Shown here: positions 1-64,000 of the stretch, piece by piece
Layout of the letters: each line of letters opens with the position of its first letter
Numbering within the stretch: the stretch's first letter is position 1
Assembly: GCA_963714095.1 (NCBI GenBank)
Contig: OY970230.1
Location: forward strand, 1,023,907-1,087,906
Reading direction: 5' to 3'
Source of the DNA: Candidatus Gottesmanbacteria bacterium
GTDB taxonomy: Bacteria; Patescibacteriota; Microgenomatia; UBA10105; UBA927
Length of the DNA: 64,000 nucleotides
The notes under the pieces: generated by a model
Databases searched by the model: none
What the model was told of the DNA's origin: nothing
The model's input: the letters and a program-made list of their open reading frames with translations, nothing else
Position numbers and translations under genes: made by a program

Positions 1-2
1 TC

Positions 3-671
3 AAGCGTGTGACGCAGAATTATCACTTGATCGCACTCCGGTCATTTTTAAAATATTGTCTGAAGCGCGATGTGGCAGTTGTAGCGCCGGAAAAAATTGA
101 TCTGCCGAAAGCCGAAAGCCGGTCCATCAAATTTTTGGAACGGGAGCAGGTCGAACGCCTGTTAAATATTGCTGGGAACCTTCGGGACCGCGCAATTTTG
201 GAAGTACTGTTTTCAACCGGTCTTCGTGTATCGGAGCTGACAAACCTTAACCGTGATCAAATAAATCTCGATCGAAAAGAATTCGGCGTTATTGGAAAAG
301 GTCGGCGGGCGCGGGTCGTATTTTTATCGGATACGGCAGCTGGTTGGTTGAAAAAATATCTTGATACGCGTGAAGATGATGACAAAGCGCTGTTTATACG
401 GTCGGCAGGGAAGAAAGATGCAGCGCTTCGCCTGACGCCTCGTAGCGTCCAGCGCCTGGTTGAAAAATACGTAAAGAAAGCCCGGCTTCCGATAAAAATT
501 ACGCCGCACGGCCTGCGGCATAGTTTCGCAACGGATTTATTAATCGGCGGCGCGGATCTTCGGGCTATCCAGGAAATGCTCGGGCACAAAAACGTGTCCA
601 CGACGCAGATCTACACCCATATCACCAACCCGCAGCTGAAGGAAATCCATAATAAATTTCACAGAAAATGA
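3..671 (+). CDS. Tyrosine recombinase XerC/XerD family, C-terminal part (5' end truncated by the window edge)
   Basis: The translation ends with the catalytic region HGLRHSFATDLLIGGADLRAIQEMLGHKNVSTTQIYTH typical of Xer-type tyrosine recombinases. The reading frame is open back to the window start. Confidence 0.8.
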   Translation, partial: KRVTQNYHLIALRSFLKYCLKRDVAVVAPEKIDLPKAESRSIKFLEREQVERLLNIAGNLRDRAILEVLFSTGLRVSELTNLNRDQINLDRKEFGVIGKGRRARVVFLSDTAAGWLKKYLDTREDDDKALFIRSAGKKDAALRLTPRSVQRLVEKYVKKARLPIKITPHGLRHSFATDLLIGGADLRAIQEMLGHKNVSTTQIYTHITNPQLKEIHNKFHRK

Positions 672-1684
672 AAAAACCTTCGACTATTGCAGTTGTCTAT
701 AGTCTACCCACCAAACGTGCAGCGGCTGGTGCTTACGCCGATACAGAACAGGATACCGTGGATTCGGCGAATGAGGTATATGAAGCGTTGAAAATGAAAG
801 GTGCGCGCCCCAGCCTTGTGCCTATTTCAGAGGACACTATTGGTTCAATTGAGCGGATTCGGGCCGATTGTATCGTGAATCTTATCGACTGGACGGGATT
901 GGATCTGCCGTTGTCCGACAGTGCGTTTACGGCCATTGAACATACGGGCATCCCGTATACCGGTGCCACGCGTGAAAATTATCTGACGACATCCGATAAA
1001 ATTTTGATGAAAAAAGCACTCAACGTTCATACGTTGCCGACGGCACGGTGGCAATTGTTTGAAATAGGGACGGAACAGATCCGTAAGGATTTTCATTACC
1101 CCGTTATTGTCAAATTAGCATTTGAACACTGCAGCATAGGACTTTCCCATGATGCGGTCGTCAGCAGTGCGCATGAGTTGGGTCAGCGTGTTGCGGAACG
1201 CATGAAGACGTTTGGAGAGCCGGTTATTGCAGAAGAGTTTATCGTCGGACGGGAATTTCAGGTGACAGCGCTGGAGACAAAGCACGGTCTCAGTGTTTTG
1301 CCACCGGCGGAGATAGTTTTTGATACCCAGGGACCAGAATCACTCTTAACCTATGACAGCCGGTGGGTGGAAAATACAAAAGATTATGCCGCGTCCCATG
1401 TGACGTTACCCAAACTGCCGGATGAGTTGGCAACAAACATGACAAGTGTCGCACAGCGGACGTTTGCATCACTGGAGTTCCGTGATTACGCACGGCTCGA
1501 CATACGGACACGTGAAGATACAGTATTCATTTTAGAAGCCAACAGTAATCCCGGTTTATCCGACAGTGATGAATACGGGATGACGGTTTCCTATAAAGCG
1601 GTGGGGTTGAGTTTTGCTGATTTTGTCTGGGCGATTGTTGAATCTAGTTTTCTGCGGTTTACCCGATTGAATCTTCCGGTGTGA
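668..1684 (+). CDS. ATP-grasp enzyme of the D-alanine--D-alanine ligase (Ddl) family
   Basis: The fold resembles Ddl: an N-terminal pre-ATP-grasp region, a S-x-G loop (EHCSIGLS), EEFIVGREFQV, and a C-terminal ARLDIRT...ILEANSNPGLS similar to the Ddl EVNTxPGMT motif. The gene overlaps the xer stop codon by 4 nt (ATGA). Confidence 0.55.
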   Translation: MKKPSTIAVVYSLPTKRAAAGAYADTEQDTVDSANEVYEALKMKGARPSLVPISEDTIGSIERIRADCIVNLIDWTGLDLPLSDSAFTAIEHTGIPYTGATRENYLTTSDKILMKKALNVHTLPTARWQLFEIGTEQIRKDFHYPVIVKLAFEHCSIGLSHDAVVSSAHELGQRVAERMKTFGEPVIAEEFIVGREFQVTALETKHGLSVLPPAEIVFDTQGPESLLTYDSRWVENTKDYAASHVTLPKLPDELATNMTSVAQRTFASLEFRDYARLDIRTREDTVFILEANSNPGLSDSDEYGMTVSYKAVGLSFADFVWAIVESSFLRFTRLNLPV

Positions 1685-2267
1685 AGATGTGACTGGTTTC
1701 GATGGTAAATTTCGGCAGATGCGCAGGGTCGCGTGCCATCACGAACAACAATTGCTGCTGCCATTTTCTGACTAGCCGGAAATGCTTTTTCCGTTTACCG
1801 ATGTTTCTTCGTTTTAAATCATAGTCCATCCAGCGGGTGCGGAAATCGGCCCAATCGTACGATTTTTTCTGGGCACTTGCACTGTCTAATATTACAATTC
1901 TGCTTTTACTCGCACTGTAGGAAGATACCGCTGCCCAGTGCCCGGAATCCGCATGCGGACGGTCTTTTTCATCCAAATCATAGAGATATGAAACCAGCAC
2001 CGCCCGCAGCTGATTGGGGTTATATTTCAGCGCACTCTGAAGGTGATGCAGTGTTGCATATTCTACAATAAGAACGGAAAATCCTAGTTTGTTGGCGGCA
2101 CGGATCATATTTTTTGTGCTTGTTCCGTTTCTATTTGTGCCGCAAAGCTCCATGAGTGAGGAGAGCGATTTCCGTTTTCCAAACATCGAGAGCGCGTGTT
2201 TGAGCGCGGTCGGACCGCAGGTGGTATCATCCGGTTGTTGAACTGGTGTTACGTGACTTCTGCCCAT
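1659..2267 (-). CDS. Papain-like cysteine peptidase, C39-like (Peptidase_C39_2 / BtrH-like) family
   Basis: The translation has a TCGPTALKHAL motif (catalytic Cys in a Q/C-G-x-x-AL context) and a downstream DSGHWAAV (His) motif. Its 3' end overlaps the 3' end of the ATP-grasp gene by 26 nt in convergent orientation. Confidence 0.45.
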   Translation of the reverse strand: MGRSHVTPVQQPDDTTCGPTALKHALSMFGKRKSLSSLMELCGTNRNGTSTKNMIRAANKLGFSVLIVEYATLHHLQSALKYNPNQLRAVLVSYLYDLDEKDRPHADSGHWAAVSSYSASKSRIVILDSASAQKKSYDWADFRTRWMDYDLKRRNIGKRKKHFRLVRKWQQQLLFVMARDPAHLPKFTIETSHIFTPEDSIG

Positions 2268-2348
2268 AGGGGAGCTCTATTCTACCCCCGCAAGAGGTAC
2301 AGGGCAAGACCTATAAAAAGGTCCTTTTTAGCTTCATTTGAGCCTAAA

Positions 2349-3080
2349 TTATTGGATTTGGTAGCTTAACGTGACCGTGACCGTGATATCGTTGGTCCCT
2401 GTTTCGATTTGGGTCGGCACACCGGCAGGTCCGGCAATATCAGCTTTGGCGAGCATCGGCATGGGCTGCGGCGGCGAGCCAAAATCCTCTGAATAATTGA
2501 TAATTTTCCCCAAGGTAAAGCCTGCAATTTTGGCTGCATTTTGTGCTTTCGTTTTAGCGTCTGCAACAGCGAGTGTGCGTGCCTCATCCTGCGCTTTGGT
2601 TTTGTCGTCCACATCAAATGTGATACCGCCTATTTGGTTGGCACCGGCCGCCGTTGCCGCGTCGATTACGGCATTCGCGTTGTCGATTGCGCGGACTTTA
2701 ATCGTAAGATTTGTGGATGCCTGATACCCGGTGATCCGTGGTGTACTGGAATTATAATCATACATCGGGTTGATAGTGTAACCGGCCGTCTGGATATCTT
2801 TGACGTCGACGCCCGCGGATTTCACGGCAGATGAGACTGCGTTTATATTTTTATTCAGCTGATCCTGCACTATTTTCGTGGTAGGACCTTGGGCCTGAAC
2901 GCCGGCTGAGACGATTGCAATATCTGGAGGCACGCTTATCTTTCCCTCACCGGTGACACTGAACGTATCGGTTTTGGTCGTTGAGACACTCGTTACCGTA
3001 AACGGGATTGGTCCTGCGAGTTTAATATATGCAAAGAGTGCGAGGAAAAATACAATGACAGCGCCGGCAAGATTTTTCAT
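2349..3080 (-). CDS. SIMPL-domain (DUF541/YggE-like) periplasmic/secreted protein
   Basis: The protein has an N-terminal signal anchor followed by FSVTGEGKISVPPDIAIVSAGVQ, the hallmark start of the SIMPL domain. Size is about 240 aa. Confidence 0.7.
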   Translation of the reverse strand: MKNLAGAVIVFFLALFAYIKLAGPIPFTVTSVSTTKTDTFSVTGEGKISVPPDIAIVSAGVQAQGPTTKIVQDQLNKNINAVSSAVKSAGVDVKDIQTAGYTINPMYDYNSSTPRITGYQASTNLTIKVRAIDNANAVIDAATAAGANQIGGITFDVDDKTKAQDEARTLAVADAKTKAQNAAKIAGFTLGKIINYSEDFGSPPQPMPMLAKADIAGPAGVPTQIETGTNDITVTVTLSYQIQ

Positions 3081-3093
3081 AAGCCTCCTTAAT

Positions 3094-3891
3094 TTATTTC
3101 ATTGTACAGGCTTTTACCAAATTCTGCATCAGGGAGGCAATGTTCAAGGGCCCCACGCCGCCGGGGGTGGGCGTATAAAAGGAAGCGGTATCGGCGACAT
3201 CCGATTCCTCATAATCCCCGTGTAGCTTGCCGTCTTCGGCGCGCCAAAGACCAACGGATATAAGGATGGCGCCTGGTTTTATGGCGTCGCCGGTGACGAT
3301 TCCCTTTTTGCCCACACAACTGATAATAATATTTGCTTGTTTCATTATTTCTTTAGGATTTGCTGTTTGGCTGCTGATTATAGACGTCGTACATTGTTGT
3401 TTCCGGAATGCCATTGCTATCGGTTTTCCCGCAGTCTCCCCTCTTCCGACAATAACGACTTTTTTATTTTTTACCGTACATCCTATGTGATCTAAAATCG
3501 AGAATATCGCTTTGACAATTGGTACTTCAAACGCAGAATGTACTACGAATCCGTCAACGTCTTTTTTGGGGTTTACGCTTTCGTTTATCGATACATCAAA
3601 GTGAGGAGGAAGCGGCCGTTGGACGATGACGCCGTGAACTGATGGGTCGCGGTTATACATCGCGACACGCGCTGCGACTTCCTTAGGAAGCGCGTTTTTG
3701 GGTAACTGTTCGAAAATAAATCTGCCGCCGATTTTTTCCGTTGCTTTTTGTTTTTGGCGGATGTACGACAATGATTCCGGATCATCCCCGATCAGAATGA
3801 CCGCCAACGTGGGCGTAATTTTTAATCGTCTGACTTCATTTGCAAGATTCAAAAGTATCTCATCCGCAAGCGCTTTCCCATCGATTCTCAT
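3094..3891 (-). CDS. folD: Bifunctional methylenetetrahydrofolate dehydrogenase/cyclohydrolase
   Basis: The translation begins IDGKALADEI and contains the NAD(P)-binding VVIVGRGETAGKP and TPTPGGVGPL motifs. It is full length at 265 aa. Confidence 0.9.
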   Translation of the reverse strand: MRIDGKALADEILLNLANEVRRLKITPTLAVILIGDDPESLSYIRQKQKATEKIGGRFIFEQLPKNALPKEVAARVAMYNRDPSVHGVIVQRPLPPHFDVSINESVNPKKDVDGFVVHSAFEVPIVKAIFSILDHIGCTVKNKKVVIVGRGETAGKPIAMAFRKQQCTTSIISSQTANPKEIMKQANIIISCVGKKGIVTGDAIKPGAILISVGLWRAEDGKLHGDYEESDVADTASFYTPTPGGVGPLNIASLMQNLVKACTMK

Positions 3892-3895
3892 AGAC

Positions 3896-4144
3896 TCATT
3901 TTATCACACGATGAGTGGATTCGGGGGGTAGAACGATTTCGGGAAACAACAAAGCATCAGGTGCAGAGTGTATCCAACCAATCAAAAATCCTGTACAGTT
4001 TGCTGCATCAATGAGGATATTACCGCTAAGGTATATGATTTCATCAGGTGGCGGATTCCACATCGCGTTTATCAAGCCTTTTTGACGAATGGATTTTCCT
4101 GCTTTTTCGCCGATTCCGAAGCCCGAAAGAAATGATTCTTGCAT
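3896..4144 (-). CDS. Small hypothetical protein (82 aa)
   Basis: This ORF fills the gap between folD and gyrA on the same strand. No recognisable motif was found. Confidence 0.25.
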   Translation of the reverse strand: MQESFLSGFGIGEKAGKSIRQKGLINAMWNPPPDEIIYLSGNILIDAANCTGFLIGWIHSAPDALLFPEIVLPPESTHRVIK

Positions 4145-4156
4145 ACAATAACTGAT

Positions 4157-6673
4157 TTACTTCGTTAGGCAGGTTGCGGCGGCTATCGTATCACTTTTGT
4201 CAGCAAATCTCATTAAAATAACTCCTGAGGTGGCGCGGCCGAGGCGCGGTACGGAATTAATAGGGAGTTTTACGACTTGGCCTTTCATGGAGGTGAGAAT
4301 GACGCTGTCGGTTTCAGCCGGAACGATTTGTGAGACAACCACTTTTCCGGTGCGGTCCTTGACCTCGGCAACTTTGACGCCCTGCCCTCCACGTTTCTGT
4401 TTGGGGAAATCGCGGATGGCGGTTTTTTTACCGATCCCCTTTTCCATAATAGTGAGAAAATCCGCTTTTTTGGTTTCGTCATTGATCACGTCGACGCTCA
4501 CCACAAAGTCCGTGCCTTTCAGGAGTATGCCGCGGACGCCCATGGTATCGCGGGCCGTCGGACGGACCTCGGTTTCGTTAAACCGGATGGATTTGCCTTC
4601 GTGAGAGACGAGGAGTATATCGTCCGAGCCGCTGGTAATCCGCGCCCAGGTCAGTTCATCGTCTTTTTCCAGTTTAATGGCAACCAGGCCGCTGCGGCGG
4701 ATATTTTCGTATTCCGTTAATTTGGATTTTTTCACCGTCCCGTGTTTGGTTGCCATCAGAATAAATTTGACACCTAATTCCTTCTGTTCGTCGCGCTTGA
4801 GACTGTAGGTCAAAACCGACGTCACGCGTTCGCCGGATTCAATATTGATTAAATTTACGACTGCCTGCCCCTTTGCCTGGCGGCTTGTTTCCGGAATATC
4901 CCACACGCGCACCTGGTATACCCGTCCGCGGTCGGTGAAGAAAAGCATATTGTCGTGGGTTTGTGCCGTGAGGATTTTATCAATAGTATCTTCTTCTTTG
5001 GTCGTCATACCGATGACACCTTTGCCGCCTCGTTCCTGCATCTTAAATGTGCCTCTGGGGAGCCGTTTGATATACCCGGACTCGCTCATGGTGATAATGA
5101 CATCTTCGTTGGCAATAAGCTGTTCTTCCGAAAATTCCCCGACTTTGCTTTTGAAAACTCTCGTTTTCCGTTGGTCTCCGTATTTTTCCTTCAGTTTATT
5201 GAGTTCGTCTTTCACGACTTTAAGAATTTTGGTCGGGTGAGCCAGCAAATCCTCCAGATAGTCTATGGTTTCGCGGATCATCGCCAATTCGTCTTCGATT
5301 TTCTGGCGTTCGAGTGCCGCGAGGCGGCGCAGCTGCATGTCCAGAATCGCCGTTGTCTGGATATCGGAAAGTTTAAACTTGGTCATTAATTTCACTTTTG
5401 CTTCATCGGCGTCTTTACTCTTTTTGATAATTGCGATCACTTCATCTATATGGTCGACGGCAATTTTTAAGCCCTCCAAAATATGTTCGCGTGCTTTTGC
5501 TTCCTTGAGTTCAAAAACGCTACGGCGCCGGACAATATCATGGCGGTGTTTGATATATTCTTCCAATATAAGTTTAAGTGAACACGTCTGAGGCGTATTA
5601 TCAACAAGGGCGACCATGTTCACAGGAAATGTGGTCTGGAGTGCCGTATATTTATACAAATTATTCAATACCTGCTTGGGTCTGGCATCCCGTTTGAGTT
5701 CGATGTACACGCGGATGCCGCGGCGGTCGGATTCATCACGAAGGTCGCTAATACCTTCAAGCTTTTTTTCGTGGACAAGCTCAGCTATGCGCGCTACCAA
5801 AACGGCTTTATTGACCTGATACGGAAGTTCGGTGATTGCAATTGCCGATTTTCCCTGTCCAATGTCTTCAATTTCCGCTTTGCCTCTCATGACGATTTTG
5901 CCGCGCCCCGTTGTGTAGGCCGCCTTAATTTCATTGATGTCGTAAATAGCGCCCCCGGTCGGGAAATCCGGTCCCTGAATGTGTTCCATAAGCTGGTCGG
6001 TCGTGATGTCGAAGGTAAAGTGGGTATCGGATTTCACCTCACTTACACCTTCCGTTTCCTTCGTCTTCGTCAGTTTGACGGTGTCGATCATCGCGCCGAT
6101 TGCGTCCGCCACCTCCGTGAGATTATGCGGCGGGATTTTGGTCGCCATACCGACGGCGATTCCCTCACTGCCCATAAGGAGGAGGTTCGGGAGTTTCGCC
6201 GGAAGATACACCGGCTCGTTGATGGTACCGTCAAAATTCGGAATAAATTCAACTGTTTCCTTCTCGATATCCAGAAGCATTTCATCGGAAATTGCGGCGA
6301 GGCGACATTCTGTGTAGCGCATAGCGGCGGGCGGATCTCCGTCAATGGATCCGTAGTTTCCCTGCCCGTCAACAAGGCGGTACCGCATGGAAAATTCCTG
6401 CGCGAGGCGTACCAATGCTTCGTAGACAGGCGCGTCTCCGTGCGGATGATATTTTCCCAGGACTTCTCCGACGACCGATGCACTTTTTTTGTATTTACTC
6501 GTGTGGTGTAAGCCGGTCTGATGCATGGCGAATAAGATTCGCCGATGTACGGGCTTCATGCCGTCACGTACGTCCGGAAGGGCGCGCGCCACAATGACGC
6601 TCATTGCATAGTCGAGGTACGACTTTTGCATTTCATGCGTGATTTCGGACTGGTTGACTTTGCCGATATTCAT
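4157..6673 (-). CDS. gyrA: DNA gyrase subunit A
   Basis: The N-terminus reads [30 protein letters not shown], the GyrA QRDR region. Length is 838 aa with the C-terminal beta-pinwheel repeats. Confidence 0.95.
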
Positions 6674-8698
6674 TTATTTTCCAATGAACTGGATGACAAA
6701 GGGGGCGATGAGTAATGCCACGATTTGTACAATCTTCATCATTGGGTTCAAAGCAGGTCCGGATGTATCTTTTAACGGATCCCCGACCGTGTCTCCTACG
6801 ACCGCGGCTTTATGCGTATCGCTGCCTTTGCCGCCGAAGTGTCCGTCCTCCACGTATTTTTTGGCGTTATCCCATGCGCCGCCGGTATTGCACATAAAGA
6901 GCGCGAGCATCAGTCCTACGACAACGACGCCTGCCAAAAATCCGCCCAACGCCTGGGCACCCAAGAGTGATGCGGCTACAGGCATAAGGACAACGATCAG
7001 GGCCGGAACAACAAGTTCTTTTTGTGCCGCCAGGGTCACGATTTCGACGGCTTTGGAATAGTCCGGCAGCCTGGTTCCTTCCATAATGCCTTTATATTCC
7101 CTGAACTGCCTACGAACCTCCTCAACGACCTGGAATGCGGCTCGGCCGACGGATCCGATCAGGCGCGAGCTGAACAAAAACGGCAATGCCCCACCCAACA
7201 GCACCCCGACAAAGACCTTGGGGTTTGCGATATCTATGGTGACAAGGCCTGTTTTTTCAAAATACGTCGCAAACAGGGAACTGGCTGCCACCGCAGCGGA
7301 TCCCACGGCAAATCCCTTAGTGAGGGCTTTGGTGGTATTGCCGACGGCATCCAGGCCGCTGGTTACGACAGCAGCCCTGCCTTTTATTCCGGCCATTTCC
7401 ACAAACCCCTGGGCATTATCCGCAATGGGCCCGAATGTATCCAGTGCCATAATGATGCCGGTTGTCGCAAGCATGCCCATACCGACCAGGGAAATGCCGT
7501 AGAATCCGAGCAGGGAAAATCCTGCGTAGATAGCTGCGGCCACAACCAGGACGGAAAAAAACGTGCTTTCCATGCCGATTCCGAGACCTGAAATAATGGT
7601 CGTTCCCGCGCCGGTTTTACTTGCAGTGGCGATCGCGACAACCGGTTTTTCACCTGGACCGGTATAGTATTTCGTGATCAATAAAAGGAGTAACATTGCA
7701 ATAATACCAACCACTCCGGCATACCCCGCTTTTGGCTGCTGCAGCAAAAATACCGATAAACCCATGAGAATAATGACAGCCCCGATTGCTGACACCATAA
7801 AGCCGCGGATAAGCGGTTTGATAGCATCTTCATGGTCATTTTTTGCTTTGACGAAAAACGTTCCTAAAATGGATGTTAGTATTCCGCCGGCCCGCACGAG
7901 GAGCGGAAATACGACACCTTTGAGACCGAATAAATTCCCGCCCAAAATCATAGCTGCAACAATTGTGAGCGCGTAGGATTCAAATACGTCTGCGGCCATT
8001 CCCGCGCAGTCCCCGACGTTGTCCCCGACATTATCAGCAATCGTGGCTGGGTTTCTCGGATCGTCTTCCGGTATCCCCGCTTCGACTTTACCCACGAGAT
8101 CCGCGCCGACATCCGCGGCTTTTGTAAATATTCCTCCGCCGACCCGCATGAAGAGCGCAATGAGTGCCGCTCCGAACCCGTAGCCAACTAACACTTCTGT
8201 TGCATGACGGGCAACAACGTCTGCCCCCTGTGCTATAAAAGAGAAGTACGACCACATATAGATAAGGGAAACGCCCAATAGGCCGAGGCCTACCAGAAGC
8301 ATGCCGTTGACAGTCCCCGCGCCGAATGCGATACGGAGCGCAGGATTAAGACCCTTCTGGGCGGCATTGGCCGTCCGCAAGTTCGCTTTGACGGCAATCC
8401 ACATGCCAAAATAACCGATGATTGCGCTAAATACTGCCCCAAGTAAAAATGTGACGGCAATGCCTTTTCCGAGCGTGAAGGCAATAATAACTGCAAGAAC
8501 GAGCATGAATGGAACAATAATTTTAAACTGGCGTTTGAGGTAGGACATGGCCCCGTCGGCGACTGCTTTTCCGATTGCCTTGAGTTTATCGGAACCTTCG
8601 TCTTCTTTGATGGTGCGTTTAATAAGGTAAATGCCGTAGGCGAGTGCAATAAGTGCAGTTAACGGGGCAGTAAATAGTGCAATGACTTGTATATCCAT
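6674..8698 (-). CDS. hppA: Membrane-bound H+/Na+-translocating pyrophosphatase
   Basis: The protein has about 15 TM segments and the GDNVGDCAGMAADVFESY and DTVGDPLKDTSGPALN motifs. Its stop abuts the gyrA start. Confidence 0.9.
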   Translation of the reverse strand: MDIQVIALFTAPLTALIALAYGIYLIKRTIKEDEGSDKLKAIGKAVADGAMSYLKRQFKIIVPFMLVLAVIIAFTLGKGIAVTFLLGAVFSAIIGYFGMWIAVKANLRTANAAQKGLNPALRIAFGAGTVNGMLLVGLGLLGVSLIYMWSYFSFIAQGADVVARHATEVLVGYGFGAALIALFMRVGGGIFTKAADVGADLVGKVEAGIPEDDPRNPATIADNVGDNVGDCAGMAADVFESYALTIVAAMILGGNLFGLKGVVFPLLVRAGGILTSILGTFFVKAKNDHEDAIKPLIRGFMVSAIGAVIILMGLSVFLLQQPKAGYAGVVGIIAMLLLLLITKYYTGPGEKPVVAIATASKTGAGTTIISGLGIGMESTFFSVLVVAAAIYAGFSLLGFYGISLVGMGMLATTGIIMALDTFGPIADNAQGFVEMAGIKGRAAVVTSGLDAVGNTTKALTKGFAVGSAAVAASSLFATYFEKTGLVTIDIANPKVFVGVLLGGALPFLFSSRLIGSVGRAAFQVVEEVRRQFREYKGIMEGTRLPDYSKAVEIVTLAAQKELVVPALIVVLMPVAASLLGAQALGGFLAGVVVVGLMLALFMCNTGGAWDNAKKYVEDGHFGGKGSDTHKAAVVGDTVGDPLKDTSGPALNPMMKIVQIVALLIAPFVIQFIGK

Positions 8699-8753
8699 AA
8701 AAATAAATCCTTTCTGTAAAATTTTTACGCTTCGCTATTATACTAAATACTCA

Positions 8754-10703
<1,950 letters not shown>

Positions 10704-10780
10704 CTAAATCATTCTACAATACTTCACACGGGTTGTCTAGGGAAATCGGTACACCCGCCGATATAATGGATCTTCGGATT

Positions 10781-11185
10781 TTATTCAATAAATCCTGTAG
10801 CTTTTAATACTTTTTGAGCATGTAAGGATAAGTCAGTTGATAAAATTTCATACTTTTCAAACCATCGGGCCTGATCATATTTTCGTGCATCTACCGAAAG
10901 CCCGCTATAATCGCCACTGCAAATAAAAACATATCGTGTAATTGCGGCATCTATTTCTTCATCGGTTACTTGTGTTGTTTCTACTATAGATATGTATTGA
11001 AGGTTTAATTTTTCAAACGCATCTTTCATTAACGTGTCCGAAGGCGTTACTCCGGGTAAAATATCTCCTCCCATTAAATCCCATTTTCCCGGAGCATATG
11101 TTCTTTTTTGATTACGTCTTAAAAGTAAGACTTTCTGCTTGTTCTCATCTACGAAGACACCACTTATGGCTTCTCTTTTTCTCAT
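10781..11185 (-). CDS. NUDIX hydrolase
   Basis: Size is about 134 aa. The GKWDLMGGDILPG segment resembles a Nudix-box context. The region is AT-rich. Confidence 0.5.
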   Translation of the reverse strand: MRKREAISGVFVDENKQKVLLLRRNQKRTYAPGKWDLMGGDILPGVTPSDTLMKDAFEKLNLQYISIVETTQVTDEEIDAAITRYVFICSGDYSGLSVDARKYDQARWFEKYEILSTDLSLHAQKVLKATGFIE

Positions 11186-11820
11186 ATTTGAAGGATCGCG
11201 TTATCAACGACTAAGCGCTGGTTTACGTTGACCGCGAGTTGGGTTTGGGCGGTGAGAAGATTACGGATAAGATTGGTTAGTTGAGGTGTAGGGTGTTTCA
11301 AAAGTTCTTCCCGCGCCGCACCCAACAGTGATGTAACAAATTTTTTGGCTTCGTCGCGCGTGGCAACAAACGGTTCTAAAGTTGAAAGACGTTTCCCCGG
11401 AGACTCTTCTAATACTTTCAAAAGAATTGATGTGTCGGATTTCTGGGCAGCATCCGTAAGGCGCACGACACTCATGCGGGATAGGATAGTCGGCAGAAGC
11501 GCTTCGGGGACGCTCGTCGTCCCTATAATATATGTATGCGGCGGTGGCTCCTCGAGCGTTTTTAAGAGAGCGTTTTGTGCTTCTGGAGTCAGACGCTCAA
11601 TATCGGTAAGCAAACCAACTTTAGCCGGAGAATTTCTCTGCATAAGAACGAGTTCGCGTTGAAAGTCGCGGATCATTTCGATACCGACAGTTCCTTCTTC
11701 CGGCAGACGAATAGTATCCCACGCAGAAATTTTCCACGAGCTCGTTCGGGATACTAATTCCTTCTGTATAGACTCTTTATTGCCCCCGACAATAAGAAAC
11801 GCATGCATAATCCCTTGCAT
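11182..11820 (-). CDS. holB: DNA polymerase III delta' subunit
   Basis: The translation contains ALLKTLEEPPPHTYIIGTT, the AAA+ delta' signature, and SRM sensor residues (ILSRMSVV). Confidence 0.8.
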   Translation of the reverse strand: MQGIMHAFLIVGGNKESIQKELVSRTSSWKISAWDTIRLPEEGTVGIEMIRDFQRELVLMQRNSPAKVGLLTDIERLTPEAQNALLKTLEEPPPHTYIIGTTSVPEALLPTILSRMSVVRLTDAAQKSDTSILLKVLEESPGKRLSTLEPFVATRDEAKKFVTSLLGAAREELLKHPTPQLTNLIRNLLTAQTQLAVNVNQRLVVDNAILQI

Positions 11821-11850
11821 TATAATACAAAAACATCAATAATAAATTGT

Positions 11851-13572
11851 ATGGCCAGCTCTGCCCAACCAATATTAAATGCACTCGTTGCCGACGGTCG
11901 TCTCTCTCAGACTCAGGCGGATGCGATCCTGACGGAGACGTTGTCTACGGGTGCATCCGTTGAAGATGTTCTTATTAAAAAGCGGTTGGTATCCGATATA
12001 GACCTTGCAAAGGCAAAAGCTAAGTCAATTAATGTTCCGTTTGTTACACTGTCAGGACGCGCTATTACTCCGGCCATTGTCAATTTTATTTCCGAACCCG
12101 TTTCCCGTAAATATACACTCATCCCGTTTGAGTTTAATAGTGTAGCAAACGAACTTTCTGTCGCCATGCTGGACCCTCTGGATTTTCAGGTTTTGGAATT
12201 TATTGAAAAGAAATCCGGGAAACGCGTCCGCCCGTTTATGGCACTCAAAGACGATATTCTTTCTGCTATTGACGAAACGTATTCGCAGAATCTCGGTGAA
12301 GATGTCACGGCGGCCTTGAAGGAAACCGTGGAGCCTGAAATCAAAACATATGAGGCGGGCCGCCTGGGTGAAGTTATCCGTGAAGCGCCTATCGCACAAA
12401 TCGTTTCTGCGACCCTTGAGCAGGCTATACATCTGCGTGCATCCGATGTACATATTGAGCCTCAGTCCGGCGACACACGCGTGAGGTACCGGGTAGACGG
12501 AATTTTGCAGGAGCGGCTGGTTCTTCCCAAACGCCTGCACGATGCCGTCGTGTCCCGTATCAAAATCCTTGCGGATATGAAAATTGATGAGAAGCGTGTT
12601 CCCCAGGACGGTCGCTTTAATTTTAAAATGGGAGAGGAAGAAGTGGACCTTCGTGTATCAACACTCCCGACCGTACACGGAGAGAAAATCGTCATGCGGC
12701 TCCTGAAGAAAACCGGCGGTATTCCGACACTGCCCGAGTTGGGCCTGCGGGGTCTGGCACTCAAAAACCTGGAATCTCAAATAGCCCGTCCGCACGGCAT
12801 TATTCTTGTTACCGGACCTACCGGATCCGGTAAAACGACGACTCTTTACGCAGTACTTTCTAAGCTCAATAACAGCAGGGTAAACATTATGACGCTTGAA
12901 GACCCGGTTGAGTACGAAATTCCCGGCGTGAATCAGGTTCAGATTAATCCGGGGGCAGGCCTCACATTTGCGACAGGTTTGAGATCATTTTTGCGGCAGG
13001 ACCCTAATATCATTCTTGTCGGGGAAATCCGCGACCGTGAAACAACGGATTTGGCTATACAGGCAGCGCTAACCGGACATACCGTATTTTCCACCCTGCA
13101 CACAAATAACGCCTCGGGTGCCATTCCGCGTCTTTTAGATTTAGGGGCAGAACCGTTCCTTATTGTCTCGAGCCTCAATGCTGTCGTGGGCCAGCGCATC
13201 GCACGTAAAATTTGCCCGACGTGTAAAGAAGAATATGATCCTGACGAAGAAGTGAAAAAAGACATCAACAACGTGCTCGGCGCGTTGGTGCCGAAAGACA
13301 GCCCGCTGAAGTTGTATCGGGGAAAAACAACGGTTAACGGGGTTGAATGTGCAGCATGCGGCGGAGCCGGGTATTTAGGCAGGATCGGTATATTTGAAGT
13401 GTTCCCTGTTTCCACAGCCGTTGCCAGATTGATTGCCATACGGGCATCGATGGAAGACATTCAACAGACTGCGGTAAAAGAAGGTATGATTACCATGAAA
13501 CAGGACGGATATATGAAAGCGTTGGAAGGCGTGACGACGATTGAAGAAATCCTTCGTGTCGCGCAGGATTAG
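11851..13572 (+). CDS. pilB: Type IV pilus assembly ATPase PilB (GspE family)
   Basis: The N-terminal GSPII_E_N domain reads LSQTQADAILTE. Walker A is GPTGSGKTTTLYA, and there is a C-terminal tetracysteine motif (CPTCK...CAACGG). The start was chosen at MASSAQP; the longer ORF from 11803 overlaps holB. Confidence 0.9.
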   Translation: MASSAQPILNALVADGRLSQTQADAILTETLSTGASVEDVLIKKRLVSDIDLAKAKAKSINVPFVTLSGRAITPAIVNFISEPVSRKYTLIPFEFNSVANELSVAMLDPLDFQVLEFIEKKSGKRVRPFMALKDDILSAIDETYSQNLGEDVTAALKETVEPEIKTYEAGRLGEVIREAPIAQIVSATLEQAIHLRASDVHIEPQSGDTRVRYRVDGILQERLVLPKRLHDAVVSRIKILADMKIDEKRVPQDGRFNFKMGEEEVDLRVSTLPTVHGEKIVMRLLKKTGGIPTLPELGLRGLALKNLESQIARPHGIILVTGPTGSGKTTTLYAVLSKLNNSRVNIMTLEDPVEYEIPGVNQVQINPGAGLTFATGLRSFLRQDPNIILVGEIRDRETTDLAIQAALTGHTVFSTLHTNNASGAIPRLLDLGAEPFLIVSSLNAVVGQRIARKICPTCKEEYDPDEEVKKDINNVLGALVPKDSPLKLYRGKTTVNGVECAACGGAGYLGRIGIFEVFPVSTAVARLIAIRASMEDIQQTAVKEGMITMKQDGYMKALEGVTTIEEILRVAQD

Positions 13573-13580
13573 CGAAGCGT

Positions 13581-14636
13581 ATGGATATTAAACTATTATT
13601 TTCCGAAGCGTTACGGTTGGGAGCTTCAGACCTGCATATTGTTGTCGGGTATCCGCCGATGCTGCGCGTAGCCGGGAATTTAACGCCGGTTACGGGCAGC
13701 GCGCCGCTCACACCCGCCGATACGGAATCGATCATTTTTCCGACGTTTACGGCGGAAGAAAAAGATATCTTTTTAACCAATAAAGAGATTGATTATTCCG
13801 TGGCCTTCGGGAAGAACCGGTTCCGCGCAAACGTATATTACCAGCAGGAATCCATCGCCGCGGATTTCCGTCTCATTCCGGAGACGATCAAGTCGATTGA
13901 AGCATTGGGATTGCCAGTAATCTGCCACGAATTTGTGAAACTGCGTCAGGGATTTATTTTAGTGACCGGCCCGACCGGTCAGGGCAAATCAACGACGATT
14001 GCATCGATGATTAATACCATAAACCAGACGAGGAGCGTTCACGTCGTGACCATCGAGGACCCTATTGAGTATGTGTATCCGTCGGGTCTTTCCGTTATTT
14101 CGCAGCGTGAGATGCATCAGGATACACTCTCCTGGGGTGTGGCACTCAGAAGTGTTTTGCGCGAAGACCCGGATATTGTTCTCATCGGAGAAATGCGGGA
14201 TCTGGAAACTATTCAGGCAGCCATCACGATAGCGGAAACCGGTCATCTGGTTTTCGCGACACTTCATACCAATTCTGCAGCGCAGACAATCGACCGTATT
14301 GTTGATGTATTTCCTGATAGTCAGCAAGTGCAGATTCGACTTCAACTGTCCGCCGTGATAGAGGGGGTACTATCCGAGCGGCTTATCCCCGCCATTGCTG
14401 GCGGTCGTATTCCGGTGATGGAAATAATGACGGCAACACCTGCGATTAAAACGACTATCCGAGACGGCAAGTCTCATCTTATTGATAACATTATCCAAAC
14501 ATCAGCGGAGCTCGGGATGGTGACACTGGAAGAGGCGCTTGCCCGTGCTATCCGCGAGGGAAAGATACGTGCCGACGTTGCGCAAAGTTATGCCCTGCAT
14601 CCGGAAGAATTAGCCCGTCTTTTAAAACAAGGATAA
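13581..14636 (+). CDS. pilT: Twitching-motility retraction ATPase PilT
   Basis: Walker A is GPTGQGKSTT. Length of 351 aa with no N-terminal extension fits PilT rather than PilB. Confidence 0.9.
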   Translation: MDIKLLFSEALRLGASDLHIVVGYPPMLRVAGNLTPVTGSAPLTPADTESIIFPTFTAEEKDIFLTNKEIDYSVAFGKNRFRANVYYQQESIAADFRLIPETIKSIEALGLPVICHEFVKLRQGFILVTGPTGQGKSTTIASMINTINQTRSVHVVTIEDPIEYVYPSGLSVISQREMHQDTLSWGVALRSVLREDPDIVLIGEMRDLETIQAAITIAETGHLVFATLHTNSAAQTIDRIVDVFPDSQQVQIRLQLSAVIEGVLSERLIPAIAGGRIPVMEIMTATPAIKTTIRDGKSHLIDNIIQTSAELGMVTLEEALARAIREGKIRADVAQSYALHPEELARLLKQG

Positions 14637-14641
14637 TCATC

Positions 14642-15853
14642 ATGGCCTTTTTTCAATACAAAGCACGGGGTACGGACGGAAAAATAGTAACAGGGCTCGC
14701 AGATGCTCCGTCGCAGGATGCAGCCATACGGCTACTTCACGAAAAACAACTGTTTGTTGTCAGCATCAGGGTTTCGCGTGAGAGGCTATCATTCGCCTGG
14801 GTTCAACAATATCTTAAACGGGTAACATTCAGCGACATTGTCAATTTTACGCGGCAGCTTTCAACGATGGTGACGGCAGGACTGTCACTTCCGGAATCCC
14901 TCACGATTCTGCGAACCCAAACAACAAATCCTGCATTTGCCGATATACTTGTTGACATTGAACATCAGATTGTTTCCGGCGGAACACTCGCAAATGCCCT
15001 TGCCAAGTACCCCCGGTATTTCTCGACAACCTATATTGCCCTGGTCCGCGCAGGCGAAGCATCCGGAACACTGGATCGGATTTTGGCGAGACTCTCCGAG
15101 TCTCTTGAAGACCAGCGGGATTTCCGCGGAAAGGTGTCGGGCGCCATGATCTATCCGGTTATCATTCTTATCGGCATGGTGGGTGTCATTATTGTCATGA
15201 TGACGGTCGTCATGCCGAAACTTACCGGGTTATATACCGATATGAATATCCAGCTTCCGTGGAGCACGGTTCTTCTTATCTCCATATCAAATTTTTTTGT
15301 CCGTTTTTGGTGGCTCGTGCTGGTTGGTATAGGTGGCGCGGTATGGTTGTTCCAGTGGTGGCGAACAACCGAGTTCGGAGAACTCTTTATGGATCAGCTG
15401 GTTTTTAAAATACCGCTTTTTGGGGAACTTCAGAAAAAAATAATTCTTGTGGATTTTACCCGGACGCTCGGGATGCTCGTTTCCTCCGGCATCCATATCC
15501 TTGAGGGACTGCAGATTCTCCAGGGGTCTCTGGGGAATGTTCTCTTTCGCAACGCCGTAGGAGAGATTTCCAAAAAAGTCGAGAAAGGATTCCCGTTGGG
15601 AGATTCGTTTGCGCAGTATCCCGTGTTTCCGCCGATTGTCTCGCAGATGATGAAGGTCGGCGAGGAAACAGGGCAACTTGACGAAACGCTGAGTAAACTG
15701 TCGAAGTATTTCCAGACGGAATCAGAAACGCTTGTGAAGGGTCTGACTACGGCGATTGAACCGATTATTATGGTGGTTATGGGGTTGGGTGTGGGGTTTA
15801 TCGTCATTTCCGTCATCACGCCCATCTATAAATTAACCAGTTCGATTCAGTAG
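14642..15853 (+). CDS. pilC: Type IV pilus platform protein PilC (GspF family)
   Basis: Two T2SSF repeats separated by TM segments are present. Length is 403 aa. Confidence 0.85.
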   Translation: MAFFQYKARGTDGKIVTGLADAPSQDAAIRLLHEKQLFVVSIRVSRERLSFAWVQQYLKRVTFSDIVNFTRQLSTMVTAGLSLPESLTILRTQTTNPAFADILVDIEHQIVSGGTLANALAKYPRYFSTTYIALVRAGEASGTLDRILARLSESLEDQRDFRGKVSGAMIYPVIILIGMVGVIIVMMTVVMPKLTGLYTDMNIQLPWSTVLLISISNFFVRFWWLVLVGIGGAVWLFQWWRTTEFGELFMDQLVFKIPLFGELQKKIILVDFTRTLGMLVSSGIHILEGLQILQGSLGNVLFRNAVGEISKKVEKGFPLGDSFAQYPVFPPIVSQMMKVGEETGQLDETLSKLSKYFQTESETLVKGLTTAIEPIIMVVMGLGVGFIVISVITPIYKLTSSIQ

Positions 15854-15916
15854 GAAAACTGATACTTGACAAGGGTCGACGCAGCTGTTACACCTAAATA
15901 AAGGAGATTATTTATT

Positions 15917-16423
15917 ATGAAAACTGCTCGTGGTTTTACACTTATTGAACTGCTTATTGTTATTGCGCTTTTAGGTGCGCTTGCCATAGGACTCTTGGCG
16001 ACAATTGATCCGTTTGAACAGCTCAAAAAAGGCCGTGACACGTCAACCAGAAATACCGTGTCGGAATTTTATAATGCAAATTTGCGGTATTATTCCACCA
16101 AATCAGATTGGCCATGGACGTCTCTGGGTAGCGCGACACCTTTAGCCGATCCTATCATGTCTGATGCGGCGACGGGCGCGATTACGAAACTTATTAATGC
16201 CGGTGAATTAAAGGCAGGTTTTACCGGATATGTGGGAGCCGGAACGCTGTCGACCATCTATGTTTCATCGACAGGGCTGGGAGATCTGCATGTCTGTTAT
16301 ATGCCGGAATCCAAAGGGTTCCAGATCGACGCAAATACGATCTATGATCCAAGCGGCGGGACGAGTATAACCACCTGCAAAGCGACCGGTGGGACAGACC
16401 CCTGCTACTACTGCATTCAGTAA
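15917..16423 (+). CDS. Type IV major pilin (PilA-like)
   Basis: The N-terminus has the prepilin motif KTARGFTLIELLIVIALLG (G|FTLIE cleavage/methylation site). Four cysteines near the C-terminus could form the D-region disulfides. A strong SD (AAGGAG) lies 10 nt upstream of the start. Confidence 0.85.
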   Translation: MKTARGFTLIELLIVIALLGALAIGLLATIDPFEQLKKGRDTSTRNTVSEFYNANLRYYSTKSDWPWTSLGSATPLADPIMSDAATGAITKLINAGELKAGFTGYVGAGTLSTIYVSSTGLGDLHVCYMPESKGFQIDANTIYDPSGGTSITTCKATGGTDPCYYCIQ

Positions 16424-18439
16424 ATGGATAATCAAGCAAGAAATCGCAAAAACAGCAGTGTTTTTGCGATTCTTGTTGGTTGTATAGCATTTGTTTCTTT
16501 CCTCCTATTTCAGGCACAGGGCATTGTGGGCGGAGACTCAGGAGATGTGGTGACGGCCGCAGTCACCTTTGGTGTGGCGCACCCCCCTGGGTATCCCCTC
16601 TATACATTTCTTGGCTGGATTGTTTCCAGATTACCAATATTTACTGCTTCATGGCGGGTGGGACTCCTCTCTTCTGTGCCGCATGCAATTGTTATCGCAC
16701 TGGTCTACTGGCTTGTTTCTTCGCTCACGAAGCGCAGAGCCGTCGGATTATTCAGCGCATTGCTACTCCTTTCCAATTACCTGTTTTTTCTCTACAGCGT
16801 GACGCCGGAAGTATTCGCGCTGTTGGACTTGTTTGTTATTCTCCTTATCTGTCTTCTTATCCGCTGGCGACAGACTAAAAAAAATCGGTTTCTTGTTATC
16901 GCATCGTTTGTGTTTGGATTATCACTTGCCAATCAGCAGACTATATTGTTTTTGGTGCCGGCTTTGTTTTACTGGATTTGGCGGCAACGATTCCTTCTGC
17001 CAAAACAATCACAACGATTCCGTTTTTCTGTTGCGTTTTGGTTTTTGGTCGGGTTAGTTCCGTATGCGTACGTATTCATCGCGGCCCGCGGGCACTCAAT
17101 CATCAATTGGGACAGGCCCGTGGATCTCGCCGGTTTTATCCGTCTGATGACGCGGGCGGATTACGGCACGTTTGTGTCCGGCGGGTTATTTGGTGACCTG
17201 GTGATTCAGCGCTTTTTGCAGATTCAGGCCTACGCGCAGTTTATTCTTATGGATTTTACCTGGATTGGAGTTGTCCTTATCCTGACGGGGTTTTTCTCCC
17301 TGTGGAAGCGGGATCGGCCTCTTTGTCTATTCTTTTTGGTTGCACTGCTCTTTTTGGGCCCATTCTTTTTCTTTTATGCAAGTTTTCCTTTGCTTAACCG
17401 GTTTATGCTCGGCACGTATGAGCGGTTTTTATTGCCGTCGTATGTAGTGTTTGCCATTCTTTCCGGTATCGGGCTTGCAGAGCTGGTAGAACGCCTCAGG
17501 TCAGTCTTGAGCCGGCGCATGGCCCGTCTTGTTTTTGGGATCGGGTGTATTGTCATCCTCCTGTATCCGCTCAGCCAGTTGGGGGTCACTCTGTGGCGGT
17601 TTTACGGATTACCCGCAGACAGAACTGCAGATAATCTGGGTATGGATGTGCTTTCGCCGCTGCCTTCCGGCAGCATTCTGTTATTAGGCCGCGATATGAC
17701 GCTCTTTAGTACGCAATATATGCGCTATGCGCTCAATTTCCGGCCGGATGTCATTGCCATACACCAGAGCCGGTTGGCCTCCCCTGATTATCAGGTGACC
17801 CTCCACGCGATATTCCCCGATATCACATTTGCGGCAACCGGCGATGCAACGGTCAATCTCGTGACATCCCAGTACCCGAAGCGGCCGATATTTTCATATG
17901 CACCGCTCCCTGTCGGAGCAGGATGGAGCTGGGTGCCGTATGGGTTAACCTATAAATTAGTTGACCAAAAGACGGCGCCGAACGCAGGCACGATGTATAA
18001 AGAAAATCTTGCCATCTGGAAAACATTGCACGATCCTGCTACAGGAATTCTTTCACGGTACAATCACCTGATGCTTTCCGATGCCCGCGACGTATATGCG
18101 GGTGCGCATATTGCGCTTGGGAGGACGCTAGCGCTTGCCGGCATGCTGGACGAGGCATATGGCCAGTTTAGTGCGGCTGCCAAAATTGCGGGGGACGCAG
18201 AACTTGCAAATGCATATAAGGATGAGGGGGCGGTGTTGCTGCTTCAAAAAAAATGTACGGCTGCGCTCACCGCGTTTACTGCGGCACAAAACGCAAGTAT
18301 CGTACCGGATAGCATCATTACGTATTATGAGGCGAGTACGTACCGCGATTGCCTCGGCGATGCAGCACACGCGAAGAAGCTTTTTGACGAATATGACGCC
18401 GAGAATAAACAAACCCAAACACCATTAGGACAATTGTGA
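16424..18439 (+). CDS. DUF2723/TMEM260-like (PMT-like GT-C) membrane glycosyltransferase with C-terminal TPR repeats
   Basis: The protein has 11 or more TM helices. The first extracytoplasmic loop carries an acidic GDSGDVV motif and AHPPGYPLYTF. The C-terminal 150 aa are TPR-like. The family assignment was made from memory and is inference. Confidence 0.5.
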   Translation: MDNQARNRKNSSVFAILVGCIAFVSFLLFQAQGIVGGDSGDVVTAAVTFGVAHPPGYPLYTFLGWIVSRLPIFTASWRVGLLSSVPHAIVIALVYWLVSSLTKRRAVGLFSALLLLSNYLFFLYSVTPEVFALLDLFVILLICLLIRWRQTKKNRFLVIASFVFGLSLANQQTILFLVPALFYWIWRQRFLLPKQSQRFRFSVAFWFLVGLVPYAYVFIAARGHSIINWDRPVDLAGFIRLMTRADYGTFVSGGLFGDLVIQRFLQIQAYAQFILMDFTWIGVVLILTGFFSLWKRDRPLCLFFLVALLFLGPFFFFYASFPLLNRFMLGTYERFLLPSYVVFAILSGIGLAELVERLRSVLSRRMARLVFGIGCIVILLYPLSQLGVTLWRFYGLPADRTADNLGMDVLSPLPSGSILLLGRDMTLFSTQYMRYALNFRPDVIAIHQSRLASPDYQVTLHAIFPDITFAATGDATVNLVTSQYPKRPIFSYAPLPVGAGWSWVPYGLTYKLVDQKTAPNAGTMYKENLAIWKTLHDPATGILSRYNHLMLSDARDVYAGAHIALGRTLALAGMLDEAYGQFSAAAKIAGDAELANAYKDEGAVLLLQKKCTAALTAFTAAQNASIVPDSIITYYEASTYRDCLGDAAHAKKLFDEYDAENKQTQTPLGQL

Positions 18440-20564
18440 CGCCCAGGCAGATACCGCTTATCCATGCTCCATAAACAAAACTATCCGGCCAATACGTAAA
18501 TTCGATTGTATGAGGCCCCCTGGGCACGAGAATGCCGATGTTTTTGATATTTACCGGAAATATCGGCACAGCTTTCGTATCGATAGTTGCGTGCCAGCCG
18601 GGATAATATGTCTGGGTCAGGACCAGAATCGCGCGCGCGTTCGGGTTTGTGACGGAAATGACATATTGCCCTTCGTCTGACGATTTCACTGCTATCGTTC
18701 CACGGGTTAAGCTCGCTGCCGGTGTTGCGTCAAATTCAACAAGGATGGTATCACCGGGTACGAACGTGTCCGAGGTAAACGCCGCGACGGCATCCTCGAC
18801 GGTATGCACCGGAATCGCCCGTTTTGCAAAATAGACTGGCGGCAGCGGATCGGGATTTTCGAAGAGGCTGGTGGTATGTCCGGCAAACGATATGTGAGCC
18901 TTGAGAGACAATCCTTGCTGGGTCAGCGGCAGCGTGCTGATAACGGTTTTAACAGATAAAAGTGAAAGAAGTTTAATGCCCGTCGCGCTTATGGTGGCGT
19001 TGCTGCTGTCGAAGGTAATAGACTGGTTTAATAAATCCGTAAGCACTCCGGATCTGCGGATTGTTCGGGCTGCATCTTCCTCGATTTGAGGAACGCCCCA
19101 TACCATATTCTGATCAGGCGTCAGCGAATTTCGCAGAAATAGAGCAGGATCGTTTATCCCCCGAAGATTCAACCACCCATGAGGAGCATAGAATTCATTA
19201 TATGTTATTGGTGATCCGATGGTTATTGTATAGTGTGTGAGGTCGATAGAGTGGATGAGCGGCGGATTTTGTACCCATTCTGACGCAGGAACAAGTTTAT
19301 GGTACGGCGACCAGATGATAAACAGCGAGACCGTATGGATGCAAATAATGATGAGTGCAGCAGCAAAAATAATCCCGGATTTTTTCCCGTATCCCATCAG
19401 CCGGTCGAATGCGTGAACGGACAGAACTATAAGTGCGATTACAAAAAGCCAGATGAAGCGGGACGGCACGCGGAACAGGTTGAAGGGCCAAAATGAATAG
19501 ATAAGATAGAGCGGTGAATTGCTTCCGGTCATAAGAAGAAAGGATGCGCCCAAGACAAGGAGAAAAAAAAGTGTGGATTTGATCCGGAATTTTTTCCATA
19601 CCGCAATACTGGCATACACAGCAAGGAAAATCAGAGGAAGAATGCCGATATATGCGGTATTTTCCCAAAAAATGCTTCCGGAGAACACTGAAAAATTTGG
19701 GTAGGTGCCGGTTGCGGGATTGCCAAGGGCAAACGGGTTGATAAGCGTGAGAAGATGTTTGAACGGGTATGAATAATATGCGGCCTGATCGGGAGAAAAA
19801 CCCGTAGCAGTCACGAGCGTTTTTAAGTATTCCACCGACGGAAGTATTTGAGCGGCGGCGGCGGCACACCCGACCGTAATGGCAATAACGAACATGATTG
19901 TTTTTTGTTTCCAATCAACACCGGTACGCATAAGCCATATCCAGTACGCGCCGAGGAATAAGAGGGTAATAAATACGCACTGCGGGAATCCGACGAAAAT
20001 GAGTTGTGAAAGAAAGAGAATAAACCATCCGACGGCACACCACGATTTTTTATTCGCCAATATCAGCGTGAGGGCGGCAAGCCAGGGAAAAAGACAATAA
20101 CTCTGAACGATCGTTATGTGGGTAAGCTGGGCAATAATATAACCGGAAAGGACAGTTGTTATTGATCCGAAAACACAGGCAATGCGGCTGTAGTTCATGA
20201 GTCGCAGCCAGACATACATTCCCCACCCCATGATACAGAGAGTAAGGACCAGCGCTATATTGTATGCTGCAACCGGGTTAAGGATGCTAAATAAAATAAA
20301 ATTCGGTAAGAAAAAAGTTGACATTGAGCCGAACGCATATATCGGATATCCCCCGCCGATAAGTGACGTCCACAGTGGTATGCGGTGCTCGGAAAGTTGT
20401 GTGCTATAAAAGAATTTCGTTGAAATCGCAAGGACGGCGTCACTTTGTCCGAAGTCGGGTGTCACAATAAGCTGCGGCGTAGGCCAGAATAACCGGAAGA
20501 AAAAGGCGGTTACGACGATGGTGATAAGACCGACCGCACACATATCTTTCCATGTCCATTTCAT
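18318..20564 (-). CDS. YfhO-like polytopic membrane protein (GT-C-type glycosyltransferase family)
   Basis: The N-terminal half is multi-TM, followed by a large extracytoplasmic domain and a final TM. Architecture and size (748 aa) fit the YfhO family. Its 3' end overlaps the previous gene's 3' end by 122 nt in convergent orientation. Confidence 0.45.
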   Translation of the reverse strand: MKWTWKDMCAVGLITIVVTAFFFRLFWPTPQLIVTPDFGQSDAVLAISTKFFYSTQLSEHRIPLWTSLIGGGYPIYAFGSMSTFFLPNFILFSILNPVAAYNIALVLTLCIMGWGMYVWLRLMNYSRIACVFGSITTVLSGYIIAQLTHITIVQSYCLFPWLAALTLILANKKSWCAVGWFILFLSQLIFVGFPQCVFITLLFLGAYWIWLMRTGVDWKQKTIMFVIAITVGCAAAAAQILPSVEYLKTLVTATGFSPDQAAYYSYPFKHLLTLINPFALGNPATGTYPNFSVFSGSIFWENTAYIGILPLIFLAVYASIAVWKKFRIKSTLFFLLVLGASFLLMTGSNSPLYLIYSFWPFNLFRVPSRFIWLFVIALIVLSVHAFDRLMGYGKKSGIIFAAALIIICIHTVSLFIIWSPYHKLVPASEWVQNPPLIHSIDLTHYTITIGSPITYNEFYAPHGWLNLRGINDPALFLRNSLTPDQNMVWGVPQIEEDAARTIRRSGVLTDLLNQSITFDSSNATISATGIKLLSLLSVKTVISTLPLTQQGLSLKAHISFAGHTTSLFENPDPLPPVYFAKRAIPVHTVEDAVAAFTSDTFVPGDTILVEFDATPAASLTRGTIAVKSSDEGQYVISVTNPNARAILVLTQTYYPGWHATIDTKAVPIFPVNIKNIGILVPRGPHTIEFTYWPDSFVYGAWISGICLGVTIVLMVFGFVYSRRHIRQKASSRVLHRRGNRGTYSPHNT

Positions 20565-20619
20565 GAAGGCAAGTGTACCATACTTGACATAGTCTGGTTA
20601 AGATCCGACACTGGATAGT

Positions 20620-21354
20620 ATGATGATTGTTTTTCTTTTTATTCTCGGACTGGCGGTCGGATCGTTTGCCAACGTATTAATTGATCGGTTACCCAAAGGA
20701 GAGAGTATTGTGTGGGGACGTTCTCATTGTGATTACTGCAAAAAACCCCTTCGGTGGTATGAACTGTTTCCCGTCGTTTCTTATGTGATACAGGCAGGCC
20801 GTTGCCGGCGGTGCAGGAAAAAGCTTTCGGTACAATATCCGATTATTGAATTTGTTACAGGGATCGGATTTGCCCTGTTGTATCCCGGGTACATAGCGTA
20901 TTATGCACTGTTTATTTCTTTGCTTGTTATTTTTATCGCTGATCTCAAATATCAGATTATTCCCGACAGTATGATTGTTCTCGGATTTGCAGCGGCCATA
21001 CTGTATTGGTATGAAAAAAGATTGTCCTTTGCCGGCATTTCGGAGTCTTTAGTAACAGGGTTTATTTCTTTCGCAGCTTTTTATGCACTTTGGGCACTCA
21101 CACGGGGGAAAGGACTGGGGTTCGGCGACGTAAAATTTGCGCCTCTCATGGGCGTCCTGTTGGGATTTCCCGGCGTTGTTTTTGCCTTCTACGTCGCTTT
21201 CTTGACGGGCGCTTTGGCGGCTGTCATACTGATGATAGGAAGGAAAAAGACCTGGAAAAGCAAAATTGCATTCGGGCCGTTTCTGGTAGCAGGAACGGTG
21301 GCTGCACTTATATGGCAACCACAACTCATATCATTATGGAGGATGTATATATGA
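20620..21354 (+). CDS. pilD: Prepilin peptidase PilD (A24 family)
   Basis: The N-terminal Zn-binding tetracysteine motif (CDYC...CRRC), 8 TM helices and the catalytic GFGDVK motif are present. Confidence 0.9.
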   Translation: MMIVFLFILGLAVGSFANVLIDRLPKGESIVWGRSHCDYCKKPLRWYELFPVVSYVIQAGRCRRCRKKLSVQYPIIEFVTGIGFALLYPGYIAYYALFISLLVIFIADLKYQIIPDSMIVLGFAAAILYWYEKRLSFAGISESLVTGFISFAAFYALWALTRGKGLGFGDVKFAPLMGVLLGFPGVVFAFYVAFLTGALAAVILMIGRKKTWKSKIAFGPFLVAGTVAALIWQPQLISLWRMYI

Positions 21355-21803
21355 AAAAACGAGGGTTTACGTTGATGGAACTTCTTATCGTTATTGCCAT
21401 TATGGGTATTCTTGTATCAATAGGTGTCGCCTCCTATGCCACGGCCCAAAAAAAGGGCCGGGATGCACGAAGAATTTCGGATATGAAAGCTGTGCAAAAT
21501 GCTTTTGAACAATATGATGCTGTTAATAGCGGCTCATATCCGGCTACGTGTGGCGCAATAACAGCAGACCCGACATACTTGCCCGGCGGGTTTCCGACGG
21601 ACCCAAAAAACTTCACGGGCTCCGATGCATCGACGACCTTTGTCTATGATTTTAGTGACCCACATTGCTCGGCTTCATCCTACTGTTTTTGCGCGCACCT
21701 TGAGTCCGGAACGGGAAATGAGAGCGCAGATCCGGGTTCTCCTGCCTGCACGTTTACATCATTAGGAACAGAACAATACTATTGTGTCGGAAATTTACAA
21801 TAA
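21351..21803 (+). CDS. Type IV pilin-like protein
   Basis: The N-terminus is MKKRGFTLMELLIVIAIMGIL with a Cys-rich C-terminus. The start lies inside a longer out-of-frame ORF (21090) and overlaps the pilD stop (ATGA). Confidence 0.8.
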   Translation: MKKRGFTLMELLIVIAIMGILVSIGVASYATAQKKGRDARRISDMKAVQNAFEQYDAVNSGSYPATCGAITADPTYLPGGFPTDPKNFTGSDASTTFVYDFSDPHCSASSYCFCAHLESGTGNESADPGSPACTFTSLGTEQYYCVGNLQ

Positions 21804-21810
21804 TCCAGCC

Positions 21811-22275
21811 ATGAAACATGCGGTACATCCGGGGAATGGATTTACTTTAATAGAAATCTTGGTGGTAGCAACCATCATTGCCGTATTGACCGCGATCGGC
21901 GTGGTATCGTACGGGTCCATTAACTTGCGGACGCGGAATGCCAAGCGGAAAAGTGATCTGGAGCAGGTGCGAAGCGCGCTTGAGATGTATAGGATTGATA
22001 ATGGGTCATATCCGGGAACGAGCACGAACTTTATCACATTATCAAGCCTTGATCCTGGTGACGGCACTGGTCCGTTGGTTACAACCTATCTGCCTTCAAT
22101 TCCCAGGGATCCGGAAAGCACGGTGGCAACACCGATAGAATATTATTACCGCGTCATTGGATCCGGTCCCCCATATTATAGTTATTGTCTCTGCGGGCAG
22201 CTGGAAAGTAGTTCCGGTGACTACTGCGGTGTAGCGCATATAGCTAATTGTAATTATTATCTGAAAAATCCTTAA
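21811..22275 (+). CDS. Type IV pilin-like protein
   Basis: The N-terminus reads MKHAVHPGNGFTLIEILVVATIIAVL, a prepilin motif. Confidence 0.8.
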   Translation: MKHAVHPGNGFTLIEILVVATIIAVLTAIGVVSYGSINLRTRNAKRKSDLEQVRSALEMYRIDNGSYPGTSTNFITLSSLDPGDGTGPLVTTYLPSIPRDPESTVATPIEYYYRVIGSGPPYYSYCLCGQLESSSGDYCGVAHIANCNYYLKNP

Positions 22276-22277
22276 CT

Positions 22278-22766
22278 ATGGAGTCTTCTTCACAATCTCA
22301 CGGGTTTACCTTAATTGAGATTGTTGTGAGCGTCGCAATTCTAGCGCTCCTCAGCGGTCTTTTTATTGCCAATTATAACGGGTTCAGTAATTCTCAGACT
22401 GTCCAGCAGACTGCGTCGGACGTGATTGCAAACTTGCAGTCAGCCAGGACAATGGCATCCTCCGGTTTGAAACCAGCGGGGTGCAACACGCTCGTCGGTT
22501 ATATTGTAAATTTCTCTAATTCCTCCTATACAGTACAGGCGAGTTGCCAGTCAGGACTGGTCGGCGGGATAAATACGTATACGCTCCCGATGGGGGTAAC
22601 GTTTGCTTCCCCCACTCCCAACCCTATTACATTCTATGCTCTTGATGGCGGAGCATCGGCAAACCAGACAATATCTCTCGTCGGGAACGGAGTTACTGCA
22701 AAAGTATCGGTATCTTCTTCGGGGGTGGTATCGGATTTTATTCCGACGCCGACTCCGACGCCGTAA
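22278..22766 (+). CDS. Type IV minor pilin-like protein with C-terminal Pro-Thr repeat
   Basis: The N-terminus has SHGFTLIEIVVSVAILALL. The protein ends in FIPTPTPTP. Confidence 0.75.
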   Translation: MESSSQSHGFTLIEIVVSVAILALLSGLFIANYNGFSNSQTVQQTASDVIANLQSARTMASSGLKPAGCNTLVGYIVNFSNSSYTVQASCQSGLVGGINTYTLPMGVTFASPTPNPITFYALDGGASANQTISLVGNGVTAKVSVSSSGVVSDFIPTPTPTP

Positions 22767-22781
22767 TAGACGGAAAAACGT

Positions 22782-23240
22782 ATGAAAATATATGAAGTAG
22801 GTAAACGGGGGCAGACATTGGTAGAAATGATAGTCATTGTCGGTATGGTGGTACTCTTGGCTACCGGTGTAGTTGTCGGAACAACGGTTTCGCTCAGCCG
22901 TTCGGAAACGTCAAAGGTGCGCAGCAACGCTGCTGCCTATGCCCAGTCCGGGATTGAACTGGCGCGCGCCCTTCGTGATACCAGCTGGGACGCTTTTGCA
23001 GCGTTAGGGACTCCTACCGCGAATACCTATTGTGTGGGATCCGACGGATCGTTTGGTCAGGCACAAATTTCGTGTACGGCATTTAATATTGATAATACAT
23101 ATGTTCGATCCCTTACACTTGAATTAACCATAGTTTCCGGCGTCCCTACGGTGAAAGTCACATCAAAGGTTTCATGGGGAGACGTAAGTAATCCGGCGAA
23201 TGCAATTCAGTTGATGACATATCTGACACAGTGGAAATAA
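22782..23240 (+). CDS. Type IV minor pilin-like protein
   Basis: The N-terminus has KRGQTLVEMIVIVGMVVL, a prepilin-like motif with Q at +1. Confidence 0.65.
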   Translation: MKIYEVGKRGQTLVEMIVIVGMVVLLATGVVVGTTVSLSRSETSKVRSNAAAYAQSGIELARALRDTSWDAFAALGTPTANTYCVGSDGSFGQAQISCTAFNIDNTYVRSLTLELTIVSGVPTVKVTSKVSWGDVSNPANAIQLMTYLTQWK

Positions 23241-23245
23241 TCTTT

Positions 23246-23794
23246 ATGGCGACACATTCACAAAAGGGATTTACATTGCTGGAGATGTTAGTTTCCGTCA
23301 TTATTCTGGCGGTTGTCGCAATCCTTATCGTGCAGGTATTGTTTACGACGACACATGTCAATCAAAAAACCAAGGTCCTGAGTGATATAAAACAAAACGG
23401 AAATTTCACTCAGGATATTATCGGTAGAATGGTGCGTTCAGCCCAAACAATTGAAACATCCTGTGTAAACGGCGCAACGTCAGCGTCCGTAGCCCAAATT
23501 ACAAATCCCGACGATAATGTGACCACTTTTACCTGTCTTACGGACGGGAACGTTGCACGTATCGCATCGGTAAGCGCTGGAGTCGTTGTTTATTTAACTG
23601 CCGGGAACGTGACGGTAAGTAGTTCGGGTGGTGCGACCTGTGACGACAGTTCGCTTACGTTTTCTTGTCCGCCGTCAAGCGGAATTCAGGATACACTCAC
23701 CGTTTCATTTACGCTTGTTCCAAAGGGAGTTTCCGGCAGTGAGTATGATATGGGGAGCACAACGTTTCAAAGCACTGTAGGCTTGCGAAATTAA
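23246..23794 (+). CDS. Type IV minor pilin-like protein
   Basis: The N-terminus reads MATHSQKGFTLLEMLVSVIILAV. The start was trimmed from a GTG at 23231. Confidence 0.75.
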   Translation: MATHSQKGFTLLEMLVSVIILAVVAILIVQVLFTTTHVNQKTKVLSDIKQNGNFTQDIIGRMVRSAQTIETSCVNGATSASVAQITNPDDNVTTFTCLTDGNVARIASVSAGVVVYLTAGNVTVSSSGGATCDDSSLTFSCPPSSGIQDTLTVSFTLVPKGVSGSEYDMGSTTFQSTVGLRN

Positions 23795-23824
23795 TGTGCG
23801 GTTACTACAATATAAAGGGAGGAT

Positions 23825-24688
23825 ATGGTGTATAAAAAAGAGACACAATCAGGTCAGGTTGCATTGATGGCGCTTCTTGTGATGACGATTGCCGCGACGG
23901 TCGGGCTGTCTCTTATTGCGCGCACCACAACCGATATTTCCGTGACAAGAAACACCGAGGAATCAACACGGGCGTTTTCTGCAGCAGAAGCGGGTGTTGA
24001 AGAAACGTTAAGATCAGGTGTAGCCTCGTCCGGTACAATAGATCCGACTTATGGAGTGAGTTATACGGCCTCAATTACTCCCGTGAGCGGTACCGCGACA
24101 AGTCCATACGTATTTCCTCAAAAAACCTTGAACGAGGATACCGAAACCGTGTGGCTGGTTAGTCATTCCGCCGACGGTACGATTATAGAATCACCGACGT
24201 ATACTGCAAATACTATTAATGTATGCTGGAGCAGTGAGTCAACTACACCAGCCATCGTTGTCTCTATCCTCTACAAAAAGGCAAGTGACGGATCGTACAG
24301 GGTTGCGAGAAATGCGTATGATTCGAATCGTTCCCGTGCCACAGATTTAGTCACGGGAAATAACTTTTCCGCTCCGGTAGCTGCAACCGGCTGTCCAAGT
24401 ACAACCGCACTTGGTACGAAAATTACATTTTCTGATTATGGAATTGTTCCGGCCAATGACACTCTGATAGCCCTTCGAATTCGTCCGGTGTATGCCGGAG
24501 CACTTCTTGCGGTAGCGCCGGCCGCGGCAGTGCCTGCGCAGAATCTTCCTGTTCAGGGTAACAGCATTCAGTCCGTGGGTGTAACAACAAGCGGCGTGAA
24601 CAGAAAAATCACCGTGTATCAGCAATACAGGGCGCCGGAATCAATTTTTGATTACGCGCTGTATAGTGAAGGGTCACTTTCACAATAA
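23825..24688 (+). CDS. PilX-like large minor pilin
   Basis: The N-terminus has SGQVALMALLVMTIAATVGL, a prepilin-like motif. The protein is 287 aa with a Thr/Ser-rich body. Confidence 0.6.
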   Translation: MVYKKETQSGQVALMALLVMTIAATVGLSLIARTTTDISVTRNTEESTRAFSAAEAGVEETLRSGVASSGTIDPTYGVSYTASITPVSGTATSPYVFPQKTLNEDTETVWLVSHSADGTIIESPTYTANTINVCWSSESTTPAIVVSILYKKASDGSYRVARNAYDSNRSRATDLVTGNNFSAPVAATGCPSTTALGTKITFSDYGIVPANDTLIALRIRPVYAGALLAVAPAAAVPAQNLPVQGNSIQSVGVTTSGVNRKITVYQQYRAPESIFDYALYSEGSLSQ

Positions 24689-24703
24689 TAAGATTCTGCC
24701 CAT

Positions 24704-25726
24704 ATGAATTTATCGCTCGGACTTGATATCGGATCGCACACGATTAAGCTTATTGAACTTGGGTTTGAGGGAGATTCCGTGGTACTTTCAGCGGCCGGCA
24801 TCATGCCGACCCCGGAAAAAACATCCGGATCAGCGCAGTCAGCAGACGCAGAGAATATGGCTCAGGCCATTAAGATCCTTGTAAAAGATACGGGGGTCAA
24901 ATCAAAGGAAGTACACATTGCGCTTCCCGAATCTAAAGTTTTTACCAGGGTGATTGAAGTACCCACGCTCTCGCAACGGGAGCTTGCGTCCGCCATTCGT
25001 TGGGAAGCAGAACAATATATTCCATTGCCTTTGGATCAGGTGAATTTAGATTTCACAATACTGCGCGACTCCAAAGCGACTGGAACCAATAAGATGGAAG
25101 TACTTTTGGTGGCGGCGCCAAAAACGCTGGTTGACAACTATCTGAGCATTCTGGAAATTGCGGAGCTGTCTCCCATAGCTGCCGAAACGGAGATTATAGC
25201 AACCTCACGGGCGCTTACGAGGTCAGTATCCAATGTTCACAGTGTCATGATCGTATCACTCGGCGCATTGACTACCGATATAGCTATAGAAAGAAATGAA
25301 GTATTGACATTTACCCGCTCATTGTCTGCAGGCGGCGATGCATTTACCCGTGCGCTTGCGCAGAGCCTTGATTTCAACTTGACGCAGGCAGAAGAATATA
25401 AACGCGCGTACGGGATACAGCAGGACAAACTTGAAGGAAAAATTGCCGCTGCCGCAAAACCCATCACCGATACAATTGTCGGCGAACTGAAACGCGCGCT
25501 TATCTTTTATCAGGAGAAATATAAAGATGAACATGTACAGCTCGTTTTACTTTCTGGGGGTACGGCGCGGTTACCCGGCCTTGTGGAGTATTTGGCGCAG
25601 GCGCTAGGCGTCGAAGTACAACTTGCAAATCCGTGGGTCGGAATTGCCCGTGCGCCCCGGTTTAACGTTCTTACGACGGAAGGGCCGAATTTTTGTGTGG
25701 CGGTAGGATTGGCCCTCCGTAGGTAA
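24704..25726 (+). CDS. pilM: Type IV pilus assembly protein PilM (actin-like ATPase)
   Basis: The N-terminus LGLDIGSHTIKLIEL and the paired actin-fold motifs are present. Length is 340 aa. Confidence 0.85.
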   Translation: MNLSLGLDIGSHTIKLIELGFEGDSVVLSAAGIMPTPEKTSGSAQSADAENMAQAIKILVKDTGVKSKEVHIALPESKVFTRVIEVPTLSQRELASAIRWEAEQYIPLPLDQVNLDFTILRDSKATGTNKMEVLLVAAPKTLVDNYLSILEIAELSPIAAETEIIATSRALTRSVSNVHSVMIVSLGALTTDIAIERNEVLTFTRSLSAGGDAFTRALAQSLDFNLTQAEEYKRAYGIQQDKLEGKIAAAAKPITDTIVGELKRALIFYQEKYKDEHVQLVLLSGGTARLPGLVEYLAQALGVEVQLANPWVGIARAPRFNVLTTEGPNFCVAVGLALRR

Positions 25727-25733
25727 ACATAGT

Positions 25734-26279
25734 ATGGATCCCGCGAATAAAATAAATCTTATTCAAAACAGGACTGAGGTATCGCCGCAACTCGTGATGG
25801 TGATAGCACTCCTTCGCAGATTGAGTCTTTGGGTTCTGGTTATTTTTATCGTAAGCGGTATCCTCGTCGGAGGGATGTATTATTATTTCAGCATTCGCAA
25901 TGAGGAGTTAGCCGCAAAACAACAGCAACTGTCTCAGGTTATCGCACAAAGTACGAGGACAGAAGGATTATTAGTTTCGGTTACCCAGCGTGCTGCGTTG
26001 ACGAAAAAAATTTTAGATATCCAAAAACCTGTCGGAATGGTGTTTGATACGGTCGTCCAGTTTGTTTCTCCGGGGAAGATATCCAACATTTCGTTTGATG
26101 ACACTGACACCGTTTCTCTCATGGTTCATGTGAATTCAATTCCGGAGGGTATTTTCATGACTGACGATCTTGTGAACCTGGCTGCTATGAATCTTGTACG
26201 GAAGCCACAGCTCGTTTCTTTTTCGATAGGGCCGGATGGGAGTATTGATATGGGATTGTCGTTTGTTGCAGTATTCTAA
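25734..26279 (+). CDS. pilN: PilN-like bitopic membrane protein
   Basis: The protein has a single N-terminal TM, then a coiled-coil, then a periplasmic domain. Its position after pilM supports the call. Confidence 0.6.
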   Translation: MDPANKINLIQNRTEVSPQLVMVIALLRRLSLWVLVIFIVSGILVGGMYYYFSIRNEELAAKQQQLSQVIAQSTRTEGLLVSVTQRAALTKKILDIQKPVGMVFDTVVQFVSPGKISNISFDDTDTVSLMVHVNSIPEGIFMTDDLVNLAAMNLVRKPQLVSFSIGPDGSIDMGLSFVAVF

Positions 26280-26284
26280 TTCTT

Positions 26285-27016
26285 ATGCAGTTAAAAAGGT
26301 TTTTTCGCCGGTATCAAGCGCTGATTATTTCAATTGTAATCCTCTTGGTGTGCGGGTTTGGTTTTGCGATGGGAATAGTTCCGCTTGCGCAAAAAATTGT
26401 AGATTTGAATAATGAATTTATCACCTCTTCTCAAGAGGTAAACGGTTTGAACAGTAAAACAGCGCTCTTGCAGGCTGTGAATGAATATACGATGAGAAGC
26501 GATTTACTAACTCTGTTATCCGCTGTTCCTTCCGATAAGTCACTCCCGACAGTATTAAGCACGCTTGACGGGTTGGCCGCCCAGACAGGTGTTTCCTTGG
26601 ATACAGTATCATTGGCGAAGGGAGGCTTTCTCTCCACCGCGTCGGCAGAGCCATTAACTGCTGATGAACAGGCTATTGGAACGAACATTATACCGTTTAC
26701 GGTAGGTTTTACAGGGACATTCGATCAGGTTCATGCATTTTTGACGGCAAGCACATCAGTTCGCCGGTTGTTCCGTGTTCAGACATTTGATGTTTCATTT
26801 GGTCAGGACAATACGGTAGCAGCTAACGTTTCGATGGAAGCCTTTTACTCCCCTCTTCCCACAGCAATCGGCGCTGTTGGTCAGCCGATTACCAGTTTAT
26901 CGGGTACGGACGCACGCGTCATTGCATCGGTGTCTGCGATGCAACTATTGGTGCAGCCATCCTCATTGCCTCCGCCATCAGGAGGGGCCGGCAAATCCGA
27001 CCCGTTCAGCTTATAG
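26285..27016 (+). CDS. pilO: PilO-like bitopic membrane protein
   Basis: The protein has a single TM followed by a coiled-coil. Its position after pilN supports the call. Confidence 0.55.
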   Translation: MQLKRFFRRYQALIISIVILLVCGFGFAMGIVPLAQKIVDLNNEFITSSQEVNGLNSKTALLQAVNEYTMRSDLLTLLSAVPSDKSLPTVLSTLDGLAAQTGVSLDTVSLAKGGFLSTASAEPLTADEQAIGTNIIPFTVGFTGTFDQVHAFLTASTSVRRLFRVQTFDVSFGQDNTVAANVSMEAFYSPLPTAIGAVGQPITSLSGTDARVIASVSAMQLLVQPSSLPPPSGGAGKSDPFSL

Positions 27017-27032
27017 GGGTAGACAGCTAATT

Positions 27033-27485
27033 CTATTTTCCAAACAAATACAGCCCTTTTGATTTGAAGTATTTTTTAACCTCTTTTGTTGTGAAGAAAT
27101 AGATATTGAATGCAGCTAAGCACAACCCAATAATTTTCGCGATAACATGAATTATATCTTGAGGGAAAGTAAGCATGAGGTAAACTAGGTGTAGTGAATT
27201 TAAAACTACCATTATCGGTACTAGCCACGGTTGTTTTGTTTTTAACCCCCAATAAAATGCAAAACACATTATTAATCCGGGAATCTGGAAAATAATACTG
27301 ATTAAGGGAGAAGGTGTTTTGGCGGGTGATCCGAAATTTAACAAATAAATTATAGCTAAAATTAATAGCAGCAATACAATAGATGTTACGAGATAGAGAT
27401 ACTTCAATACGTTTACTACAGTCTTAATATTTTTTTCTGATAATTTCATAGTTATACGTATATCACGCCATTTATGGGTGAACAA
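27033..27485 (-). CDS. Small polytopic membrane protein (hypothetical)
   Basis: The ORF has about 4 TM helices. Its composition is strikingly AT-rich relative to its neighbours. Confidence 0.4.
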   Translation of the reverse strand: MFTHKWRDIRITMKLSEKNIKTVVNVLKYLYLVTSIVLLLLILAIIYLLNFGSPAKTPSPLISIIFQIPGLIMCFAFYWGLKTKQPWLVPIMVVLNSLHLVYLMLTFPQDIIHVIAKIIGLCLAAFNIYFFTTKEVKKYFKSKGLYLFGK

Positions 27486-28137
27486 TAAGATCCGGGCGGA
27501 AAGTTTTGGTGCGTTTCAATGCTTCGGACTTTCTCCATTCATCAATTTTTTTATGGTTTCCGGAGAGAAGGACCGGAGGGACAACAATTCCGTTGTATTC
27601 TTGCGGCTCCGTATATTGGGGATATTCGAGGGTCGGCTCGGTAAATGATTCGTGGATGGTGGCTTCCGGTTTTGCAAGAACTCCGGGGATAAGCCTTGTC
27701 ACACTATCGACCAACACCATTGTCGGGATTTCTCCGCCGGTAAGAACGTAATCGCCGATGGAAATTTCTTCATCAACAAGGCTGCGGATCCGATGATCGA
27801 CGCCCTCATAGTGTCCGCAGATGAGAATAAGATGGTCCAGCATGCTGAGTTCTTTCGTTTTTGATTGTTTGTACGGAGTTCCTCCAGCATCAAGCAAAAT
27901 GGTGTGGCCTTTTTTGATACTTTTCAGTGCCCTATCAACAACGTCAACCCGCAATATCATACCCACGCCGCCGCCGTATGGATGGCCGTCAACGGTTTTG
28001 TAGGTATCAGCGGCGAAATCGCGGATATTAACGAAGTCGATCATGAGGAATTTTTTATCGATTGCGCGTTTGATAATAGATTCACAGAAAGGACCCTCAA
28101 ACATGTCGGGGAAAAGGGTCAGGATGGAGATATGCAT
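27472..28137 (-). CDS. trmD: tRNA (guanine37-N1)-methyltransferase
   Basis: The N-terminus reads MHISILTLFPDMF followed by GGGVGMILRVDVV. The start was trimmed from the longer ORF so that it abuts the upstream gene's stop. Confidence 0.9.
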   Translation of the reverse strand: MHISILTLFPDMFEGPFCESIIKRAIDKKFLMIDFVNIRDFAADTYKTVDGHPYGGGVGMILRVDVVDRALKSIKKGHTILLDAGGTPYKQSKTKELSMLDHLILICGHYEGVDHRIRSLVDEEISIGDYVLTGGEIPTMVLVDSVTRLIPGVLAKPEATIHESFTEPTLEYPQYTEPQEYNGIVVPPVLLSGNHKKIDEWRKSEALKRTKTFRPDLIVHP

Positions 28138-28138
28138 G

Positions 28139-28375
28139 TTACTCTTCTTCCGCAAGTACAACGTCAACGTACACACCTTGCTTTGCGGCCATAAGTTTAA
28201 TAAGGTCCCGAAGTGCGCGGATGATGCGTCCGCTTTTGCCGATAATCTTCCCAAAATCCTCCTGGTTTGCGTGAATTGTGAGCGTCGTTCTGTCCTCGGC
28301 AACTGTTTCGTCAACAACGATGTCATCGGGGTGTTCTACGATTCGGGAAAGTAAAAAAAGAAGCGTATCTTTCAT
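28139..28375 (-). CDS. KH-domain RNA-binding protein (YlqC/UPF0109-like)
   Basis: The translation contains GKIIGKSGRIIRALRDL, a KH GXXG loop. Length is 78 aa. Confidence 0.75.
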   Translation of the reverse strand: MKDTLLFLLSRIVEHPDDIVVDETVAEDRTTLTIHANQEDFGKIIGKSGRIIRALRDLIKLMAAKQGVYVDVVLAEEE

Positions 28376-28380
28376 GGTTT

Positions 28381-28608
28381 TTATCCCTTTAAGAGACGAC
28401 TGACCGCCGGCGTCACCTGAGCGCCTTTACTTTGCCAGTACGCGATGCGTTCGCGGTCTATGACGATTGCGGGAGGCTTTACCAACGGGTTAAAATGCCC
28501 TAAATTTTCGATTGCCTTGCCGTCGCGGCGTTTACCTTCCTCGATTGCAATAATCCGGTATGTTTTACGGTTTGTGGTGCCGGTTTGGGTGAGACGAATT
28601 TTTACCAT
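28381..28608 (-). CDS. rpsP: 30S ribosomal protein S16
   Basis: The N-terminus reads MVKIRLTQTGTTNRKTYRIIA. Confidence 0.9.
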   Translation of the reverse strand: MVKIRLTQTGTTNRKTYRIIAIEEGKRRDGKAIENLGHFNPLVKPPAIVIDRERIAYWQSKGAQVTPAVSRLLKG

Positions 28609-28620
28609 ACGCTGATGATA

Positions 28621-29307
28621 TCAGATTTTACCCATCTTCTCAAGAGCGGCAAGGGCGGCGGCTTGCTCTGCTTCCTGCTTTGATTTGCCGGATCCGCTGC
28701 CGAGGGTTGCGTCTGCCGCCCGCGCTTCGACCCAGAACGTGCGTGCGTGATCCGGTCCCTCGCTTTTCACGACATGATATGTCGGTGATACACGGGAGTT
28801 TTCCTGGATGAGCTCCTGAAGTAAGCTTTTGTAATCGATATACGATTTGGTTGCAATAATTTCTGCGGCATTGGGAAACAAGTTTGTTTCGAGAAATTTC
28901 CGTGCGGTTTCCAGCCCCTGGTCAAGATACAGCGCTCCCAGGAGCGCCTCAAATACGTCCGCCAGAAGCGATTGGTTTGTGCGTCCTCCGGAAGCCTCCT
29001 CGCCGTGGCTTAAGAATAAAAGTTCCCCCAGCCCCAGAGATTTGGAAATATCCGAAAGACTCGTCGTTTTGACAAGACTCGACCGGATATTGGTCAGTAT
29101 TCCTTCCGGATACTGGGGATATGTTTTGTACAGATAGTGTGAGGTTAAAAGGGATAACACAGAATCTCCTAAAAATTCCAGACGCTCATTGGACATATGG
29201 ATTTTTTTAACTTCGTTAAGATATGAACGGTGAACAAATGCAAGTTTCAGAAGTTCCGGATCCGTGAACGTAACACCGATTTTTTTCTGTAATTCTTCAA
29301 ATGTCAT
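28621..29307 (-). CDS. rnc: Ribonuclease III
   Basis: The catalytic signature ERLEFLGDSVLSL is present with a C-terminal dsRBD. Confidence 0.9.
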   Translation of the reverse strand: MTFEELQKKIGVTFTDPELLKLAFVHRSYLNEVKKIHMSNERLEFLGDSVLSLLTSHYLYKTYPQYPEGILTNIRSSLVKTTSLSDISKSLGLGELLFLSHGEEASGGRTNQSLLADVFEALLGALYLDQGLETARKFLETNLFPNAAEIIATKSYIDYKSLLQELIQENSRVSPTYHVVKSEGPDHARTFWVEARAADATLGSGSGKSKQEAEQAAALAALEKMGKI

Positions 29308-29657
29308 GATATTGATTTTAGAATTGTTCCCAATACACCGTTGACGAATTGCCCGCTGTGCTCGTTCCCGTATTCCTTTGCAAGCTCGATTGCCTCATCG
29401 ATAACGACTTTCGGAGGTTCCTTCTTATCGACCGTCAGTTCAAATACGGCAAGCCGCAACACCGCTAAATCAATTTTGGCAATTTTATCAACCGGCCATT
29501 CGGGGGCTGCCGCGTGTATTCGCGCATCGACATCCGGTAACGCCGCGATCATAGGTTCAATATCAACATTCACCTGATTGGAATCAAAACTATAGGAAAA
29601 AAGTTTATCCATGAGCGTTCGCCTGTGTTGGTGTCTGGGGTCGTTTGAAGTCTTCAT
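29304..29657 (-). CDS. nusB: Transcription antitermination factor NusB
   Basis: Length is 117 aa and the FVNGVLG motif is present. Confidence 0.8.
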   Translation of the reverse strand: MKTSNDPRHQHRRTLMDKLFSYSFDSNQVNVDIEPMIAALPDVDARIHAAAPEWPVDKIAKIDLAVLRLAVFELTVDKKEPPKVVIDEAIELAKEYGNEHSGQFVNGVLGTILKSIS

Positions 29658-29726
29658 TGGTAGGTATCAGGAGTATCAAATGTATCAAAGCTTTATTATT
29701 TTTGACACATGTGACACTTTTGATAC

Positions 29727-29930
29727 TTAGGATTTCTTTTTTGTCTTTACAATTTTTTGTTTTACCACTTCTTTTCCGCCGTAAAAGCCGCAATATTTGC
29801 ATGCCCGGTGCGGCATTCTCGGTTTGCCGCAGTTTTTGCACACGAGTATTTTGGGTAATCCCAATTTAATGGCAGCTTGTCGTTTGCCGCCCCTTCGTGT
29901 ACTATGCCGTCTTTTTGGTAATGGAGCCAT
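29727..29930 (-). CDS. rpmF: 50S ribosomal protein L32
   Basis: The N-terminus MAPLPKRRHSTRRGGKRQ and a Zn ribbon (CKNCG...CKYCG) are present. Confidence 0.85.
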   Translation of the reverse strand: MAPLPKRRHSTRRGGKRQAAIKLGLPKILVCKNCGKPRMPHRACKYCGFYGGKEVVKQKIVKTKKKS

Positions 29931-29933
29931 ATA

Positions 29934-31958
29934 TTAGTCTTTACTGACCTCCTGTATTGTACTCTTTTTGGCAATCCCCCTCAAGAGGGGAAACGCAGTA
30001 AAATCCGGATCCTTGTCAGATATTTTTTTGAGAGCCTCCTGAGTTTCATTCATTGTTTTCATATCCGTAAATGTTGCGATTTTCAAATGCGGCATGCCGT
30101 GCTGTCGCGTGCCGAATACTTCGCCGGGGCCACGAAGTCGTAAATCAACCTCAGAAAGTTCCGGTCCGCTGTGGATCATCTCGAGTGCTTTCAGGCGGGT
30201 GAGCGATTTTTCGTCGGTTGATTCAGTGAACAGGAGGCAGTAGGATTGCAGGCTCCCCCGCCCCACCCGGCCGCGCAGCTGATGCAGTTGTCCCAGACCA
30301 AAGCGGTCGGCTCCTTCCACGACCATCATGGAAGCGTTGGCGATATCAATCCCTACTTCCACAACCGGGGTGGCGACAAGAATCATCGTTTTTTTCTTCC
30401 GGAAATTTTCAAGTACTGCGGTTTTTTCTGCCGGCTTCAGTCGGCCGTGTAATAGCCCTACGGCCACTCTCGGAAATATTTTCTTTACTTTTTCGTATTC
30501 GCTTTTAACGGCTTTCACATCGATAAGTGTTTCAGAATCCTCGATTAAGGGACAAATGATAAATACCTGGCCCCCGGTTTCAGTGATTTGTTTTTGAATC
30601 CATTGATACGCTCCGGCGCGTTTTGCCGTCGGCACAACCCATGTTTTAATGATCCGGCGGCCTTTGGGCATTTGGGATAAGACTGAAATTTCCGTATTTC
30701 CTAATAACGTTTTGGCAATTGTCCGAGGAATAGGAGTTGCGGTCATGGTGAGAAAATGTGGTGACTGACTGCCGCCAGGCAGGCGTGTGTTTTCAACGGT
30801 AAGAAGCGCACGCTGCGCGACACCAAATCTATGTTGTTCATCAATAACAACAAGACCGAGTTTTTTAAACATGGTTTGTTTTGTGAGCAGGGCATGGGTT
30901 CCAACGAGGATGTCACCGGTTTCTTTTGAATCACTTGTGACTAATCCGATTTGTATTCCGAGCGGTTTTAAAAGCTTTGAAATTGTTTCATAATGTTGTT
31001 GGGCTAAAATGACTGTTGGTGCCATCAGAATCGATTGCAGGCCATGTGCGGCCGCAGCATACATCGCTGTTGCTGCCACGACTGTTTTCCCGCTTCCCAC
31101 GTCGCCAACCAGTAGTCTGTTCATCGGTACGGATTTTTGTACATCTTCAAGAATTTCGGCAATTGCACGATTTTGATCATCTGTCAGTTTAAACGGGAGT
31201 GACGGAATATTTATCGGAGGAATTTTTATTGCTTTTTGAGTTTTTTGCCACATTCGTTTCTGTTCGTATGCCGTCAGTTGTAATAAAAACACTTCATCAA
31301 ATGCAATCCGGCGTCGGCCGCGTTCAATCGCCTCTTTGTTTTCAGGAAAGTGGACCGCGCGGAGGGCTTCCGATAAACCCATAAGCCGGTAGTCAGTTCT
31401 TGTCTCGTTCGGCAAAAAATCCTCCATTGTCGGCAGTATTGTTTCCAGTAGAAATGCAATCCTGGTGCGGAGCCATTTACTTGACACCCCTTCGGTTTCC
31501 GGGTAAACCGGTACGAGTCTTCCGGTGTGCAGGGACACATTGCTCGCTCCGGAAGTTATTTCGTATTGCGGACTTGTCATGACGAGTTTATTCCCAAACC
31601 ACCCTATTTCGCCGGACAGATGAACCGTATCGCCGGGATGAAGTATCTTTACAAGATACGTCTGATTAAACCAAATGATCGTTAATTTCCCCGTTTCATC
31701 AGAGACAGTTGCCTCCTGGATTTTTTTACCTGTTTTGGTAAAAAAGTTTTTTATGCTTTGGATAGTCGCGTTGATTGTGACGGTATCTCCTGGCCGGACA
31801 CTTGAAATTGGTAAAACAACGGAAAAATCATCGTAGCGGAACGGCACGTGATACAGAAGATCACGGACGGTATAAATTTCTAAATTTGACAGCCTATCCG
31901 CCATCACCGGTCCGATATGAGGAACGTAGCGTACGGGACTATCTAGAGTCAATTCCAT
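29934..31958 (-). CDS. recG: ATP-dependent DNA helicase RecG
   Basis: The wedge/OB N-terminal domain is present, Walker A is GDVGSGKT, the DEQHRFGV motif is present, and the C-terminus is HQLRGRVGRG. Confidence 0.9.
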   Translation of the reverse strand: MELTLDSPVRYVPHIGPVMADRLSNLEIYTVRDLLYHVPFRYDDFSVVLPISSVRPGDTVTINATIQSIKNFFTKTGKKIQEATVSDETGKLTIIWFNQTYLVKILHPGDTVHLSGEIGWFGNKLVMTSPQYEITSGASNVSLHTGRLVPVYPETEGVSSKWLRTRIAFLLETILPTMEDFLPNETRTDYRLMGLSEALRAVHFPENKEAIERGRRRIAFDEVFLLQLTAYEQKRMWQKTQKAIKIPPINIPSLPFKLTDDQNRAIAEILEDVQKSVPMNRLLVGDVGSGKTVVAATAMYAAAAHGLQSILMAPTVILAQQHYETISKLLKPLGIQIGLVTSDSKETGDILVGTHALLTKQTMFKKLGLVVIDEQHRFGVAQRALLTVENTRLPGGSQSPHFLTMTATPIPRTIAKTLLGNTEISVLSQMPKGRRIIKTWVVPTAKRAGAYQWIQKQITETGGQVFIICPLIEDSETLIDVKAVKSEYEKVKKIFPRVAVGLLHGRLKPAEKTAVLENFRKKKTMILVATPVVEVGIDIANASMMVVEGADRFGLGQLHQLRGRVGRGSLQSYCLLFTESTDEKSLTRLKALEMIHSGPELSEVDLRLRGPGEVFGTRQHGMPHLKIATFTDMKTMNETQEALKKISDKDPDFTAFPLLRGIAKKSTIQEVSKD

Positions 31959-32085
31959 GGGTATATTATACCGCGAAGTTTACCTGAGCGAGAGAAGCGG
32001 TAAAAAAGAACTCGCGATAAGGCCGAGTGACGCCACAACAATAACTACTTTCCAAAATGTTTCGTGTTTCCGAAAAAAGTTCATA

Positions 32086-33273
32086 TTATTTTGCTATTTT
32101 AACAGCTTTTCGGCCGACTTGAAATATCCCTCCGACTTTTGGTGAAACCGGTTCTTTTGGATTGGTTATTTTAACACCATTTATACTGACGGAACCCTGC
32201 GAAATTTGTCGTCGTGCTTCAGAATTGCTTGAGGCAAGATTCAGTGCTGTTAAATAGTCGATTGTACCAGCTGTAGATGGTAGGGTTGAAATTGATACGG
32301 TAGGCAATTTTGCCTGCGTGAGATCGCCGGTCTGGAACCGCGTGCCGAAATCTTTTTGGGCGGCATCAGCACTTGCTGAGCTATGAAGCTCAGCGACCAT
32401 CCGGTGAGCAAGTTCGATTTTAACGGTCATCGGATTCTCTTTTGCCGTGAGGCGTTTTTGCACGGCATCTACTTCTTCCATACTCGCGTTTGTTGCCAGC
32501 GTAAAATATTGCACGATAAGTTCATCCCGCAGGGACATGACTTTCCCGAACATATCTCCCGGACCGTCAGTAAGCCATATAGCATTATTCCAGGTTTTAC
32601 TCATTTTGCGGCCGTCGGTTCCCTCCAAAAATCCGTTGGCGATAATAAAGGATTCTTTTTTCCTCAAATCTTTTTGCAGAGTCCGGCCGGCCTGCATATT
32701 AAACGTCTGGTCCGTGCCGCCCAGCTGGATATCCGTATTCATAAACCAGCTGTCAAACCCCTGCATCACAGGGTAGAGAACTTCATGGAGTCCAACCTTT
32801 TTACCTTCCGTAAGACGTTTTTTGATAAGTTCCCGCCCGACAAAATCCCCGGCGGAAAAATGCTGGCAAAGTTTTACGATATCCGCAAATTTTAAATCCT
32901 TCAGCCATTCACTGTTGAAACGGACGTGTATTTTGGAAAAATCCAGCACCTTTTCCGCCTGTTTTTTGTAGGTTTCAAAATTATTTTTAATTTGTTCGCT
33001 TGTTAAGACCGGCCGTTCGCTGTCTTTATCGGATGTATCCCCGATAAGCGCCGTAAAATCACCGATAAGGAAGGTCACGTTATGGCCGAGTCTAGCAAAT
33101 GCGTTGAGTTTTCGCAGCGGCACTGCGTGCCCGATGTGGATTTGGGTGGCCGTGGGATCAATTCCGAGATATACATTGAGCTTTTTCCCACTCGCCAGGA
33201 GCGCCCGCAGTTTTTCTTTATTCGGGATGATATTCTCGACACCTCTGGTTAATAATTCCTCGATTTCGTCCAT
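32086..33273 (-). CDS. tyrS: Tyrosine--tRNA ligase
   Basis: The HIGH motif sits in TATQIHIGHAVP and the KMSKS motif is KMSKTWN. A C-terminal S4-like domain is present. Confidence 0.9.
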   Translation of the reverse strand: MDEIEELLTRGVENIIPNKEKLRALLASGKKLNVYLGIDPTATQIHIGHAVPLRKLNAFARLGHNVTFLIGDFTALIGDTSDKDSERPVLTSEQIKNNFETYKKQAEKVLDFSKIHVRFNSEWLKDLKFADIVKLCQHFSAGDFVGRELIKKRLTEGKKVGLHEVLYPVMQGFDSWFMNTDIQLGGTDQTFNMQAGRTLQKDLRKKESFIIANGFLEGTDGRKMSKTWNNAIWLTDGPGDMFGKVMSLRDELIVQYFTLATNASMEEVDAVQKRLTAKENPMTVKIELAHRMVAELHSSASADAAQKDFGTRFQTGDLTQAKLPTVSISTLPSTAGTIDYLTALNLASSNSEARRQISQGSVSINGVKITNPKEPVSPKVGGIFQVGRKAVKIAK

Positions 33274-33285
33274 AAATTTATTTTA

Positions 33286-33981
33286 TCACACATTTCGTGT
33301 CATTTCGCGAACGGTTGCATGCGCAAGAATATCCATTGTGTCATGGACAGTAATTCCCTGGATATTCGGAAATAGTATTTGTAAATCCGTACACGCTAAC
33401 AAAATATCCTGAATGTTTTTTCGAAGAAACGATTCGGCAATTACAGTGAGGCCTTTTTTCGTTTTTTCGACATCTTTTTGATTGAGAATATTGTGAATTG
33501 CGAGATTAATAGATTGTTGTTCATCATTGGTCGGGAGAATGGTTTTGATACCAAAACTTCGTAATTTTTTTGCATGTAATTGTTGTTTTCGGGATATGTC
33601 CGTTCCGATAAGCCCGATAGACGTAACATCGTTCGTTTTCAGCGACAAAGCCGTTTCGTCGAGAATGCTGAGTACCGGAATAGAGACTGCACGTCGTATG
33701 TCATGAATAAATACATGAAGCGTATTGCAGGGCATGACAAGAAAATCCGCTCCGGCATTTTCCAATAGTTTAGCCGCTGAAATAAGGAAAGGGAGAAATT
33801 TATTCATACTTTCCCCTTTCAATATCAGATCATTCTCGATTTGAACGGGGATTGGTGTGTTCCACATTAATATCGCAGGCCTCGTGCGTTGTTTTTGTGC
33901 AGCACAGAGTTCAACTATTTTTAGCTGAAATGCCGCGGTCGTTTCCGGACCGAATCCACCGATAATTCCCACAGTTTTCAT
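33286..33981 (-). CDS. Asp/Glu/hydantoin racemase family protein
   Basis: The N-terminus reads MKTVGIIGGFGPETT, and a PCNTLH (Cys) motif and a second Cys motif (ACTDL) are present. Confidence 0.7.
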   Translation of the reverse strand: MKTVGIIGGFGPETTAAFQLKIVELCAAQKQRTRPAILMWNTPIPVQIENDLILKGESMNKFLPFLISAAKLLENAGADFLVMPCNTLHVFIHDIRRAVSIPVLSILDETALSLKTNDVTSIGLIGTDISRKQQLHAKKLRSFGIKTILPTNDEQQSINLAIHNILNQKDVEKTKKGLTVIAESFLRKNIQDILLACTDLQILFPNIQGITVHDTMDILAHATVREMTRNV

Positions 33982-33985
33982 ATTG

Positions 33986-34948
33986 TTATTGCTCTGTAAG
34001 CTTAACCTCCTGAATAAATTCGTCGACATTCGGTAAATTTGGACTCGTCAGGCGCAGTTTTTCTACGTGTTTCTCTATAGAAACAAGATCGCCGAATGCA
34101 GTTTTAAATCCTTCATCTACGAGCGCAGAAAGCTCTTCTCGGGTTTTCGTAAAACCTAAGGTAAGCAAATCAGTAAGCAGCGGCTCCCGTTTTCCGTTTA
34201 ACTGTCTGGGCATGTAATGAGGCCCGGGGCACCGGTCAGTAAATAGGTCCAGGTGATCACCGTGCACAACAAGTTCCGGTAATTGATTTTCAACGATAGG
34301 CATGAGCTTTTTCCGTACTGATTGAAACGTCTCTTCCGATGTAGAAAAGCAATTGATTGTTATCGCCTTTGTTGGTGCAGGGAAAAACTTTTCCGGATCC
34401 CATGCGTCATGCCAACCGAAAATATGATGGGGCGTATAGATTTTTGCGCTTTCTTTATTTCCCCGCTTTTCTGCGGCGTTAAATGCTTTTTCCCACATTG
34501 GTGCGAGGGTCGGATCATGAAGACTCAGCAATTCGTCGGAAAGGCGTGATAGAAGGCTGATTGCGTTATTTGTTATCGGTTTATCGACATCGAGAAACCA
34601 GGAAATAGATGGGTGAAAGATTTCTTCAAATTTTTGAATAAAGAAAACACCCTGCCGGACCGTATCTTCTCCATCAGTGTGAGCGATGCCGTTTGCATGT
34701 TCCGATAAGTGCAATGGTACGAATACCCGAAGTTCAGGTGACACTGTTTTTTTCTCGGCGATTGCCTCGGCCAGCGAGAACGCAGGTGCAAATCCCGCCA
34801 AAAACCGCGCCGGCAGACCCAGGTCACTTATTCCAAAAACGACATTGATACCGACACTATTTTGTGCCCATGACGAATTTTCGATCTGAGATAATGACCG
34901 ACGTAGTCCTGTTTTGAATTCTGGTTGTAAGGCCTCAATTTTATTCAT
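33986..34948 (-). CDS. Hypothetical protein (320 aa)
   Basis: This long ORF fills the gap between tRNA-Tyr and the racemase on the same strand. No motif was recognised. Confidence 0.5.
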   Translation of the reverse strand: MNKIEALQPEFKTGLRRSLSQIENSSWAQNSVGINVVFGISDLGLPARFLAGFAPAFSLAEAIAEKKTVSPELRVFVPLHLSEHANGIAHTDGEDTVRQGVFFIQKFEEIFHPSISWFLDVDKPITNNAISLLSRLSDELLSLHDPTLAPMWEKAFNAAEKRGNKESAKIYTPHHIFGWHDAWDPEKFFPAPTKAITINCFSTSEETFQSVRKKLMPIVENQLPELVVHGDHLDLFTDRCPGPHYMPRQLNGKREPLLTDLLTLGFTKTREELSALVDEGFKTAFGDLVSIEKHVEKLRLTSPNLPNVDEFIQEVKLTEQ

Positions 34949-34963
34949 AGTTTTATACCTTTG

Positions 34964-35048
34964 TGCTGAGGCCAGGATTTGAACCTGGGTAGCCCGTCAG
35001 GGCGACAGATTTACAGTCTGTTGCGATTGACCGCTCCGCCATCTCAGC
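34964..35048 (-). tRNA. tRNA-Tyr (anticodon GTA), type II with long variable arm
   Basis: A cloverleaf can be read by eye: the anticodon arm ACAGA-CTGTAAA-TCTGT gives GUA, the variable arm is CGCCCTGACGGGCTA, and the T arm is CCAGG-TTCAAAT-CCTGG. There is one A-C mismatch at the base of the acceptor stem. Confidence 0.8.
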
Positions 35049-35101
35049 GATTTTCGTGCCCAGTGGGAGGTGGTTCCTTTCCTCCGTTCGGGCATGAAAC
35101 A

Positions 35102-35356
35102 TTAGTACGAATTCATTCCCCAGACTCTTTTGTCCCTAAAATCATCACATTGGAATGCTGCGGTAAAATCTGCTAAACAACGACCCTCTATACTTCTTTT
35201 TGGTTGTGTTTCATCTCCTATAAATTTTTCCTCCACCGCGCAAAATTTAGGTATATGCGTTTCAATATCATTACCGTGATTTTTCCATCCCTCTATTTTT
35301 TTAAGGGCTAAACATTTTCCGTCTGAAAAGTGTTCACATCGGTTCATACTATTCAC
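35102..35356 (-). CDS. Small Cys-containing hypothetical protein (84 aa)
   Basis: The ORF lies on the same strand 11 nt downstream of the preceding small ORF. It has 5 cysteines and no recognisable motif. Confidence 0.35.
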   Translation of the reverse strand: MNSMNRCEHFSDGKCLALKKIEGWKNHGNDIETHIPKFCAVEEKFIGDETQPKRSIEGRCLADFTAAFQCDDFRDKRVWGMNSY

Positions 35357-35367
35357 CTCCTTTCAAA

Positions 35368-35766
35368 TTATTTTTTACTTATCTCACCTCCAGAAAGTAA
35401 AATCACTGAACCTGCGGCCATACCTGCACAATCTTCCGCGAAACGCCGACGGGCATTTTGATCCGGCGGTATTTGGTTTAGCTCTGTTGATAACCTATCT
35501 CTAAATTCATTTAGAACCCTTTCTTCTTCAGCCGAATTTATTGCGCCGTCGACGTGGTCGGAGCAAACGAGAGAACCAGGGACGCCTGTAAAATTACAAT
35601 CTTCATGGATATGAAATTCGTTTGTTAATTCAGTAGTTATAGATTGTCGTTGCTGCGTTTCCTGACTACTATTGTTTGTGCGTACGGCATCCACAGCCGA
35701 TCCCACGGTTGTCAAAAGTCCACCGATCATTAATACGTTGCCTAATGTTTCTCGAATGTTTTTCAT
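35368..35766 (-). CDS. Small secreted/membrane-anchored hypothetical protein
   Basis: The N-terminus has a hydrophobic segment, LMIGGLLTTVGSA. An SD-like GAAGGTGA lies 7 nt upstream of the ATG. The protein has 4 cysteines. Confidence 0.45.
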   Translation of the reverse strand: MKNIRETLGNVLMIGGLLTTVGSAVDAVRTNNSSQETQQRQSITTELTNEFHIHEDCNFTGVPGSLVCSDHVDGAINSAEEERVLNEFRDRLSTELNQIPPDQNARRRFAEDCAGMAAGSVILLSGGEISKK

Positions 35767-35787
35767 ATGTATCACCTTCGATCTCGT

Positions 35788-35859
35788 GTGCTAGGGGAGG
35801 ACTCGAACCTCTCCCGCGGATCGGTATTTTCGATCGGCGGTTCCATCAGTACCCCAGCA
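35788..35859 (-). ncRNA. tRNA-like element (T-arm + acceptor-like 3' half, non-canonical 5' half)
   Basis: A GGAGAGG-TTCGAGT-CCTCCCC T-arm is followed by CCTAGCA, which can pair with a 5' TGCTGGG (7 bp). No canonical D or anticodon arm could be drawn. An internal hairpin CGCCGATCG-AAAATAC-CGATCCGCG is present. Confidence 0.35.
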
Positions 35860-35868
35860 TTTTCCACT

Positions 35869-36133
35869 AAAAAACCTCGCCTCTATCCCCGAATTTGATC
35901 AGGGACAAGGGCGAGGTCAGTTAGGCCACGCGGTACCACCTTGTTTTGCCAAAGAAAAACCGACACGAGGTCGGTTCTACCTTAGCCTCAACGAACTTTG
36001 CTTTTGGCAACATTCGTTTCACGCTGTTACGGGCGTACCCGGTTCATGCTCCAGAGTGTATTTCGGTCGCTTATCGTTTTTTTAATAAGCGATCTACTAG
36101 GGTCTCCTTCAACGCATTTCTATTCAATTGTTC
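35869..36133 (-). promoter_or_regulatory. T-box riboswitch leader (T-box core + intrinsic terminator), candidate Tyr specifier
   Basis: On the minus strand the sequence AAGGUGGUACCGCG matches the T-box core AGGGUGGNACCGCG at 13 of 14 positions (+35929..35942). About 12 nt downstream is a terminator hairpin CCTCGCCC...GGCGAGG followed by U6 (+35869..35916). A stem III-like hairpin AACCGAC-CTCGT-GTCGGTT precedes the core. The 5' region has a K-turn-like UGAAGGAGA motif and a GAA-A-UAC-A candidate specifier near +36056..36063. Confidence 0.65.
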
Positions 36134-36137
36134 ACCT

Positions 36138-36166
36138 ATTATACCACAATTTGCCTGTTTTTGCAA
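36138..36166 (-). promoter_or_regulatory. Sigma70-like promoter (-35 TTGCAA, 17-nt spacer, -10 TATAAT) driving the T-box leader
   Basis: On the minus strand the sequence reads TTGCAAaaacaggcaaattgtggTATAAT. The predicted TSS is about 7 nt upstream of the start of the leader element. Confidence 0.55.
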
Positions 36167-36185
36167 CTGCGCGTAAAATAGCTAT

Positions 36186-38777
36186 ATGTCTCTCTATGAC
36201 CGTTTTCGTAATCGGCAATTTCGTCGTCGGAGTTTTCGGATGACACGCAGTAATCTCCAGTTCATTACGACCATCGCCGTTGTCGGATTTTTTGTTGCAG
36301 TGGCAGCGGTTCTCTTTGTTGTTATTCTTTTTGCCTGGTATGCCAGGGATTTGCCCAGTCCCGATAAAGTGCAGCGGACAAGCGGATTATCCACGGTGAT
36401 TTTAGACCGCAACGGCGAAAGCCTGTATGACATTTACCAGAACGCAAACCGTATTCCGGTGCAGCTTTCGGATATCCCGAAATACTGCCAGGACGGGACG
36501 ATTGCCGTTGAAGATAAAACATTTTATACGCACCCCGGCATTTCGACAACCGGCATCATCCGCGCACTTATCTCGACCGTAGTCTTTCATAACGTCGAGG
36601 GAGGCTCGACCCTCACGCAGCAGCTGGTGAAAAATGTACTGTTGACCAATGAACAGACATTGCCACGGAAAATTAAGGAAGCAATCCTCGCCATACAAAT
36701 CGAGCGCAAATATACCAAAGACCAGATTTTGCAGATGTATTTAAACGAAGCGCCGTACGGCGGCACATCGGTGGGCATGGAAAGCGCCTCCCAGCTCTAC
36801 TTCGGCACGTCTGTAAAAGATTTAAATTTAACCCAATGTGCGATTTTGGCAGGGCTTCCCCAGGATCCCAGTAATTATTCCCCGTTTATCGGGACTCCGA
36901 AAGCATACGTGGGGCGGACCGAGATCGTTCTGCGGGCGATGCGTGACAACGGATATATCAGTGCGTCTCAGGAATCGGCGGCTGAAAAAGAAATTGCAGG
37001 GGTAACGTTTGCCTCCGACACGGGCGGGCTTCGTGCCCCCCATTTTGTCGCCTATGTGAAAGATCAGCTGGTGACAAAGTTCGGGGCTGCCACGGTGGAC
37101 GGCGGGGGGCTCAAGGTGACCACAACATTGGACTGGAAACTGCAGCAACAGGCACAAACCATTGTGAAGGAGGAAGTGGACAAAGCCAAATACTTGAGCG
37201 TGTCAAACGGGGCCGCGGTTGTCATTGATCCGGCAACCGGTGAAATTCTTGCCATGGTGGGGAGTAAAGATTACTCGGCTACGGACTCAAGTGGCTACAA
37301 GTTTAATGTGGTGACCCAGGGGCTCCGGCAGCCGGGATCATCGATTAAACCATTTACCTACGCGACGGCATTTAAAAAAGGCTATACTGCCGCAACACTT
37401 TTGATGGATGTGGACACGAAATACCCATCCGGAGATCCGACGAAGCCGGAGTATGAACCGAAAAATTATGACGGAAAATTCCGCGGCCCCATGCAGCTGC
37501 GGTATGCACTGGGTAACTCAATTAATACAATTGCAGTAAAAGTAAGTGCCTTGGTAGGAGTTAAAGATGTATTAACAACCGCTAATGATATGGGCATTTC
37601 TTCTCTTGCGCCGACTGATGACAATCTCAAACGGTTGGGATTATCCATGACTTTAGGCGGCGGTGAAGTAACACTCCTGGACCTTACGAGTGCCTACGGA
37701 GTCTTTGCAACAGAAGGCATGCGTATGGCCCCGGTATCAATACTCAAGGTTGAAGATAGGAACGGAAAAGTTTTGTATCAGTACAATCCCCCGACACCCG
37801 TGCGGGTAATTGCAGCGGATGTTTCATACATGATTTCCGATATACTTTCGGATAATGATGCACGGAAAGACGAATTCGGCTCAAATTCATACCTGTATGT
37901 TCCGGGTTTTACGGTTGCTGCTAAAACCGGCACGACGGACGACAAGCGCGATAATTGGACAATCGGTTACACGCCGTCGGTTGTCGTTGGCGCGTGGGTG
38001 GGTAATAACGACAATTCCCCGATGAACCAGGCGCTGGCATCCGGCATTACCGGCGCGGCGCCCATCTGGAACCGCATCATGCGCGCAGCCCTTAGTGGCA
38101 AAAAAGACGAACCGTTCGTCAGGCCAAGTGACATCATCGAAATGGATATTGATGCTTACGGCGGCGGCACGCCGGTCTCCGGGGAACCAACGCGGAAGGA
38201 GCGCTTTATCAAAGGCACGGAGCCTACAGGCCCTTCTCCTATCTATCAGAATATAAAAATATCGCGTCATGACAGCATAAAGCTTGCTAACCCCGTGGAG
38301 ATTACCAACGGGCAATATGACCTGAAGCCGTATATCGTTTTTTCGGAGCAGGACCCGGTGTCCTCGGACGGCAAAAACCGCTGGCAGGACGCCATTAACG
38401 CATGGATTGCGACTCAGGGGGATCCGAAATTCCACCCGCCGACCGACACCTACCAAGGGACGGATCAGATCGGTATGAACGTGCAGAGCCCGAAAGATAT
38501 GACACGGGTAAATAGTAATTCCGTCAACGTGCAGGTTGCGGTGACGACGCTCAACGGCCTGGATCGTGTGGAAATTTCCCTCGACGGGTCGATAGTGCAG
38601 ACCGTGCATGATAACAATGTGAACGTAACGATTACGGTGCCGAATGGCTCCCACATCATTCATCTGGAAGTTGTTGATTCAAAAGGAAATCATGCAAGTA
38701 ATGATCTGCATGTGGGAATTAATCAGGATTATTCGGCGCCGACGCCGACCGCTACGCCTACCCCTACTTCGCCTTAG
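36186..38777 (+). CDS. Class A penicillin-binding protein (PBP1A-type transglycosylase/transpeptidase) with C-terminal extension
   Basis: An N-terminal TM is followed by GT51 motifs (EDKTFYTHPGI, RKIKEAILAIQIERKYTKDQILQMYLN). The transpeptidase SxxK context is GSSIKP. A C-terminal domain of about 200 aa ends in the Pro/Thr-rich SAPTPTATPTPTSP. Confidence 0.85.
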   Translation: MSLYDRFRNRQFRRRSFRMTRSNLQFITTIAVVGFFVAVAAVLFVVILFAWYARDLPSPDKVQRTSGLSTVILDRNGESLYDIYQNANRIPVQLSDIPKYCQDGTIAVEDKTFYTHPGISTTGIIRALISTVVFHNVEGGSTLTQQLVKNVLLTNEQTLPRKIKEAILAIQIERKYTKDQILQMYLNEAPYGGTSVGMESASQLYFGTSVKDLNLTQCAILAGLPQDPSNYSPFIGTPKAYVGRTEIVLRAMRDNGYISASQESAAEKEIAGVTFASDTGGLRAPHFVAYVKDQLVTKFGAATVDGGGLKVTTTLDWKLQQQAQTIVKEEVDKAKYLSVSNGAAVVIDPATGEILAMVGSKDYSATDSSGYKFNVVTQGLRQPGSSIKPFTYATAFKKGYTAATLLMDVDTKYPSGDPTKPEYEPKNYDGKFRGPMQLRYALGNSINTIAVKVSALVGVKDVLTTANDMGISSLAPTDDNLKRLGLSMTLGGGEVTLLDLTSAYGVFATEGMRMAPVSILKVEDRNGKVLYQYNPPTPVRVIAADVSYMISDILSDNDARKDEFGSNSYLYVPGFTVAAKTGTTDDKRDNWTIGYTPSVVVGAWVGNNDNSPMNQALASGITGAAPIWNRIMRAALSGKKDEPFVRPSDIIEMDIDAYGGGTPVSGEPTRKERFIKGTEPTGPSPIYQNIKISRHDSIKLANPVEITNGQYDLKPYIVFSEQDPVSSDGKNRWQDAINAWIATQGDPKFHPPTDTYQGTDQIGMNVQSPKDMTRVNSNSVNVQVAVTTLNGLDRVEISLDGSIVQTVHDNNVNVTITVPNGSHIIHLEVVDSKGNHASNDLHVGINQDYSAPTPTATPTPTSP

Positions 38778-39319
38778 GCAGTTACCACCGTTGCCCCGAA
38801 TTTTTCGCCTGCGTACTCGATGAGTTTTTGGCGGATCGGTGCGATATCCATTCCCGTCAGATTTTTTGTCGGGTCGTTATACATCACACGGAACGTCCGT
38901 TTATTTTCGTACGCACCCAAAAACGTAATTGATTCGATGAGTTTATGCACCTGCGAAAGCACATCGATAAGCGGCCCCACCTGAAATCCTTCCGGAACGA
39001 TAAAAGATAAATCTTCAATAATCGGCGGATATTTGGATATGGGTCTATAAGTCCGTACCGGATTTGCATGCTTCACGAGTTCAGAAATATCCAAATAGAC
39101 CCGTGTTACGGGCGTATGAATATTCATTTTTGCCAGTAATTCGGGGTTCACGACACCGAGGGACCCGAATATGCCTAAAGAGAGGTGTTGGTCTGTATAT
39201 ATTTTGAGACCGTGTTTATCTGTCTCACTACTGGCGGGCACCGGAATACCAAAAAGTCGGAACAGGGTTTCCGCAAGTCCTTTCGCCTCCCTGAATTTCC
39301 TCACTGGTCCATACAACAA
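38774..39319 (-). CDS. pheT: Phenylalanine--tRNA ligase beta subunit, C-terminal FDX-ACB segment (other frame)
   Basis: FREAKGLAETLFRLFGI and KFGATVVTA fit the PheT C-terminal anticodon-binding domain. This ORF overlaps the previous one by 92 nt in a different frame. Confidence 0.65.
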   Translation of the reverse strand: MLYGPVRKFREAKGLAETLFRLFGIPVPASSETDKHGLKIYTDQHLSLGIFGSLGVVNPELLAKMNIHTPVTRVYLDISELVKHANPVRTYRPISKYPPIIEDLSFIVPEGFQVGPLIDVLSQVHKLIESITFLGAYENKRTFRVMYNDPTKNLTGMDIAPIRQKLIEYAGEKFGATVVTA

Positions 39320-40790
39320 TAAGCGATGGCGTTTCCTGCGGCAGATCGTTCGGGCGGAAGCGGTAACTCATACTCAACTCAAAAAGTTTTAGGGTATTTG
39401 AAAAATGAAGATTTTGTTCAACTGCTGCCAGAACTGACGGAAAGAGGTGCGGCCGCATGTACAGCCATTCTTCGGATAAGGGATTGGTGATTTTATACGC
39501 CTTTTTAGTATCGAGATTAAAAATATCCATCAGTTTTTTCGAAATCATGGAATATGTATAGAGTTCCGTAAACCCAAAATCGCGAAGACGGATTTTGATT
39601 TCCTGTTCCCATGCGAGTTCTGGATCCATAAGAACGACCGGCACTTCGCCTTCCGGAAGTTTCGTCGGGATATTGTGGTACCCGAAGATGCGCGCAATTT
39701 CTTCGATGACATCGACATCGAGCGTTACATCAGTGCGAAAACTCGGAACCGTGACGGTAATGTCTTTCTTCGTACTCGCCGGAGTGAATCCCAGAGGAGC
39801 AAGTATTTTTTTTATTTCGGAATCGCTCTGGGGTACCCCGATATACGCAGTTATTTTTTCTTTCGTTACGGAAACCGTATACGGTTTGTATGGTTTGGGA
39901 TACATATCGTACAGCCTGCTTGTAATTTTTCCGCCCGTAAGTTTTTCTATGAGTTCCGTGCCGCGGATAAGCGCGGGTAAGGTGAGTTCACTATCCGGTC
40001 CTTTTTCAAAAAGAGACGATGCTTCGCTGCGGGCAGCCAGTGCCATGGAAGTTCTGCGGATATTTGCGGGATTATACGTTTGAGTAAACAAAAGGACAGT
40101 AGTTGTAGTCGGCTTAATGCTGGAATTTTCGGCGCCCATGATGCCGCAAAGGTCGATAATCCTGCCCATCCCATCTTCAATAATGATATCGCCACCGGGT
40201 AAAATATGGGTTTTTCCGTCTAACGTGATTATCTTTTCACCTTTCCGGCTTTCGCGGAGCGTCATTTTTCCGTTCTTGATTTCGTCGTAGTCGAATGCGT
40301 GTGCCGGTTGCCCGTATGCGCGCATCAGATAATTCGTGGTGTCGATGACAGTATTAATACTCCTCACCCCTGTCGTTTCCAATTGTTGTTTGAGCCAGAG
40401 CGGTGATGGTCCCACCCGTACGCCGGTAAGTACGATGGATGTCCACCGCGGGTTCAGGCGCTGGTCGGTTTTTATCGTGAGGTTTTTTATTCCGTCCTTT
40501 TTATGTGCGCTGACAAACGGTTTTGTCTGCATCGCATACGGATCTCCGGTGAGTTTGGCGGGAATTCCGAAACGCGGCAAAATCGCAGCCGCTTCGCGCG
40601 CAACACCGACCACGGACATCGCATCCGGACGGTTGGTCGTAATTTCTATGTCGTAGACAAAATCGTCTCCGATTTTGGTCAGTCGTTCGACCGACGGACC
40701 GCATAAAGAAAGATATTCTTTGATTTGCGCGGGTGTCGCCTTCGTTTTTAGAAATTCCCTCAGCCATGAGTCAGGTAGTAAGATATTCAT
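39228..40790 (-). CDS. pheT: Phenylalanine--tRNA ligase beta subunit, N-terminal/core segment (frameshifted)
   Basis: The B3/4, B5 and core-like regions are present, including the KLFELS (LFE) motif. The last 20 or so aa are out of frame. Confidence 0.7.
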   Translation of the reverse strand: MNILLPDSWLREFLKTKATPAQIKEYLSLCGPSVERLTKIGDDFVYDIEITTNRPDAMSVVGVAREAAAILPRFGIPAKLTGDPYAMQTKPFVSAHKKDGIKNLTIKTDQRLNPRWTSIVLTGVRVGPSPLWLKQQLETTGVRSINTVIDTTNYLMRAYGQPAHAFDYDEIKNGKMTLRESRKGEKIITLDGKTHILPGGDIIIEDGMGRIIDLCGIMGAENSSIKPTTTTVLLFTQTYNPANIRRTSMALAARSEASSLFEKGPDSELTLPALIRGTELIEKLTGGKITSRLYDMYPKPYKPYTVSVTKEKITAYIGVPQSDSEIKKILAPLGFTPASTKKDITVTVPSFRTDVTLDVDVIEEIARIFGYHNIPTKLPEGEVPVVLMDPELAWEQEIKIRLRDFGFTELYTYSMISKKLMDIFNLDTKKAYKITNPLSEEWLYMRPHLFPSVLAAVEQNLHFSNTLKLFELSMSYRFRPNDLPQETPSLIVVWTSEEIQGGERTCGNPVPTFWYSGARQ

Positions 40791-40792
40791 AA

Positions 40793-41848
40793 TTAAAACT
40801 GCTCCAAAAAGCGCACATCATTGCTGTATAGTAATCGGATATCATCAAGGCGTGTTCCGGCTTTCATCATAAAACAGCGCTCCACTCCCCACCCGAAGGC
40901 AAAGCCGTTATACACATTCGTGTCAACGCCGCCGTTTTTCAAAACGTTTGGATGTACCATACCGGCGCCGCCCAGCTCCAGCCAGCCTTCCTTACATAAC
41001 TTGCACCCTTTCCCAAGACAAACTCCGCAGGTGACATCAACCTCAAATGACGGTTCGGTAAACTGAAAGTGAAACGGCCGGATACGGGTTTTCCGTTCGG
41101 GCCCAAAAAATTGTTTTGCAAAATAATCCAGCACGCCTTTGAGGTGATCGATCGAAACATTGCGGTCAATATAGAGTCCCTCAAACTGGTGGAACATCGG
41201 GGTGTGTGATACGTCGATTTGCCGTCGGTAGCATTTGGCAATGTTGATCATACGGATCGGGAATTTTCCTTTTTCCATTTCGCGCACCTGGCCGTTTGAG
41301 GTGTGCGGGGTGAGAACCATCCGCTGTTTATGAGGGTCGCTGCCGGGTTTGCCCGGATAGTCGATGAAAAACGTTTCCCATTCATCGCGCGCAGGGTGAC
41401 TCTCCGGCATGTTCAGTGCGCCGAATGCATACCAGTCCCAGTCAACTTCGGGGTGCCGGACGCGCGTAAAACCGATGCGTTCAAAAATCCGCGTAATCTC
41501 ATCAATCGCCTGGGTCACGATATGGAGGTGGCCTGCGGGAGGCTCGACTCCGGGCATGGTTGGGTCAAATGAAAGGGTGGTTTTGGGGCTCTGTGACGTA
41601 CCACGGGCGGCCAGCGCCTGAAGGATAGTCTGTTTGACCTGATTGACCACGGTGCCTGCCTGAGCGCGGTCCACAGCCGGCACGAGCCTAATCTGCTTGG
41701 TCAGTTTGCCAAGCTCGCTTTTGCTGCCCAAAAGCTCGAGGCGCAGCTGCTCCACCGGTTTTTCCCCGTCGGCAATGGCGTCGAGGGCGTCCTGCTGGCA
41801 CTCCAACAACATCCCGATAAAATTTGGTGTTGCAATGGGTTCATTCAT
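40793..41848 (-). CDS. pheS: Phenylalanine--tRNA ligase alpha subunit
   Basis: The class II motifs are present, including FHQFEGLYID and GWLELGGAGMVHPNVL. Confidence 0.9.
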   Translation of the reverse strand: MNEPIATPNFIGMLLECQQDALDAIADGEKPVEQLRLELLGSKSELGKLTKQIRLVPAVDRAQAGTVVNQVKQTILQALAARGTSQSPKTTLSFDPTMPGVEPPAGHLHIVTQAIDEITRIFERIGFTRVRHPEVDWDWYAFGALNMPESHPARDEWETFFIDYPGKPGSDPHKQRMVLTPHTSNGQVREMEKGKFPIRMINIAKCYRRQIDVSHTPMFHQFEGLYIDRNVSIDHLKGVLDYFAKQFFGPERKTRIRPFHFQFTEPSFEVDVTCGVCLGKGCKLCKEGWLELGGAGMVHPNVLKNGGVDTNVYNGFAFGWGVERCFMMKAGTRLDDIRLLYSNDVRFLEQF

Positions 41849-41870
41849 ATAACTTCGTATCTATTGTACA

Positions 41871-41901
41871 ACAAAAACCCCCTTCCGGGGGTCATTTTTT
41901 G
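41871..41901. terminator. Bidirectional rho-independent terminator between rplT and pheS
   Basis: The sequence aaaaaCCCCCttccGGGGGtcatttttt forms a GC stem flanked by an A-run on one side and a T-run on the other. Confidence 0.6.
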
Positions 41902-41969
41902 TCTCACAAAAAAATACCCCGGTTAGGAGGTGGCAAAAAATCCAAAAAATAAAACACTATGTTTCATAT

Positions 41970-42320
41970 TTAATTTACCGTCTTAACTTTGTCAACAATT
42001 TCTTCGAAGATCTCCGGATCCTGGGTGACCAGGTTTGCCAGAATTTTCCGGTCAATATCTATATTTGCGGCTTTGAGCTTGCTCATAAAAACGCTGTAGG
42101 ACAGGCCGTTCTGCTTGGAAGCTTCCGAGATACGGGTAATCCACAGCTGCCGGAAATCGCGTTTGCGGTTTTTGCGTCCTGAGTGGGCATATTCTCCGGC
42201 ATGGAGGTATGCCTGTGTGGCCGTGCGGATAAGCCGGCGTTTGGTCATCCGATAGCCCTTGTTTGCGGTCAGTATTTTATGATGTTTCGCTCCTGCGTGA
42301 ACTCCCCGTTTTACTCTCAT
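41970..42320 (-). CDS. rplT: 50S ribosomal protein L20
   Basis: The N-terminus reads MRVKRGVHAGAKHHKIL...RLIRTA. Confidence 0.9.
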   Translation of the reverse strand: MRVKRGVHAGAKHHKILTANKGYRMTKRRLIRTATQAYLHAGEYAHSGRKNRKRDFRQLWITRISEASKQNGLSYSVFMSKLKAANIDIDRKILANLVTQDPEIFEEIVDKVKTVN

Positions 42321-42332
42321 AGAATCTCCTTT

Positions 42333-42530
42333 TTATGTATTTAAAAACCGTTTGACCATCCGTGAATACCGGACTGTTGTAATCTCCTGCGGCGCATCTT
42401 GCCGCCTTTGATGGGATTTGGTCTTGACGCTCCTCAGATGCCTGGCCCCCTGCATCCGGTGCATGACCTTGCCCGTTTTGGTTATCTTAAACCGTTTCCG
42501 TACAATTTTTTTTGTTTTCATTTTCGGCAT
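42333..42530 (-). CDS. rpmI: 50S ribosomal protein L35
   Basis: The N-terminus reads MPKMKTKKIVRKRFKITKTGKV. Confidence 0.9.
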   Translation of the reverse strand: MPKMKTKKIVRKRFKITKTGKVMHRMQGARHLRSVKTKSHQRRQDAPQEITTVRYSRMVKRFLNT

Positions 42531-42536
42531 AATTAC

Positions 42537-43100
42537 CTATTCTTTCTCTTTCTTTTTATCCGGTACGACCATAGCGCCCAATACTTTTCCTTCAAGATGC
42601 GGCTCGCGCACTACGCGCACGCTCTCAAGTCCTGCAATAAACCGTTTCATTACCTCAAACCCGAATTCTTTCCGCGTTATTTCCCTCCCCCGGAAAAAAA
42701 GCGACAATTTAACCTGGTTTCCGTCTTCCAAAAATTCTTTCGCCTTCTTGAGACGGGTGTCAAAATCATGCTGTCCGATAAACGGCCGGAGGCGGATTTC
42801 CTTGACTCCTACATTTTTCTGGCTTTTCCGGTTTTCCTGCTCCTTTTTGGCTTCCTGGTACTTAAACTTTTTAAAATCAATGAGCTTTGCAACCGGCGGC
42901 TTGGCCTGCGACGCGATTTCAACAACATCAAGATCGAGCTCCTTTGCCTTCTGGAGCGCTTCCAGCTTGGTGACAATGCCGATCTGCTTGCCCTCTTCAT
43001 CCAACAGACGGACTGTAGGACTTACAATTTGGTAATTCAGCCGGTAGTGTTTAAACAGTATGCTCAATCTCTTTTTGTAGCAAAGATAAAAAATTCTCAA
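42537..43100 (-). CDS. infC: Translation initiation factor IF-3 (true start probably a non-AUG codon internal to this ORF)
   Basis: INYQIVSPTVRLLDEEGKQIGIV aligns with the IF3 N-domain, and the C-domain motifs are present. The infC–rpmI–rplT order is canonical. Confidence 0.8.
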   Translation of the reverse strand: MRIFYLCYKKRLSILFKHYRLNYQIVSPTVRLLDEEGKQIGIVTKLEALQKAKELDLDVVEIASQAKPPVAKLIDFKKFKYQEAKKEQENRKSQKNVGVKEIRLRPFIGQHDFDTRLKKAKEFLEDGNQVKLSLFFRGREITRKEFGFEVMKRFIAGLESVRVVREPHLEGKVLGAMVVPDKKKEKE

Positions 43101-44880
43101 GGCTCATCGCTTTGAGATCTTCACCCTTGCGAGTCCGCACAGATATCATTGCACCTGTGACTTCTTTATCCCCTATTATACCCATGAACGGCACTTTTTG
43201 CAATGTGGCAGACCTAATTTTGGCGCCCATGGGCTCGCTTTTGTCGTCCACTTCGACCCGGATATTCCGGTTTTTCAGCGTTTCTGCCATTTTTACAGCG
43301 GACTGGACGTGCCGCTCTGCAATCGGAATCAGTGTTACCTGGACAGGCGCCAGCCACACAGGGAACGCGCCGGCGTATTTCTCGATGAGAAATGCCATCG
43401 TCCGCTCAAAAGCGCCCAAGGATGACCGGTGGATGACGATCGGCTGTTTGGCGCTGCCGTCCGGCGCCGTATACGTAAGATCAAACCGTTTCGGCATCAC
43501 AAAATCATACTGCACGGTGAACGCCGTTTCCTCATGTCCGGCAATATTTTTTATCTGCACATCGATCTTCGGTCCGTAAAAGGCGGCTTCGTTCGGTGCT
43601 TCATAAAAAGGCGCCTCAGTTTCTTCTAATACCTCGCGGAGTATCTGTTCCGCATGATCCCACGCTTTGTCGTCTTTGTAATATTTTTTATTGTCTTTCC
43701 TGCTGCCGAGGGACAAACGGAACCGGTACTCATCACCTTTCACCATGCCGAACTTGTGATTGACGAAGTCAATAAGGTCGAGGACCGCTTTGATTTCGGC
43801 TTTTGCGTTTTCCGGCTGCGTGATAATGTGGGCGTCGGCCAGCGTAAACATTCGGACGCGCATGAGCCCCGACAGTTCCCCGCTTTTTTCGTAGCGGAAT
43901 TGGTCGGCCAGCTCCGCAAATCGGACCGGAAGCTCGCGCCAACTGCGCGGAACCGATTTATACAGCATAAAATGATGGGGGCATGTCATCGGCCGCAGAA
44001 TAAGTTCATCCTCATCTACTTTCATCGGCGGATACATGGTTTCCTTATAGTATGGGTAGTGGCCGCTTGTCCGATATAAATCTACCTTTGCAAGAGGCGG
44101 CGTGACGACATGCTGGTACCCCCGCTTGAGTTCCTCATCAACGATAAAACGCTCTAAAATTCTCCGCATGGTGGCGCCTTTGGGTGTGAGCATCGGGAGT
44201 CCCGCCCCGATAAGATCCGAAAATGCAAATAATCCCAACTCCTTGCCGATTTTCCGGTGATCGCGTTTTTTGGCTTCTTCCTGCCGCGTCAGATAATCAT
44301 CAAGCTCCGCGCGCGACGGAAAACATGTGCCGTAAATGCGTGTTAACATTTTATTTTTTTCCGAACCCCGCCAATACGCGCCGGCGACGGAGAGCAAATC
44401 AAAAAATTTCAGTTCGCGGTCCGGGTGCTGGCAGTGGCCGCCGCGGCATAAATCCACGTAATTGCCCGATTGAAAGAGCGTTAATGTTTGTCCTTCTTTG
44501 GAAAACTCGTCGATCAGTTCCTTTTTATATTCGTTATCTTTAAAAAATTTGAGCGCCTCCGCTTTCGTGACCTCTTTCCGCTCAAACCCTTTCCACGTGT
44601 GGACCAGTTCTAGCATTTTCGCCTCGATTTTGGGAAAATCCGCTTCGGATACCTTTACGTCTCCGAAATCGAAGTCATAATAAAACCCGTTTTCAATCGA
44701 CGGACCTATTGTCCGCTTCGTTTTGGGCCACAGTTCCATGACCGCCGCTGCCAGTAAATGCGCGCATGAGTGGCGAAGATGTTCAAGTTGTTCCTGTTCC
44801 ATAGTTCCTCCTACAAAAAAAGTCACCCGTTCTTGTTGGAGCTCCTTTCGGGGCGGTTCCATCCAACTTTGGTGACTCAA
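43051..44880 (-). CDS. thrS: Threonine--tRNA ligase (short form lacking the N-terminal TGS domain)
   Basis: The editing-domain motif is HLRHSCAHLLAAAV. The class II core and C-terminal anticodon-binding domain (HRSSLGAFERTMAFLIE) are present. The likely start is MEQEQ at about 44802. Confidence 0.85.
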   Translation of the reverse strand: MSHQSWMEPPRKELQQERVTFFVGGTMEQEQLEHLRHSCAHLLAAAVMELWPKTKRTIGPSIENGFYYDFDFGDVKVSEADFPKIEAKMLELVHTWKGFERKEVTKAEALKFFKDNEYKKELIDEFSKEGQTLTLFQSGNYVDLCRGGHCQHPDRELKFFDLLSVAGAYWRGSEKNKMLTRIYGTCFPSRAELDDYLTRQEEAKKRDHRKIGKELGLFAFSDLIGAGLPMLTPKGATMRRILERFIVDEELKRGYQHVVTPPLAKVDLYRTSGHYPYYKETMYPPMKVDEDELILRPMTCPHHFMLYKSVPRSWRELPVRFAELADQFRYEKSGELSGLMRVRMFTLADAHIITQPENAKAEIKAVLDLIDFVNHKFGMVKGDEYRFRLSLGSRKDNKKYYKDDKAWDHAEQILREVLEETEAPFYEAPNEAAFYGPKIDVQIKNIAGHEETAFTVQYDFVMPKRFDLTYTAPDGSAKQPIVIHRSSLGAFERTMAFLIEKYAGAFPVWLAPVQVTLIPIAERHVQSAVKMAETLKNRNIRVEVDDKSEPMGAKIRSATLQKVPFMGIIGDKEVTGAMISVRTRKGEDLKAMSLENFLSLLQKEIEHTV

Positions 44881-45017
44881 TTCGCATCTTTACGCGGATG
44901 CAGCGCTTCTCTTTGAGAGTGGTTGGGTCTCATGCAAACGAGAAGTTTTTAATTTGATCCGTCGATCATACTATAAAAGTATACCCGATTATAGCACTAT
45001 GTCAAGCAAGCGAGTTT

Positions 45018-45863
45018 TTACATTTTCCACCACGGTGGCACCTGGGATTCGCTACCGGGTAGCGGTTTAAAAGCCGCACGTATTAATGCCCACCCCGTTT
45101 TACACACTATAGCTGCACCCACAAGAGTCCCAATCACTTTAAAACTCGCAATGAGTTCGTCTTCAAAAGTTTTAAGATCTTTCTTATCTTTTGCAAGCTT
45201 CCACTTCATATAATCGACATATGAATGAAAACCGGTAAATTGTGGATTGTCAGACTCTGACAAAGACTGCGGTACAGCTGTAGCAGTGGGAATTGTGACT
45301 TGTGTTGTGACCTGTGTTGCTTCAGCGCTGGATGTTCCACTGTTTTGAGCTATGAAATCCCTCACTACCTGAACAGCATCTTTTTTTGAACCATCAGATG
45401 TGATCACCTGGCCGTTTGCATCGATATCGGGCCGTGTGCTTACTCCATTTGCATCAGTTATAAGATAAGGGCCCTGAGTTCCATGCCCTACCCAACAATC
45501 CTTAGGCGGGTAAGCTCCCTTGTTCAAATCATCAAATGGCCCACACAAATCATCTATTGTTATTTCTGCACCGGTCGCGTTGTCATATTTTCCACCGGTC
45601 ACTGAATGAGTAATTCCTATTCCGTTAACTGCGGTTCTGTATCCCGGATATCTCTTGTTAATACCCCCATTCATAAACAGTGAGGCTGATAAGCCCATTG
45701 GATGAACGTCAATAGGCACAGGAGTGTAATGTGTTGGATTTGAGGTGCTTTTTAGCCACGCAGCTATGCCCACATCGACAGGTTGAGCTAGGGGGCTAAG
45801 GTGGTCCCCAGGGTCCACAGCTGAGAGTATTCGAGGCTGAATTTCTACAAGCATGGTTTGCAT
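45018..45863 (-). CDS. Hypothetical protein with C-terminal TM anchor
   Basis: The protein is 281 aa with a C-terminal hydrophobic segment, VIGTLVGAAIVCKTGWALIRAAF. No motif was recognised. Confidence 0.45.
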   Translation of the reverse strand: MQTMLVEIQPRILSAVDPGDHLSPLAQPVDVGIAAWLKSTSNPTHYTPVPIDVHPMGLSASLFMNGGINKRYPGYRTAVNGIGITHSVTGGKYDNATGAEITIDDLCGPFDDLNKGAYPPKDCWVGHGTQGPYLITDANGVSTRPDIDANGQVITSDGSKKDAVQVVRDFIAQNSGTSSAEATQVTTQVTIPTATAVPQSLSESDNPQFTGFHSYVDYMKWKLAKDKKDLKTFEDELIASFKVIGTLVGAAIVCKTGWALIRAAFKPLPGSESQVPPWWKM

Positions 45864-45887
45864 ATTATAAGATATATTGGCAGGATG

Positions 45888-46361
45888 TCATCTGACGACC
45901 GTATCCATCTCCAGATGCCCAAAGTCCACGGGTTTGGGGGCGTGTTTCACCCGCACCCGCTTCCGTTGCTTCTTTTCCATCCATTTTGAGGCGGGATTGT
46001 GGTACACATGCCTCCCTTTGAAGAAAAACAAATTGTTCCGTTTGATCACCTTGCCAATGGTCGATGTTGCAATCAAAGGAAGATCGAGCCTCCGACATTC
46101 TGCGTCCACAAACGGCTTGAGCTTCTCTTTACTCCTGCGGGGATATTGTTCCCGTTGAGAACGAATGAATGTAACAATGCGGGGATCCACCCGCATGGTT
46201 CGGAGGGTCTTTGGTGTGGTGGACGTTGGGGTGAGAACGACCAAATGATCGTGTCCACGATCTAACCGTTTTCTCCACACCCAGATAGTCTTACGGGACA
46301 CACCAAAGGCTTCCATCGTTGCGTGTTCTCCGAACCGCTCGTAAAAAGAGAGGATTTTCAT
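45888..46361 (-). mobile_element. Truncated DDE transposase (HTH + start of rve/integrase core only) – IS remnant
   Basis: An HTH is present at GVSRKTIWVWRKRL. The ORF stops right after FGHLEMDTVVR, which is where the DDE catalytic core would begin. No full catalytic domain follows. Confidence 0.55.
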
Positions 46362-46396
46362 CCGCTCCTTGGCTACCTCCTCAGTATCAAATTTAT

Positions 46397-46927
46397 TTAT
46401 TGTTTAGTACGATACATTACAGATCCGGAAGACAAGATACGGAAAACGTAGATGTGATTGACGCGGTCCTGTCGGATGATTTTCCAGCCGGGGAAGATAA
46501 AACTGTTGGAGACGATAATCGTGCCGGGTTTCAATTCCTTCTTTAACATATCCGCTAGACGTTTCATTTTCCAGGGCAAAAGATACACAAAAACCGCGTC
46601 AGCATCGTGGATGTCTGCCTGCCAGAAGTTTTTCCAGTGCGTTTCTGTCCCGCGCACTTTTGAAAAAAGAACCAGCAGCGGATTGATTTCAAACCCCACT
46701 GCATTTGCGCCCTTTTTGGCGGCTAAAAGAAGGAGTTTGCCGTTACCCGACCCTAAGTCGTACACTTTATCGCCTTTGGTGATATGTGCCAGCCGGATCA
46801 TCGCGTCGGCGGAAGTATTTTTCGTCGGCACGAAGGGCGCGCCGGTGAAAAACGCCAGGCACATATAGAAAAAGAAAATGACAAACCCAAGCTGCAGAAG
46901 GAGAAATAACAACGAAAGGGCGATCAT
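46397..46927 (-). CDS. Membrane-anchored class I SAM-dependent methyltransferase
   Basis: An N-terminal TM is followed by motif I, VYDLGSGNGKLLLLAAKKGANAVGFEINP. The start was trimmed to MIALSLL to remove an overlap with the upstream gene. Confidence 0.6.
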   Translation of the reverse strand: MIALSLLFLLLQLGFVIFFFYMCLAFFTGAPFVPTKNTSADAMIRLAHITKGDKVYDLGSGNGKLLLLAAKKGANAVGFEINPLLVLFSKVRGTETHWKNFWQADIHDADAVFVYLLPWKMKRLADMLKKELKPGTIIVSNSFIFPGWKIIRQDRVNHIYVFRILSSGSVMYRTKQ

Positions 46928-46934
46928 GCAGTCA

Positions 46935-47897
46935 TTATAACAGGAATGTCTGAACAGCCCGAAGCCTTGCCTGCCAGTTAAGGTTGTTGGAAAGTACGAA
47001 TGTAAAGAGTTTTTTATCGCGTGAAGCGCGGTAGAGAACATATTGAGGAACCAGCAGCAGAAGGATCAGAAGTGCCAGAAGTATGTTGGCATTATCCGCG
47101 GCGGCACGCGTGGTTGTCCCCAACACCTGAACCTTTGTCGGTATTGATCCTGAGACCACCATTGGGCCTGATCCGGTATCCGATGATGCGCCAAGTACAG
47201 ATCCTGATACGATAAACGCGCTGTCCGAGAAGCTGCTTATACTGTCATTACTGGGCCCTACATTCCCCGATACCATTGCCCGTGCGGTATACACTCCGCC
47301 CGGTGTCATTTTGGACAGCACAAATCCGGTGGTTACATTGTATCCGTGCCCGGGGTCTATAGTGCCCAGCGGAAATGTTTGCCCGCCGACATCTTTGCCG
47401 TCTTTTAACAAATGAAGGTACAGGCTTGCGTTATAGACGTGTCCCGTACCCGGATTTTTAATATTGACAAAAAATGTTACCGTGTCTCCGGGATTTACAA
47501 AAGCCCCGACGTTGTTGCTGTTGGTGACAGAAAGTTGCCCGCCGGAGTCCTGGGCACCTGCGTTTGTACTCACCATCGATGCCTGCGCGATCTCCGGGTC
47601 TGCGGGCGGATCACTGCTAGCCGCGGCAAGTGAGGCAGCGTCCCCGACGTTGCCGTTCCAGGTACCGAATATATTAATAAATCCGAAAAATGCCGTCGTG
47701 CGGTACAGGACGGTATTGACGAGATTGGTAAGCGATACGGCGCTTACCGCATTTCCGGTTGTAATCGTACCGCCCTGAAAACCAGCTCCGTTATTCTGGT
47801 TGAACGGGTATCGGCAAGTCACATTGTGAAAGGCGATATTATTAGTTTTGAAACCAAAAGCAGTGCTTCCGTGACTCACCGGGTCTATGAAATTCAA
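46935..47897 (-). CDS. Cell-surface protein with CARDB-like beta domain and C-terminal TM/basic anchor
   Basis: The body is Gly/Asn/Thr/Ser-rich. The C-terminus reads LLALLILLLLVPQYVLYRASRDKK. No N-terminal signal peptide is evident, so the 5' boundary is uncertain. Confidence 0.45.
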   Translation of the reverse strand: MNFIDPVSHGSTAFGFKTNNIAFHNVTCRYPFNQNNGAGFQGGTITTGNAVSAVSLTNLVNTVLYRTTAFFGFINIFGTWNGNVGDAASLAAASSDPPADPEIAQASMVSTNAGAQDSGGQLSVTNSNNVGAFVNPGDTVTFFVNIKNPGTGHVYNASLYLHLLKDGKDVGGQTFPLGTIDPGHGYNVTTGFVLSKMTPGGVYTARAMVSGNVGPSNDSISSFSDSAFIVSGSVLGASSDTGSGPMVVSGSIPTKVQVLGTTTRAAADNANILLALLILLLLVPQYVLYRASRDKKLFTFVLSNNLNWQARLRAVQTFLL

Positions 47898-48620
47898 AAT
47901 AATAACAACACGTTAACTTTTATTACAAAAGGTGATGCTAATAACATCCCGGATATTGATCCGGTCTCTGTAGAGCAGATCAAAGGTAAAGTAATTTTTA
48001 TTATTCCCTATATCGGATATCTTTATCTTTGGATTAAACAACCTATCGGATTTTTACTTCTCATAATTACTCCGGCGCTGTATATCATCGTGAGTGAAAT
48101 TATCGTTGCAAAGAAACTTATCGAACGGGAGGCGATAAAAAAATACAATAAACAACATCCGGTTACACCGCACCTCATTATCATAGGTTTGTTGTCAATC
48201 GCCTTGAGTTTTCTCAGTGCCAAAAAAACTATTTCATATTTTTCATCCGGTCTTGTCTTGTCGGGCAACATTTTCTCGACAGGCAAGTGGTCTACCGATG
48301 ATCCTCCTGCTGCTGATGATCCGACCGCCATACTTACAATTTCCTCCGACGGGCATACGGCAACATTTACGGTCACAAATACGTCGTCATTTGACCAAAT
48401 TTCCTACACGTTGACATACGATACCGATACCAAAACGCAGGGTCTCATGGGAACCATAGCAATAAACGGCAACAATATCATAACCAAAGACGGACTGACG
48501 CTCGGAACGTGTTCAACAGGTGGTACGTGTACGTATGACACCGGTGTTAATAACGTTACGCTTAGTGTAGCCCTCACCAATAGTAAAGGTGAGACAAAAA
48601 ATTTAACTGCACATCCATGA
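47826..48620 (+). CDS. SipW-like (ER-type, S26B) signal peptidase C-terminal half fused to TM + extracellular beta-rich domain; catalytic Ser region absent
   Basis: The translation contains GDIISF...SVTHRVYEI...ITKGDANNIPDIDPVSVEQIKGKV, which covers the His and Asp boxes of SipW-type peptidases, followed by two TM segments and a Thr/Gly/Cys-rich domain. No SGSMEP box lies upstream in any frame. Confidence 0.45.
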   Translation: MKGDIISFETKSSASVTHRVYEIQNNNNTLTFITKGDANNIPDIDPVSVEQIKGKVIFIIPYIGYLYLWIKQPIGFLLLIITPALYIIVSEIIVAKKLIEREAIKKYNKQHPVTPHLIIIGLLSIALSFLSAKKTISYFSSGLVLSGNIFSTGKWSTDDPPAADDPTAILTISSDGHTATFTVTNTSSFDQISYTLTYDTDTKTQGLMGTIAINGNNIITKDGLTLGTCSTGGTCTYDTGVNNVTLSVALTNSKGETKNLTAHP

Positions 48621-49225
48621 AAAGAACACACAAAATGATACTGATGCTCTTCATAATATTCCCGTTCATGTCGGCAGGGTACGTCTATGCATCCGACTAC
48701 GACCGATTGGTTACCTGTTCTACAAAAACCTGTACGATTTCTTCAAACGATCCTTTATTTACGGAATTCAATTGGTCGCAGGGAGCAAGCGTTACAAAAA
48801 CAATCCGCGTAAAAAATATGCAAGCGACATCACTCCTTATTTATATCAGCGCCGACAAAAATAATTCCTCTTCAAATTTAGGAGATGTCATCGGAATGAA
48901 AATCATTGAGCAAAAAAATAGCATTGTGCGGCTGGATACAACGCTAACGCATTTTTTCAACACAGGATCAGTTGAACTAGGGGGTATAAATGGAAACGGG
49001 CAGGATGATTATAAATTTATCGCCGCGTTAGAAAATAATGCCGGTAATACATACCAAAATAAAAAAGTTGTATTTTCTCTTGCACTTAACTTTAGCGGTA
49101 TTCCCGTCAATACACCGATGCCTACGCCGACACCGACGCCCAAACCACCTCCACCCCTTCGACCGAACTTTAACTTTTGGTGGCTTCAGTATCTTCTGGA
49201 AAGACTTCGGGGACTCCGAAGATAA
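48617..49225 (+). CDS. Secreted TasA/camelysin-like (M73-like) protein candidate
   Basis: The signal peptide is MKRTHKMILMLFIIFPFMSAGYVYAS. The start overlaps the sipW-like stop (ATGA). The C-terminal KVVFSLALNFSG resembles the TasA-family terminal beta-strand. The C-terminus is PT-rich. The region is AT-rich. Confidence 0.35.
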   Translation: MKRTHKMILMLFIIFPFMSAGYVYASDYDRLVTCSTKTCTISSNDPLFTEFNWSQGASVTKTIRVKNMQATSLLIYISADKNNSSSNLGDVIGMKIIEQKNSIVRLDTTLTHFFNTGSVELGGINGNGQDDYKFIAALENNAGNTYQNKKVVFSLALNFSGIPVNTPMPTPTPTPKPPPPLRPNFNFWWLQYLLERLRGLRR

Positions 49226-49244
49226 TTTTAAAATTTGCTGTGGG

Positions 49245-49317
49245 TGCGCGCGCATGGATTCGGACCAAGGACCTTTGCAATGTGAATGCAACGCTCTACC
49301 AGCTGAGCTACGCGCGC
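49245..49317 (-). tRNA. tRNA-Val (anticodon CAC)
   Basis: The cloverleaf reads acceptor GCGCGCG/CGCGCGC, D arm GCTC-AGCTGGTA-GAGC, anticodon arm TTGCA-TTCACAT-TGCAA, and T arm CTTGG-TCCGAAT-CCATG with one mismatch. The spurious ORF 49177.. translates the typical LYQLSYA peptide. Confidence 0.75.
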
Positions 49318-49371
49318 CAAAAAGACGCACTACGATTATATCCTAAGAAACAGGGAAAACAAAACGAAAGA

Positions 49372-49980
49372 TTATCCCGCCGATGTTGCCAGCGAGCGCT
49401 CGTTGGAGAGACCGAAGGTCGTGCCGTGTTTTTTGAACATGCCCCAGTACCCCATTTTCTTTTTCCTCGACTGGTGCATGGTAAGCCAACTGCGGCTGTC
49501 GTCGATTTGTTCGCGAAGCATTTTAAGAACGGCGAGCAATTTCTCATAGAAATTGACATGATACACGCCGGGGTCAACGGGAGTTTCTATAACAGCCTTT
49601 TTTATTTCACTGTTTAACGCCTGCATGGATTTGGACAGGGCTTTCAGTTCCATGCGCAGCGCTTCGATTTGCTGCTTCGTCTGCGGGTCTTCATGAAAAA
49701 CAACTTTTTCCGCCGGTCTCACCTCGGGGCGATGCATCATCGGTCGCGGTTGGCGTTCCACCGGAAAACTGATGCTTTCGTTCGGACGCATTTCCCCTTG
49801 TTTTATCGGCGTGCCAAAAAGTGAGGCGAGGGCATCCGATGCAACCTTGCCCGCGACATCGTGCGCGACTGTTCTCCCCACGCCTCCGCTCAAGTCCCGG
49901 ATGGCCTCCAGAATGCTGTCATTCGTGTAGGCTGCGGGCCTCTTTTGGGGTTTGGACTGTGTGAACGCTGAATTGTTCAT
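49372..49980 (-). CDS. Hypothetical coiled-coil protein
   Basis: The ORF is 202 aa with a heptad-rich central region. No motif was recognised. Confidence 0.45.
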   Translation of the reverse strand: MNNSAFTQSKPQKRPAAYTNDSILEAIRDLSGGVGRTVAHDVAGKVASDALASLFGTPIKQGEMRPNESISFPVERQPRPMMHRPEVRPAEKVVFHEDPQTKQQIEALRMELKALSKSMQALNSEIKKAVIETPVDPGVYHVNFYEKLLAVLKMLREQIDDSRSWLTMHQSRKKKMGYWGMFKKHGTTFGLSNERSLATSAG

Positions 49981-50030
49981 GGATGGATTATACTACAGGA
50001 TAGCAAGTAGTACAATATATGTCCGTAGTA

Positions 50031-50891
50031 TTATATTGAAGCTAAAAAGTCAAGGGTCTTTTGGCGCCGGAGTACCGATGCCAAATAGTAACGTTGGGCT
50101 TCAAGTGTCTTTTTTTCCTCGTCCGTTTTGCCGGTTTTAATGACGGCATCGATGTCGTCATCAGAGACAAGAATTCCCTCTTTATCCGCAATTTCTTCAA
50201 GAGCGAATTCGAGAGTCAGCGTGCGCTTTGCCTGCTCCTCGTATTCTTTGCGGATGCTTTCCCTGCTGCGGCCCGTGGAAGCAAGATATTGTTCAACCGT
50301 GAGTCCGAGTTTTTTGGTCTGGTCGATAAGCTCGGAAAGCAGGCGGTTGACCTCGTGTTCGGTAAGAATCGGCGGCAGTGTCGTTTTGATGCAGCCATAA
50401 AGTGTCAGCAACAGTTCATCGAGCGTCGGTTTAGTATCTTTATCCTTATCTTCTGCAGGATCCCCCGGCTTCCAGATTTTTTTGCCTTTGGAAGCTTTGA
50501 GATCCGTAATTGCCTTTTTATACTCCCCTACCGTGATAGCCGGTTTTTCGCAGGTATGGGCGATAAATACCCAATCTTTATTTTCGGTTGCGTCCTTGAG
50601 TTCTATTTTTGGGCTGACGATGGGTTTGACTTTCTGCTCGGTAACCGCTGCGTTGTAGGAGTCGGGAATCAATGTTTTAAGTGCTTCCTCATAGACTTTG
50701 GTTTTATCCAGATTTTTTTCAACGAGATCGCGAGGCGCGTGACCGATACGGAAGCCGGGAAGTTCCGCGTGAGCGACCATTGCCGCGACGGTTTTTTCGT
50801 AGGTGGCTGCCACATCCGCCCACGGGATGGTGATAGTGATGGCTATAGATCCGTCCGGTGTCCTGGTAATCGTTGAAGTCATGTCATGCAT
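50031..50891 (-). CDS. tig: Trigger factor (short form)
   Basis: The N-terminal ribosome-binding signature GFRIGHAP matches the GFRxGxxP motif. The C-terminal helical arms are present and the PPIase domain is reduced or absent. Confidence 0.65.
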   Translation of the reverse strand: MHDMTSTITRTPDGSIAITITIPWADVAATYEKTVAAMVAHAELPGFRIGHAPRDLVEKNLDKTKVYEEALKTLIPDSYNAAVTEQKVKPIVSPKIELKDATENKDWVFIAHTCEKPAITVGEYKKAITDLKASKGKKIWKPGDPAEDKDKDTKPTLDELLLTLYGCIKTTLPPILTEHEVNRLLSELIDQTKKLGLTVEQYLASTGRSRESIRKEYEEQAKRTLTLEFALEEIADKEGILVSDDDIDAVIKTGKTDEEKKTLEAQRYYLASVLRRQKTLDFLASI

Positions 50892-50913
50892 TGTATCATG
50901 AAATTATCGGGGT

Positions 50914-51342
50914 TCAAAATCCCAGCGGCAGGGTAAGTACCGGCGGCGTCAGTGTCTGATCCTGGGTGGAGTTGGCCGTAACGGCTGCAGAAAGGGAGGC
51001 GACTGAGGATGAAAACTGCAGAAATGCGCTTTGGGTCGCAAGCGGCGAAAGCAGCTGTATGGGTGTGGGCGTCGGCTGAACCGGAGTGGGTGTCGGAACG
51101 GGCAGGGCGGGCGCGACGCGCGGTTTCATCATCAATAGACCGATGAGGCCAAGAAGGACAAGGACGCCTGCAATAAGCCCCCAGAGAAGTGTGGGCGGCA
51201 TCACGGATTTTTGCGCGGGCGCGGGCGGAGGAGCTGCTGCGGGTCCCGTCGTTGGCGGCGGCGGTGATCCCGTCATCAGGGGTGGCGTCGGTGCTGGTCC
51301 CGTCATCGGAGGCGGATTGATTGGTACGTTTTGTTCGTCCAT
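50914..51342 (-). CDS. Pro-rich bitopic membrane protein (hypothetical)
   Basis: An N-terminal Pro-rich cytoplasmic tail is followed by a single TM and a PT-rich exterior segment. Confidence 0.4.
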   Translation of the reverse strand: MDEQNVPINPPPMTGPAPTPPLMTGSPPPPTTGPAAAPPPAPAQKSVMPPTLLWGLIAGVLVLLGLIGLLMMKPRVAPALPVPTPTPVQPTPTPIQLLSPLATQSAFLQFSSSVASLSAAVTANSTQDQTLTPPVLTLPLGF

Positions 51343-51346
51343 AGGT

Positions 51347-52198
51347 TTATTTGTACTGGAGTGCCGTGACTAATTCTCCGAGAAACCCGATGAGCTGGGT
51401 AAGGAGTTGTTGGGCATCCGTACATTGTTTATTGATATCGGCTGTTTTTTGGTCGAGTTCATAGATGGAGGTGACCGGGGCAAGCCCGGTTGCGGAAGCC
51501 GTAGCAGCCGCGTCTATTTTCTGCTGGTAAAGACTTCGTGTATTCTGGATTTGTATGAGCCATTGATTGATCGTGGCGGTTTTTTCCGGTGGCAAAAGTG
51601 CGGCGTTGCTACTGATAATCCCCTGTGCCGTTTGGAGGTTCTGATCGAATGTGTGGGCGAGGGCCTCCAGCTTTCCGATAGTGACACCGATAATCGTCTG
51701 AGAAATAGTTATCTGAAGAGCGACATAATGATTTTCCAAAATGCTGGAGCTGCGTGTTGCATCATCCAGAGACGTAATCCCCGCGATGTTCTGGTTTTGT
51801 GTGTCCAGAAACGCGATTTCCTTTTGCAAATTTGCCTGGTATTGCCCTTTTGTGCCCGTATCGAGCCCCTGGTCCTCATTCAGTTTTTCATTGAGAAACG
51901 AAAGATAACTCCGCAGGAGCAAATCCCGCTGTGTCATCATCGTCTGGGTTGCAGTCATGGCTGCGGTTTGGCTTGTGAGATTTTGGTATTTGAGATAGGA
52001 GTCGCGCGCCAGCTGGAAGCTTGAATACGATTGGCGGTACGTGTCGAACTGATTGAGGTAGTCGCTATACGCCTGCTGGCTCGTGGCGAGTACCCGACCT
52101 ACTAAAAACGCCGGAAGAACGAGCAGGAAAAGAATAATAACCCCGGGCAGACATTTCTTCACACATCCATCGTAGCAGAAGGGCGTGAAAGCGGTCAA
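51347..52198 (-). CDS. Membrane-anchored hypothetical protein (Gln/Thr-rich, coiled-coil)
   Basis: An N-terminal signal anchor is followed by about 250 aa of low-complexity helical sequence. Confidence 0.45.
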   Translation of the reverse strand: MTAFTPFCYDGCVKKCLPGVIILFLLVLPAFLVGRVLATSQQAYSDYLNQFDTYRQSYSSFQLARDSYLKYQNLTSQTAAMTATQTMMTQRDLLLRSYLSFLNEKLNEDQGLDTGTKGQYQANLQKEIAFLDTQNQNIAGITSLDDATRSSSILENHYVALQITISQTIIGVTIGKLEALAHTFDQNLQTAQGIISSNAALLPPEKTATINQWLIQIQNTRSLYQQKIDAAATASATGLAPVTSIYELDQKTADINKQCTDAQQLLTQLIGFLGELVTALQYK

Positions 52199-52209
52199 GG
52201 GAAGCCGAA

Positions 52210-52734
52210 TTATTTTGGTTTCCAGATTGCCGAAAAGTGGTCACGATCTGTCATTAAACAATCAAATTTTCCGCGAAACCAGGGTTCTCCCTCTATATCA
52301 TAATTATCACCGACAGTAAAAAGATATTTCCCGACGTGTGAAGATAACAATGAAATGTTTAATTCATTAAACCCATGGAGTCTGCCCGCGTAACTCATAA
52401 GAACGATATCGGCGCAGGGAATACTTTTTTTTGATAATGTTTCCGGTAACCATCCTTTGTGAAATGTTACCCGGGGATGATTGACAGCATCGGGAACCAA
52501 TACTTTATGGATGTCAATTGCATGAATTTGAGCATTCGGAAAACAGAGTATTGAACCAAGAGTTAATGTTCCGTTTCCGCAATAGAGGTCCAGGACTGTT
52601 TTAACCGTATCAAACTGGAGCCCAACTTGTTCGAAAGAACGGTGAAGGAAGAATTCATACGCATCAGCTTGCTTTAGACCAACATCACCAAAAGAGTGTT
52701 GAGGTCGCGGAGATTCCCGTTCTTCATTACCCAT
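52210..52734 (-). CDS. Class I SAM-dependent methyltransferase
   Basis: Motif I reads VLDLYCGNGTLTLGS and the acidic motif is HAIDIH. The start was trimmed so that the ORF no longer runs across tRNA-Leu. Confidence 0.6.
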   Translation of the reverse strand: MGNEERESPRPQHSFGDVGLKQADAYEFFLHRSFEQVGLQFDTVKTVLDLYCGNGTLTLGSILCFPNAQIHAIDIHKVLVPDAVNHPRVTFHKGWLPETLSKKSIPCADIVLMSYAGRLHGFNELNISLLSSHVGKYLFTVGDNYDIEGEPWFRGKFDCLMTDRDHFSAIWKPK

Positions 52735-52738
52735 AGTG

Positions 52739-52820
52739 TGCTCCCGGGAGGACTTGAACCTCCAAGCCTTTCGGCACAGGTTCCTAAAACCTGCGCGTAT
52801 ACCAGTTCCGCCACGGGAGC
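52739..52820 (-). tRNA. tRNA-Leu (anticodon TAG), type II
   Basis: The cloverleaf reads GCTCCCG-TG-GCGG...CGCG-CAGGT-TTTAGGA-ACCTG, then a long variable arm TGCCGAAAGGCTT, then GGAGG-TTCAAGT-CCTCC-CGGGAGC-A. Confidence 0.8.
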
Positions 52821-52843
52821 GATATGCATGTATTATATCGCTC

Positions 52844-53410
52844 TTAGATGGATACCGGTAGCTGGGCGACGTGGGTAGGCTGGAATGCTTCCATCTGGTC
52901 GATAAAGTACCGCACGTGCGTGGCCCACGAATTCCCGTTGGCGGCATATATCCAGCCGATGTCGTAGATGTCTTTTGATCCGCGATTGATATAATTTTGG
53001 CGTAAGCCCTCGGATACCTGGGTTATTCCGTCTGCCCAGCTGGTAAAGTGGACGCCGTCAGTCGCGCCGGTCGGTATGCCCCACCCCCAGCAGTTATACG
53101 AGCCGGCAGGGATCTCCTTGCCGAACGTAGATTCCACGCCTGCAATGGCGGCAACAAGTTTCCAGTCCAGGTTGTTCTTATCAGCTTCAGCCACGAACGT
53201 TTCCGCCTCATCTGCCAGAGGGGAATTATACGATGCAAGGTAATCGTGCAGCCGCGCAACACGTGTATCGGGAGCGGTATCAGGCTGGTTGAGAGCAATT
53301 GTGGCGGCAGATCCCGCTTCCGATACGGCAAAAACGCTGGCCGTGGGGAAGCTGGCTAAGGCAAGAATGAGCATGATTGTGACAAACAGCTTGTTTTTCA
53401 TAACCATCAA
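52844..53410 (-). CDS. Secreted glucosaminidase-domain (GH73/LytD-like) cell-wall hydrolase, paralog A
   Basis: A signal peptide is followed by LVAAIAGVESTFGKE...YNCWGWG, which is typical of the mannosyl-glycoprotein endo-beta-N-acetylglucosaminidase domain. Confidence 0.65.
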   Translation of the reverse strand: MMVMKNKLFVTIMLILALASFPTASVFAVSEAGSAATIALNQPDTAPDTRVARLHDYLASYNSPLADEAETFVAEADKNNLDWKLVAAIAGVESTFGKEIPAGSYNCWGWGIPTGATDGVHFTSWADGITQVSEGLRQNYINRGSKDIYDIGWIYAANGNSWATHVRYFIDQMEAFQPTHVAQLPVSI

Positions 53411-53460
53411 AAAATCCTAAAGCAAACTGTTTAACGAGCTTACTTTAGGATCTAGGCGGC

Positions 53461-53489
53461 AGTATAGCCTAAATAGGGGTATTTGTCAA
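53461..53489 (-). promoter_or_regulatory. Sigma70-like promoter (-35 TTGACA, 17 nt, -10 TATACT) for hydrolase paralog A
   Basis: The minus strand reads TTGACAaataccccctatttaggcTATACT. A 7-bp inverted repeat with a T-run (53417..53450) lies in the predicted 5' UTR. Confidence 0.45.
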
Positions 53490-53514
53490 GTCTATGGGCT
53501 ATTTCTGCCCTGGG

Positions 53515-54111
53515 TTAGAAGATGCTGTTTTCGAAGTGTTCTACGCAGTTGGCCCATGAGCCGCCGTTGGCAGCTGAAGGCGGTGCCCAAATTTCACCGA
53601 TATCGTGCAGTGAGGTAATGCCCTGGGCATAGTAGCGGTCATGGATGTAGCTACTTACCCACTCGATGGCTCCCTGCCAGCTGTCAAAATTTTTACCCTC
53701 CTGTGTTCCGGTGAATACAGCGATACCAAACGGGTTAAATCCTGCTTTGAGAGGCACTTTTTTTCCTAAATTCGATTCGCACATGGCAATTGCCGGAAGC
53801 AGCCGGAAATCGTATCCGTATTTGTCCGCCTCTTCCACAATGAGATTTGCATACGGCTCCATGGGGGAATCATTTTTTTTGAAAAATGATTCCAACAGGA
53901 GTGTCCGCGCATCCCCTGCTATCACGTTGGCGGACAGGACTTCCGACGTGCCGCTTGAGGCCGTCACGTTATTATCATCAGGCGCACTGTTGGACAGCGG
54001 GAGTGCCGGATGGCCCCAATTCGTTGACGAAACCAGGATGGCCAGGTTGATAATAAGGAGCATTAATGTCAGCGGGAACCACAGCAATACCAACAAGGTT
54101 TTCCTTCGCAT
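53515..54111 (-). CDS. Secreted glucosaminidase-domain cell-wall hydrolase, paralog B
   Basis: An N-terminal TM/signal is followed by LLPAIAMCESNLGKK...FNPFGIA. The architecture matches the previous gene. Confidence 0.6.
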   Translation of the reverse strand: MRRKTLLVLLWFPLTLMLLIINLAILVSSTNWGHPALPLSNSAPDDNNVTASSGTSEVLSANVIAGDARTLLLESFFKKNDSPMEPYANLIVEEADKYGYDFRLLPAIAMCESNLGKKVPLKAGFNPFGIAVFTGTQEGKNFDSWQGAIEWVSSYIHDRYYAQGITSLHDIGEIWAPPSAANGGSWANCVEHFENSIF

Positions 54112-54142
54112 ATTCCCATGGTGCCATAGATGCTACCGGCCG

Positions 54143-54394
54143 TCAAGCGTGGTGAATAATCAGCGCTTCCTTCTGCGCTTTTGACATTTTTTTGATCGCG
54201 TGCTCGCGTTTGAGAGCGCTGCTGCGGGTCTCGGTTGTTTCCGTATAAACGAGTTTTACCGGCCGACGCAATTTCGTATACGCCGCCCCCCGTATTATTT
54301 CTCCATTGTGTTCACGCAGCCGGCGGATAATATCGGTCGTGATGCCTGTATAGAGTGTCGAATCCGCGCACCGGACGATATAGATATGCCACAT
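54143..54394 (-). CDS. GIY-YIG nuclease family protein (UPF0213/YhbQ-like)
   Basis: The N-terminus reads WHIYIVRCADSTLYTGITTDIIRRLREHN, which gives the GIY...YTG...R..EH signature. Confidence 0.75.
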   Translation of the reverse strand: MWHIYIVRCADSTLYTGITTDIIRRLREHNGEIIRGAAYTKLRRPVKLVYTETTETRSSALKREHAIKKMSKAQKEALIIHHA

Positions 54395-54404
54395 ACTTTA
54401 TTAT

Positions 54405-55691
54405 TTAAGTAATTTTCCGCTGGTTGATAAAGAGATACGTGCCGAACAGAAGGACCACGACAGCACTTATCCGCATTGCCATCTGGCTGCCCAGGTGTTC
54501 TGCAGCAAATCCTATCTCCAGACTCCCCAGCGGGCTCAGTCCCATAAATACAAGGGTATAAAGGCTCATCACACGTCCCCGCATACTGTCATCAACCTGG
54601 TGCTGGATAACGGTGTTGATCATGGCAAATTGTGAGACGATCCCGGTTCCTACGGCAAACAGGAGAATAAGTGCAAGAGGGATATTTGAGACAAACGTAA
54701 AAAGAATAAGCGCAAGAGCGAAAACGAGCGTTCCGGTCAAAATGATGCGTATCGGGTTGATTTTATGCGAATAGGCAGAGATCAAAAATGTGCCGGTGAG
54801 TGCTCCGAGACCTGCCGCGGCGTACAGATACCCCAGTCCCGCGGCTGAGAGGTGAAACGTTTGGGTTGCAATCACCGGCATGAGGGTCGAGTAGGACCAG
54901 CCAAAAATCGATACGACGCCCGAGAGGATAATGAGCGTCCGGATAACCGTATGGTTGTATGCATAGTGTAGCCCTTCTTTGATTGCCGCAATCGGATTTG
55001 CGTGGCGGTGCACGATTGTAAGCGGTGTTGAAATAAAGTAGAGCGCGATGATGACGGCAATATAGCTGAGGCCGTTTAAAATAAATGCCATGCCGGTGCC
55101 CACCGCGGCAATAAGAAGCCCGGCAATACTGGGCCCGATAACACGTGCGGCATTAAACATTCCGGAATTTAAGGCAATCGCCGAGGCAAGTGAACTTTTA
55201 TTGTCGATAAGCTCCGTTACATATGCCTGACGCGCAGGAGAATCGATGGCGTTGACGATGCCCAGTCCGAATGCCAGGGCAATAATTTCCCAGACTGTTA
55301 CCACATGGGTGACGGCAAGGAGGCCCAGGGTAAATGCGAGGACCATGGAGGCTGACTGTGTACAGATAAGAATTATTTTTTTGGGATACCGGTCCACAAT
55401 GACGCCGCCGATAAGGGATAAAAAGAGAGACGGAATAGTAGCGGCAGCCGCGTCCAGCCCTACGAAAAATGCGGAATGCGTGAGCGTCCAGACCAACCAG
55501 CCTTCTGCAACGATCTGCAGCCATGTACCGACGAGCGAAATAAGCTGGCCCATGAAGTACAACCGGTAGTTTCTGCTTTTAAATGCTGGAAACGAGCTGA
55601 CGATTTTATCCGTCCATCCGACCCCCTCCCCGACCGTCAGTTCGGGACATTCTTCCTCGATAAATTGTGGCTCTGAAGTTTCAATATCCAT
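54405..55691 (-). CDS. MFS transporter
   Basis: Twelve predicted TM helices are present. The start was trimmed to MDIETSEP. Confidence 0.7.
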   Translation of the reverse strand: MDIETSEPQFIEEECPELTVGEGVGWTDKIVSSFPAFKSRNYRLYFMGQLISLVGTWLQIVAEGWLVWTLTHSAFFVGLDAAAATIPSLFLSLIGGVIVDRYPKKIILICTQSASMVLAFTLGLLAVTHVVTVWEIIALAFGLGIVNAIDSPARQAYVTELIDNKSSLASAIALNSGMFNAARVIGPSIAGLLIAAVGTGMAFILNGLSYIAVIIALYFISTPLTIVHRHANPIAAIKEGLHYAYNHTVIRTLIILSGVVSIFGWSYSTLMPVIATQTFHLSAAGLGYLYAAAGLGALTGTFLISAYSHKINPIRIILTGTLVFALALILFTFVSNIPLALILLFAVGTGIVSQFAMINTVIQHQVDDSMRGRVMSLYTLVFMGLSPLGSLEIGFAAEHLGSQMAMRISAVVVLLFGTYLFINQRKIT

Positions 55692-55703
55692 AGGATACAC
55701 GTG

Positions 55704-55776
55704 TGAGCGCGGCGGGAATCGGACCCACAACCGTCTCCTTAAGAGGGAGATGCTCTACCAGTTGAGCTACGCGCCC
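55704..55776 (-). tRNA. tRNA-Lys (anticodon CTT)
   Basis: The cloverleaf reads GGGCGCG-TA-GCTC-AACTGGTAGA-GCAT, anticodon arm TCTCC-CTCTTAA-GGAGA, and T arm GTGGG-TCCGATT-CCCGC. Confidence 0.75.
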
Positions 55777-55778
55777 GG

Positions 55779-55850
55779 CGCGCCTAGGAGGAATCGAACC
55801 CCCATTAGCAGTTCCGAAGACTGCTGCTTTATCCGTTAAGCTATAGGCGC
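55779..55850 (-). tRNA. tRNA-Arg (anticodon TCG)
   Basis: The cloverleaf reads GCGCCTA-TA-GCTT-AACGGATA-AAGC, anticodon arm GCAGT-CTTCGGA-ACTGC, T arm GGGGG-TTCGATT-CCTCC, and acceptor 3' strand TAGGCGC-G. It is separated from tRNA-Lys by 2 nt. Confidence 0.75.
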
Positions 55851-55899
55851 ACGCTTACGTATTATACCAAACACGGCCGGCAAATACGTAAATTCACTC

Positions 55900-56766
55900 T
55901 TGCATCAAACGCGCAAAAACGTTATAAGAATTACTATGAATCGACCTGATGTTAACAAACTGGGCCAAACACCGGACAATGCGAAAGATTTTTCTTCAGA
56001 AATGCACGTCTACACTCCGGATGATTTTTACCGTACAAAGGATGGTAAAAATCATTTGGACGTTGATATCGCAGGAGTATCCGTAACCCTGCCGGTTATC
56101 AATGTCGGGAAAGAAGGAGAGACCCCGGTATGGGTTGCTTATGCACACGTTAAGGAAAATCCTGAATTGGCCGCAGCAGCGCGAAAGGGTCTGTATGATA
56201 AACTTGTTACGTATTTGGAACCGATCTGCGAGTCATTGGCCCCAGGGGAATACGTCACGCTTATGAGTCCGCCGTCCCTCAAAACACAGGAATTATTTGA
56301 AGAGTTATCTCATGATTTAAAAGAGGTCTTTGGGGAAAAATTACGGTATGTGCAGCTTATCGGCGGGACGGATGAAAAAGAAGTAGCAGGAAGGGCGACC
56401 TCAGGAATCGTTCGTCCGTGTGATTCCGTTATTACGAAAGCTCAAGGGAAACATAAGTTTATCGGCGCGACGAAAGAACATGCGGAGACGCTCAAAAACA
56501 GCACGGTTGTGATCGGGGTTGATGATGTCGCAAACACAATGGAGACGACATGTGAGATGAGTGCTGTTGCAGATATGGCGGGTTTCGGAAATGCTGCATC
56601 TATCCAATATTTTGTTATTGGTACCGAGGCACAGTGGGATCCGCAGGGGCTGCATTATCCGAAAAAATTTCCGCCGGACATCAAAGCGTTTTTTCAAATT
56701 CCTGAAGTTATCGGTGATTTGCCTCCCATCAGAGAGTCTACCCCCGTTGATATAGGCAGGCTTTAA
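55900..56766 (+). CDS. Hypothetical protein (288 aa; alternative start at 55936)
   Basis: This is a long ORF with no recognised motif. Confidence 0.45.
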   Translation: MHQTRKNVIRITMNRPDVNKLGQTPDNAKDFSSEMHVYTPDDFYRTKDGKNHLDVDIAGVSVTLPVINVGKEGETPVWVAYAHVKENPELAAAARKGLYDKLVTYLEPICESLAPGEYVTLMSPPSLKTQELFEELSHDLKEVFGEKLRYVQLIGGTDEKEVAGRATSGIVRPCDSVITKAQGKHKFIGATKEHAETLKNSTVVIGVDDVANTMETTCEMSAVADMAGFGNAASIQYFVIGTEAQWDPQGLHYPKKFPPDIKAFFQIPEVIGDLPPIRESTPVDIGRL

Positions 56767-56773
56767 CGGAGCT

Positions 56774-57472
56774 TTGGCTTATTTATACGCCCTATTATGG
56801 TATAATTTCCGGGTGACCAGTATACAGGAAATAGGCATTTCACCGATATCACAGCGAACAGATTTTTTGCGAATACTCGATACCGTTTCGTTTTCGCAAC
56901 TTACCGGAGAGGATATCGAAGAAATTATTCCATGGAACCTTGATAAATATACGGTACGGGATTTCCGAACCTACCTGGGAAAAATAGTTTCGACATTCGG
57001 ACAGGGCTGGGGTGTTTTTTCAAATAATTTTACGGCTTTGGATATTTGCTGCGGCGGCTGTGGATATAAGAGTGAAGGATTTTATCCATGGTGGCCTGCA
57101 ATTCTTTCCCAACTCGGTGCTGATGTTACAGGAATCGATATCGGCGATCAGCCGAAGGAACTCACCGGTATGTATACCCACATACAGTATGATGTAACGG
57201 ACCTTTCGGTTGGGTTAACAGAGATACCGGAAATTGCTGAAAATAAATTTCATCTTATTACCTGCCTCAATACAATAAATCCGTATATATCGTCAGACGT
57301 CATGGTGGAAACCGCCTGGAATAAACGGAAAAATACATTTGACATGCAACATATATTGTTCCGCGATATAGATAAGCTTCTCGTAAACGGTGGTCTGGCA
57401 TTTGTCGACTCTCATGAAGCCTGGCAGCAAATGTTTAGGAAAACACGTGAAGGATTGATACAGTTGGATTAA
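56774..57472 (+). CDS. Methyltransferase-like protein, paralog A (motif I LDICCGGCG)
   Basis: ALDICCGGCGY...LGADVTGIDIGD...YTHIQYDVTDL are present. It shares collinear motifs with the gene at 62214. Confidence 0.45.
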   Translation: MAYLYALLWYNFRVTSIQEIGISPISQRTDFLRILDTVSFSQLTGEDIEEIIPWNLDKYTVRDFRTYLGKIVSTFGQGWGVFSNNFTALDICCGGCGYKSEGFYPWWPAILSQLGADVTGIDIGDQPKELTGMYTHIQYDVTDLSVGLTEIPEIAENKFHLITCLNTINPYISSDVMVETAWNKRKNTFDMQHILFRDIDKLLVNGGLAFVDSHEAWQQMFRKTREGLIQLD

Positions 57473-57480
57473 CTGACGAT

Positions 57481-59094
57481 TTATACAATTTCGTCTTTTT
57501 TCGTGCGGATGAAGCGGATCCACTCTTCCACTACCTCGAAGATTATCTTCAGCGGCGCTTCGAGGACGAAGTCAAAAATAAAAATGAATATGTTGAGGCG
57601 TGCTATTTCCTTGGATAAAAACTGCCCAGCCTGCAATACCGGCATAAGGAAGAAGTCCATAAACGGTTCCAGGAATCCCTGTCGCTCGATCATTTCATAT
57701 TCCTTTGCCGAATGGCGGATCCGGTAGGCAAAGAACGAAACAAGCGCCACGAAGAATACGAAAATAATCTTACTCGGAATACTGAATTGCAATGCAGAAA
57801 GCGCGATGTTAATGAGTCCGAATGTAATGGCAAATGTAGCAAAGTAGAAGAATGAAAACGCAACGGTGAGAATCGGCCGGTTGTCCTTTTGCCGTTCGAT
57901 AAACGTATCTTTTTCCTTCGCAACCGCGTCAAAATTATACAGGAGTTTATGGATGCGGTCGATGAGCCTCCGTGTATTATCTGCGCCTGGCACACTAAAG
58001 AGCCCCGCGACCAGAAAGAGCATGAGAGGAGGAAATAGTGTATTGATGATAAGAGGAATGGGAGCCAATTTTTTCATGATATAGATGTCATACGGTGCTT
58101 CCAGGGCAAATGCGAAGACCATTTTGGTGAGGAATATATAGATAAAACTGCGCACCATGGCACGACGCACTTTTCGCCCCGTTTCGTTATAGCGGTTAAT
58201 GGCAATCTGCGTCAGTTTTTCGTCAAGCTTTTTCGGGTCGTCGATATAACTTCGTACTTCCGGGCCGGTTTCGATAAAAAAATCTTTCAGTAAGAGAAAC
58301 GGGGGCACCTGCCGCCGTAAATAGCGGAATACCGGAGCAGTTAAGGGATGTGTCAGCGTCGCGCGGATCGACCGTGTTGCACTTAAGAATTGTGTAACGG
58401 TTGATGGCCCGGCTTCCTTCGTGTTGTTTAGCCAGTCCGGCAACAGGAGTGTTGTGAGGTGATAGGCGATAAGGGCATCATCTGACTGCATATATGCACG
58501 CTCCGAAGCGACGAGCGTAATAAGATTTGTCTCCTGTTCGGAAACACCCGTAAGTGATATCTTCGGGCGGTTTGCCTGGTAGAAAAAGTACAGCAGCGCC
58601 TGCCGCTTTCTGGCCGGGACAATAGATTCTTCTATTTCGCTTGATGCGATGCCCAAGACGTAGTCCCAGGGGACTGCGGCGTGACCGGCTGAGATTGCCT
58701 GTTTGATCGTCAGGTATTTGTCAATAATCAGGGTGATTTCAGTAATTTTGTCTTCATCTATGAACGAACTGTCAATATACTTTGCCCATAAAAGTTCAGT
58801 CACCAGATTTTCGGCAATTGATCCTGCGGCTCCGTTTAACAGAATACGCCGCTTGAGAATCCGTTCAATTGCCGCCCGGCGGATAAGATGTTCGGCGCGG
58901 AATTCTACGGCATTCCGTATTTTTTCAAAGACAACGGCAAGAGCGGAAACGGTGCGGCTTACGTTGTACCCCACGCCGCTTTTTCCCATAACTACTCCCT
59001 CAGAGTAGGTATTGATAAGATCCACTACGATCGGGGCGAGTTTTGGCTTCGTCATAGTCCGGCCGGTTACCTCAATTGCATCATTGTCGTTCAT
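57481..59094 (-). CDS. Large hypothetical membrane protein (soluble N-terminal ~330 aa + C-terminal multi-TM)
   Basis: The ORF is 537 aa with 6 or more C-terminal TM helices. No motif was recognised. Confidence 0.45.
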   Translation of the reverse strand: MNDNDAIEVTGRTMTKPKLAPIVVDLINTYSEGVVMGKSGVGYNVSRTVSALAVVFEKIRNAVEFRAEHLIRRAAIERILKRRILLNGAAGSIAENLVTELLWAKYIDSSFIDEDKITEITLIIDKYLTIKQAISAGHAAVPWDYVLGIASSEIEESIVPARKRQALLYFFYQANRPKISLTGVSEQETNLITLVASERAYMQSDDALIAYHLTTLLLPDWLNNTKEAGPSTVTQFLSATRSIRATLTHPLTAPVFRYLRRQVPPFLLLKDFFIETGPEVRSYIDDPKKLDEKLTQIAINRYNETGRKVRRAMVRSFIYIFLTKMVFAFALEAPYDIYIMKKLAPIPLIINTLFPPLMLFLVAGLFSVPGADNTRRLIDRIHKLLYNFDAVAKEKDTFIERQKDNRPILTVAFSFFYFATFAITFGLINIALSALQFSIPSKIIFVFFVALVSFFAYRIRHSAKEYEMIERQGFLEPFMDFFLMPVLQAGQFLSKEIARLNIFIFIFDFVLEAPLKIIFEVVEEWIRFIRTKKDEIV

Positions 59095-59244
59095 GGGACC
59101 TTTCTGGTAATAATTTCACTGTACACGTATAAGTATATCAGATTTTATGGTTTCTGGTCCTATTTGAACGCAGGCAATAGTTTTGCGGTAGAAGCTATGT
59201 GGTACAATTACATCCGAATTACATATATTTTTGTATGCATACAC

Positions 59245-60039
59245 ATGACTAAAATAATTGTTGTGATGCCGGCATATAATGCACAGCGGACATTAAAGCG
59301 GACTGTTGACGATATTCCCAAAGGGCTGGTGAGTGAAATCATTCTCGTTGATGATAAGAGCAGGGATTATACTGTTGATGAAGCAAAAAAATTAGGCTTA
59401 ACGGTCTATAAACACCGTCGGAACCGGGGGTATGGCGGTAACCAAAAAACGTGTTACAAAAAAGCATTGGAACATAATGCCGACATTGTTGTTATGCTCC
59501 ATCCGGATTACCAGTATGACAGCAGTCTGATAGGAGAACTTATTCGGCCGATTGTTCAGAAACGTGCAGATGTGATGTTCGGCAGTAGAGTCAGCAGCCG
59601 GGCGAAAGCTCTTGCAGGGGGAATGCCACGAACCAAATATTTTCTGAACCGTTTGTTTTGTATCCTCGAGAATGGTATTTTAGGCGTTAACTTTTCCGAA
59701 CACTTCAGCGGACTGCGTGCGTATAGCAAATCTGTTTTAAAAACTCTTCCCATAGAAAATTTTTCAGACGATTTCGTATTTGACCAGGAGTTTATGATTT
59801 CCGCCATAGCCTACGGGTATCACATAGGCGAAATATCCATTCCTATACGGTACTTTTCTGAAGCGTCATCGATTCACTTTCTGAAGGGAACAACATTTTT
59901 ATTAGGAACCATTCGGACACTTTCTGCATATCTTTTATATAGAACAAAAATGTACACGTCACCGGTATTTTTGTATCGAACGGATCGGACAAAAAAGGAG
60001 CATAACGCGCGGTTGCGCAATGACCATCATACAAGATAA
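59245..60039 (+). CDS. GT2 glycosyltransferase, polyprenol-phosphate mannose/glucose synthase (Ppm1/DPM1-like)
   Basis: The N-terminus reads MTKIIVVMPAYNAQRTL...EIILVDDKSRD. An acidic MLHPDYQYD segment and a C-terminal amphipathic/TM tail are present. The start was trimmed from the longer ORF at 58888. Confidence 0.7.
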   Translation: MTKIIVVMPAYNAQRTLKRTVDDIPKGLVSEIILVDDKSRDYTVDEAKKLGLTVYKHRRNRGYGGNQKTCYKKALEHNADIVVMLHPDYQYDSSLIGELIRPIVQKRADVMFGSRVSSRAKALAGGMPRTKYFLNRLFCILENGILGVNFSEHFSGLRAYSKSVLKTLPIENFSDDFVFDQEFMISAIAYGYHIGEISIPIRYFSEASSIHFLKGTTFLLGTIRTLSAYLLYRTKMYTSPVFLYRTDRTKKEHNARLRNDHHTR

Positions 60040-60064
60040 CGTGATATGCTAATACTCAAATCCG

Positions 60065-61699
60065 ATGAATACACGGACACGTTTCATTTTCTGGCGTAGC
60101 GCAGCAGTAGCGGTATGTCTGGTTTTTGTGTTTTTCCCGTGGCTCTATCTTCTTGCCGCCATCAATTCACACCTGCTTCTGTTCCGCAGTGCGGTATTTA
60201 ATTATCTTCTTATTATCATCTCTGCAATCGCTGCTGGTTTGTGCGCCAGCCGTATCCGGCATACGCTGACCCCGCACACCAAAAAGCTGATTCCTATCAT
60301 CCTTGGGGCAGCGGTTATTCTGTACGGATGTGCAATGTTCATCATTACGATGTACTGCTATACGCACTATATTTTTGAATCCGTTGATCTATCCCAGTAT
60401 CATTTATCCCTCTGGCAGCTTTCCCAGTTTAAGCTGCCGTATATCTGGGACATGCCCACAACACCTATCTGGCAGCAGCATTTTGAGCCGATTTTGTTTT
60501 TTATCGTCCCGATCTATTGGGTTATAAAAGACGCCGGGGTGCTGGTGGCAGTGCAGGCACTTGCGGTTTTAAGCGGTGCGTTGCCCCTGTATATGACTGC
60601 CCATTATCTGTGGAAGTCCAAGTACGCAGCCCTCGCGATCTCGTATGCGTATCTTGCGTTCGGCGGACTGCAGGTAGGGTTTGCCTACGGATTTCATCCC
60701 ATTATGTTTTTTCCGCCTCTCTTTTTTTGGCTGTATTACTGGTATTGCCGTCGAAATACATACCTGTATTTTCTGTTTGTCGTTTTGTGTCTCTTTGTGA
60801 AGGAAGAAATATCATTCATCATGATTTTTTGGGGAATGTATGTACTGCTGTTTAAAAAAGAAAAATTTTTAGGAGCAGTGACGGTTGCCATGGGATTTCT
60901 GTGGTACATCCTCTGTTTTCACATAATCTTCCCCTACTTCAGTCCCAAAGCAGGATTTGTGTATTGGGGCCAATATAATCAGGAGTACGGGACGGGCCTT
61001 GCGGGCATCCTCAAATTTGCCTTCCTTAACCCGCGGCAGTTTGTTACTACCCTTGTCACACCGTCGTATAAAATCGAGACATTCCTCTGTATTTTTGGCG
61101 CATTCGCTTTTCTCCCCTTCGTGTACCCTCCGAGTCTTCTTATAGTTCTGCCGTCGATTCTGGAAAAACTTCTGAGTTCCGGAATTGTGGCGTTAAACGG
61201 TACCCATTATTCGGCGGCGGTTTGGGGAGCAACCGTCATCGCATCACTTGAAGCGCTGCATTTCGTACGCGGTAAATCACGGGGCACGCTGCTCGGTAAC
61301 ACTGCTTTTTTGGGCACGTTTCTTTTCTACGTGGCGTTATTTTCCAATGTCCTCTATGGGTGCTCGACGTTTGCATTTTTTCCTCAGGGGAACATTATTC
61401 CCCCGCCGCAGGAAAATATACAATTGTTAAACGATGTTATCCGGCTCATTCCGGCCAATGCAACGGTCGGCGCGCAGTACCTCATTGCACCGCACATCCA
61501 TAAACCATTCGGACAGTTGACCCCGTGGCCGAACTATCTCAATGAACCGGATATTGTTATGTGGGACACGAAGCTGCCGCCCGTATTAGTGGAATGGACA
61601 ACTGTCACAAAAAATCTTCTGGCGCTGTCAAAAAATCCTGCGTATCAGTTAGTGGTTAACACGGACGGGATCATCGTTTTTGAAAAAATCCACCGCTGA
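60065..61699 (+). CDS. DUF2079-like polytopic membrane protein (putative GT-C glycosyltransferase)
   Basis: The protein is 544 aa with about 12 TM helices and extracytoplasmic loops. It sits immediately downstream of the GT2. The family assignment is inference. Confidence 0.45.
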   Translation: MNTRTRFIFWRSAAVAVCLVFVFFPWLYLLAAINSHLLLFRSAVFNYLLIIISAIAAGLCASRIRHTLTPHTKKLIPIILGAAVILYGCAMFIITMYCYTHYIFESVDLSQYHLSLWQLSQFKLPYIWDMPTTPIWQQHFEPILFFIVPIYWVIKDAGVLVAVQALAVLSGALPLYMTAHYLWKSKYAALAISYAYLAFGGLQVGFAYGFHPIMFFPPLFFWLYYWYCRRNTYLYFLFVVLCLFVKEEISFIMIFWGMYVLLFKKEKFLGAVTVAMGFLWYILCFHIIFPYFSPKAGFVYWGQYNQEYGTGLAGILKFAFLNPRQFVTTLVTPSYKIETFLCIFGAFAFLPFVYPPSLLIVLPSILEKLLSSGIVALNGTHYSAAVWGATVIASLEALHFVRGKSRGTLLGNTAFLGTFLFYVALFSNVLYGCSTFAFFPQGNIIPPPQENIQLLNDVIRLIPANATVGAQYLIAPHIHKPFGQLTPWPNYLNEPDIVMWDTKLPPVLVEWTTVTKNLLALSKNPAYQLVVNTDGIIVFEKIHR

Positions 61700-61713
61700 A
61701 GTGTCTTTCCGAA

Positions 61714-62097
61714 TTATTGGGTGAACCCGGCGTATACGAAACAGACGCCGATAATGAAAAATACGACCAATGCAGTTGTCCCGAGATTTTTATTTTTTCT
61801 GATCTTGGCAACGACGCCGGTCATGCGGTCCGCACAAAACAGGTTGACCACTCCGAGCACCAGAATCAACCAGCAAAAGAGAGACGTGGCGATATCCAAA
61901 CTTGTCGTCCAGCTGTTGTGAAACAGCAGAAGCACAATACCCAAAAGGACGTTTACGACGCCCTTAAACAAGATGGGCATCGTGTGCTCATACTGCCGGA
62001 GAACAGAGCTGAAGTTTTTCCTGTTAACGAGGAGTGCTGATGTCACGATAATAAGAATGAAACCTAAGAGTTTTGCAAGAACCGCTGAAGATATCAT
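61714..62097 (-). CDS. Small 4-TM membrane protein (hypothetical)
   Basis: The start was trimmed to MISSAVLAKLLGF. Confidence 0.4.
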   Translation of the reverse strand: MISSAVLAKLLGFILIIVTSALLVNRKNFSSVLRQYEHTMPILFKGVVNVLLGIVLLLFHNSWTTSLDIATSLFCWLILVLGVVNLFCADRMTGVVAKIRKNKNLGTTALVVFFIIGVCFVYAGFTQ

Positions 62098-62213
62098 ATG
62101 TGTTTCCTCCCCTATTTTCAGTGTTTCACAATGTGAGGAAGATGGCAAGTTGCTTGAATCTATGCACGACCCCCATTTTGTGTTATAGGATATTTTTGAT
62201 ATAATAGCCCCCT

Positions 62214-62795
62214 ATGATACGAAGAGAAATAGATGCTGTATCTTCAGCACGAAACATAGACGAGTTCGTACGGTCTATGCCAACTGTTGACACTGATTTA
62301 TTGCGCGCTGGCATGAATATTCAAAATGTTACGCGTCAACTCGGTTTCGGCAATGACTGGAGCAGACTTGCGGGTTTATCTATACTGGATCTGGGTTGTG
62401 GTTCCCGGCTCACCCCACGGTATTTGAATCCGGATGGTTGGCCTCCGTTTTTTTGTTTGCTCGCATCGAATTTAGGCGCGCATGTGACCGGCATAGATCT
62501 TCATGCGGCGGATAAACAGGATGCAAAGGTATATACCCATATACGCGCAGATTTAGTTGCAGCGGTCCACACGGATAGTCTGGAGAATATAGGACTTCCG
62601 ACTGGTTCATTCCATGTTGTTCACGCGGGATTGCTGACAAGTACCGATCCGCCTTCGGGAGATTTTATAGCGGCTCTTGAAAAACATCATCTTTCTGAAC
62701 AACAATTTAAAGATGAATTGCTTGGGTCGTTATCGCGCCTTCTTGTCCCGGGCGGTGTGTGGGTAGAAAACGGTGACTATAAGCAAATGAAGTAA
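62214..62795 (+). CDS. Methyltransferase-like protein, paralog B (motif I LDLGCGSR)
   Basis: SILDLGCGSR...GWPPFF...LGAHVTGIDLHA...YTHIRADL are present and collinear with the gene at 56774. Confidence 0.45.
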   Translation: MIRREIDAVSSARNIDEFVRSMPTVDTDLLRAGMNIQNVTRQLGFGNDWSRLAGLSILDLGCGSRLTPRYLNPDGWPPFFCLLASNLGAHVTGIDLHAADKQDAKVYTHIRADLVAAVHTDSLENIGLPTGSFHVVHAGLLTSTDPPSGDFIAALEKHHLSEQQFKDELLGSLSRLLVPGGVWVENGDYKQMK

Positions 62796-62802
62796 GGCGC
62801 GT

Positions 62803-63354
62803 TCAATGCACTCGGCAATTCGGCCAGATACTGCTTGCGCCGATTGAATACACGTAGGCGGCGGTCTGCGCCGCGTCTTCTGCATTCCATCTCAAAGCAC
62901 TGCTCGGGTCTTTTCCCATGAGATTTCGATATATTTGCCAGGTACGCGTATCAAACTGGAATAGGCCTGCGTAGGGGCCGTTTGTCGCGTCTGGGTTAAA
63001 TCCGGATTCACACAATGCCGTGTGCCTCAGAGCATTCGGGTCAACGCCGTATTGGCCGGAATATTTGTCTATAAACCCGTTTATCTGTTGAGAACTTGCG
63101 GTTGGGATCGTTTCCGGGATCGGTGAAGGTGTTGGTGTCGCGGTAGCGGTCGGATATATCGTCGGTGTTGGGGTCGCGGTCGCTTCTGCGGTCGGAGTCG
63201 CCGAAGGCGACGGCATGGGCGTTCGTGTGGGTGTGAGGGCGGGATGATCGACAGACTCTGCCCGAACGTTCGTCCGAGCGCTCACTGCGGCAAAAATCAG
63301 AAGCGTACTCACTCCCATCACCAAGCCTAGAAAAAAGAATACGAAAATTCTCAC
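62803..63354 (-). CDS. Secreted Rpf/transglycosylase-like (lysozyme-like) protein with PT-rich linker
   Basis: A signal peptide is followed by a 60-aa Pro/Thr/Ala linker. The C-terminal domain reads ALCESGFNPDATNGPYAGLFQF, the Transglycosylase-like/Rpf catalytic Glu context. Confidence 0.6.
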   Translation of the reverse strand: MRIFVFFFLGLVMGVSTLLIFAAVSARTNVRAESVDHPALTPTRTPMPSPSATPTAEATATPTPTIYPTATATPTPSPIPETIPTASSQQINGFIDKYSGQYGVDPNALRHTALCESGFNPDATNGPYAGLFQFDTRTWQIYRNLMGKDPSSALRWNAEDAAQTAAYVYSIGASSIWPNCRVH

Positions 63355-63394
63355 GCGGTTAGTATATCAAACCGGACAGCCAATCGGTTGAGGG

Positions 63395-64000
63395 TTATTG
63401 AACAGTGATAGCAAGGGGTCCTGACCAGGAAACAAGAACGCCGTCTTTTTTGGCAACCAACGCCACATAGTACGTTGTTCCCGGCACCAGCGCTCCGATC
63501 GTAAAGGTGTTGCTCAGATTTTCCTGATGCGGCATATTCAATACACCATATTGATAGAGCGCCGGGGATGTACCGTAGACAATGTCATATTGATTTGCTG
63601 AATCGTTATCAAACCAATTTACGTCAATGGTATGGGGAGTTTTTCCGTAGGCAAGAGCAAACAAATAGGGCATTTCAAAATTTTTACTTGCAGAATAATA
63701 TGTTGGGGCATTTGCGGTTGTATTCGTTATGGCTGCCTGTGCAACAACCGGGCCGGATTCAACCATTGCCCCGCCATTCTGAACACCGAATAATTTTATA
63801 AAGTATGTTTGCCCTGTGGAGAGATCCTGTATGGTAAATTGATTTATTTGATCCGGTAGACGGGTAATATGTACGACGCCGTATGCCGATGAATCAGGTG
63901 TCGTTCCATAGAGAATATTATAATAATCCCCGTTTCCGCCCGTGTCTTTCCAGGTGACTTGAATACTTCCGGAGGTTGCCCCTGCTACGGCTGTGAGGTC
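63395..64000 (-). CDS. Fibronectin type III-like repeat protein (5' end beyond window)
   Basis: The reading frame is open to the window edge. Two FN3-like repeats are present (W..D......Y.I.YG.....Y.....GTTY). Confidence 0.55.
   Translation of the reverse strand, partial: DLTAVAGATSGSIQVTWKDTGGNGDYYNILYGTTPDSSAYGVVHITRLPDQINQFTIQDLSTGQTYFIKLFGVQNGGAMVESGPVVAQAAITNTTANAPTYYSASKNFEMPYLFALAYGKTPHTIDVNWFDNDSANQYDIVYGTSPALYQYGVLNMPHQENLSNTFTIGALVPGTTYYVALVAKKDGVLVSWSGPLAITVQ

Follow-up and report, generated by a model that had tools for sequence, protein, structure and literature searches.

Between thrS and a tRNA-Val(CAC) gene, the 64,000-nucleotide stretch of Gottesmanbacteria DNA analysed here (the window) carries the six called open reading frames (ORFs) listed in Table 1. 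Two genes were shown to be native to this locus, one encoding a predicted membrane-anchored SAM methyltransferase and the other a large C-terminally anchored surface protein, and three parts to be lineage-specific, namely a tail-anchored ORFan of 281 aa, a 504-bp fragment of a transposase gene and an AT-rich SipW/TasA-type operon remnant of about 1.5 kb that abuts the tRNA.

Table 1. Features of the region between thrS and tRNA-Val, with the six ORFs called in the window
Feature	Position	Strand	Called ORF	Evidence
ORFan, 281 aa	45018-45863	-	45018-45863 (-)	no homologue
IS481-family transposase-gene fragment, internal, 504 bp	45891-46394	-	45888-46361 (-)	NF033577, tblastn
Predicted class I SAM-dependent methyltransferase, 176 aa, membrane-anchored	46397-46927	-	46397-47041 (-)	homologues, profiles
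5'-truncated surface-protein gene	46935-47822	-	46935-47897 (-)	homology to full-length relatives
Head-to-head junction of truncated surface gene and sipW remnant	47751-47830			overlapping homology, GC step
SipW-type (S26B) signal peptidase remnant with extracytoplasmic C-terminal domain of ~100 aa	47751-48620	+	47826-48620 (+)	TIGR02228, alignment
Intact 202-aa predicted secreted protein, p202	48617-49225	+	48617-49225 (+)	homologues, AF2, hhalign
tRNA-Val(CAC)	49243-49317	-		ARAGORN; Rfam tRNA 64.9 bits

In Gottesmanbacteria (candidate phyla radiation), this neighbourhood is flanked by tig-DUF5660-tRNA-Val(CAC) on one side and by thrS-infC-rpmI-rplT on the other, and the 45.0-49.3 kb region was shown to be a plastic cell-surface gene neighbourhood. 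The interval from the tRNA-Val to the methyltransferase gene is hypervariable among relatives, ranging from 22 bp to 8.2 kb, and L081 has the compact order tig-DUF5660-tRNA-Val-methyltransferase-thrS. An earlier reading of the DNA, made from the sequence alone, had interpreted the block as an acquired island. On this point, the comparison with relatives gave a divided answer: the methyltransferase and the surface protein are shared, which speaks against an island, but the sipW remnant with p202 and the 281-aa ORF are missing from 80 of 80 thrS loci of relatives, which speaks for one.

Composition and boundary of the block

The only compositional deviants in the block are 47826-49225 and the 281-aa ORF. 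The forward-strand half (47826-49225) has a GC content of 0.409 against 0.478 for the whole window, within the lowest 0.2% of 1400-bp windows, which confirms the AT-richness noted in the sequence-only reading; the left half (45018-47825) is average, at 0.486. GC3 lies at 0.37-0.41 for the 281-aa ORF, the sipW remnant and p202 (window mean 0.496, sd 0.067, 51 ORFs), but is average or high for the methyltransferase and surface-protein genes, and the deviation is confined to these parts of the block.

The tRNA-Val gene at the end of the block was recovered by both ARAGORN and Rfam. Its 3' end faces the sipW-p202 remnant. As the conserved limit of the variable interval, the gene has the same place, after DUF5660, in L011, L036, L044, L045 and L081. 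The direct repeat of the tRNA 3' end anticipated near the far boundary was not found: k-mer comparison of the whole window revealed no tRNA-Val repeat of at least 13 nt, the longest shared stretch being 12 nt, inside another tRNA, and a general repeat search likewise gave nothing relevant. Neither the ORF list nor the Pfam/NCBIfam profiles contained an integrase or recombinase ORF in 45.0-49.3 kb.

Native genes, ORFan and transposase fragment

The methyltransferase gene is native and, across Gottesmanbacteria, stays in synteny with thrS: 25 of 80 loci of relatives have a homologue of 47-74% identity at 0.07-4.2 kb upstream of thrS and on the same strand. Its description as a TM-anchored SAM methyltransferase was probably correct, except that the length, judged from homologues, is 176 aa, as in the product on record and shorter than the called ORF. 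A TM segment occupies residues 2-20, and the GxGxG motif I (VYDLGSGNG) is directly readable in the sequence. Profile matches ranged from E 1e-5 to 2e-14, all below curated cutoffs (Methyltransf_31, E 1.3e-5, 25.4 vs a cutoff of 27; archaeal protein-lysine MTase NF041081, E 2e-14).

The surface ORF (320 aa) corresponds to the C-terminal ~290 aa of a signal-anchored, repeat-rich protein of 728-758 aa, which has a VLGxTT motif, a TM segment and a short tail. It shares 59% identity with the 758-aa protein at L039 4338-6614 (residues 475-758) and 42% with the 728-aa protein of L036, which is placed between tRNA-Val and the methyltransferase; in both relatives, the full-length homologue adjoins the methyltransferase gene. 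A weak CARDB match was also obtained (E 0.0025). Hydropathy revealed no N-terminal hydrophobic segment or signal peptide in the ORF, and its first ~25-35 codons run antisense to the sipW remnant. The proposed hydrophobic C-terminal anchor is present, but the gene is 5'-truncated. As both this gene and the methyltransferase are syntenic in relatives, the gene content does not change abruptly after thrS, contrary to the sequence-only reading.

The 281-aa protein has one C-terminal hydrophobic segment (residues 236-254) and no N-terminal signal sequence, in agreement with its initial description as a tail-anchored hypothetical protein. Its only match among 5.8 billion proteins was itself, and no Pfam or NCBIfam family was assigned. 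The ORF has the second lowest GC3 of the 51 ORFs (0.372). In close relatives, the same slot is occupied by a membrane protein of 187-190 aa, together with a collagen-like gene in L036 and L072.

The next ORF (157 aa) encodes the HTH region and reaches only ~10 residues into the rve/DDE domain, as had been recognised beforehand, and proved to be of IS481 type (NF033577, E 3.6e-10, profile positions 21-133 of 284). At 90% it clusters together with transposases of 362-370 aa, matches transposase residues 34-204 at 89-93% (tblastn) and is 90% identical in nucleotides to nt 121-608 of the transposase gene in L090; the match stops at residue 204 of 362-370, and the rve domain of P0279 spans residues 195-342. 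No IS ends, flanking terminal inverted repeats or target-site duplication are present at the fragment, which extends 4-12 bp beyond the homology on each side. The 504-bp segment is absent from Logan contig L088, the flanks of which are 100% and 99.95% identical, and Logan contig L089 starts exactly at 46395. The fragment was shown to be an indel polymorphism between near-identical populations.

The SipW/TasA-type remnant and its proposed origin

For the SipW-type signal-peptidase-like gene, the family similarity was verified but a complete peptidase was not found. The annotated ORF, starting at GTG 47826 and encoding 264 aa, scored 80.4 bits against TIGR02228 of the S26B family (curated cutoff 51.85, E 1.2e-22), over profile positions 63-156 of 158 only; the Bacillus SipW equivalog NF046067 gave 77 bits, below its cutoff of 190. 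Neither the ORF nor the in-frame sequence before it encodes the N-terminal TM anchor, which eight of nine aligned SipW homologues possess; the ninth, P0007, is truncated by the end of its contig. The SGSMEP Ser box, present in all nine, here reads SGCNRT and lies upstream of the sole start codon; no in-frame ATG, GTG or TTG precedes this degenerate box, no Shine-Dalgarno-like or promoter-like site precedes GTG 47826, and no SipW N-terminal piece was detected elsewhere in the 64-kb window. The remnant keeps its C-terminal domain, two TM segments, the His box (THR) and the KGDAN..D box, along with every family-invariant residue outside the missing part in the alignment of the nine homologues, among them H18, R19, K35, G36, D37, N39 and D43. 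The peptidase is broken, lacking both its nucleophile and its membrane anchor.

The following gene overlaps sipW at 48617-48620, confirming the ATGA stop/start coupling, and encodes p202, in which a signal peptide (hydrophobic segment at residues 7-25, cleavage site between VYA and SD, conserved in homologues), a predicted all-beta TasA-like domain of ~135 aa that includes two conserved Cys, a linker rich in Pro/Thr and an amphipathic helix at the C-terminus were delineated. Close homologues are 49-58% identical (BLASTP), and the family, which counts 1423 cluster representatives, has no Pfam model. The proposed search against Peptidase_M73 gave no match of PF12389 to p202 or to four close homologues, and only one of 50 family members was matched (E 0.034). 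The TasA/camelysin-like candidacy held up instead through remote likeness. In hhalign, the p202-family alignment matched M73 proteins of the candidate phyla radiation at 95.8% (E 7.7e-9, 157 columns), a score to which the signal peptides contribute in part, and the p202-family HMM cross-matches M73 proteins. The AF2 model (pLDDT 91.1) gave modest Foldseek matches to 7ueg_A (AbpA), 5of1_B (TasA) and 7pnb_A, with E-values around 1e-3 and, for the model at full length, TM-scores of 0.35-0.41. TIGR04090 (BsaA) weakly matches eight of the 50 family members (best E 6e-4), p202 itself being unmatched. Together, these alignments and the model support p202 as a putative remote member of the TasA superfamily, TasA/BsaA-like. 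TasA homologues have been reported in Patescibacteria (PMC9245690).

In other genomes, the p202 family is found just downstream of SipW and camelysin-like genes; its gene is usually the last of the cluster and its protein often bears a Pro/Thr stalk and a hydrophobic C-terminus. L002-L004 carry three M73 genes, then a SipW with C-terminal domain, then an overlapping p202-like gene; in L085-L087, SipW is accompanied by an M73-like and a p202-family gene; a JGI contig of 4885 bp has SipW followed by an overlapping p202 homologue. By analogy with B. subtilis TapA-SipW-TasA, C. perfringens SipW-BsaA and archaeal AbpA, such intact relatives would use their dedicated peptidase to cleave the signal peptides of jelly-roll subunits, which would polymerise by donor-strand complementation, and the p202-family protein would most plausibly be a terminal or cell-proximal subunit. 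In our window, no Peptidase_M73 major-subunit gene was found. From the missing nucleophile and anchor of the peptidase and the lack of any major-subunit gene in 64 kb, we infer that the module is non-functional as a fibre system; a working form of the acquired fibre or matrix secretion module suggested by the sequence-only reading is thus unlikely, and a remnant of it remains. At best, p202 would leave the cell through the housekeeping signal peptidase and stay on its surface as a lone protein. The search covered the 64-kb window of the 1.09-Mb genome, and a complete sipW and TasA-like genes at other sites could still serve p202.

The truncated surface gene and the sipW remnant meet at ~47.75-47.83 kb, with a fall in GC from ~0.52 to ~0.41. 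On opposite strands, weak similarity to the two families overlaps at this point, the surface-protein alignment starting at 47795 and the SipW profile at 47751 (model position 45), and the exact breakpoint is ambiguous within ~80 bp; the upstream SipW piece alone scores 5.0 bits, a value reached by none of 300 shuffles. A complete ancestral operon would have been divergent from the surface-protein gene, its camelysin/TasA-like subunit genes being followed by the gene of a SipW with C-terminal domain and finally by the p202-family gene. One deletion would then have taken the subunit genes and the sipW 5' end, along with the intergenic region between operon and surface-protein gene and the leading ~60% of the latter. 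Among close relatives, none showed an intact operon at this site; in the two closest (L005 and L006), the contig ends just upstream of thrS. Neither truncated ORF contains internal stops, which, together with the retention of the sipW invariant residues, indicates that the event is recent or that the remnant is still under selection.

Considered as a whole, the region is probably best explained as an ordinary variable locus in decay next to tRNA-Val, a mosaic that combines conserved local genes with gene fragments and the remnant of a broken biofilm-fibre operon. A single horizontally acquired island at tRNA-Val, equipped with a working SipW/TasA-type fibre or matrix secretion module, appears extremely improbable. 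The block does adjoin the tRNA 3' end, its right half is AT-rich, it contains IS-derived sequence, the interval is hypervariable in relatives, and the SipW-family and TasA-superfamily similarities are genuine. However, neither an integrase nor a tRNA repeat of at least 13 nt accompanies these features, the methyltransferase and surface-protein genes inside the block are native, syntenic and of average or high GC3, the peptidase has lost TM1 and the Ser nucleophile, no M73 subunit gene was found in the window, no phage link was found, and viral contigs gave only one weak match. What stands of the island reading are the ORFs, the ATGA coupling, the AT-richness of the right half and the tRNA-Val(CAC); the single acquired block at a tRNA integration site does not.

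It is also unlikely that the sipW remnant and p202 still form a functional two-gene unit, in which the short SipW would be a non-catalytic membrane protein displaying its C-terminal domain and the export of p202 would fall to the housekeeping peptidase or to the product of a second sipW encoded elsewhere. The 264 stop-free codons in DNA of 40% GC, the preserved ATGA coupling and invariant residues, the two TM segments that could still insert the C-terminal domain, the near-identity of three assemblies and the conventional A-x-A-type cleavage site of p202 would all fit such a unit. Yet a recent deletion would equally leave an open frame, a start codon before the degenerate Ser box and expression signals before GTG 47826 are lacking as described above, none of the nine aligned homologues starts at the equivalent of GTG 47826, and the upstream promoter region is taken up by the antisense of the truncated surface gene. 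An assembly artefact, whereby the junction and/or the transposase fragment would be a consensus or chimera error in a mixed population, was judged quite unlikely, although the 504-bp piece is internal to a gene, with edges within 4-12 bp of the IS-homology edges and no IS ends, a configuration hard to reach via transposition and decay, and although one contig lacks the piece and another breaks exactly at its edge. The junction is no artefact, since it was reproduced gap-free in Logan contigs of two independent short-read assemblies from different runs (ERR11594402 and ERR11571142). As for the fragment, the contig break at exactly 46395 in ERR11571142 indicates that some real sequence alternative begins there, and the short microhomology at its edges (TCA/ATTT) would fit a real deletion or filler-DNA event.

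Comparison with known systems

Like tRNA-linked islands, the locus adjoins a tRNA 3' end, is partly AT-rich and varies among relatives, but it has no integrase and no att repeat. Similarly, the transposase piece resembles IS481-family insertion sequences in its HTH sequence but lacks the DDE core and terminal repeats and is internal to a gene.

In Bacillus subtilis, tapA-sipW-tasA is the biofilm-fibre operon, and the structure of TasA is available as PDB 5OF1 (PMC9674648, PMC10151520). Here as there, a dedicated S26B (ER/archaeal-type) peptidase gene directly precedes the gene of a secreted protein, a jelly-roll protein there and a predicted one here, the peptidase has extra C-terminal sequence past its catalytic domain, and the p202 model matches TasA with a Foldseek probability of 1.00. 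The peptidase at our locus, however, lacks TM1 and the Ser nucleophile, and its C-terminal extension is a beta domain of ~100 aa beyond a second TM pair rather than a short tail; a TapA-like gene and a Peptidase_M73 major subunit are missing, and p202, unmatched by PF12389, has a Cys-x4-Cys N-terminus in place of the TasA N-terminal donor-strand sequence.

The sipW-bsaA matrix system of Clostridium perfringens, with the BsaA family TIGR04090 of NCBIfam (PMC7395162), likewise involves a SipW-dependent secreted matrix or pilin-like protein related to the p202 family by weak matches, but the best E is only 6e-4, and bsaB/bsaC-like genes are missing here. The archaeal bundling pilin AbpA (PDB 7UEG; PMC9245690) and the Sulfolobus thread subunit (PDB 7PNB), jelly-roll-type subunits of polymers built by donor-strand complementation, are the top and fourth Foldseek matches of the p202 model; p202 is only 11-14% identical to them, with TM-scores of 0.30-0.38.

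In the SipW/Peptidase_M73 operons of L002-L004 and L085-L087, which belong to other bacteria of the candidate phyla radiation and of metagenomes, a full peptidase and one to three M73/TasA-like genes are kept, whereas the window holds the 3' end only, and the p202-like proteins are longer, at 345-420 aa, with hydrophobic C-termini. L085-L087 have the p202 family after a SipW that is plain, of ~190-210 aa and devoid of the C-terminal domain. L002-L004, in contrast, encode the same family of SipW with C-terminal domain as our locus, at 37% tblastn identity, followed with a 4-bp overlap by a p202-like gene that is the last of its cluster.

The thrS-tRNA-Val neighbourhood

The six ORFs and the tRNA-Val(CAC) gene described by the sequence-only reading were all recovered, and the ATGA stop/start overlap of the 264-aa and 202-aa ORFs was confirmed at 48617-48620. 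To place these genes in context, 80 thrS loci with flanks of up to 10 kb were searched with every window protein. The thrS products of two Candidatus Gottesmanbacteria MAGs showed 88-89% identity to that of the window, and named records among the remaining 78 related loci belong mostly to the Microgenomates group or other Patescibacteria. The order thrS-infC-rpmI-rplT is near-universal in this set, and homologues of the membrane methyltransferase (MT), 47-74% identical, lie on the same strand 0.07-4.2 kb 5′ of thrS in 25 of the 80 loci. The most compact order, tig-DUF5660-tRNA-Val-MT-thrS in locus L081, leaves 22 bp between tRNA and MT, an interval that extends to 8.2 kb in other relatives. 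In four loci (L011, L044, L045 and L072), surface proteins and a sortase occupy this interval or lie 5′ of MT, and the large surface proteins found there carry LPXTG-type C-terminal sorting signals. The gap between MT and thrS holds a membrane protein of 187-190 aa in L006, L036, L039, L044 and L072, with a collagen-like protein in addition in L036 and L072. Sequences of p281, the transposase, the SipW-like protein and p202 were found in none of the 80 related loci. Because MT and the surface gene are syntenic in relatives while the other pieces are lineage-specific, the block is a conserved yet plastic surface-gene neighbourhood rather than a single island.

Coordinates of the window features and of related features in other loci
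Feature	Locus	Position (strand)	Description
p281	window	45018-45863 (-)	281-aa ORF
Transposase piece	window	45891-46394 (-)	504 bp, IS481 family
MT	window	46397-46927 (-)	methyltransferase
Surface ORF	window	46935-47897 (-)	320 aa
V/I-L-G-(A/T/R)-(S/T)-T motif	window	47060-47110	surface ORF C-terminus
SipW-like ORF	window	47826-48620 (+)	264 aa
p202	window	48617-49225 (+)	202 aa, secreted
tRNA-Val(CAC)	window	49243-49317 (-)	
Motif proteins	L039	4338-6614, 7837-8541	
Motif protein	L044	3375-7097	
Motif protein	L045	1196-7864	
Motif protein	L072	151-5787	
Motif protein	L002	9002-10039	
MT + sortase pair	L011	8207-9360	
MT + sortase pair	L044	7994-9200	
MT + sortase pair	L045	8785-9947	
MT + sortase pair	L072	6700-7793	
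MT + sortase pair	L039	7240-9127	

In the two closest relatives, the L005 contig begins 395 bp 5′ of thrS and the L006 contig stops within the MT gene, which blocks direct comparison with the nearest genomes; such contig ends fit repeats or strain heterogeneity in the surface-gene neighbourhood. In L072, infC, rpmI and rplT are 94-96% identical to those of the window and thrS only 62% (L072 9977-11737 versus window 43051-44802). Over ~200 N-terminal and ~130 C-terminal residues its product is near-identical to the window protein, with divergence in the catalytic core, which suggests an intragenic mosaic or a xenologous replacement in one lineage. MT repeatedly adjoins a sortase gene, often with overlap, with surface proteins close by, of LPXTG type in L044, L045 and L072. 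This arrangement hints at sortase substrates or the cell surface as the target of MT. At the thrS/tRNA-Val site, the window genome has MT and no sortase.

The AT-rich character attributed to the + strand half of the block was borne out for 47826-49225 (GC 0.409 versus 0.478 for the window, a value as low being reached by only 0.2% of 1400-bp windows); 45018-47825 is average at 0.486. Among 51 ORFs (mean GC3 0.496, sd 0.067), p281 (0.372), the SipW-like ORF (0.404) and p202 (0.409) fall in the low tail, and the transposase ORF, MT and surface ORF have normal to high GC3. Other low-GC patches occur at 26500-27500, 33000-34100 and 59000-59500; the minimum 500-bp GC of the window (0.334) is at 27051, and the ORF 27033-27485 has its lowest GC3 (0.331). 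Integration at the tRNA had been proposed; when the window was searched by k-mers for a direct repeat of the 3′ end of tRNA-Val, no tRNA k-mer of 13 nt or longer recurred. A generic repeat search returned chance-level short repeats only, no integrase-like ORF was detected among the ORFs of the region by Pfam and NCBIfam, promoter and terminator scans did not exceed shuffled sequence, and the tRNA was the sole Rfam match. Since the AT-rich piece had no match in phage records and one weak match among viral contigs, a phage origin is unsupported.

Two gene fragments meeting head to head

The surface ORF, described by the sequence-only reading as a surface protein, is a gene fragment. Full-length relatives directly 5′ of MT measure 758 aa (L039) and 728 aa (L036), the latter encoded between tRNA-Val and MT. 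The window ORF matches residues 475-758 of the L039 protein with 59% identity, the alignment starting at window 47795, and thus represents the 3′ ~38% of the coding sequence. Both the signal anchor and the long repeat region are missing, and hydropathy revealed no N-terminal hydrophobic segment. Many surface proteins here, as well as 24 of 50 p202-family members, carry a V/I-L-G-(A/T/R)-(S/T)-T motif ahead of the C-terminal membrane segment or of an LPxTG/LAATG sorting signal; this could be a pre-anchor or processing motif conserved among surface proteins of Microgenomates.

The SipW-like ORF matched NCBIfam TIGR02228 (E 1.2e-22) over profile positions 63-156 of 158 only. Assignment to the SipW-type family therefore stands, but the ORF has lost the membrane anchor and nucleophile of a peptidase. 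In an alignment of nine homologues (A1), SGSMEP is present in all nine and a ~30-residue hydrophobic N-terminal anchor in eight, the ninth (P0007) being clipped by a contig end, while the window ORF starts only at the later KGDII motif. Its frame is open 5′ back to a stop at 47631-47633 without ATG, GTG or TTG, and the in-frame translation reads ...YRISGCNRTALKTSSVILVERVSASHIV-KGDIISF. A SipW profile built without the window sequence aligned from model position 45, with SGCNRT facing SGSMEP; the upstream peptide alone scored 5.0 bits, which none of 300 shuffles equalled (best 3.3). No hydrophobic segment was found farther 5′ in this frame, nor, by tblastn with homologues, an N-terminal piece elsewhere in the window. 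Retained in the ORF are its His box, its Asp box, two TM segments and a C-terminal domain of ~100 aa, which is shared by seven of the nine homologues with the motifs YTLTYDTD and LGTCS.GG.C.Y. A 981-aa protein of L085 (5057-7999) combines an N-terminal Peptidase_M73-like domain, fn3, lamin-tail and a segment matching the profile of this domain, so that the domain is not confined to the peptidase but is present in proteins of TasA-type operons as well.

Between 47751 and 47830, where GC falls, the two truncated genes abut head to head. The breakpoint is stated as a range because the weak similarities to the two families, one on each strand, overlap there; 47826 was rejected as the exact point, as weak SipW similarity reaches 5′ to 47751. 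An assembly chimera would also produce such a junction. Logan assemblies of two different runs, ERR11594402 and ERR11571142, match 46395-52805 and 46395-51185 without gaps at 99.95%, and this explanation was rejected because both independently carry the same junction. At position 48230, the third position of codon 135 in the SipW remnant, the window has T where both Logan contigs have C, and contig L089 shows another difference at 47123, within the truncated surface gene; population variation is present and too sparse for judging selection.

The transposase piece and p281

The 157-aa transposase ORF shares a 90%-identity cluster with transposases of 362-370 aa. By tblastn, transposase residues 34-204 align at 89-93% along 46403-45891, and 45895-46382 is 90% identical to nucleotides 121-608 of the gene in L090; in a full-length member, the rve domain starts at residue 195. 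Logan contig L088 matches 41322-45890 at 100% and 46395-52805 at 99.95% without 45891-46394, L089 starts exactly at 46395, and the fragment edges show TCA/ATTT microhomology only. An internal fragment whose presence/absence edges coincide with its homology edges would not normally result from transposition followed by decay. Captured filler DNA, a remnant cut by microhomology deletion and a consensus artefact of a mixed population are all possible origins. The best sigma-70-like match of the region (ATGACA, 16 nt, TATAAT; 11/12), on the - strand at 45864-45891, sits at the fragment edge and ends one base 5′ of the p281 ATG; its -35 hexamer straddles 45890/45891 and reads TTGACA in the empty allele of L088.

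p281 fills the MT-thrS slot where the conserved membrane-protein gene of relatives sits. It matched only itself among 5.8 billion proteins, no Pfam or NCBIfam family, and nothing in the closest relatives by relaxed tblastn. Given its length, a chance ORF is estimated to be very unlikely; it has one C-terminal hydrophobic segment and the second-lowest GC3 of the window.

The p202 family and the likely history of the locus

A word-based search yielded four p202 homologues (49-58% BLASTP identity; alignment A2) with a common layout: a signal peptide, VYA|xDYDRLVTCS...C, a beta domain, a Pro/Thr linker and a basic amphipathic C-terminus. With a cutoff of E 1e-3, exhaustive profile searching extended the family to 1423 cluster representatives. 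Clustered at 50% identity, the family comprises no fewer than 1,400 groups, and Pfam has no model for it. Neither p202 nor its close homologues matched TasA in Pfam or NCBIfam, and the PDB, when searched with HMMs of A2 and of a 50-member family alignment (A3), gave low-complexity or chance matches only. Profile-profile comparison of A3 with five candidate-phyla-radiation Peptidase_M73 proteins (A4) scored 95.8% (E 7.7e-9, 157 columns), partly from signal peptides, and lined up the PG...K..KN.G and C-terminal GN.YQ.K...FD motifs. An AF2 model built with A3 reached a pLDDT of 91.1, an earlier run on five sequences (pLDDT 52) being set aside. The top Foldseek match in the PDB was the archaeal bundling pilin AbpA (7ueg), with TasA (5of1) in third and a Sulfolobus thread subunit (7pnb) in fourth place; probabilities were 0.98-1.00, yet E was only ~1e-3 and TM for the full-length model 0.30-0.41. 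Eight of the 50 family members weakly matched TIGR04090, the family of BsaA, a SipW-dependent matrix protein (PMC7395162). From these profiles and the predicted fold, we conclude that p202 is a remote TasA/BsaA-superfamily protein; the proposed TasA/camelysin likeness thus survives as distant kinship, but not as Peptidase_M73 membership by the Pfam criterion.

TasA homologues have already been reported in Patescibacteria (PMC9245690). On a 4885-bp JGI contig, the closest SipW homologue (58%) overlaps by 4 bp a p202 homologue, behind which come three ~268-aa genes. Loci L002-L004 encode, in this order, a 208-aa p202-family protein, three Peptidase_M73 proteins, SipW with the C-terminal domain and, overlapping it as the last gene, a p202-family protein of 345 aa whose C-terminus is multi-TM. 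In L085-L087, retrieved with p202 patterns, the p202-family gene comes after a SipW gene and an M73-like one. Within SipW operons, the place of the p202-family gene is the downstream end or close to it. Profile and tblastn searches found no M73 gene in the 64-kb window.

We infer that a lower-GC SipW/TasA-type operon formerly lay between tRNA-Val and a divergent surface-protein gene, and that a single deletion would have removed the subunit genes, the sipW 5′ end, the intergenic DNA and ~60% of the surface gene. Internal stops are absent from both fragments, and therefore the event was recent or the fragments keep some use. Separately, the membrane-protein slot between MT and thrS is taken by the ORFan, and the transposase-gene fragment there is polymorphic. 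The sequence-only reading was largely right in its observations and its SipW/TasA leads were good, but the evidence does not support the view that a working fibre module was acquired in a tRNA-linked island; the locus is an ordinary decaying variable locus.

For the window, the main value is a correction: the annotations 'signal peptidase I' and 'surface protein' would denote gene fragments, and the 'island' is mostly native. The locus illustrates the turnover of cell-surface genes beside a tRNA in small candidate-phyla-radiation genomes, traced by deletion scars, by replacement with an ORFan and by a transposase fragment that is polymorphic. Wider interest lies only in two large unannotated groups tied to TasA-type fibres, SipW with the extracytoplasmic C-terminal domain and the p202 family, for which intact loci such as L002 are better suited to study than the window copy. 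Surface appendages are central to host attachment of episymbiotic candidate-phyla-radiation bacteria, and both groups therefore merit family models. A C-terminal hydrophobic segment occurs in 31 of the 50 p202-family members and a VLG..S/T motif after the domain in 24. The predicted jelly-roll domain, the Pro/Thr stalk, the frequent VLGxxT and the hydrophobic C-terminus accompany a tentative reading, which we regard as rather unlikely: the family could be a distinct unmodelled TasA/BsaA branch whose members anchor SipW-dependent candidate-phyla-radiation fibres as the terminal subunit nearest the cell. The window p202 would then be an orphan outlasting its operon, and the family a functional counterpart of TapA.

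Follow-up and report, generated by a model that had tools for sequence, protein, structure and literature searches.

Head-to-head 3' remnants of a surface-protein gene and a fused SipW-type signal peptidase gene at a probable deletion scar in Candidatus Gottesmanbacteria

We analyzed a stretch of 64,000 nucleotides (the window) from a Candidatus Gottesmanbacteria contig. Two gene remnants meet in it, the C-terminal part of a surface-protein gene on the minus strand and that of a SipW-type signal peptidase (SPase) gene on the plus strand. The features of the locus, in window coordinates, are as follows.

45891-46394 (-): N-terminal (HTH) fragment of an IS481-like transposase (NF033577, E 3.6e-10)
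46935-47774 (-): surface-protein remnant, C-terminal ~280 codons (family HMM, E 8.4e-122)
47754-47783 (no strand): zone of the head-to-head junction of the two 5'-truncated remnants, from two profile alignments
47772-48620 (+): remnant of the fused SipW-type signal peptidase, equivalent to residues ~51-318 of the relative P0003
47775-47912 (-): spurious 5' extension of the minus-strand ORF, antisense of SPase coding sequence
47868-47894 (+): His box SVTHRVYEI, with the invariant H column of the alignments
47922-47954 (+): Asp box ITKGDANNIPD, with the invariant GDAN and D columns
48042-48110 (+): TM2, the C-terminal helix typical of SipW/archaeal-type SPases (hydropathy > 1.6)
48111-48290 (+): internal signal-peptide-like unit, with basic loop KKLIEREAIKKYNKQHP, h-region VTPHLIIIGLLSIALSFLSA, then TISYFSSGLVLSGNIFSTGKW
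48291-48617 (+): C-terminal Thr/Gly-rich extracytoplasmic domain, predicted to be an Ig-like beta-sandwich
48617-49225 (+): gene for a 202-aa secreted protein, beginning with an ATG that shares bases with the stop codon of the SPase (ATGA)
49243-49317 (-): tRNA-Val(CAC) (ARAGORN), 3' end toward the SPase module

The original prediction described the plus-strand protein as SipW-like, with the His and Asp boxes of its family and without the Ser box and N-terminal transmembrane (TM) helix, and profile searches bear this out. The frame from 47634 to 48620 matches the NCBIfam model TIGR02228 (sigpep_I_arch) with 92.3 bits and E 2.7e-26, above the cutoff of 51.85, in an alignment that covers profile positions 45-156 of 158 only and leaves the N-terminal positions uncovered. 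An HMM built from 12 full-length relatives recognizes the same frame with E 6.6e-91. On sequence grounds, the ORF at 47826-48620 is confirmed as a signal peptidase I of the SipW/archaeal-ER type without its N-terminal part. Pfam returned nothing for this ORF at E <= 0.1, the family being recognized by NCBIfam. Against the Bacillus SipW equivalog NF046067, the frame scores 89.7 bits over profile positions 44-179 of 189, under the cutoff of 190, as do the intact relatives (109-124 bits). The remnant is 55% identical to P0002 and 46% identical to P0003. The VTHR core of its His box lies at 47871-47882 (+), the stretch matching TM2 forms a long helix in an AF2 model of P0003 (residues 139-175), and a second hydrophobic segment lies at 48162-48221.

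Complete relatives, among them P0003, P0004 and P0006, carry an N-terminal TM helix (residues ~5-32) and the sequence SGSMEP at about residue 45. In the window, the SGSMEP Ser box is absent from the ORF and, by a six-frame regular-expression search, from the whole 64 kb. No hydrophobic segment was found upstream of the His box, and tblastn of the entire 64 kb with eight full-length relatives detected no N-terminal SPase sequence. A hidden Ser box or frameshift was sought in the six-frame translation of 47.3-48.0 kb and by the same tblastn and regular-expression searches, and none was found. The claim that a rearrangement truncated sipW is supported: the Ser half and TM anchor are absent and do not lie behind an indel, and an in-frame Ser box is seen in none of the four assemblies that carry the locus. 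Recoding of the TGA at 47631-47633 was rejected as well: the sequence upstream of it is not SPase-like, and TGA is an ordinary stop elsewhere, for example in the gene for threonyl-tRNA synthetase (ThrRS, 609 aa). The string ISGCNRT (47751-47771), which resembles MSGSMEP with Cys in place of Ser, is the in-register antisense of a strongly conserved surface-protein motif, GGTITTGNA, and has no TM helix upstream; for these reasons it was rejected as a Ser box, and its S-G match is best read, from sequence, as chance. We infer that the remnant cannot be a serine peptidase, since its nucleophile, its membrane anchor and one or two strands of the core have been lost; without the nucleophile, no activity is expected.

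The only usable start codon in the plus frame is GTG 47826, which is the first to follow the stop (47631-47633), as the frame lacks any start between 47634 and 47826. Translation from this GTG gives the 264-aa database protein P0001. SPase homology reaches 17-18 codons further upstream, to about 47772, where ALKTSSVILVERVSASHIV of the window aligns with AIKTSAIILVKQTPVNQIV of P0005; the statement that the frame upstream of the GTG encodes nothing SPase-like is thus overturned.

The minus-strand ORF at 46935-47897, whose frame is open to 47912, belongs to a family of surface proteins of ~730 aa that has no name (members P0081 and P0090-P0101). A profile of 13 full-length members from Patescibacteria, 700-780 aa long, aligns to it over positions 449-729 of 729 only. 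Full-length members consist of a signal peptide, an N-terminal repeat region, a CARDB-like domain, a C-terminal TM helix and a tail. The remnant, 56-60% identical to P0081 and to the 772-aa ORF of the related locus L005, retains the CARDB-like domain (a weak match, E 0.0025), the TM helix and the conserved tail, and lacks the first 448 profile positions. The original prediction had noted the missing signal peptide, which is explained by this 5' truncation. Lacking a signal peptide, the surface remnant presumably cannot be exported. The first ~46 codons of the ORF show no homology to the surface family, and the possible starts lie within this extension, at TTG 47897 or, as in the 295-aa database protein P0080, at GTG 47822.

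Read from the peptidase side, the profile alignment has low posterior probability from 47754 and is confident from ~47772; read downward from the surface-protein side, it has low posterior from 47783 and is confident from ~47771. Our best estimate from these alignments places the breakpoint at ~47769-47775, about 47772, without filler DNA. No repeat (inverted repeats included), IS end or att-like sequence was found at the junction. The two ORFs as called have 72 bp in common (47826-47897), and the original prediction proposed that one of them might be mis-called. The called starts are indeed wrong, with the difference that both 5' ends are spurious: the remnants abut at ~47772, and as judged from the alignments there is no true gene overlap here. 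The apparent overlap arises because the frame of each remnant continues, without a stop, into antisense sequence of its partner, so that gene callers choose arbitrary GTG or TTG starts. The same junction is present in four assemblies, namely the window, a 552-kb ENA contig and two Logan contigs of different runs; in the last three (L001-L003) its sequence is identical to that of the window. Both remnants remain fully open over about 281 codons each and keep all family-invariant residues, and the only two polymorphisms within them are synonymous, suggesting either that the event is recent or that the remnants are still under some constraint.

Both flanks of the junction match L005 in gene order and relative orientation. 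There, 3.9 kb with other genes separate the end of a DUF5660 gene and tRNA-Val(CAC) from the surface gene (4048-6366), which is intact and encodes 772 aa with a signal peptide; a gene for a 176-aa methyltransferase, further genes and ThrRS-IF3-L35-L20-PheST come next. Left-hand synteny is also shared with L007 and the contig of P0091. The collinearity with L005 indicates that the event was local. tRNA-Val marks the conserved right-hand border of a variable region, and the closest relatives (55-60% identity) have no SPase module at this position. The module at 47775-49225 is the stretch of 1451 bp with the lowest GC content in the window (0.411, compared to 0.478 +/- 0.025), which fits island DNA. 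Its 202-aa protein gave nothing significant in Pfam, NCBIfam or a PDB sequence search and shows no clear relation to TasA-like proteins; the overlapping downstream arrangement recurs beside P0002 and P0004.

We consider it probable that the locus is a local deletion scar, with non-functional remnants, in the variable region 3' of tRNA-Val. The ancestral order, in the orientation of the window, would have been the surface gene (-), island genes, a TasA/camelysin-like gene, the fused SipW-type peptidase gene and the overlapping 202-aa gene (the last three all +), then tRNA-Val. A single illegitimate deletion without filler DNA would have brought the 3' remnants of both genes into head-to-head contact at ~47772. 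It would have taken the first ~60% of the surface gene with its signal peptide, everything between the genes, presumably including the TasA-like gene, and the first ~50 codons of the peptidase with the TM anchor and catalytic serine of SGSMEP. The undecayed state of both remnants speaks against this reading, as does the lack of a SPase module at this position in the closest relatives. The original prediction suggested a link to the IS remnant nearby. This IS481-like fragment (504 bp), which scores 39.8 bits where the cutoff is 224, sits 1.4 kb away from the junction on the far side of the intact syntenic methyltransferase gene and has no second copy in the window. It is an indel polymorphism missing from L001-L003, and because these three assemblies carry the identical junction, it is not the cause.

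A residual function of the peptidase remnant is improbable in our judgment. The 264-aa ORF would be expressed and would either export its Ig-like domain by way of the internal, signal-peptide-like TM3 or act as a non-catalytic SPase-like factor, a role that might be likened to that of the inactive streptococcal SipA or to the peptidase-independent role reported for Bacillus subtilis SipW. According to the reference given in PMC4551309, Terra et al. 2012 describe SipW in their title as a bifunctional signal peptidase. The ORF is intact, with its invariant residues kept and its sole SNP synonymous; the basic loop, the h-region and the motif together make up a complete unit resembling a signal peptide; the translational overlap with the downstream gene persists; and Foldseek sets the family fold beside the inactive SipA (4n31) as well as SEC11. 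Against such a role, the native promoter, ribosome-binding site and start codon are deleted, GTG 47826 has no obvious Shine-Dalgarno sequence before it and a start there costs another beta-strand, and promoter-like matches are at chance level, being no commoner than in shuffled sequence. Moreover, no cognate TasA-like substrate gene is present in the window, and no intact SipW-like gene in the window or second SPase match from this genome in the SPase protein search is available to process the motif.

A scar identical to that of a deletion would also result if foreign DNA that was truncated beforehand had replaced the resident sequence. A fragment with the truncated sipW and the 202-aa gene, from a donor of lower GC content, would have been inserted by illegitimate recombination beside tRNA-Val, displacing the island originally there together with the surface gene's 5' part. 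This is unlikely, although the module has the lowest GC content of the window and lies directly 3' of a tRNA gene, unrelated genes occupy this position in the closest relatives, and SPase relatives come from genomes of lower GC content (0.33 in L004). The low GC content may simply reflect a gene for a membrane or secreted protein, no integrase, mobile-element end or att-like duplication of the tRNA-Val 3' end was found, and two illegitimate joins would be required rather than one. The functional verdict would be unchanged, with dead remnants in either case.

An inversion or translocation, in which both 5' halves survive elsewhere as a convergent pair, possibly as a reversible switch, is very unlikely. 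The inferred geometry of an inversion between two genes of the same orientation gives exactly such head-to-head 3' remnants, and these are undecayed. However, both flanks are collinear with L005, so that nothing has moved, the junction lacks inverted repeats, all four assemblies show a single orientation, and the SPase 5' piece is found neither within 47 kb to the left nor within 16 kb to the right. Beyond the window, the genome was searched at the level of indexed called proteins, in contigs of 1,088,247 bp and 552,456 bp. When residues 1-490 of the L005 surface protein served as query, no protein of this genome was among the best 120 of 154 matches; as a positive control, the C-terminal surface query returned P0080 of this genome as its top match. 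Among the GTDB representatives scanned, which do not include the source genome, the best match was 47% identical. An assembly chimera, or genuine overlapping genes with one ORF mis-called, is most improbable: contigs from metagenome-assembled genomes can be chimeric and the called ORFs do share 72 bp, but the same junction occurs in four assemblies from at least two runs, and both ORF homologies stop at ~47772, leaving no real coding overlap to explain.

Apart from the deletion scar, which we regard as ordinary gene decay, the fused architecture of the peptidase is mildly novel. The order in this SPase subfamily is TM2, a basic loop, a putative signal peptide of the type cognate to SipW, an N-terminal motif like that of TasA and camelysin, and a predicted Ig-like domain. 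The two TM helices and extracellular domain proposed originally are better described in these terms, with a putative internal signal peptide and TasA-like motif in place of the second helix. The pattern at 48111-48290 is a basic n-region, an h-region, T-x-[AS]-[YF]-F-[ST] and then an N-x-F-x-x-G strand, and TISYFSSGLVLSGNIFSTGKW probably corresponds to the SipW-cognate or TasA/camelysin-type N-terminal motif. P0001-P0012 and P0031 all contain the motif. The original prediction called the fusion unusual, which is partly right: it is no product of the rearrangement, being conserved in the closest relatives (P0002-P0012) and in P0031. In L004, in L008 and on the contig of P0004, a gene of ~190-204 aa lies directly upstream of the fused SPase gene; the DNA of L004 and L008 shows it to be TasA/camelysin-like at these two loci. 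These TasA-like neighbors have a signal peptide followed by T-x-A-Y-F-S. In L004, an HMM of the segment matches the TasA-like neighbor at its N-terminus with E 2.3e-8, the next-best of 1137 ORFs having E 0.23. Matches to existing models were below cutoff both for the L004 neighbor (PF12389, E 0.0037) and for the P0012 segment (TIGR04088, cognate_SipW; E 0.033, 14.3 bits, cutoff 19), and TIGR04088 gave no match to the window segment. After the motif, no Pfam or PF12389 match to a mature TasA/camelysin (Peptidase_M73) domain was found in 48201-48620. In the AF2 model of the ortholog P0003, residues 223-317 are all-beta (block pLDDT 84-95), with Ig-like matches that are weak and generic, such as CsgC (2xsk, E 0.009).

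We propose tentatively that the intact members (P0003, P0004, P0006, P0009, P0012, L009 and L010) could be self-acting enzyme-substrate fusions with a role in fibers. The SipW domain would cleave the cognate-type signal peptide of its own chain, in cis or between neighboring molecules, and would release a small Ig-like (or other) domain with a TasA-type donor-strand N-terminus. As the motif co-varies with the adjacent TasA-like N-terminus, this domain would prime, cap or anchor TasA-like fibers. On this view, the window would contain a defunct copy, which would have lost its substrate gene through the same deletion. The motif region of P0003 (residues 197-218) is predicted to be disordered (pLDDT < 50), so the AF2 model argues neither for nor against self-processing. 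Our literature searches turned up no publication that connects SipW to the candidate phyla radiation, and none of the SipW and camelysin papers listed describes an SPase-substrate fusion of this kind.

P0001 and P0080 are best treated as remnants with arbitrary starts, and we advise that they be flagged as pseudogenes. Two things are gone from this lineage: a surface protein widely distributed among related Patescibacteria and, to judge from the window and the protein searches, the SipW/TasA-like module. The locus is a case in which two open frames across a deletion scar can pass for an antisense gene overlap. Of modest interest is a rare SipW subfamily in which the peptidase bears, in cis, an apparent copy of the signal peptide and N-terminal strand of its substrate; if self-processing occurs, it would offer a compact model of SipW specificity and of TasA-like fiber initiation in ultra-small bacteria.

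The closest known system is the tapA-sipW-tasA operon of B. subtilis, in which SipW is the dedicated signal peptidase, of the archaeal/ER type, for TasA and TapA. Bacillus SipW is a protein of 190 aa. The window copy shares with it the SPase type, the His box, the Asp boxes and the C-terminal TM helix, and, as in the operon, the fused SPase gene of the relatives adjoins a TasA/camelysin-like gene. Unlike the operon, the window copy has no TM anchor, catalytic Ser or TasA-like gene. The subfamily also differs from Bacillus SipW in carrying a putative cognate-type signal peptide in cis together with a predicted Ig-like domain, and to our knowledge these are not known in Bacillus SipW. Passages in PMC10269814 and PMC4551309 state that SipW cleaves TasA and that the P2' residue of TasA is Phe.

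By structure, the catalytic domain of intact P0003 is best matched by SEC11A/C, which catalyzes cleavage within the eukaryotic signal peptidase complex (PDB 7p2p and 7p2q, with Foldseek E-values of 3.7e-5 and 1.6e-4 and a TM-score of 0.60 on the target) and has a motif set of the Ser-His type as in the SPase family. In contrast to the subfamily, SEC11 works in a multi-protein complex without a fused substrate-like segment, and in the window copy the Ser half is gone. The third-best match is Streptococcus pyogenes SipA (PDB 4n31, Foldseek E 3e-4), of the SipA/LepA type, an SPase fold without catalytic residues that is needed for pilus polymerization. SipA is complete, folded and membrane-anchored and lost its catalytic residues by substitution, whereas the window copy lost its whole N-terminal segment and start codon, probably by deletion. 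In this respect the locus resembles the deletion-generated pseudogene pairs of reduced genomes, in which two genes are cut by one filler-free junction with syntenic flanks; its sole peculiarity compared to ordinary pairs of this kind is that both frames are open across the scar, mimicking overlapping genes.

The plus-strand reading frame encodes the rear part of a SipW-like signal peptidase (SPase), and a truncated surface-protein gene faces it on the opposite strand.

Features around the junction (ORFs from the ORF listing of the window; boxes and segments from motif coordinates)
45891-46394, IS481-like transposase N-terminal (HTH) fragment, 504 bp, an insertion/deletion polymorphism
46935-47897, minus strand, surface-protein ORF, TTG start, 320 aa
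47826-48620, plus strand, SPase ORF, GTG start, 264 aa
47868-47894, plus strand, His box SVTHRVYEI
47922-47954, plus strand, Asp box ITKGDANNIPD
48042-48110 and 48162-48221, plus strand, two hydrophobic segments

The original prediction described the plus-strand protein correctly, as the His box, Asp box and both hydrophobic segments are located in the window. The frame is open upstream as far as a TGA at 47631-47633, with no ATG, GTG or TTG between 47634 and 47826. Its translation from 47634 scores 92.3 bits (E 2.7e-26) on NCBIfam TIGR02228, the archaeal/ER-type signal peptidase I model, with profile positions 45-156 of 158 alone being covered. The Bacillus SipW model matches from position 44 onward (89.7 bits, cutoff 190), and a Pfam search of the frame gave no match at E <= 0.1. 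A search of 5.8 billion proteins returned the identical 264-aa protein (P0001, on a 1,088,247-bp contig) and 78 relatives. In all closest complete relatives (P0003 and P0004, both of 318 aa, P0006 of 396 aa, and P0009-P0012), an N-terminal TM helix is followed by RVMSGSMEPAIKTGS. A regular expression finds a recognisable [ST]GSMxP box in most complete relatives, and across a 30-sequence alignment the G, S, M, E and P of the box show almost no variation (>= 90% conserved); P0001 is entirely without it. Because tblastn with eight full-length relatives as queries found no N-terminal SPase piece anywhere in the 64 kb, and a pattern search found no Ser box in its six frames, the proposed check for an in-frame Ser box after indel correction was negative, and the reading that a rearrangement truncated the gene holds. 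The claim that nothing SPase-like lies upstream needs trimming: homology extends 5' of the GTG as far as about 47772, taking in ALKTSSVILVERVSASHIV, which corresponds to AIKTSAIILVKQTPVNQIV of P0005, and only beyond that point does the plus frame have neither TM nor SPase similarity. Plus-strand ISGCNRT was considered as a counterpart of MSGSMEP and rejected, being the in-register antisense of the conserved surface motif TITTGNA.

Relatives of the minus-strand ORF belong to a protein family, 700-780 aa in length, that occurs in Levybacteria and other Patescibacteria. On the minus frame, a profile built from 13 full-length members gives E 8.4e-122 but aligns only over positions 449-729 of 729. 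Homology begins at GGTITTGNAVSAVS (47774 downward), and the ~46 codons upstream (47775-47912), for which the family offers no counterpart, are antisense of SPase sequence. As had been noted, no signal peptide precedes the surface remnant, which is 5'-truncated; its true ortholog at a syntenic relative locus (L005), an ORF of 772 aa, does carry a typical one. At L005 (4048-6366), the public gene call has P0081 (564 aa) and a spurious antisense gene of 179 aa in place of this ORF, mimicking the same sort of head-to-head "collision". Because each extension is antisense of the other gene's sequence, the two homologies abut at ~47772 (ambiguous zone 47754-47783), with no filler DNA. The 72 bp shared by the listed ORFs thus involve no real coding overlap; the suspicion of mis-calling was justified, but the artefact lies on both strands rather than on one.

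Three relatives share one gene order in a single orientation: surface gene, a gene of 160-176 aa (a DOT1-like methyltransferase in L005 and in the contig of the surface-protein relative P0091), further genes, ThrRS, IF3, (L35,) L20 and PheST. The L005 contig starts with the end of a DUF5660 gene and tRNA-Val(CAC), followed by 3.9 kb in which the genes are unrelated (one codes for an S8 peptidase, others for small secreted proteins), and then the intact surface gene. Read in reverse, the window has Tig, DUF5660 and tRNA-Val (49243-49317) at one border and, at the other, the 3' part of the surface gene with methyltransferase and ThrRS; the interval contains no more than the SPase remnant and one gene of 202 aa. 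Because L005 carries unrelated genes at the same position, the region beside tRNA-Val is a tRNA-associated variable region. The simplest history of the locus is one illegitimate deletion in this region, which would have taken the surface gene's first ~60%, the genes that lay between it and the peptidase gene, and ~50 codons from the start of the latter. The missing 490 N-terminal residues of the surface protein, used as a query, gave 154 matches, with none from this genome's contigs among the 120 listed; the C-terminal query returned this genome's own remnant (P0080) as top match.

Alternatively, but less probably, the sipW and 202-aa module may have come in as a foreign fragment, truncated beforehand. 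Island DNA often sits directly 3' of tRNA genes, as this module does (47775-49317), and its GC content (0.411 at 47775-49225) is the lowest of equal-sized stretches in the window (0.478 +/- 0.025); the sequence on either side of the junction contains neither inverted or att-like repeats nor the end of an IS. An inversion instead of a deletion is unlikely, and neither flank of the junction is displaced compared with L005. An assembly chimera is also unlikely: exact P0001 is encoded by three further contigs (ENA ERZ25039480, 552 kb; Logan ERR11594402 and ERR11571142) that are 99.8-99.96% identical to the window, have the same junction and differ within 46395-49400 by two SNPs only, both synonymous. 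The IS481-like fragment, to which the truncation had been tentatively linked, is not its cause, because the junction exists in these three contigs, all of which lack the 504 bp, and because 1.4 kb and an intact methyltransferase gene separate the two; the fragment lacks both terminal inverted repeats and a target duplication, and occurs only once in the window.

Three listed ORFs near the preferred deletion scar deserve comment. At 214 aa, the methyltransferase ORF (46397-47041) runs over the stop of the surface remnant and is probably over-extended, because the gene is 176 aa in relatives and in one of the further contigs (L001, start at 46927). The 202-aa secreted protein (48617-49225) overlaps the SPase stop (ATGA), an arrangement also seen beside P0002 and P0004. 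No family was detected for it; a stretch near its C-terminus is Pro/Thr-rich, its tail is basic, and a TasA-like character is not evident. The 146-aa plus-strand ORF at 49177-49617 crosses tRNA-Val as well as antisense DUF5660 sequence, and can almost certainly be dismissed as a gene.

The fusion to an extracellular domain had been called unusual. It is rare, but it is shared by the closest relatives. The 12 closest (P0002-P0012), together with P0031, are built alike downstream of the catalytic domain: TM2 leads into a loop rich in Lys, and then come another hydrophobic segment, the motif T-x-[AS]-[YF]-F-S-x-G-x-x-L-x-x-N-x-F-S-T-x-x-W and a variable C-terminal domain. Of the 48 SipW-like ORFs that GTDB-representative genomes yielded, many lie next to genes with a T-x-A-[YF]-F-[SN]-D motif, and only two are fused (L009 and L010, around 9900-12600), each with an internal motif resembling the neighbour's N-terminus. 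Because relatives share the architecture, and 2/48 of these ORFs are fused, the fusion is a rare but genuine subfamily trait and no product of the rearrangement. None of the SipW/camelysin papers listed in literature searches describes such a fusion. A TasA/camelysin-like gene lies directly upstream of the fused SPase in L004 (7370-9191; 189 aa, PF12389 E 0.0037, below cutoff) and L008 (2107-3869; 204 aa, 58% identical to that of L004), and a ~190-aa gene is in the same place, by position and length, on the P0004 contig. Both TasA-like proteins have a signal peptide followed by T-[TL]-A-Y-F-S-x-G-x-V-L-G-S-N...F-A-T-G. An HMM built from the internal SPase segments alone, run against 1137 ORF pieces, found besides SPases only the L004 TasA-like N-terminus (E 2.3e-8; next E 0.23), and the P0012 segment gave a sub-threshold match to TIGR04088 ('SipW-dependent-type signal peptide'). 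The internal motif co-varies with the upstream gene's N-terminus at all four loci (for example, TGAFFSNGLALSGNIFSTG and TTAYFSNGQVLGSNTFATG), which suggests either that the two share an interface in assembly or that the fusion arose from a paralogue. The TasA signal peptide has 27 residues (PMC4551309), and TasA P2' is Phe (PMC10269814); aligning the window protein with TasA predicts a cut at TIS|YFSS. As modelled by AF2 (mean pLDDT 84.7), P0003 has the SPase domain and two helices, disorder in the motif region and, at residues 223-317, an Ig-like sandwich predicted with confidence. That sandwich (window 48291-48617) has a weak Foldseek likeness to curli-associated CsgC and CsgH (E about 0.01-0.02), which may be generic Ig-fold similarity.

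The window peptidase has lost its nucleophile, anchor, at least one core strand, start codon and promoter region. Its first usable start (GTG 47826) costs another strand and has no Shine-Dalgarno sequence before it, and promoter-like matches are at chance level only. Because of these losses, the lack of a surface signal peptide and the absence from the window of the TasA-like substrate gene expected upstream, we conclude that both ORFs are, as judged from sequence, non-functional remnants. A residual, non-catalytic function of the peptidase's C-terminal part is improbable, though the chance is a modest one rather than nil, given that the frames are intact and invariant residues retained; B. 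subtilis SipW, a bifunctional signal peptidase by the title of Terra et al. 2012 (cited in PMC4551309), offers a precedent. The scar itself is ordinary genome decay, and the sole novelty is the subfamily's enzyme-plus-cognate-signal architecture, of which the window copy would be a dead member and whose catalytic domain, in the P0003 model, is by Foldseek closest to human SEC11A/C and S. pyogenes SipA.

Follow-up and report, generated by a model that had tools for sequence, protein, structure and literature searches.

A window of 64 kb (the whole stretch of DNA analysed, about 6% of the genome) from a Candidatus Gottesmanbacteria contig contains a GT2 glycosyltransferase gene followed on the same strand by a gene for a polytopic membrane protein of the DUF2079 family. 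The features of the locus are as follows.

59200-59208, forward strand: possible extended -10 element TGGTACAAT, read from the sequence, 36 nt upstream of the GT2 start
59245-60039, forward strand: GT2 glycosyltransferase (PF00535), 264 aa without a TM segment; predicted polyprenyl-phosphate monosaccharide synthase (donor-making)
60040-60064, forward strand: intergenic spacer without a terminator-like hairpin
60065-61699, forward strand: DUF2079 polytopic membrane protein (PF09852), 544 aa; predicted GT-C enzyme with an extracytoplasmic acceptor

The open reading frame delimited mechanically around GT2 runs from 58888 to 60039. We placed the start at the ATG at 59245, which matches the gene call on an identical public contig (L015, 5181-5975) and is backed by the homologues, which begin with MxKIxVVMPAYN. 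The spacer measures 25 nt, not the 26 nt of the initial annotation, and a terminator-like site was looked for between the two genes and was absent; because of these two features, the genes are probably co-transcribed. Element TGGTACAAT lies in a divergent intergenic region of 150 nt (59095-59244), and since a consensus scan did not list it, we propose it as a promoter only tentatively. Around GT2, the window has housekeeping genes or genes of unknown function, and no glycopolymer, teichoic-acid, rhamnan, polysaccharide or nucleotide-sugar genes were detected among the scanned open reading frames of the window. Thus, GT2 does not reside in a teichoic-acid, rhamnan or polysaccharide cluster, the setting that the initial annotation had regarded as weakening its proposal. 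The divergent 537-aa protein (57481-59094) was considered as a conserved partner and rejected; it has no Pfam or NCBIfam match and no similarity to the polytopic proteins found beside GT2 or DUF2079 elsewhere. The methyltransferase-like paralogues flanking the pair (56774-57472 and 62214-62795) are unlike the methyltransferase domain fused to GT2 in Omnitrophota, and therefore were not counted in the system.

GT2 matched PF00535 over residues 6-167 (E 2.9e-21; 76.6 bits, cutoff 23.3), which places it in the GT2 family. Its best NCBIfam matches were AglJ (E 1.2e-17), PpgS (1.4e-14; NF058614, residues 5-205) and dolichyl-phosphate hexose transferase (2.2e-14), with 64, 54 and 53 bits over about 200 residues, scores that are far under the equivalog cutoffs of 325-375 (370 for PpgS); GpgS scored 37 bits over about 105 residues, and PgfS was among the weak matches. 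The sole confident PDB sequence match (E <= 0.001) was Pyrococcus DPMS (5mlz), in which the D-A-D-L-Q motif aligns with H86-P-D88-Y-Q90 of GT2. D88 and Q90 are kept, a His stands where the usual DXD motif has its first Asp, and the motif is invariant across 32 GT2 relatives. When the AF2 model (pLDDT 88) was searched with Foldseek, DPMS, GtrB and ArnC were found at rmsd 3.0-3.9 A, and the soluble-acceptor GpgS structures were at the top by a small margin, nearly tied with the polyprenyl-phosphate enzymes. The NCBIfam matches, the PDB sequence match and Foldseek thus suggest that GT2 belongs to a Dpm1/AglJ/PpgS/GtrB/ArnC-like branch, in agreement with the Ppm-like synthase initially annotated, and in sequence and fold it resembles a polyprenyl-phosphate sugar synthase. 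It is predicted to have no TM segment because its highest 19-residue hydropathy is only 1.16; a conserved hydrophobic C-terminal helix (residues 212-233) could be an interface helix.

The second protein matched PF09852 at E 1.1e-35 (124.1 bits against a cutoff of 28.2, residues 138-538), well above the gathering score, and the profile search proposed in the initial annotation thus identifies it as a DUF2079 member. The 12 TM segments annotated are an approximate count, as the AlphaFold model (AF2; pLDDT 87, pTM 0.89) has about 13-15 membrane helices and, beyond them, a C-terminal alpha/beta domain (residues 449-544). Foldseek gave ArnT (5f15) as the best match (E 2e-5, TM-score 0.43), followed by STT3, PglB, AglB and ALG9; the fold is that of GT-C enzymes, with TM-scores to the solved GT-C structures of only 0.36-0.43. 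Of 41 diverse DUF2079 sequences, 39 or more keep each of seven residues (D108, W117, H139, H211, E247, Y304 and Y382), and 40 keep D108, an acidic residue of the first outer loop. We regard D108, in the outer loop that follows helix three, as the candidate catalytic Asp; it is placed outside because it follows helix 75-100 and because loops 1-11 and 63-74 are positively charged, a predicted topology. The GT-C fold and the conserved Asp of the first outer loop support the putative GT-C assignment of the initial annotation. DUF2079 did not match the Pfam models PMT and PMT_2, so that membership in PMT (GT39) was not found, and weak sequence matches link it with PMT_2, PMT and PTPS_related proteins. 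The family is large, with 14,869 cluster representatives at E <= 1e-3, and a literature search for DUF2079 or PF09852 gave no functional report and no enzyme activity for any member. We predict that DUF2079 is a GT-C glycosyltransferase fed by a lipid-linked sugar.

The gene context of GT2 relatives was analysed in 80 metagenomic loci, in which proteins with at least 380 aa and at least 4 TM segments were counted as polytopic. Such proteins fill 43 of the 131 positions adjoining the GT2 relatives versus 18 of the 225 positions at least three genes away (odds ratio 5.6, p = 4.6e-9). Among the 55 polytopic neighbours are 16 PMT_2, 6 DUF2079, 5 PMT, 4 YfhO, 2 GT87 and 2 PTPS_related proteins, so that at least six GT-C Pfam families are partners of this GT2 family; tandem GT-C genes also occur in the surveyed loci. 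The small TM proteins near the GT2 relatives were checked for GtrA, and none matched. Since the GT2 family is almost ubiquitous in Microgenomates and is paired elsewhere with many GT-C families, it is probably a shared donor synthase.

A conserved GT2 adjacency in the closest relatives of DUF2079 was considered and rejected. In the closest Patescibacteria relatives of the window protein (40-59% identity), a GT2 of this type is missing from the surrounding 5-8 kb, and when about 20 loci anchored on DUF2079 were searched with tblastn and a family HMM, no GT2 was nearby, save on the contig of the window itself; therefore, the adjacency observed here is lineage-specific. However, the DUF2079-GT2 linkage recurs independently, with reversed gene order, in Omnitrophota-type loci, where DUF2079 is operonic with a methyltransferase-GT2 fusion, and in one Omnitrophota locus the two genes are directly upstream of pilB/pilC. 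The DUF2079 and GT2 genes overlap in three loci (L060, L066 and L084), are separated by 2 nt in L074 and 17 nt in L107, and have a 227-aa gene between them in L042 and L040. Across the DUF2079 family the gene contexts are mixed. Some members are fused to an MprF-type flippase domain (LPG_synthase_TM, flippase-like), one has a GacL-type PTPS_related GT-C as its fusion partner, and a DUF2079 gene also adjoins a PF03706 gene. The fusions to the MprF-type domain and the operons with GT2 indirectly favour the predicted use of a lipid-phosphate-linked donor by DUF2079. A distant DUF2079 (L106) is encoded inside a surface-polysaccharide cluster with GT4s, Wzy_C and DegT, and in other Microgenomates a GT2 or DUF2079 gene is beside ftsZ-ftsA-murG-ftsW.

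Both of the other GT-C genes that had been annotated in the type IV pilus locus, one DUF2723/PMT-like and one YfhO-like, are present in the window.

16424-18439, forward strand: TMEM260-like (DUF2723)/PMT_2 GT-C (PF11028, E 8.8e-25; PF13231, E 2.9e-8)
18318-20564, reverse strand: YfhO-like GT-C (PF09586, E 6.5e-16, C-terminal part only)

The TMEM260-like gene starts one base past the stop of a pilin gene (15917-16423), and this arrangement, not DUF2079, is the best hint of protein glycosylation in the window. The lipid-linked sugar probably has a second user in the TMEM260-like enzyme and a third in the YfhO-like one, both fed by the shared GT2. The initial annotation had described a complete pathway, whereas no GtrA-, Wzx- or PF03706-type flippase was found among the scanned open reading frames of the window, and hence no dedicated flippase encoded with the system there. 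Two 4-TM proteins (61714-62148 on the reverse strand, and 27033-27485) and other membrane open reading frames were considered as flippases and rejected, with no GtrA, Wzx or PF03706 match; the small protein at 61714-62148 has no family match.

The reading that we favour, at a probability of roughly 70%, is that GT2 and DUF2079 are a lipid-sugar synthase and a GT-C enzyme that transfers the sugar to an extracytoplasmic acceptor, with GT2 as a shared donor synthase. This synthase-plus-GT-C reading is well supported because of the likeness of GT2 to known synthases, the enrichment of GT-C neighbours, the fold and conserved Asp of DUF2079, the fusions, and the Omnitrophota operon. As homology and gene context suggest, GT2, which has no predicted TM segment, would act on the cytoplasmic side of the membrane and load polyprenyl phosphate with a single sugar taken from a nucleotide sugar. 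The lipid-linked sugar would then be flipped to the outer face by a component that was not found among the scanned open reading frames of the window. Finally, as suggested by the fold, the conserved residues and the family-level gene linkage, DUF2079 would use D108 in the first outer loop to pass the sugar to the acceptor. If so, DUF2079, a large and so far uncharacterised family, would gain a first function that can be tested, that of a GT-C enzyme fed by a Dpm1-like GT2. Three GT-C genes lie within the 64-kb window, and the data suggest that, in bacterial genomes of about 1 Mb, a considerable part of the gene content is devoted to surface decoration from a single lipid-linked sugar, which bears on how the pilus and the cell wall are built in these small, mostly host-dependent cells. 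Since the logic of synthase and GT-C is well known from Firmicutes, actinobacteria and archaea, the result extends, and does not overturn, existing knowledge; most likely the system is of a known kind, and what is unstudied in it is the enzyme family of the transferase, DUF2079.

Several characterised systems resemble the pair in part. In actinobacterial Ppm1/Pmt O-mannosylation, the catalytic domain of the synthase has no TM segment, as in GT2, and the acceptors are Pro/Thr-rich secreted regions, including those of Rpf-type enzymes. The transferase there is a PMT (GT39), a type of GT-C proven to modify proteins, whereas DUF2079 falls below the PMT and PMT_2 models, and the PMT_2/TMEM260-like gene of the window (16424-18439) is separate from it. 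Mycobacterial PpgS (Rv3631) and Rv3779, a short GT2 and a distant polytopic transferase, modify arabinogalactan with galactosamine; PpgS is the second-best NCBIfam match of GT2, but far below its cutoff, and arabinogalactan is absent from the organism studied here. ArnC, DPMS and GtrB are the best structural matches of GT2, and ArnT, STT3/PglB and ALG9 those of DUF2079, but identities to the ArnC/ArnT, DPMS and ALG/STT3 structures are only 10-21% and the GT-C TM-scores about 0.4, and sequence-level membership in these families was found for neither protein. The pairing of a GT-A synthase with a GT-C enzyme has its precedent in multi-component transmembrane glycosylation, in which a GT-A lipid-sugar synthase, a flippase and a GT-C act in order (CsbB/GtcA/YfhO, GtlA/GtlB and GacI-GacJ/GacK/GacL), a single synthase can supply two or more GT-Cs, and a GT-A that is soluble may depend on a small partner in the membrane (PMC8035078). 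These systems differ from the present one in that a GtrA or Wzx flippase belongs to them, the acceptors are teichoic acids or rhamnan, and the GT-C family is not DUF2079 (PMC8035078).

As for the acceptor, Ser/Thr of proteins is no more likely than peptidoglycan, a glycolipid, a cell-wall glycan or a sugar that another GT-C has added. A non-protein acceptor, with DUF2079 decorating peptidoglycan, a secondary cell-wall polymer or a glycolipid, or extending the glycan of another GT-C, is a serious contender, although we put it somewhat below even odds. Characterised bacterial GT2/GT-C systems mostly modify glycopolymers or lipids (PMC8035078). Parallels are CsbB/YfhO acting on lipoteichoic acid, GacI/GacL on rhamnan, PpgS/Rv3779 on arabinogalactan, and ALG9-type elongation, ALG9 being among the fold matches of DUF2079. 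The DUF2079 in the surface-polysaccharide cluster and the genes beside ftsZ-ftsA-murG-ftsW also point in this direction, and the fusion to the GacL-type PTPS_related protein and the tandem GT-C genes suggest sequential additions of sugars. However, no glycopolymer synthesis genes were detected among the scanned open reading frames of the window, and pathways of this type are in general scarce in the roughly 1-Mb genomes of this group.

The initial annotation favoured proteins as acceptors and listed Pro/Thr tracts, which we found in the translations.

22278-22766, forward strand: type IV pilin-like protein with the C-terminal tail IPTPTPTP (nt 22740-22763)
36186-38777, forward strand: class A PBP (PBP1A; Pfam Transgly and Transpeptidase) with the C-terminal tract APTPTATPTPTSP (nt 38736-38774)
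48617-49225, forward strand: signal-peptide protein with the tract NTPMPTPTPTPKPPP (nt 49109-49153)
50914-51342, reverse strand: single-pass membrane protein with PTPTPVQPTPTP after the TM segment (nt 51061-51096)
62803-63354, reverse strand: secreted SLT/Rpf-like transglycosylase with a P/T/A/S linker (about nt 63091-63246)

All five are candidate acceptors; the linker of the Rpf-like protein is about 50 aa of P/T/A/S, where a 60-aa PT linker had been annotated. That DUF2079 itself O-glycosylates Ser/Thr in such tracts, on the pilins, PBP1A and the Rpf-like enzyme as well as on further exported proteins, is doubtful, and we give this acceptor rather less weight than the non-protein ones. All five tracts are on proteins with an N-terminal signal or a membrane anchor, but the association (5 of 31 anchored proteins versus 0 of 31 others, Fisher p = 0.053) comprises too few cases and is not significant. 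Protein acceptors have their precedent in the streptococcal GtrB/PgtC2 and PgfS/PgfM1 systems, in which a GT2 attaches the sugar to undecaprenyl phosphate and a GT-C hands it on, outside the cell, to disordered regions rich in Ser/Thr, the PBP1a C-terminal tail among them (PMC12041528). Unlike these systems, in which the proven protein-modifying GT-Cs are YfhO-type (PMC12041528), the present pair has a DUF2079 protein, known from its sequence, while the window contains its own YfhO-like gene; in addition, GT2 does not have the C-terminal TM helices of GtrB, and the tracts are Pro/Thr-rich as compared with poly-Ser/Thr. The scarcity of polysaccharide or teichoic-acid genes around the pair, none being seen among the scanned open reading frames, and the Omnitrophota locus upstream of pilB/pilC are in favour of proteins. 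Against them, the window also has the TMEM260/PMT_2-like gene abutting the pilin gene, and a profile comparison gave no relation of DUF2079 to that protein (hhalign probability 13%); the distant member within the polysaccharide cluster argues in the same direction. In fact, nothing in the sequence ties DUF2079 to proteins, and O-glycosylation of proteins by the pair is only plausible. It is unlikely that DUF2079 represents a new family of protein O-glycosyltransferases, acting on pilins or Pro/Thr tracts, in ultra-small bacteria (Patescibacteria and Omnitrophota). If it does, the donor in Omnitrophota would come from the methyltransferase-GT2 fusion and the sugar might be methylated.

Finally, it is very improbable that the adjacency is coincidental, with GT2 being a GpgS/MpgS-type soluble-acceptor or cytoplasmic glycan enzyme and DUF2079 being otherwise fed or not a glycosyltransferase; the small lead of GpgS in the Foldseek list, the absence of a TM segment from GT2 and the closest DUF2079 relatives without an adjoining GT2 would fit, but the NCBIfam scores favour polyprenyl-phosphate enzymes over GpgS, the enrichment of GT-C neighbours is strong, DUF2079/GT2 operons have recurred independently, and some polyprenyl-phosphate synthases, such as GacI with GacJ, have no TM segment (PMC8035078).

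The GT2 gene and the DUF2079 gene that follows it probably (at a rough probability of 0.7) encode a polyprenyl-phosphate sugar synthase and a GT-C transferase, as predicted from comparative sequence evidence. GT2 would load a sugar on polyprenyl phosphate, and the DUF2079 protein, a putative polytopic glycosyltransferase of the GT-C type, would transfer it to an acceptor. [quoted passage not shown] The features concerned are as follows.

59245-60039, + strand: GT2, 264 aa (mechanical ORF 58888-60039, ATG at 59245); Pfam Glycos_transf_2, E 2.9e-21
60065-61699, + strand: DUF2079 protein, 544 aa; Pfam DUF2079, E 1.1e-35
57481-59094, - strand: 537-aa protein, divergent from GT2 across a 150-nt gap
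61714-62148, - strand: small protein with four predicted TM segments, convergent with DUF2079
16424-18439, + strand: TMEM260-like/PMT_2 GT-C, inside the type IV pilus locus
18318-20564, - strand: YfhO-like GT-C, inside the type IV pilus locus

In the ORF list, the mechanical ORF of GT2 overlaps the divergent gene 57481-59094. Sequence comparison places the true start at ATG 59245, because the same start is called on the identical public contig (L015) and agrees with the starts of homologues, more than 100 of which begin with the motif MxKIxVVMPAYN. The ORF list and the Pfam matches to both products bear out the adjacency described in the initial annotation. The spacer is short as claimed, but it is 25 nt rather than 26 nt, and it contains no terminator-like hairpin; likewise, the second protein is polytopic, but with approximately 13-15 membrane helices rather than 12. 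The top homologues of both proteins are from Microgenomates-type Patescibacteria (Levybacteria, Amesbacteria, Woesebacteria and Gottesmanbacteria). In the divergent 537-aa protein, about 310 soluble N-terminal residues precede at least five TM segments at the C-terminal end; neither Pfam nor NCBIfam matches it, and no homologue lies beside GT2 relatives elsewhere. The small convergent protein resembles GtrA- or GacJ-type helpers in size and shape; it matches no family, and it is not a conserved neighbour of GT2 or DUF2079 at other loci. The remaining genes of the window are housekeeping genes (gyrase, proton-pumping pyrophosphatase, tRNA synthetases, RecG, PBP1A, trigger factor and the type IV pilus locus). 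A phage-integrase-family recombinase is encoded at the window start (9-671, +).

The three best NCBIfam matches of GT2, all of them enzymes that attach sugars to polyprenyl phosphate, were AglJ (E 1.2e-17), PpgS (1.4e-14) and a haloarchaeal dolichyl-phosphate hexose transferase (2.2e-14), each over about 200 residues; like every NCBIfam match of GT2, they fall far below the equivalog cutoffs. Glucosyl-3-phosphoglycerate synthase matched less well (E 1.4e-9, first 107 residues only, below the equivalog cutoff). The sole PDB sequence match at E < 1e-3 was Pyrococcus dolichyl-phosphate mannose synthase (DPMS), with whose D-A-D-L-Q metal site H86-P-D88-Y-Q90 of GT2 aligns; HPDYQ is invariant in 32 GT2 relatives. 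No transmembrane segment was predicted over the 264 aa. The AlphaFold model (pLDDT 88) matches DPMS, GtrB and ArnC at rmsd 3.0-3.9 A. However, mycobacterial GpgS matches it with equally good E-values, and therefore the fold alone cannot separate a lipid-phosphate from a soluble phosphate acceptor. The search gave more than 8,000 matches for the GT2 family and only 62 for the DUF2079 subfamily of the window; the best 120 GT2 matches are 59-83% identical, and the named organisms among them are all Microgenomates. GT2 itself is not new, because several "dolichol-phosphate mannosyltransferase" genes are already known in genomes of this radiation (PMC4736985, PMC6031116).

Unlike the fold alone, gene context places GT2, on our best reading, in the polyprenyl-phosphate sugar synthase class. 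We called genes in 80 metagenome-contig loci whose GT2 relatives are 45-72% identical to the GT2 of the window. Large polytopic proteins (at least 380 aa and at least four predicted TM segments) occupied 22/63 immediately upstream and 21/68 immediately downstream positions, compared with 18/225 positions three or more genes away (odds ratio 5.6, p=4.6e-9). Among 55 polytopic neighbours, the Pfam scan found 16 PMT_2, 6 DUF2079, 5 PMT, 4 YfhO, 2 GT87 and 2 PTPS_related, all of them families of polytopic, lipid-donor glycosyltransferases of the GT-C type, DUF2079 by prediction. The closest relatives (60-72% identity) adjoin PMT_2-like, YfhO-like or PTPS_related-like genes, and in Woesebacteria the gene of one relative is in the same operon as a PMT gene. 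One would expect such a pattern if a donor synthase serves whichever GT-C a genome has. In the window, GT2 is probably the common donor enzyme for the DUF2079, TMEM260-like and YfhO-like proteins.

The DUF2079 model (pLDDT 87, pTM 0.89) has its best solved-structure matches in ArnT (E 2e-5), eukaryotic STT3, PglB, AglB and ALG9, with low TM-scores of about 0.36-0.43. At least 39 of 41 diverse DUF2079 sequences, from Patescibacteria, Omnitrophota and Lentisphaerota, share D108, W117, H139, H211, E247, Y304 and Y382. Because the N-terminus and the 63-74 loop are positively charged, we infer that the D108 loop, after helix 75-100, is extracellular; in GT-C enzymes the catalytic acid lies in this outer loop. 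Searching 1.84 billion cluster representatives with the profile gave 14,869 relatives at E<=1e-3, most of which align only from profile position 62-75 on; thus, the first two helices are a subfamily-specific extension. Among ten relatives whose N-terminus is long, four contain an LPG_synthase_TM (MprF flippase-type) domain, in one a PTPS_related (GacL-type) GT-C is joined to DUF2079, and PMT_2 also matches one region (fusion proteins P0334, P0346, P0419, P0430 and P0382). In the literature searched, no paper mentions DUF2079, and PF09852 appears once only, in an unrelated paper. The comparative evidence suggesting a role for this uncharacterised family is the modest new element here.

One result weighs against a meaningful GT2-DUF2079 pairing: among about 20 DUF2079-anchored loci, including the closest relatives (40-59% identity), the window's own contig is the only one with a GT2 of this family within 5-8 kb; the adjacency is thus lineage-specific within Patescibacteria. 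In favour of the pairing, six GT2-anchored loci encode a canonical DUF2079 (Pfam E 2e-63), which mostly lies directly upstream of a 560-576-aa SAM methyltransferase-GT2 fusion; the GT2 domain of the fusion shares about 50% identity with the GT2 of the window. In L060, L066 and L084 the two genes overlap, in L074 they are 2 nt apart, and in L042/L040 a 227-aa gene separates them. These DUF2079 proteins are from Omnitrophota; in L107, a locus found with an Omnitrophota DUF2079 as anchor, the same pair is 17 nt apart, and downstream of it come a gene for a secreted 357-aa protein, pilB and pilC. Fusions of this kind account for about 16 of the 80 GT2 relatives from metagenomes (fusion loci L040-L043, L046, L048, L050, L058, L060-L062, L066, L070, L074, L084 and L107). 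The Omnitrophota gene order is opposite to that of the window, and therefore the juxtaposition arose independently, which supports a putative functional link at the family level. The products of 56774-57472 (+) and 62214-62795 (+), which bracket the GT2/DUF2079 unit, are paralogues (26% identical); the latter is weakly class-I methyltransferase-like, and neither matches the methyltransferase domain of the fusions. In two other Microgenomates (L017 and L019), one interval, from the isoleucyl-tRNA synthetase gene to ftsZ-ftsA-murG-ftsW, holds a DUF2079 gene or a GT2 gene with a PMT_2-like gene.

DUF2079 may tentatively be given a glycan, peptidoglycan or a lipid as its acceptor. DUF2079 contexts elsewhere are mixed: one polysaccharide cluster with GT4s, DegT, PMT_2 and Wzy_C, a tandem PMT_2, an ftsZ-murG region, and a Firmicute isolate with no glycosylation genes around. 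A protein acceptor, as initially proposed, is somewhat less likely. The DUF2723/PMT-like and YfhO-like genes of the pilus locus are present, and the Pro/Thr tracts are real (in a pilin, PBP1A, an enzyme of SLT/Rpf-like type and two further proteins that are exported), but nothing ties DUF2079 itself to proteins. Five tracts among 62 window proteins are too few for statistics (tract versus export, p=0.053). The window ORFs scanned yielded neither a flippase nor a nucleotide-sugar gene, which does not support the proposed complete pathway. Protein glycosylation of this kind has a strong precedent from experiments: in streptococci, a GtrB-type GT2 and YfhO-type GT-Cs (PgtC2, PgfM1) glycosylate extracytoplasmic Ser/Thr-rich disordered regions, including the PBP1a C-terminal tail (PMC12041528). 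However, the GT-C families with protein-glycosylation precedent are those of the other two GT-C genes of the window, not DUF2079. The best hint of protein glycosylation in the window, possibly by the TMEM260-like enzyme, is that a type IV pilin gene (15917-16423, +) ends one base before the TMEM260-like gene starts at 16424. This gene order resembles the Pseudomonas pilA-tfpW/tfpO arrangement. The TMEM260-like and YfhO-like ORFs, which are convergent, share 122 nt at the 3' end (18318-18439).
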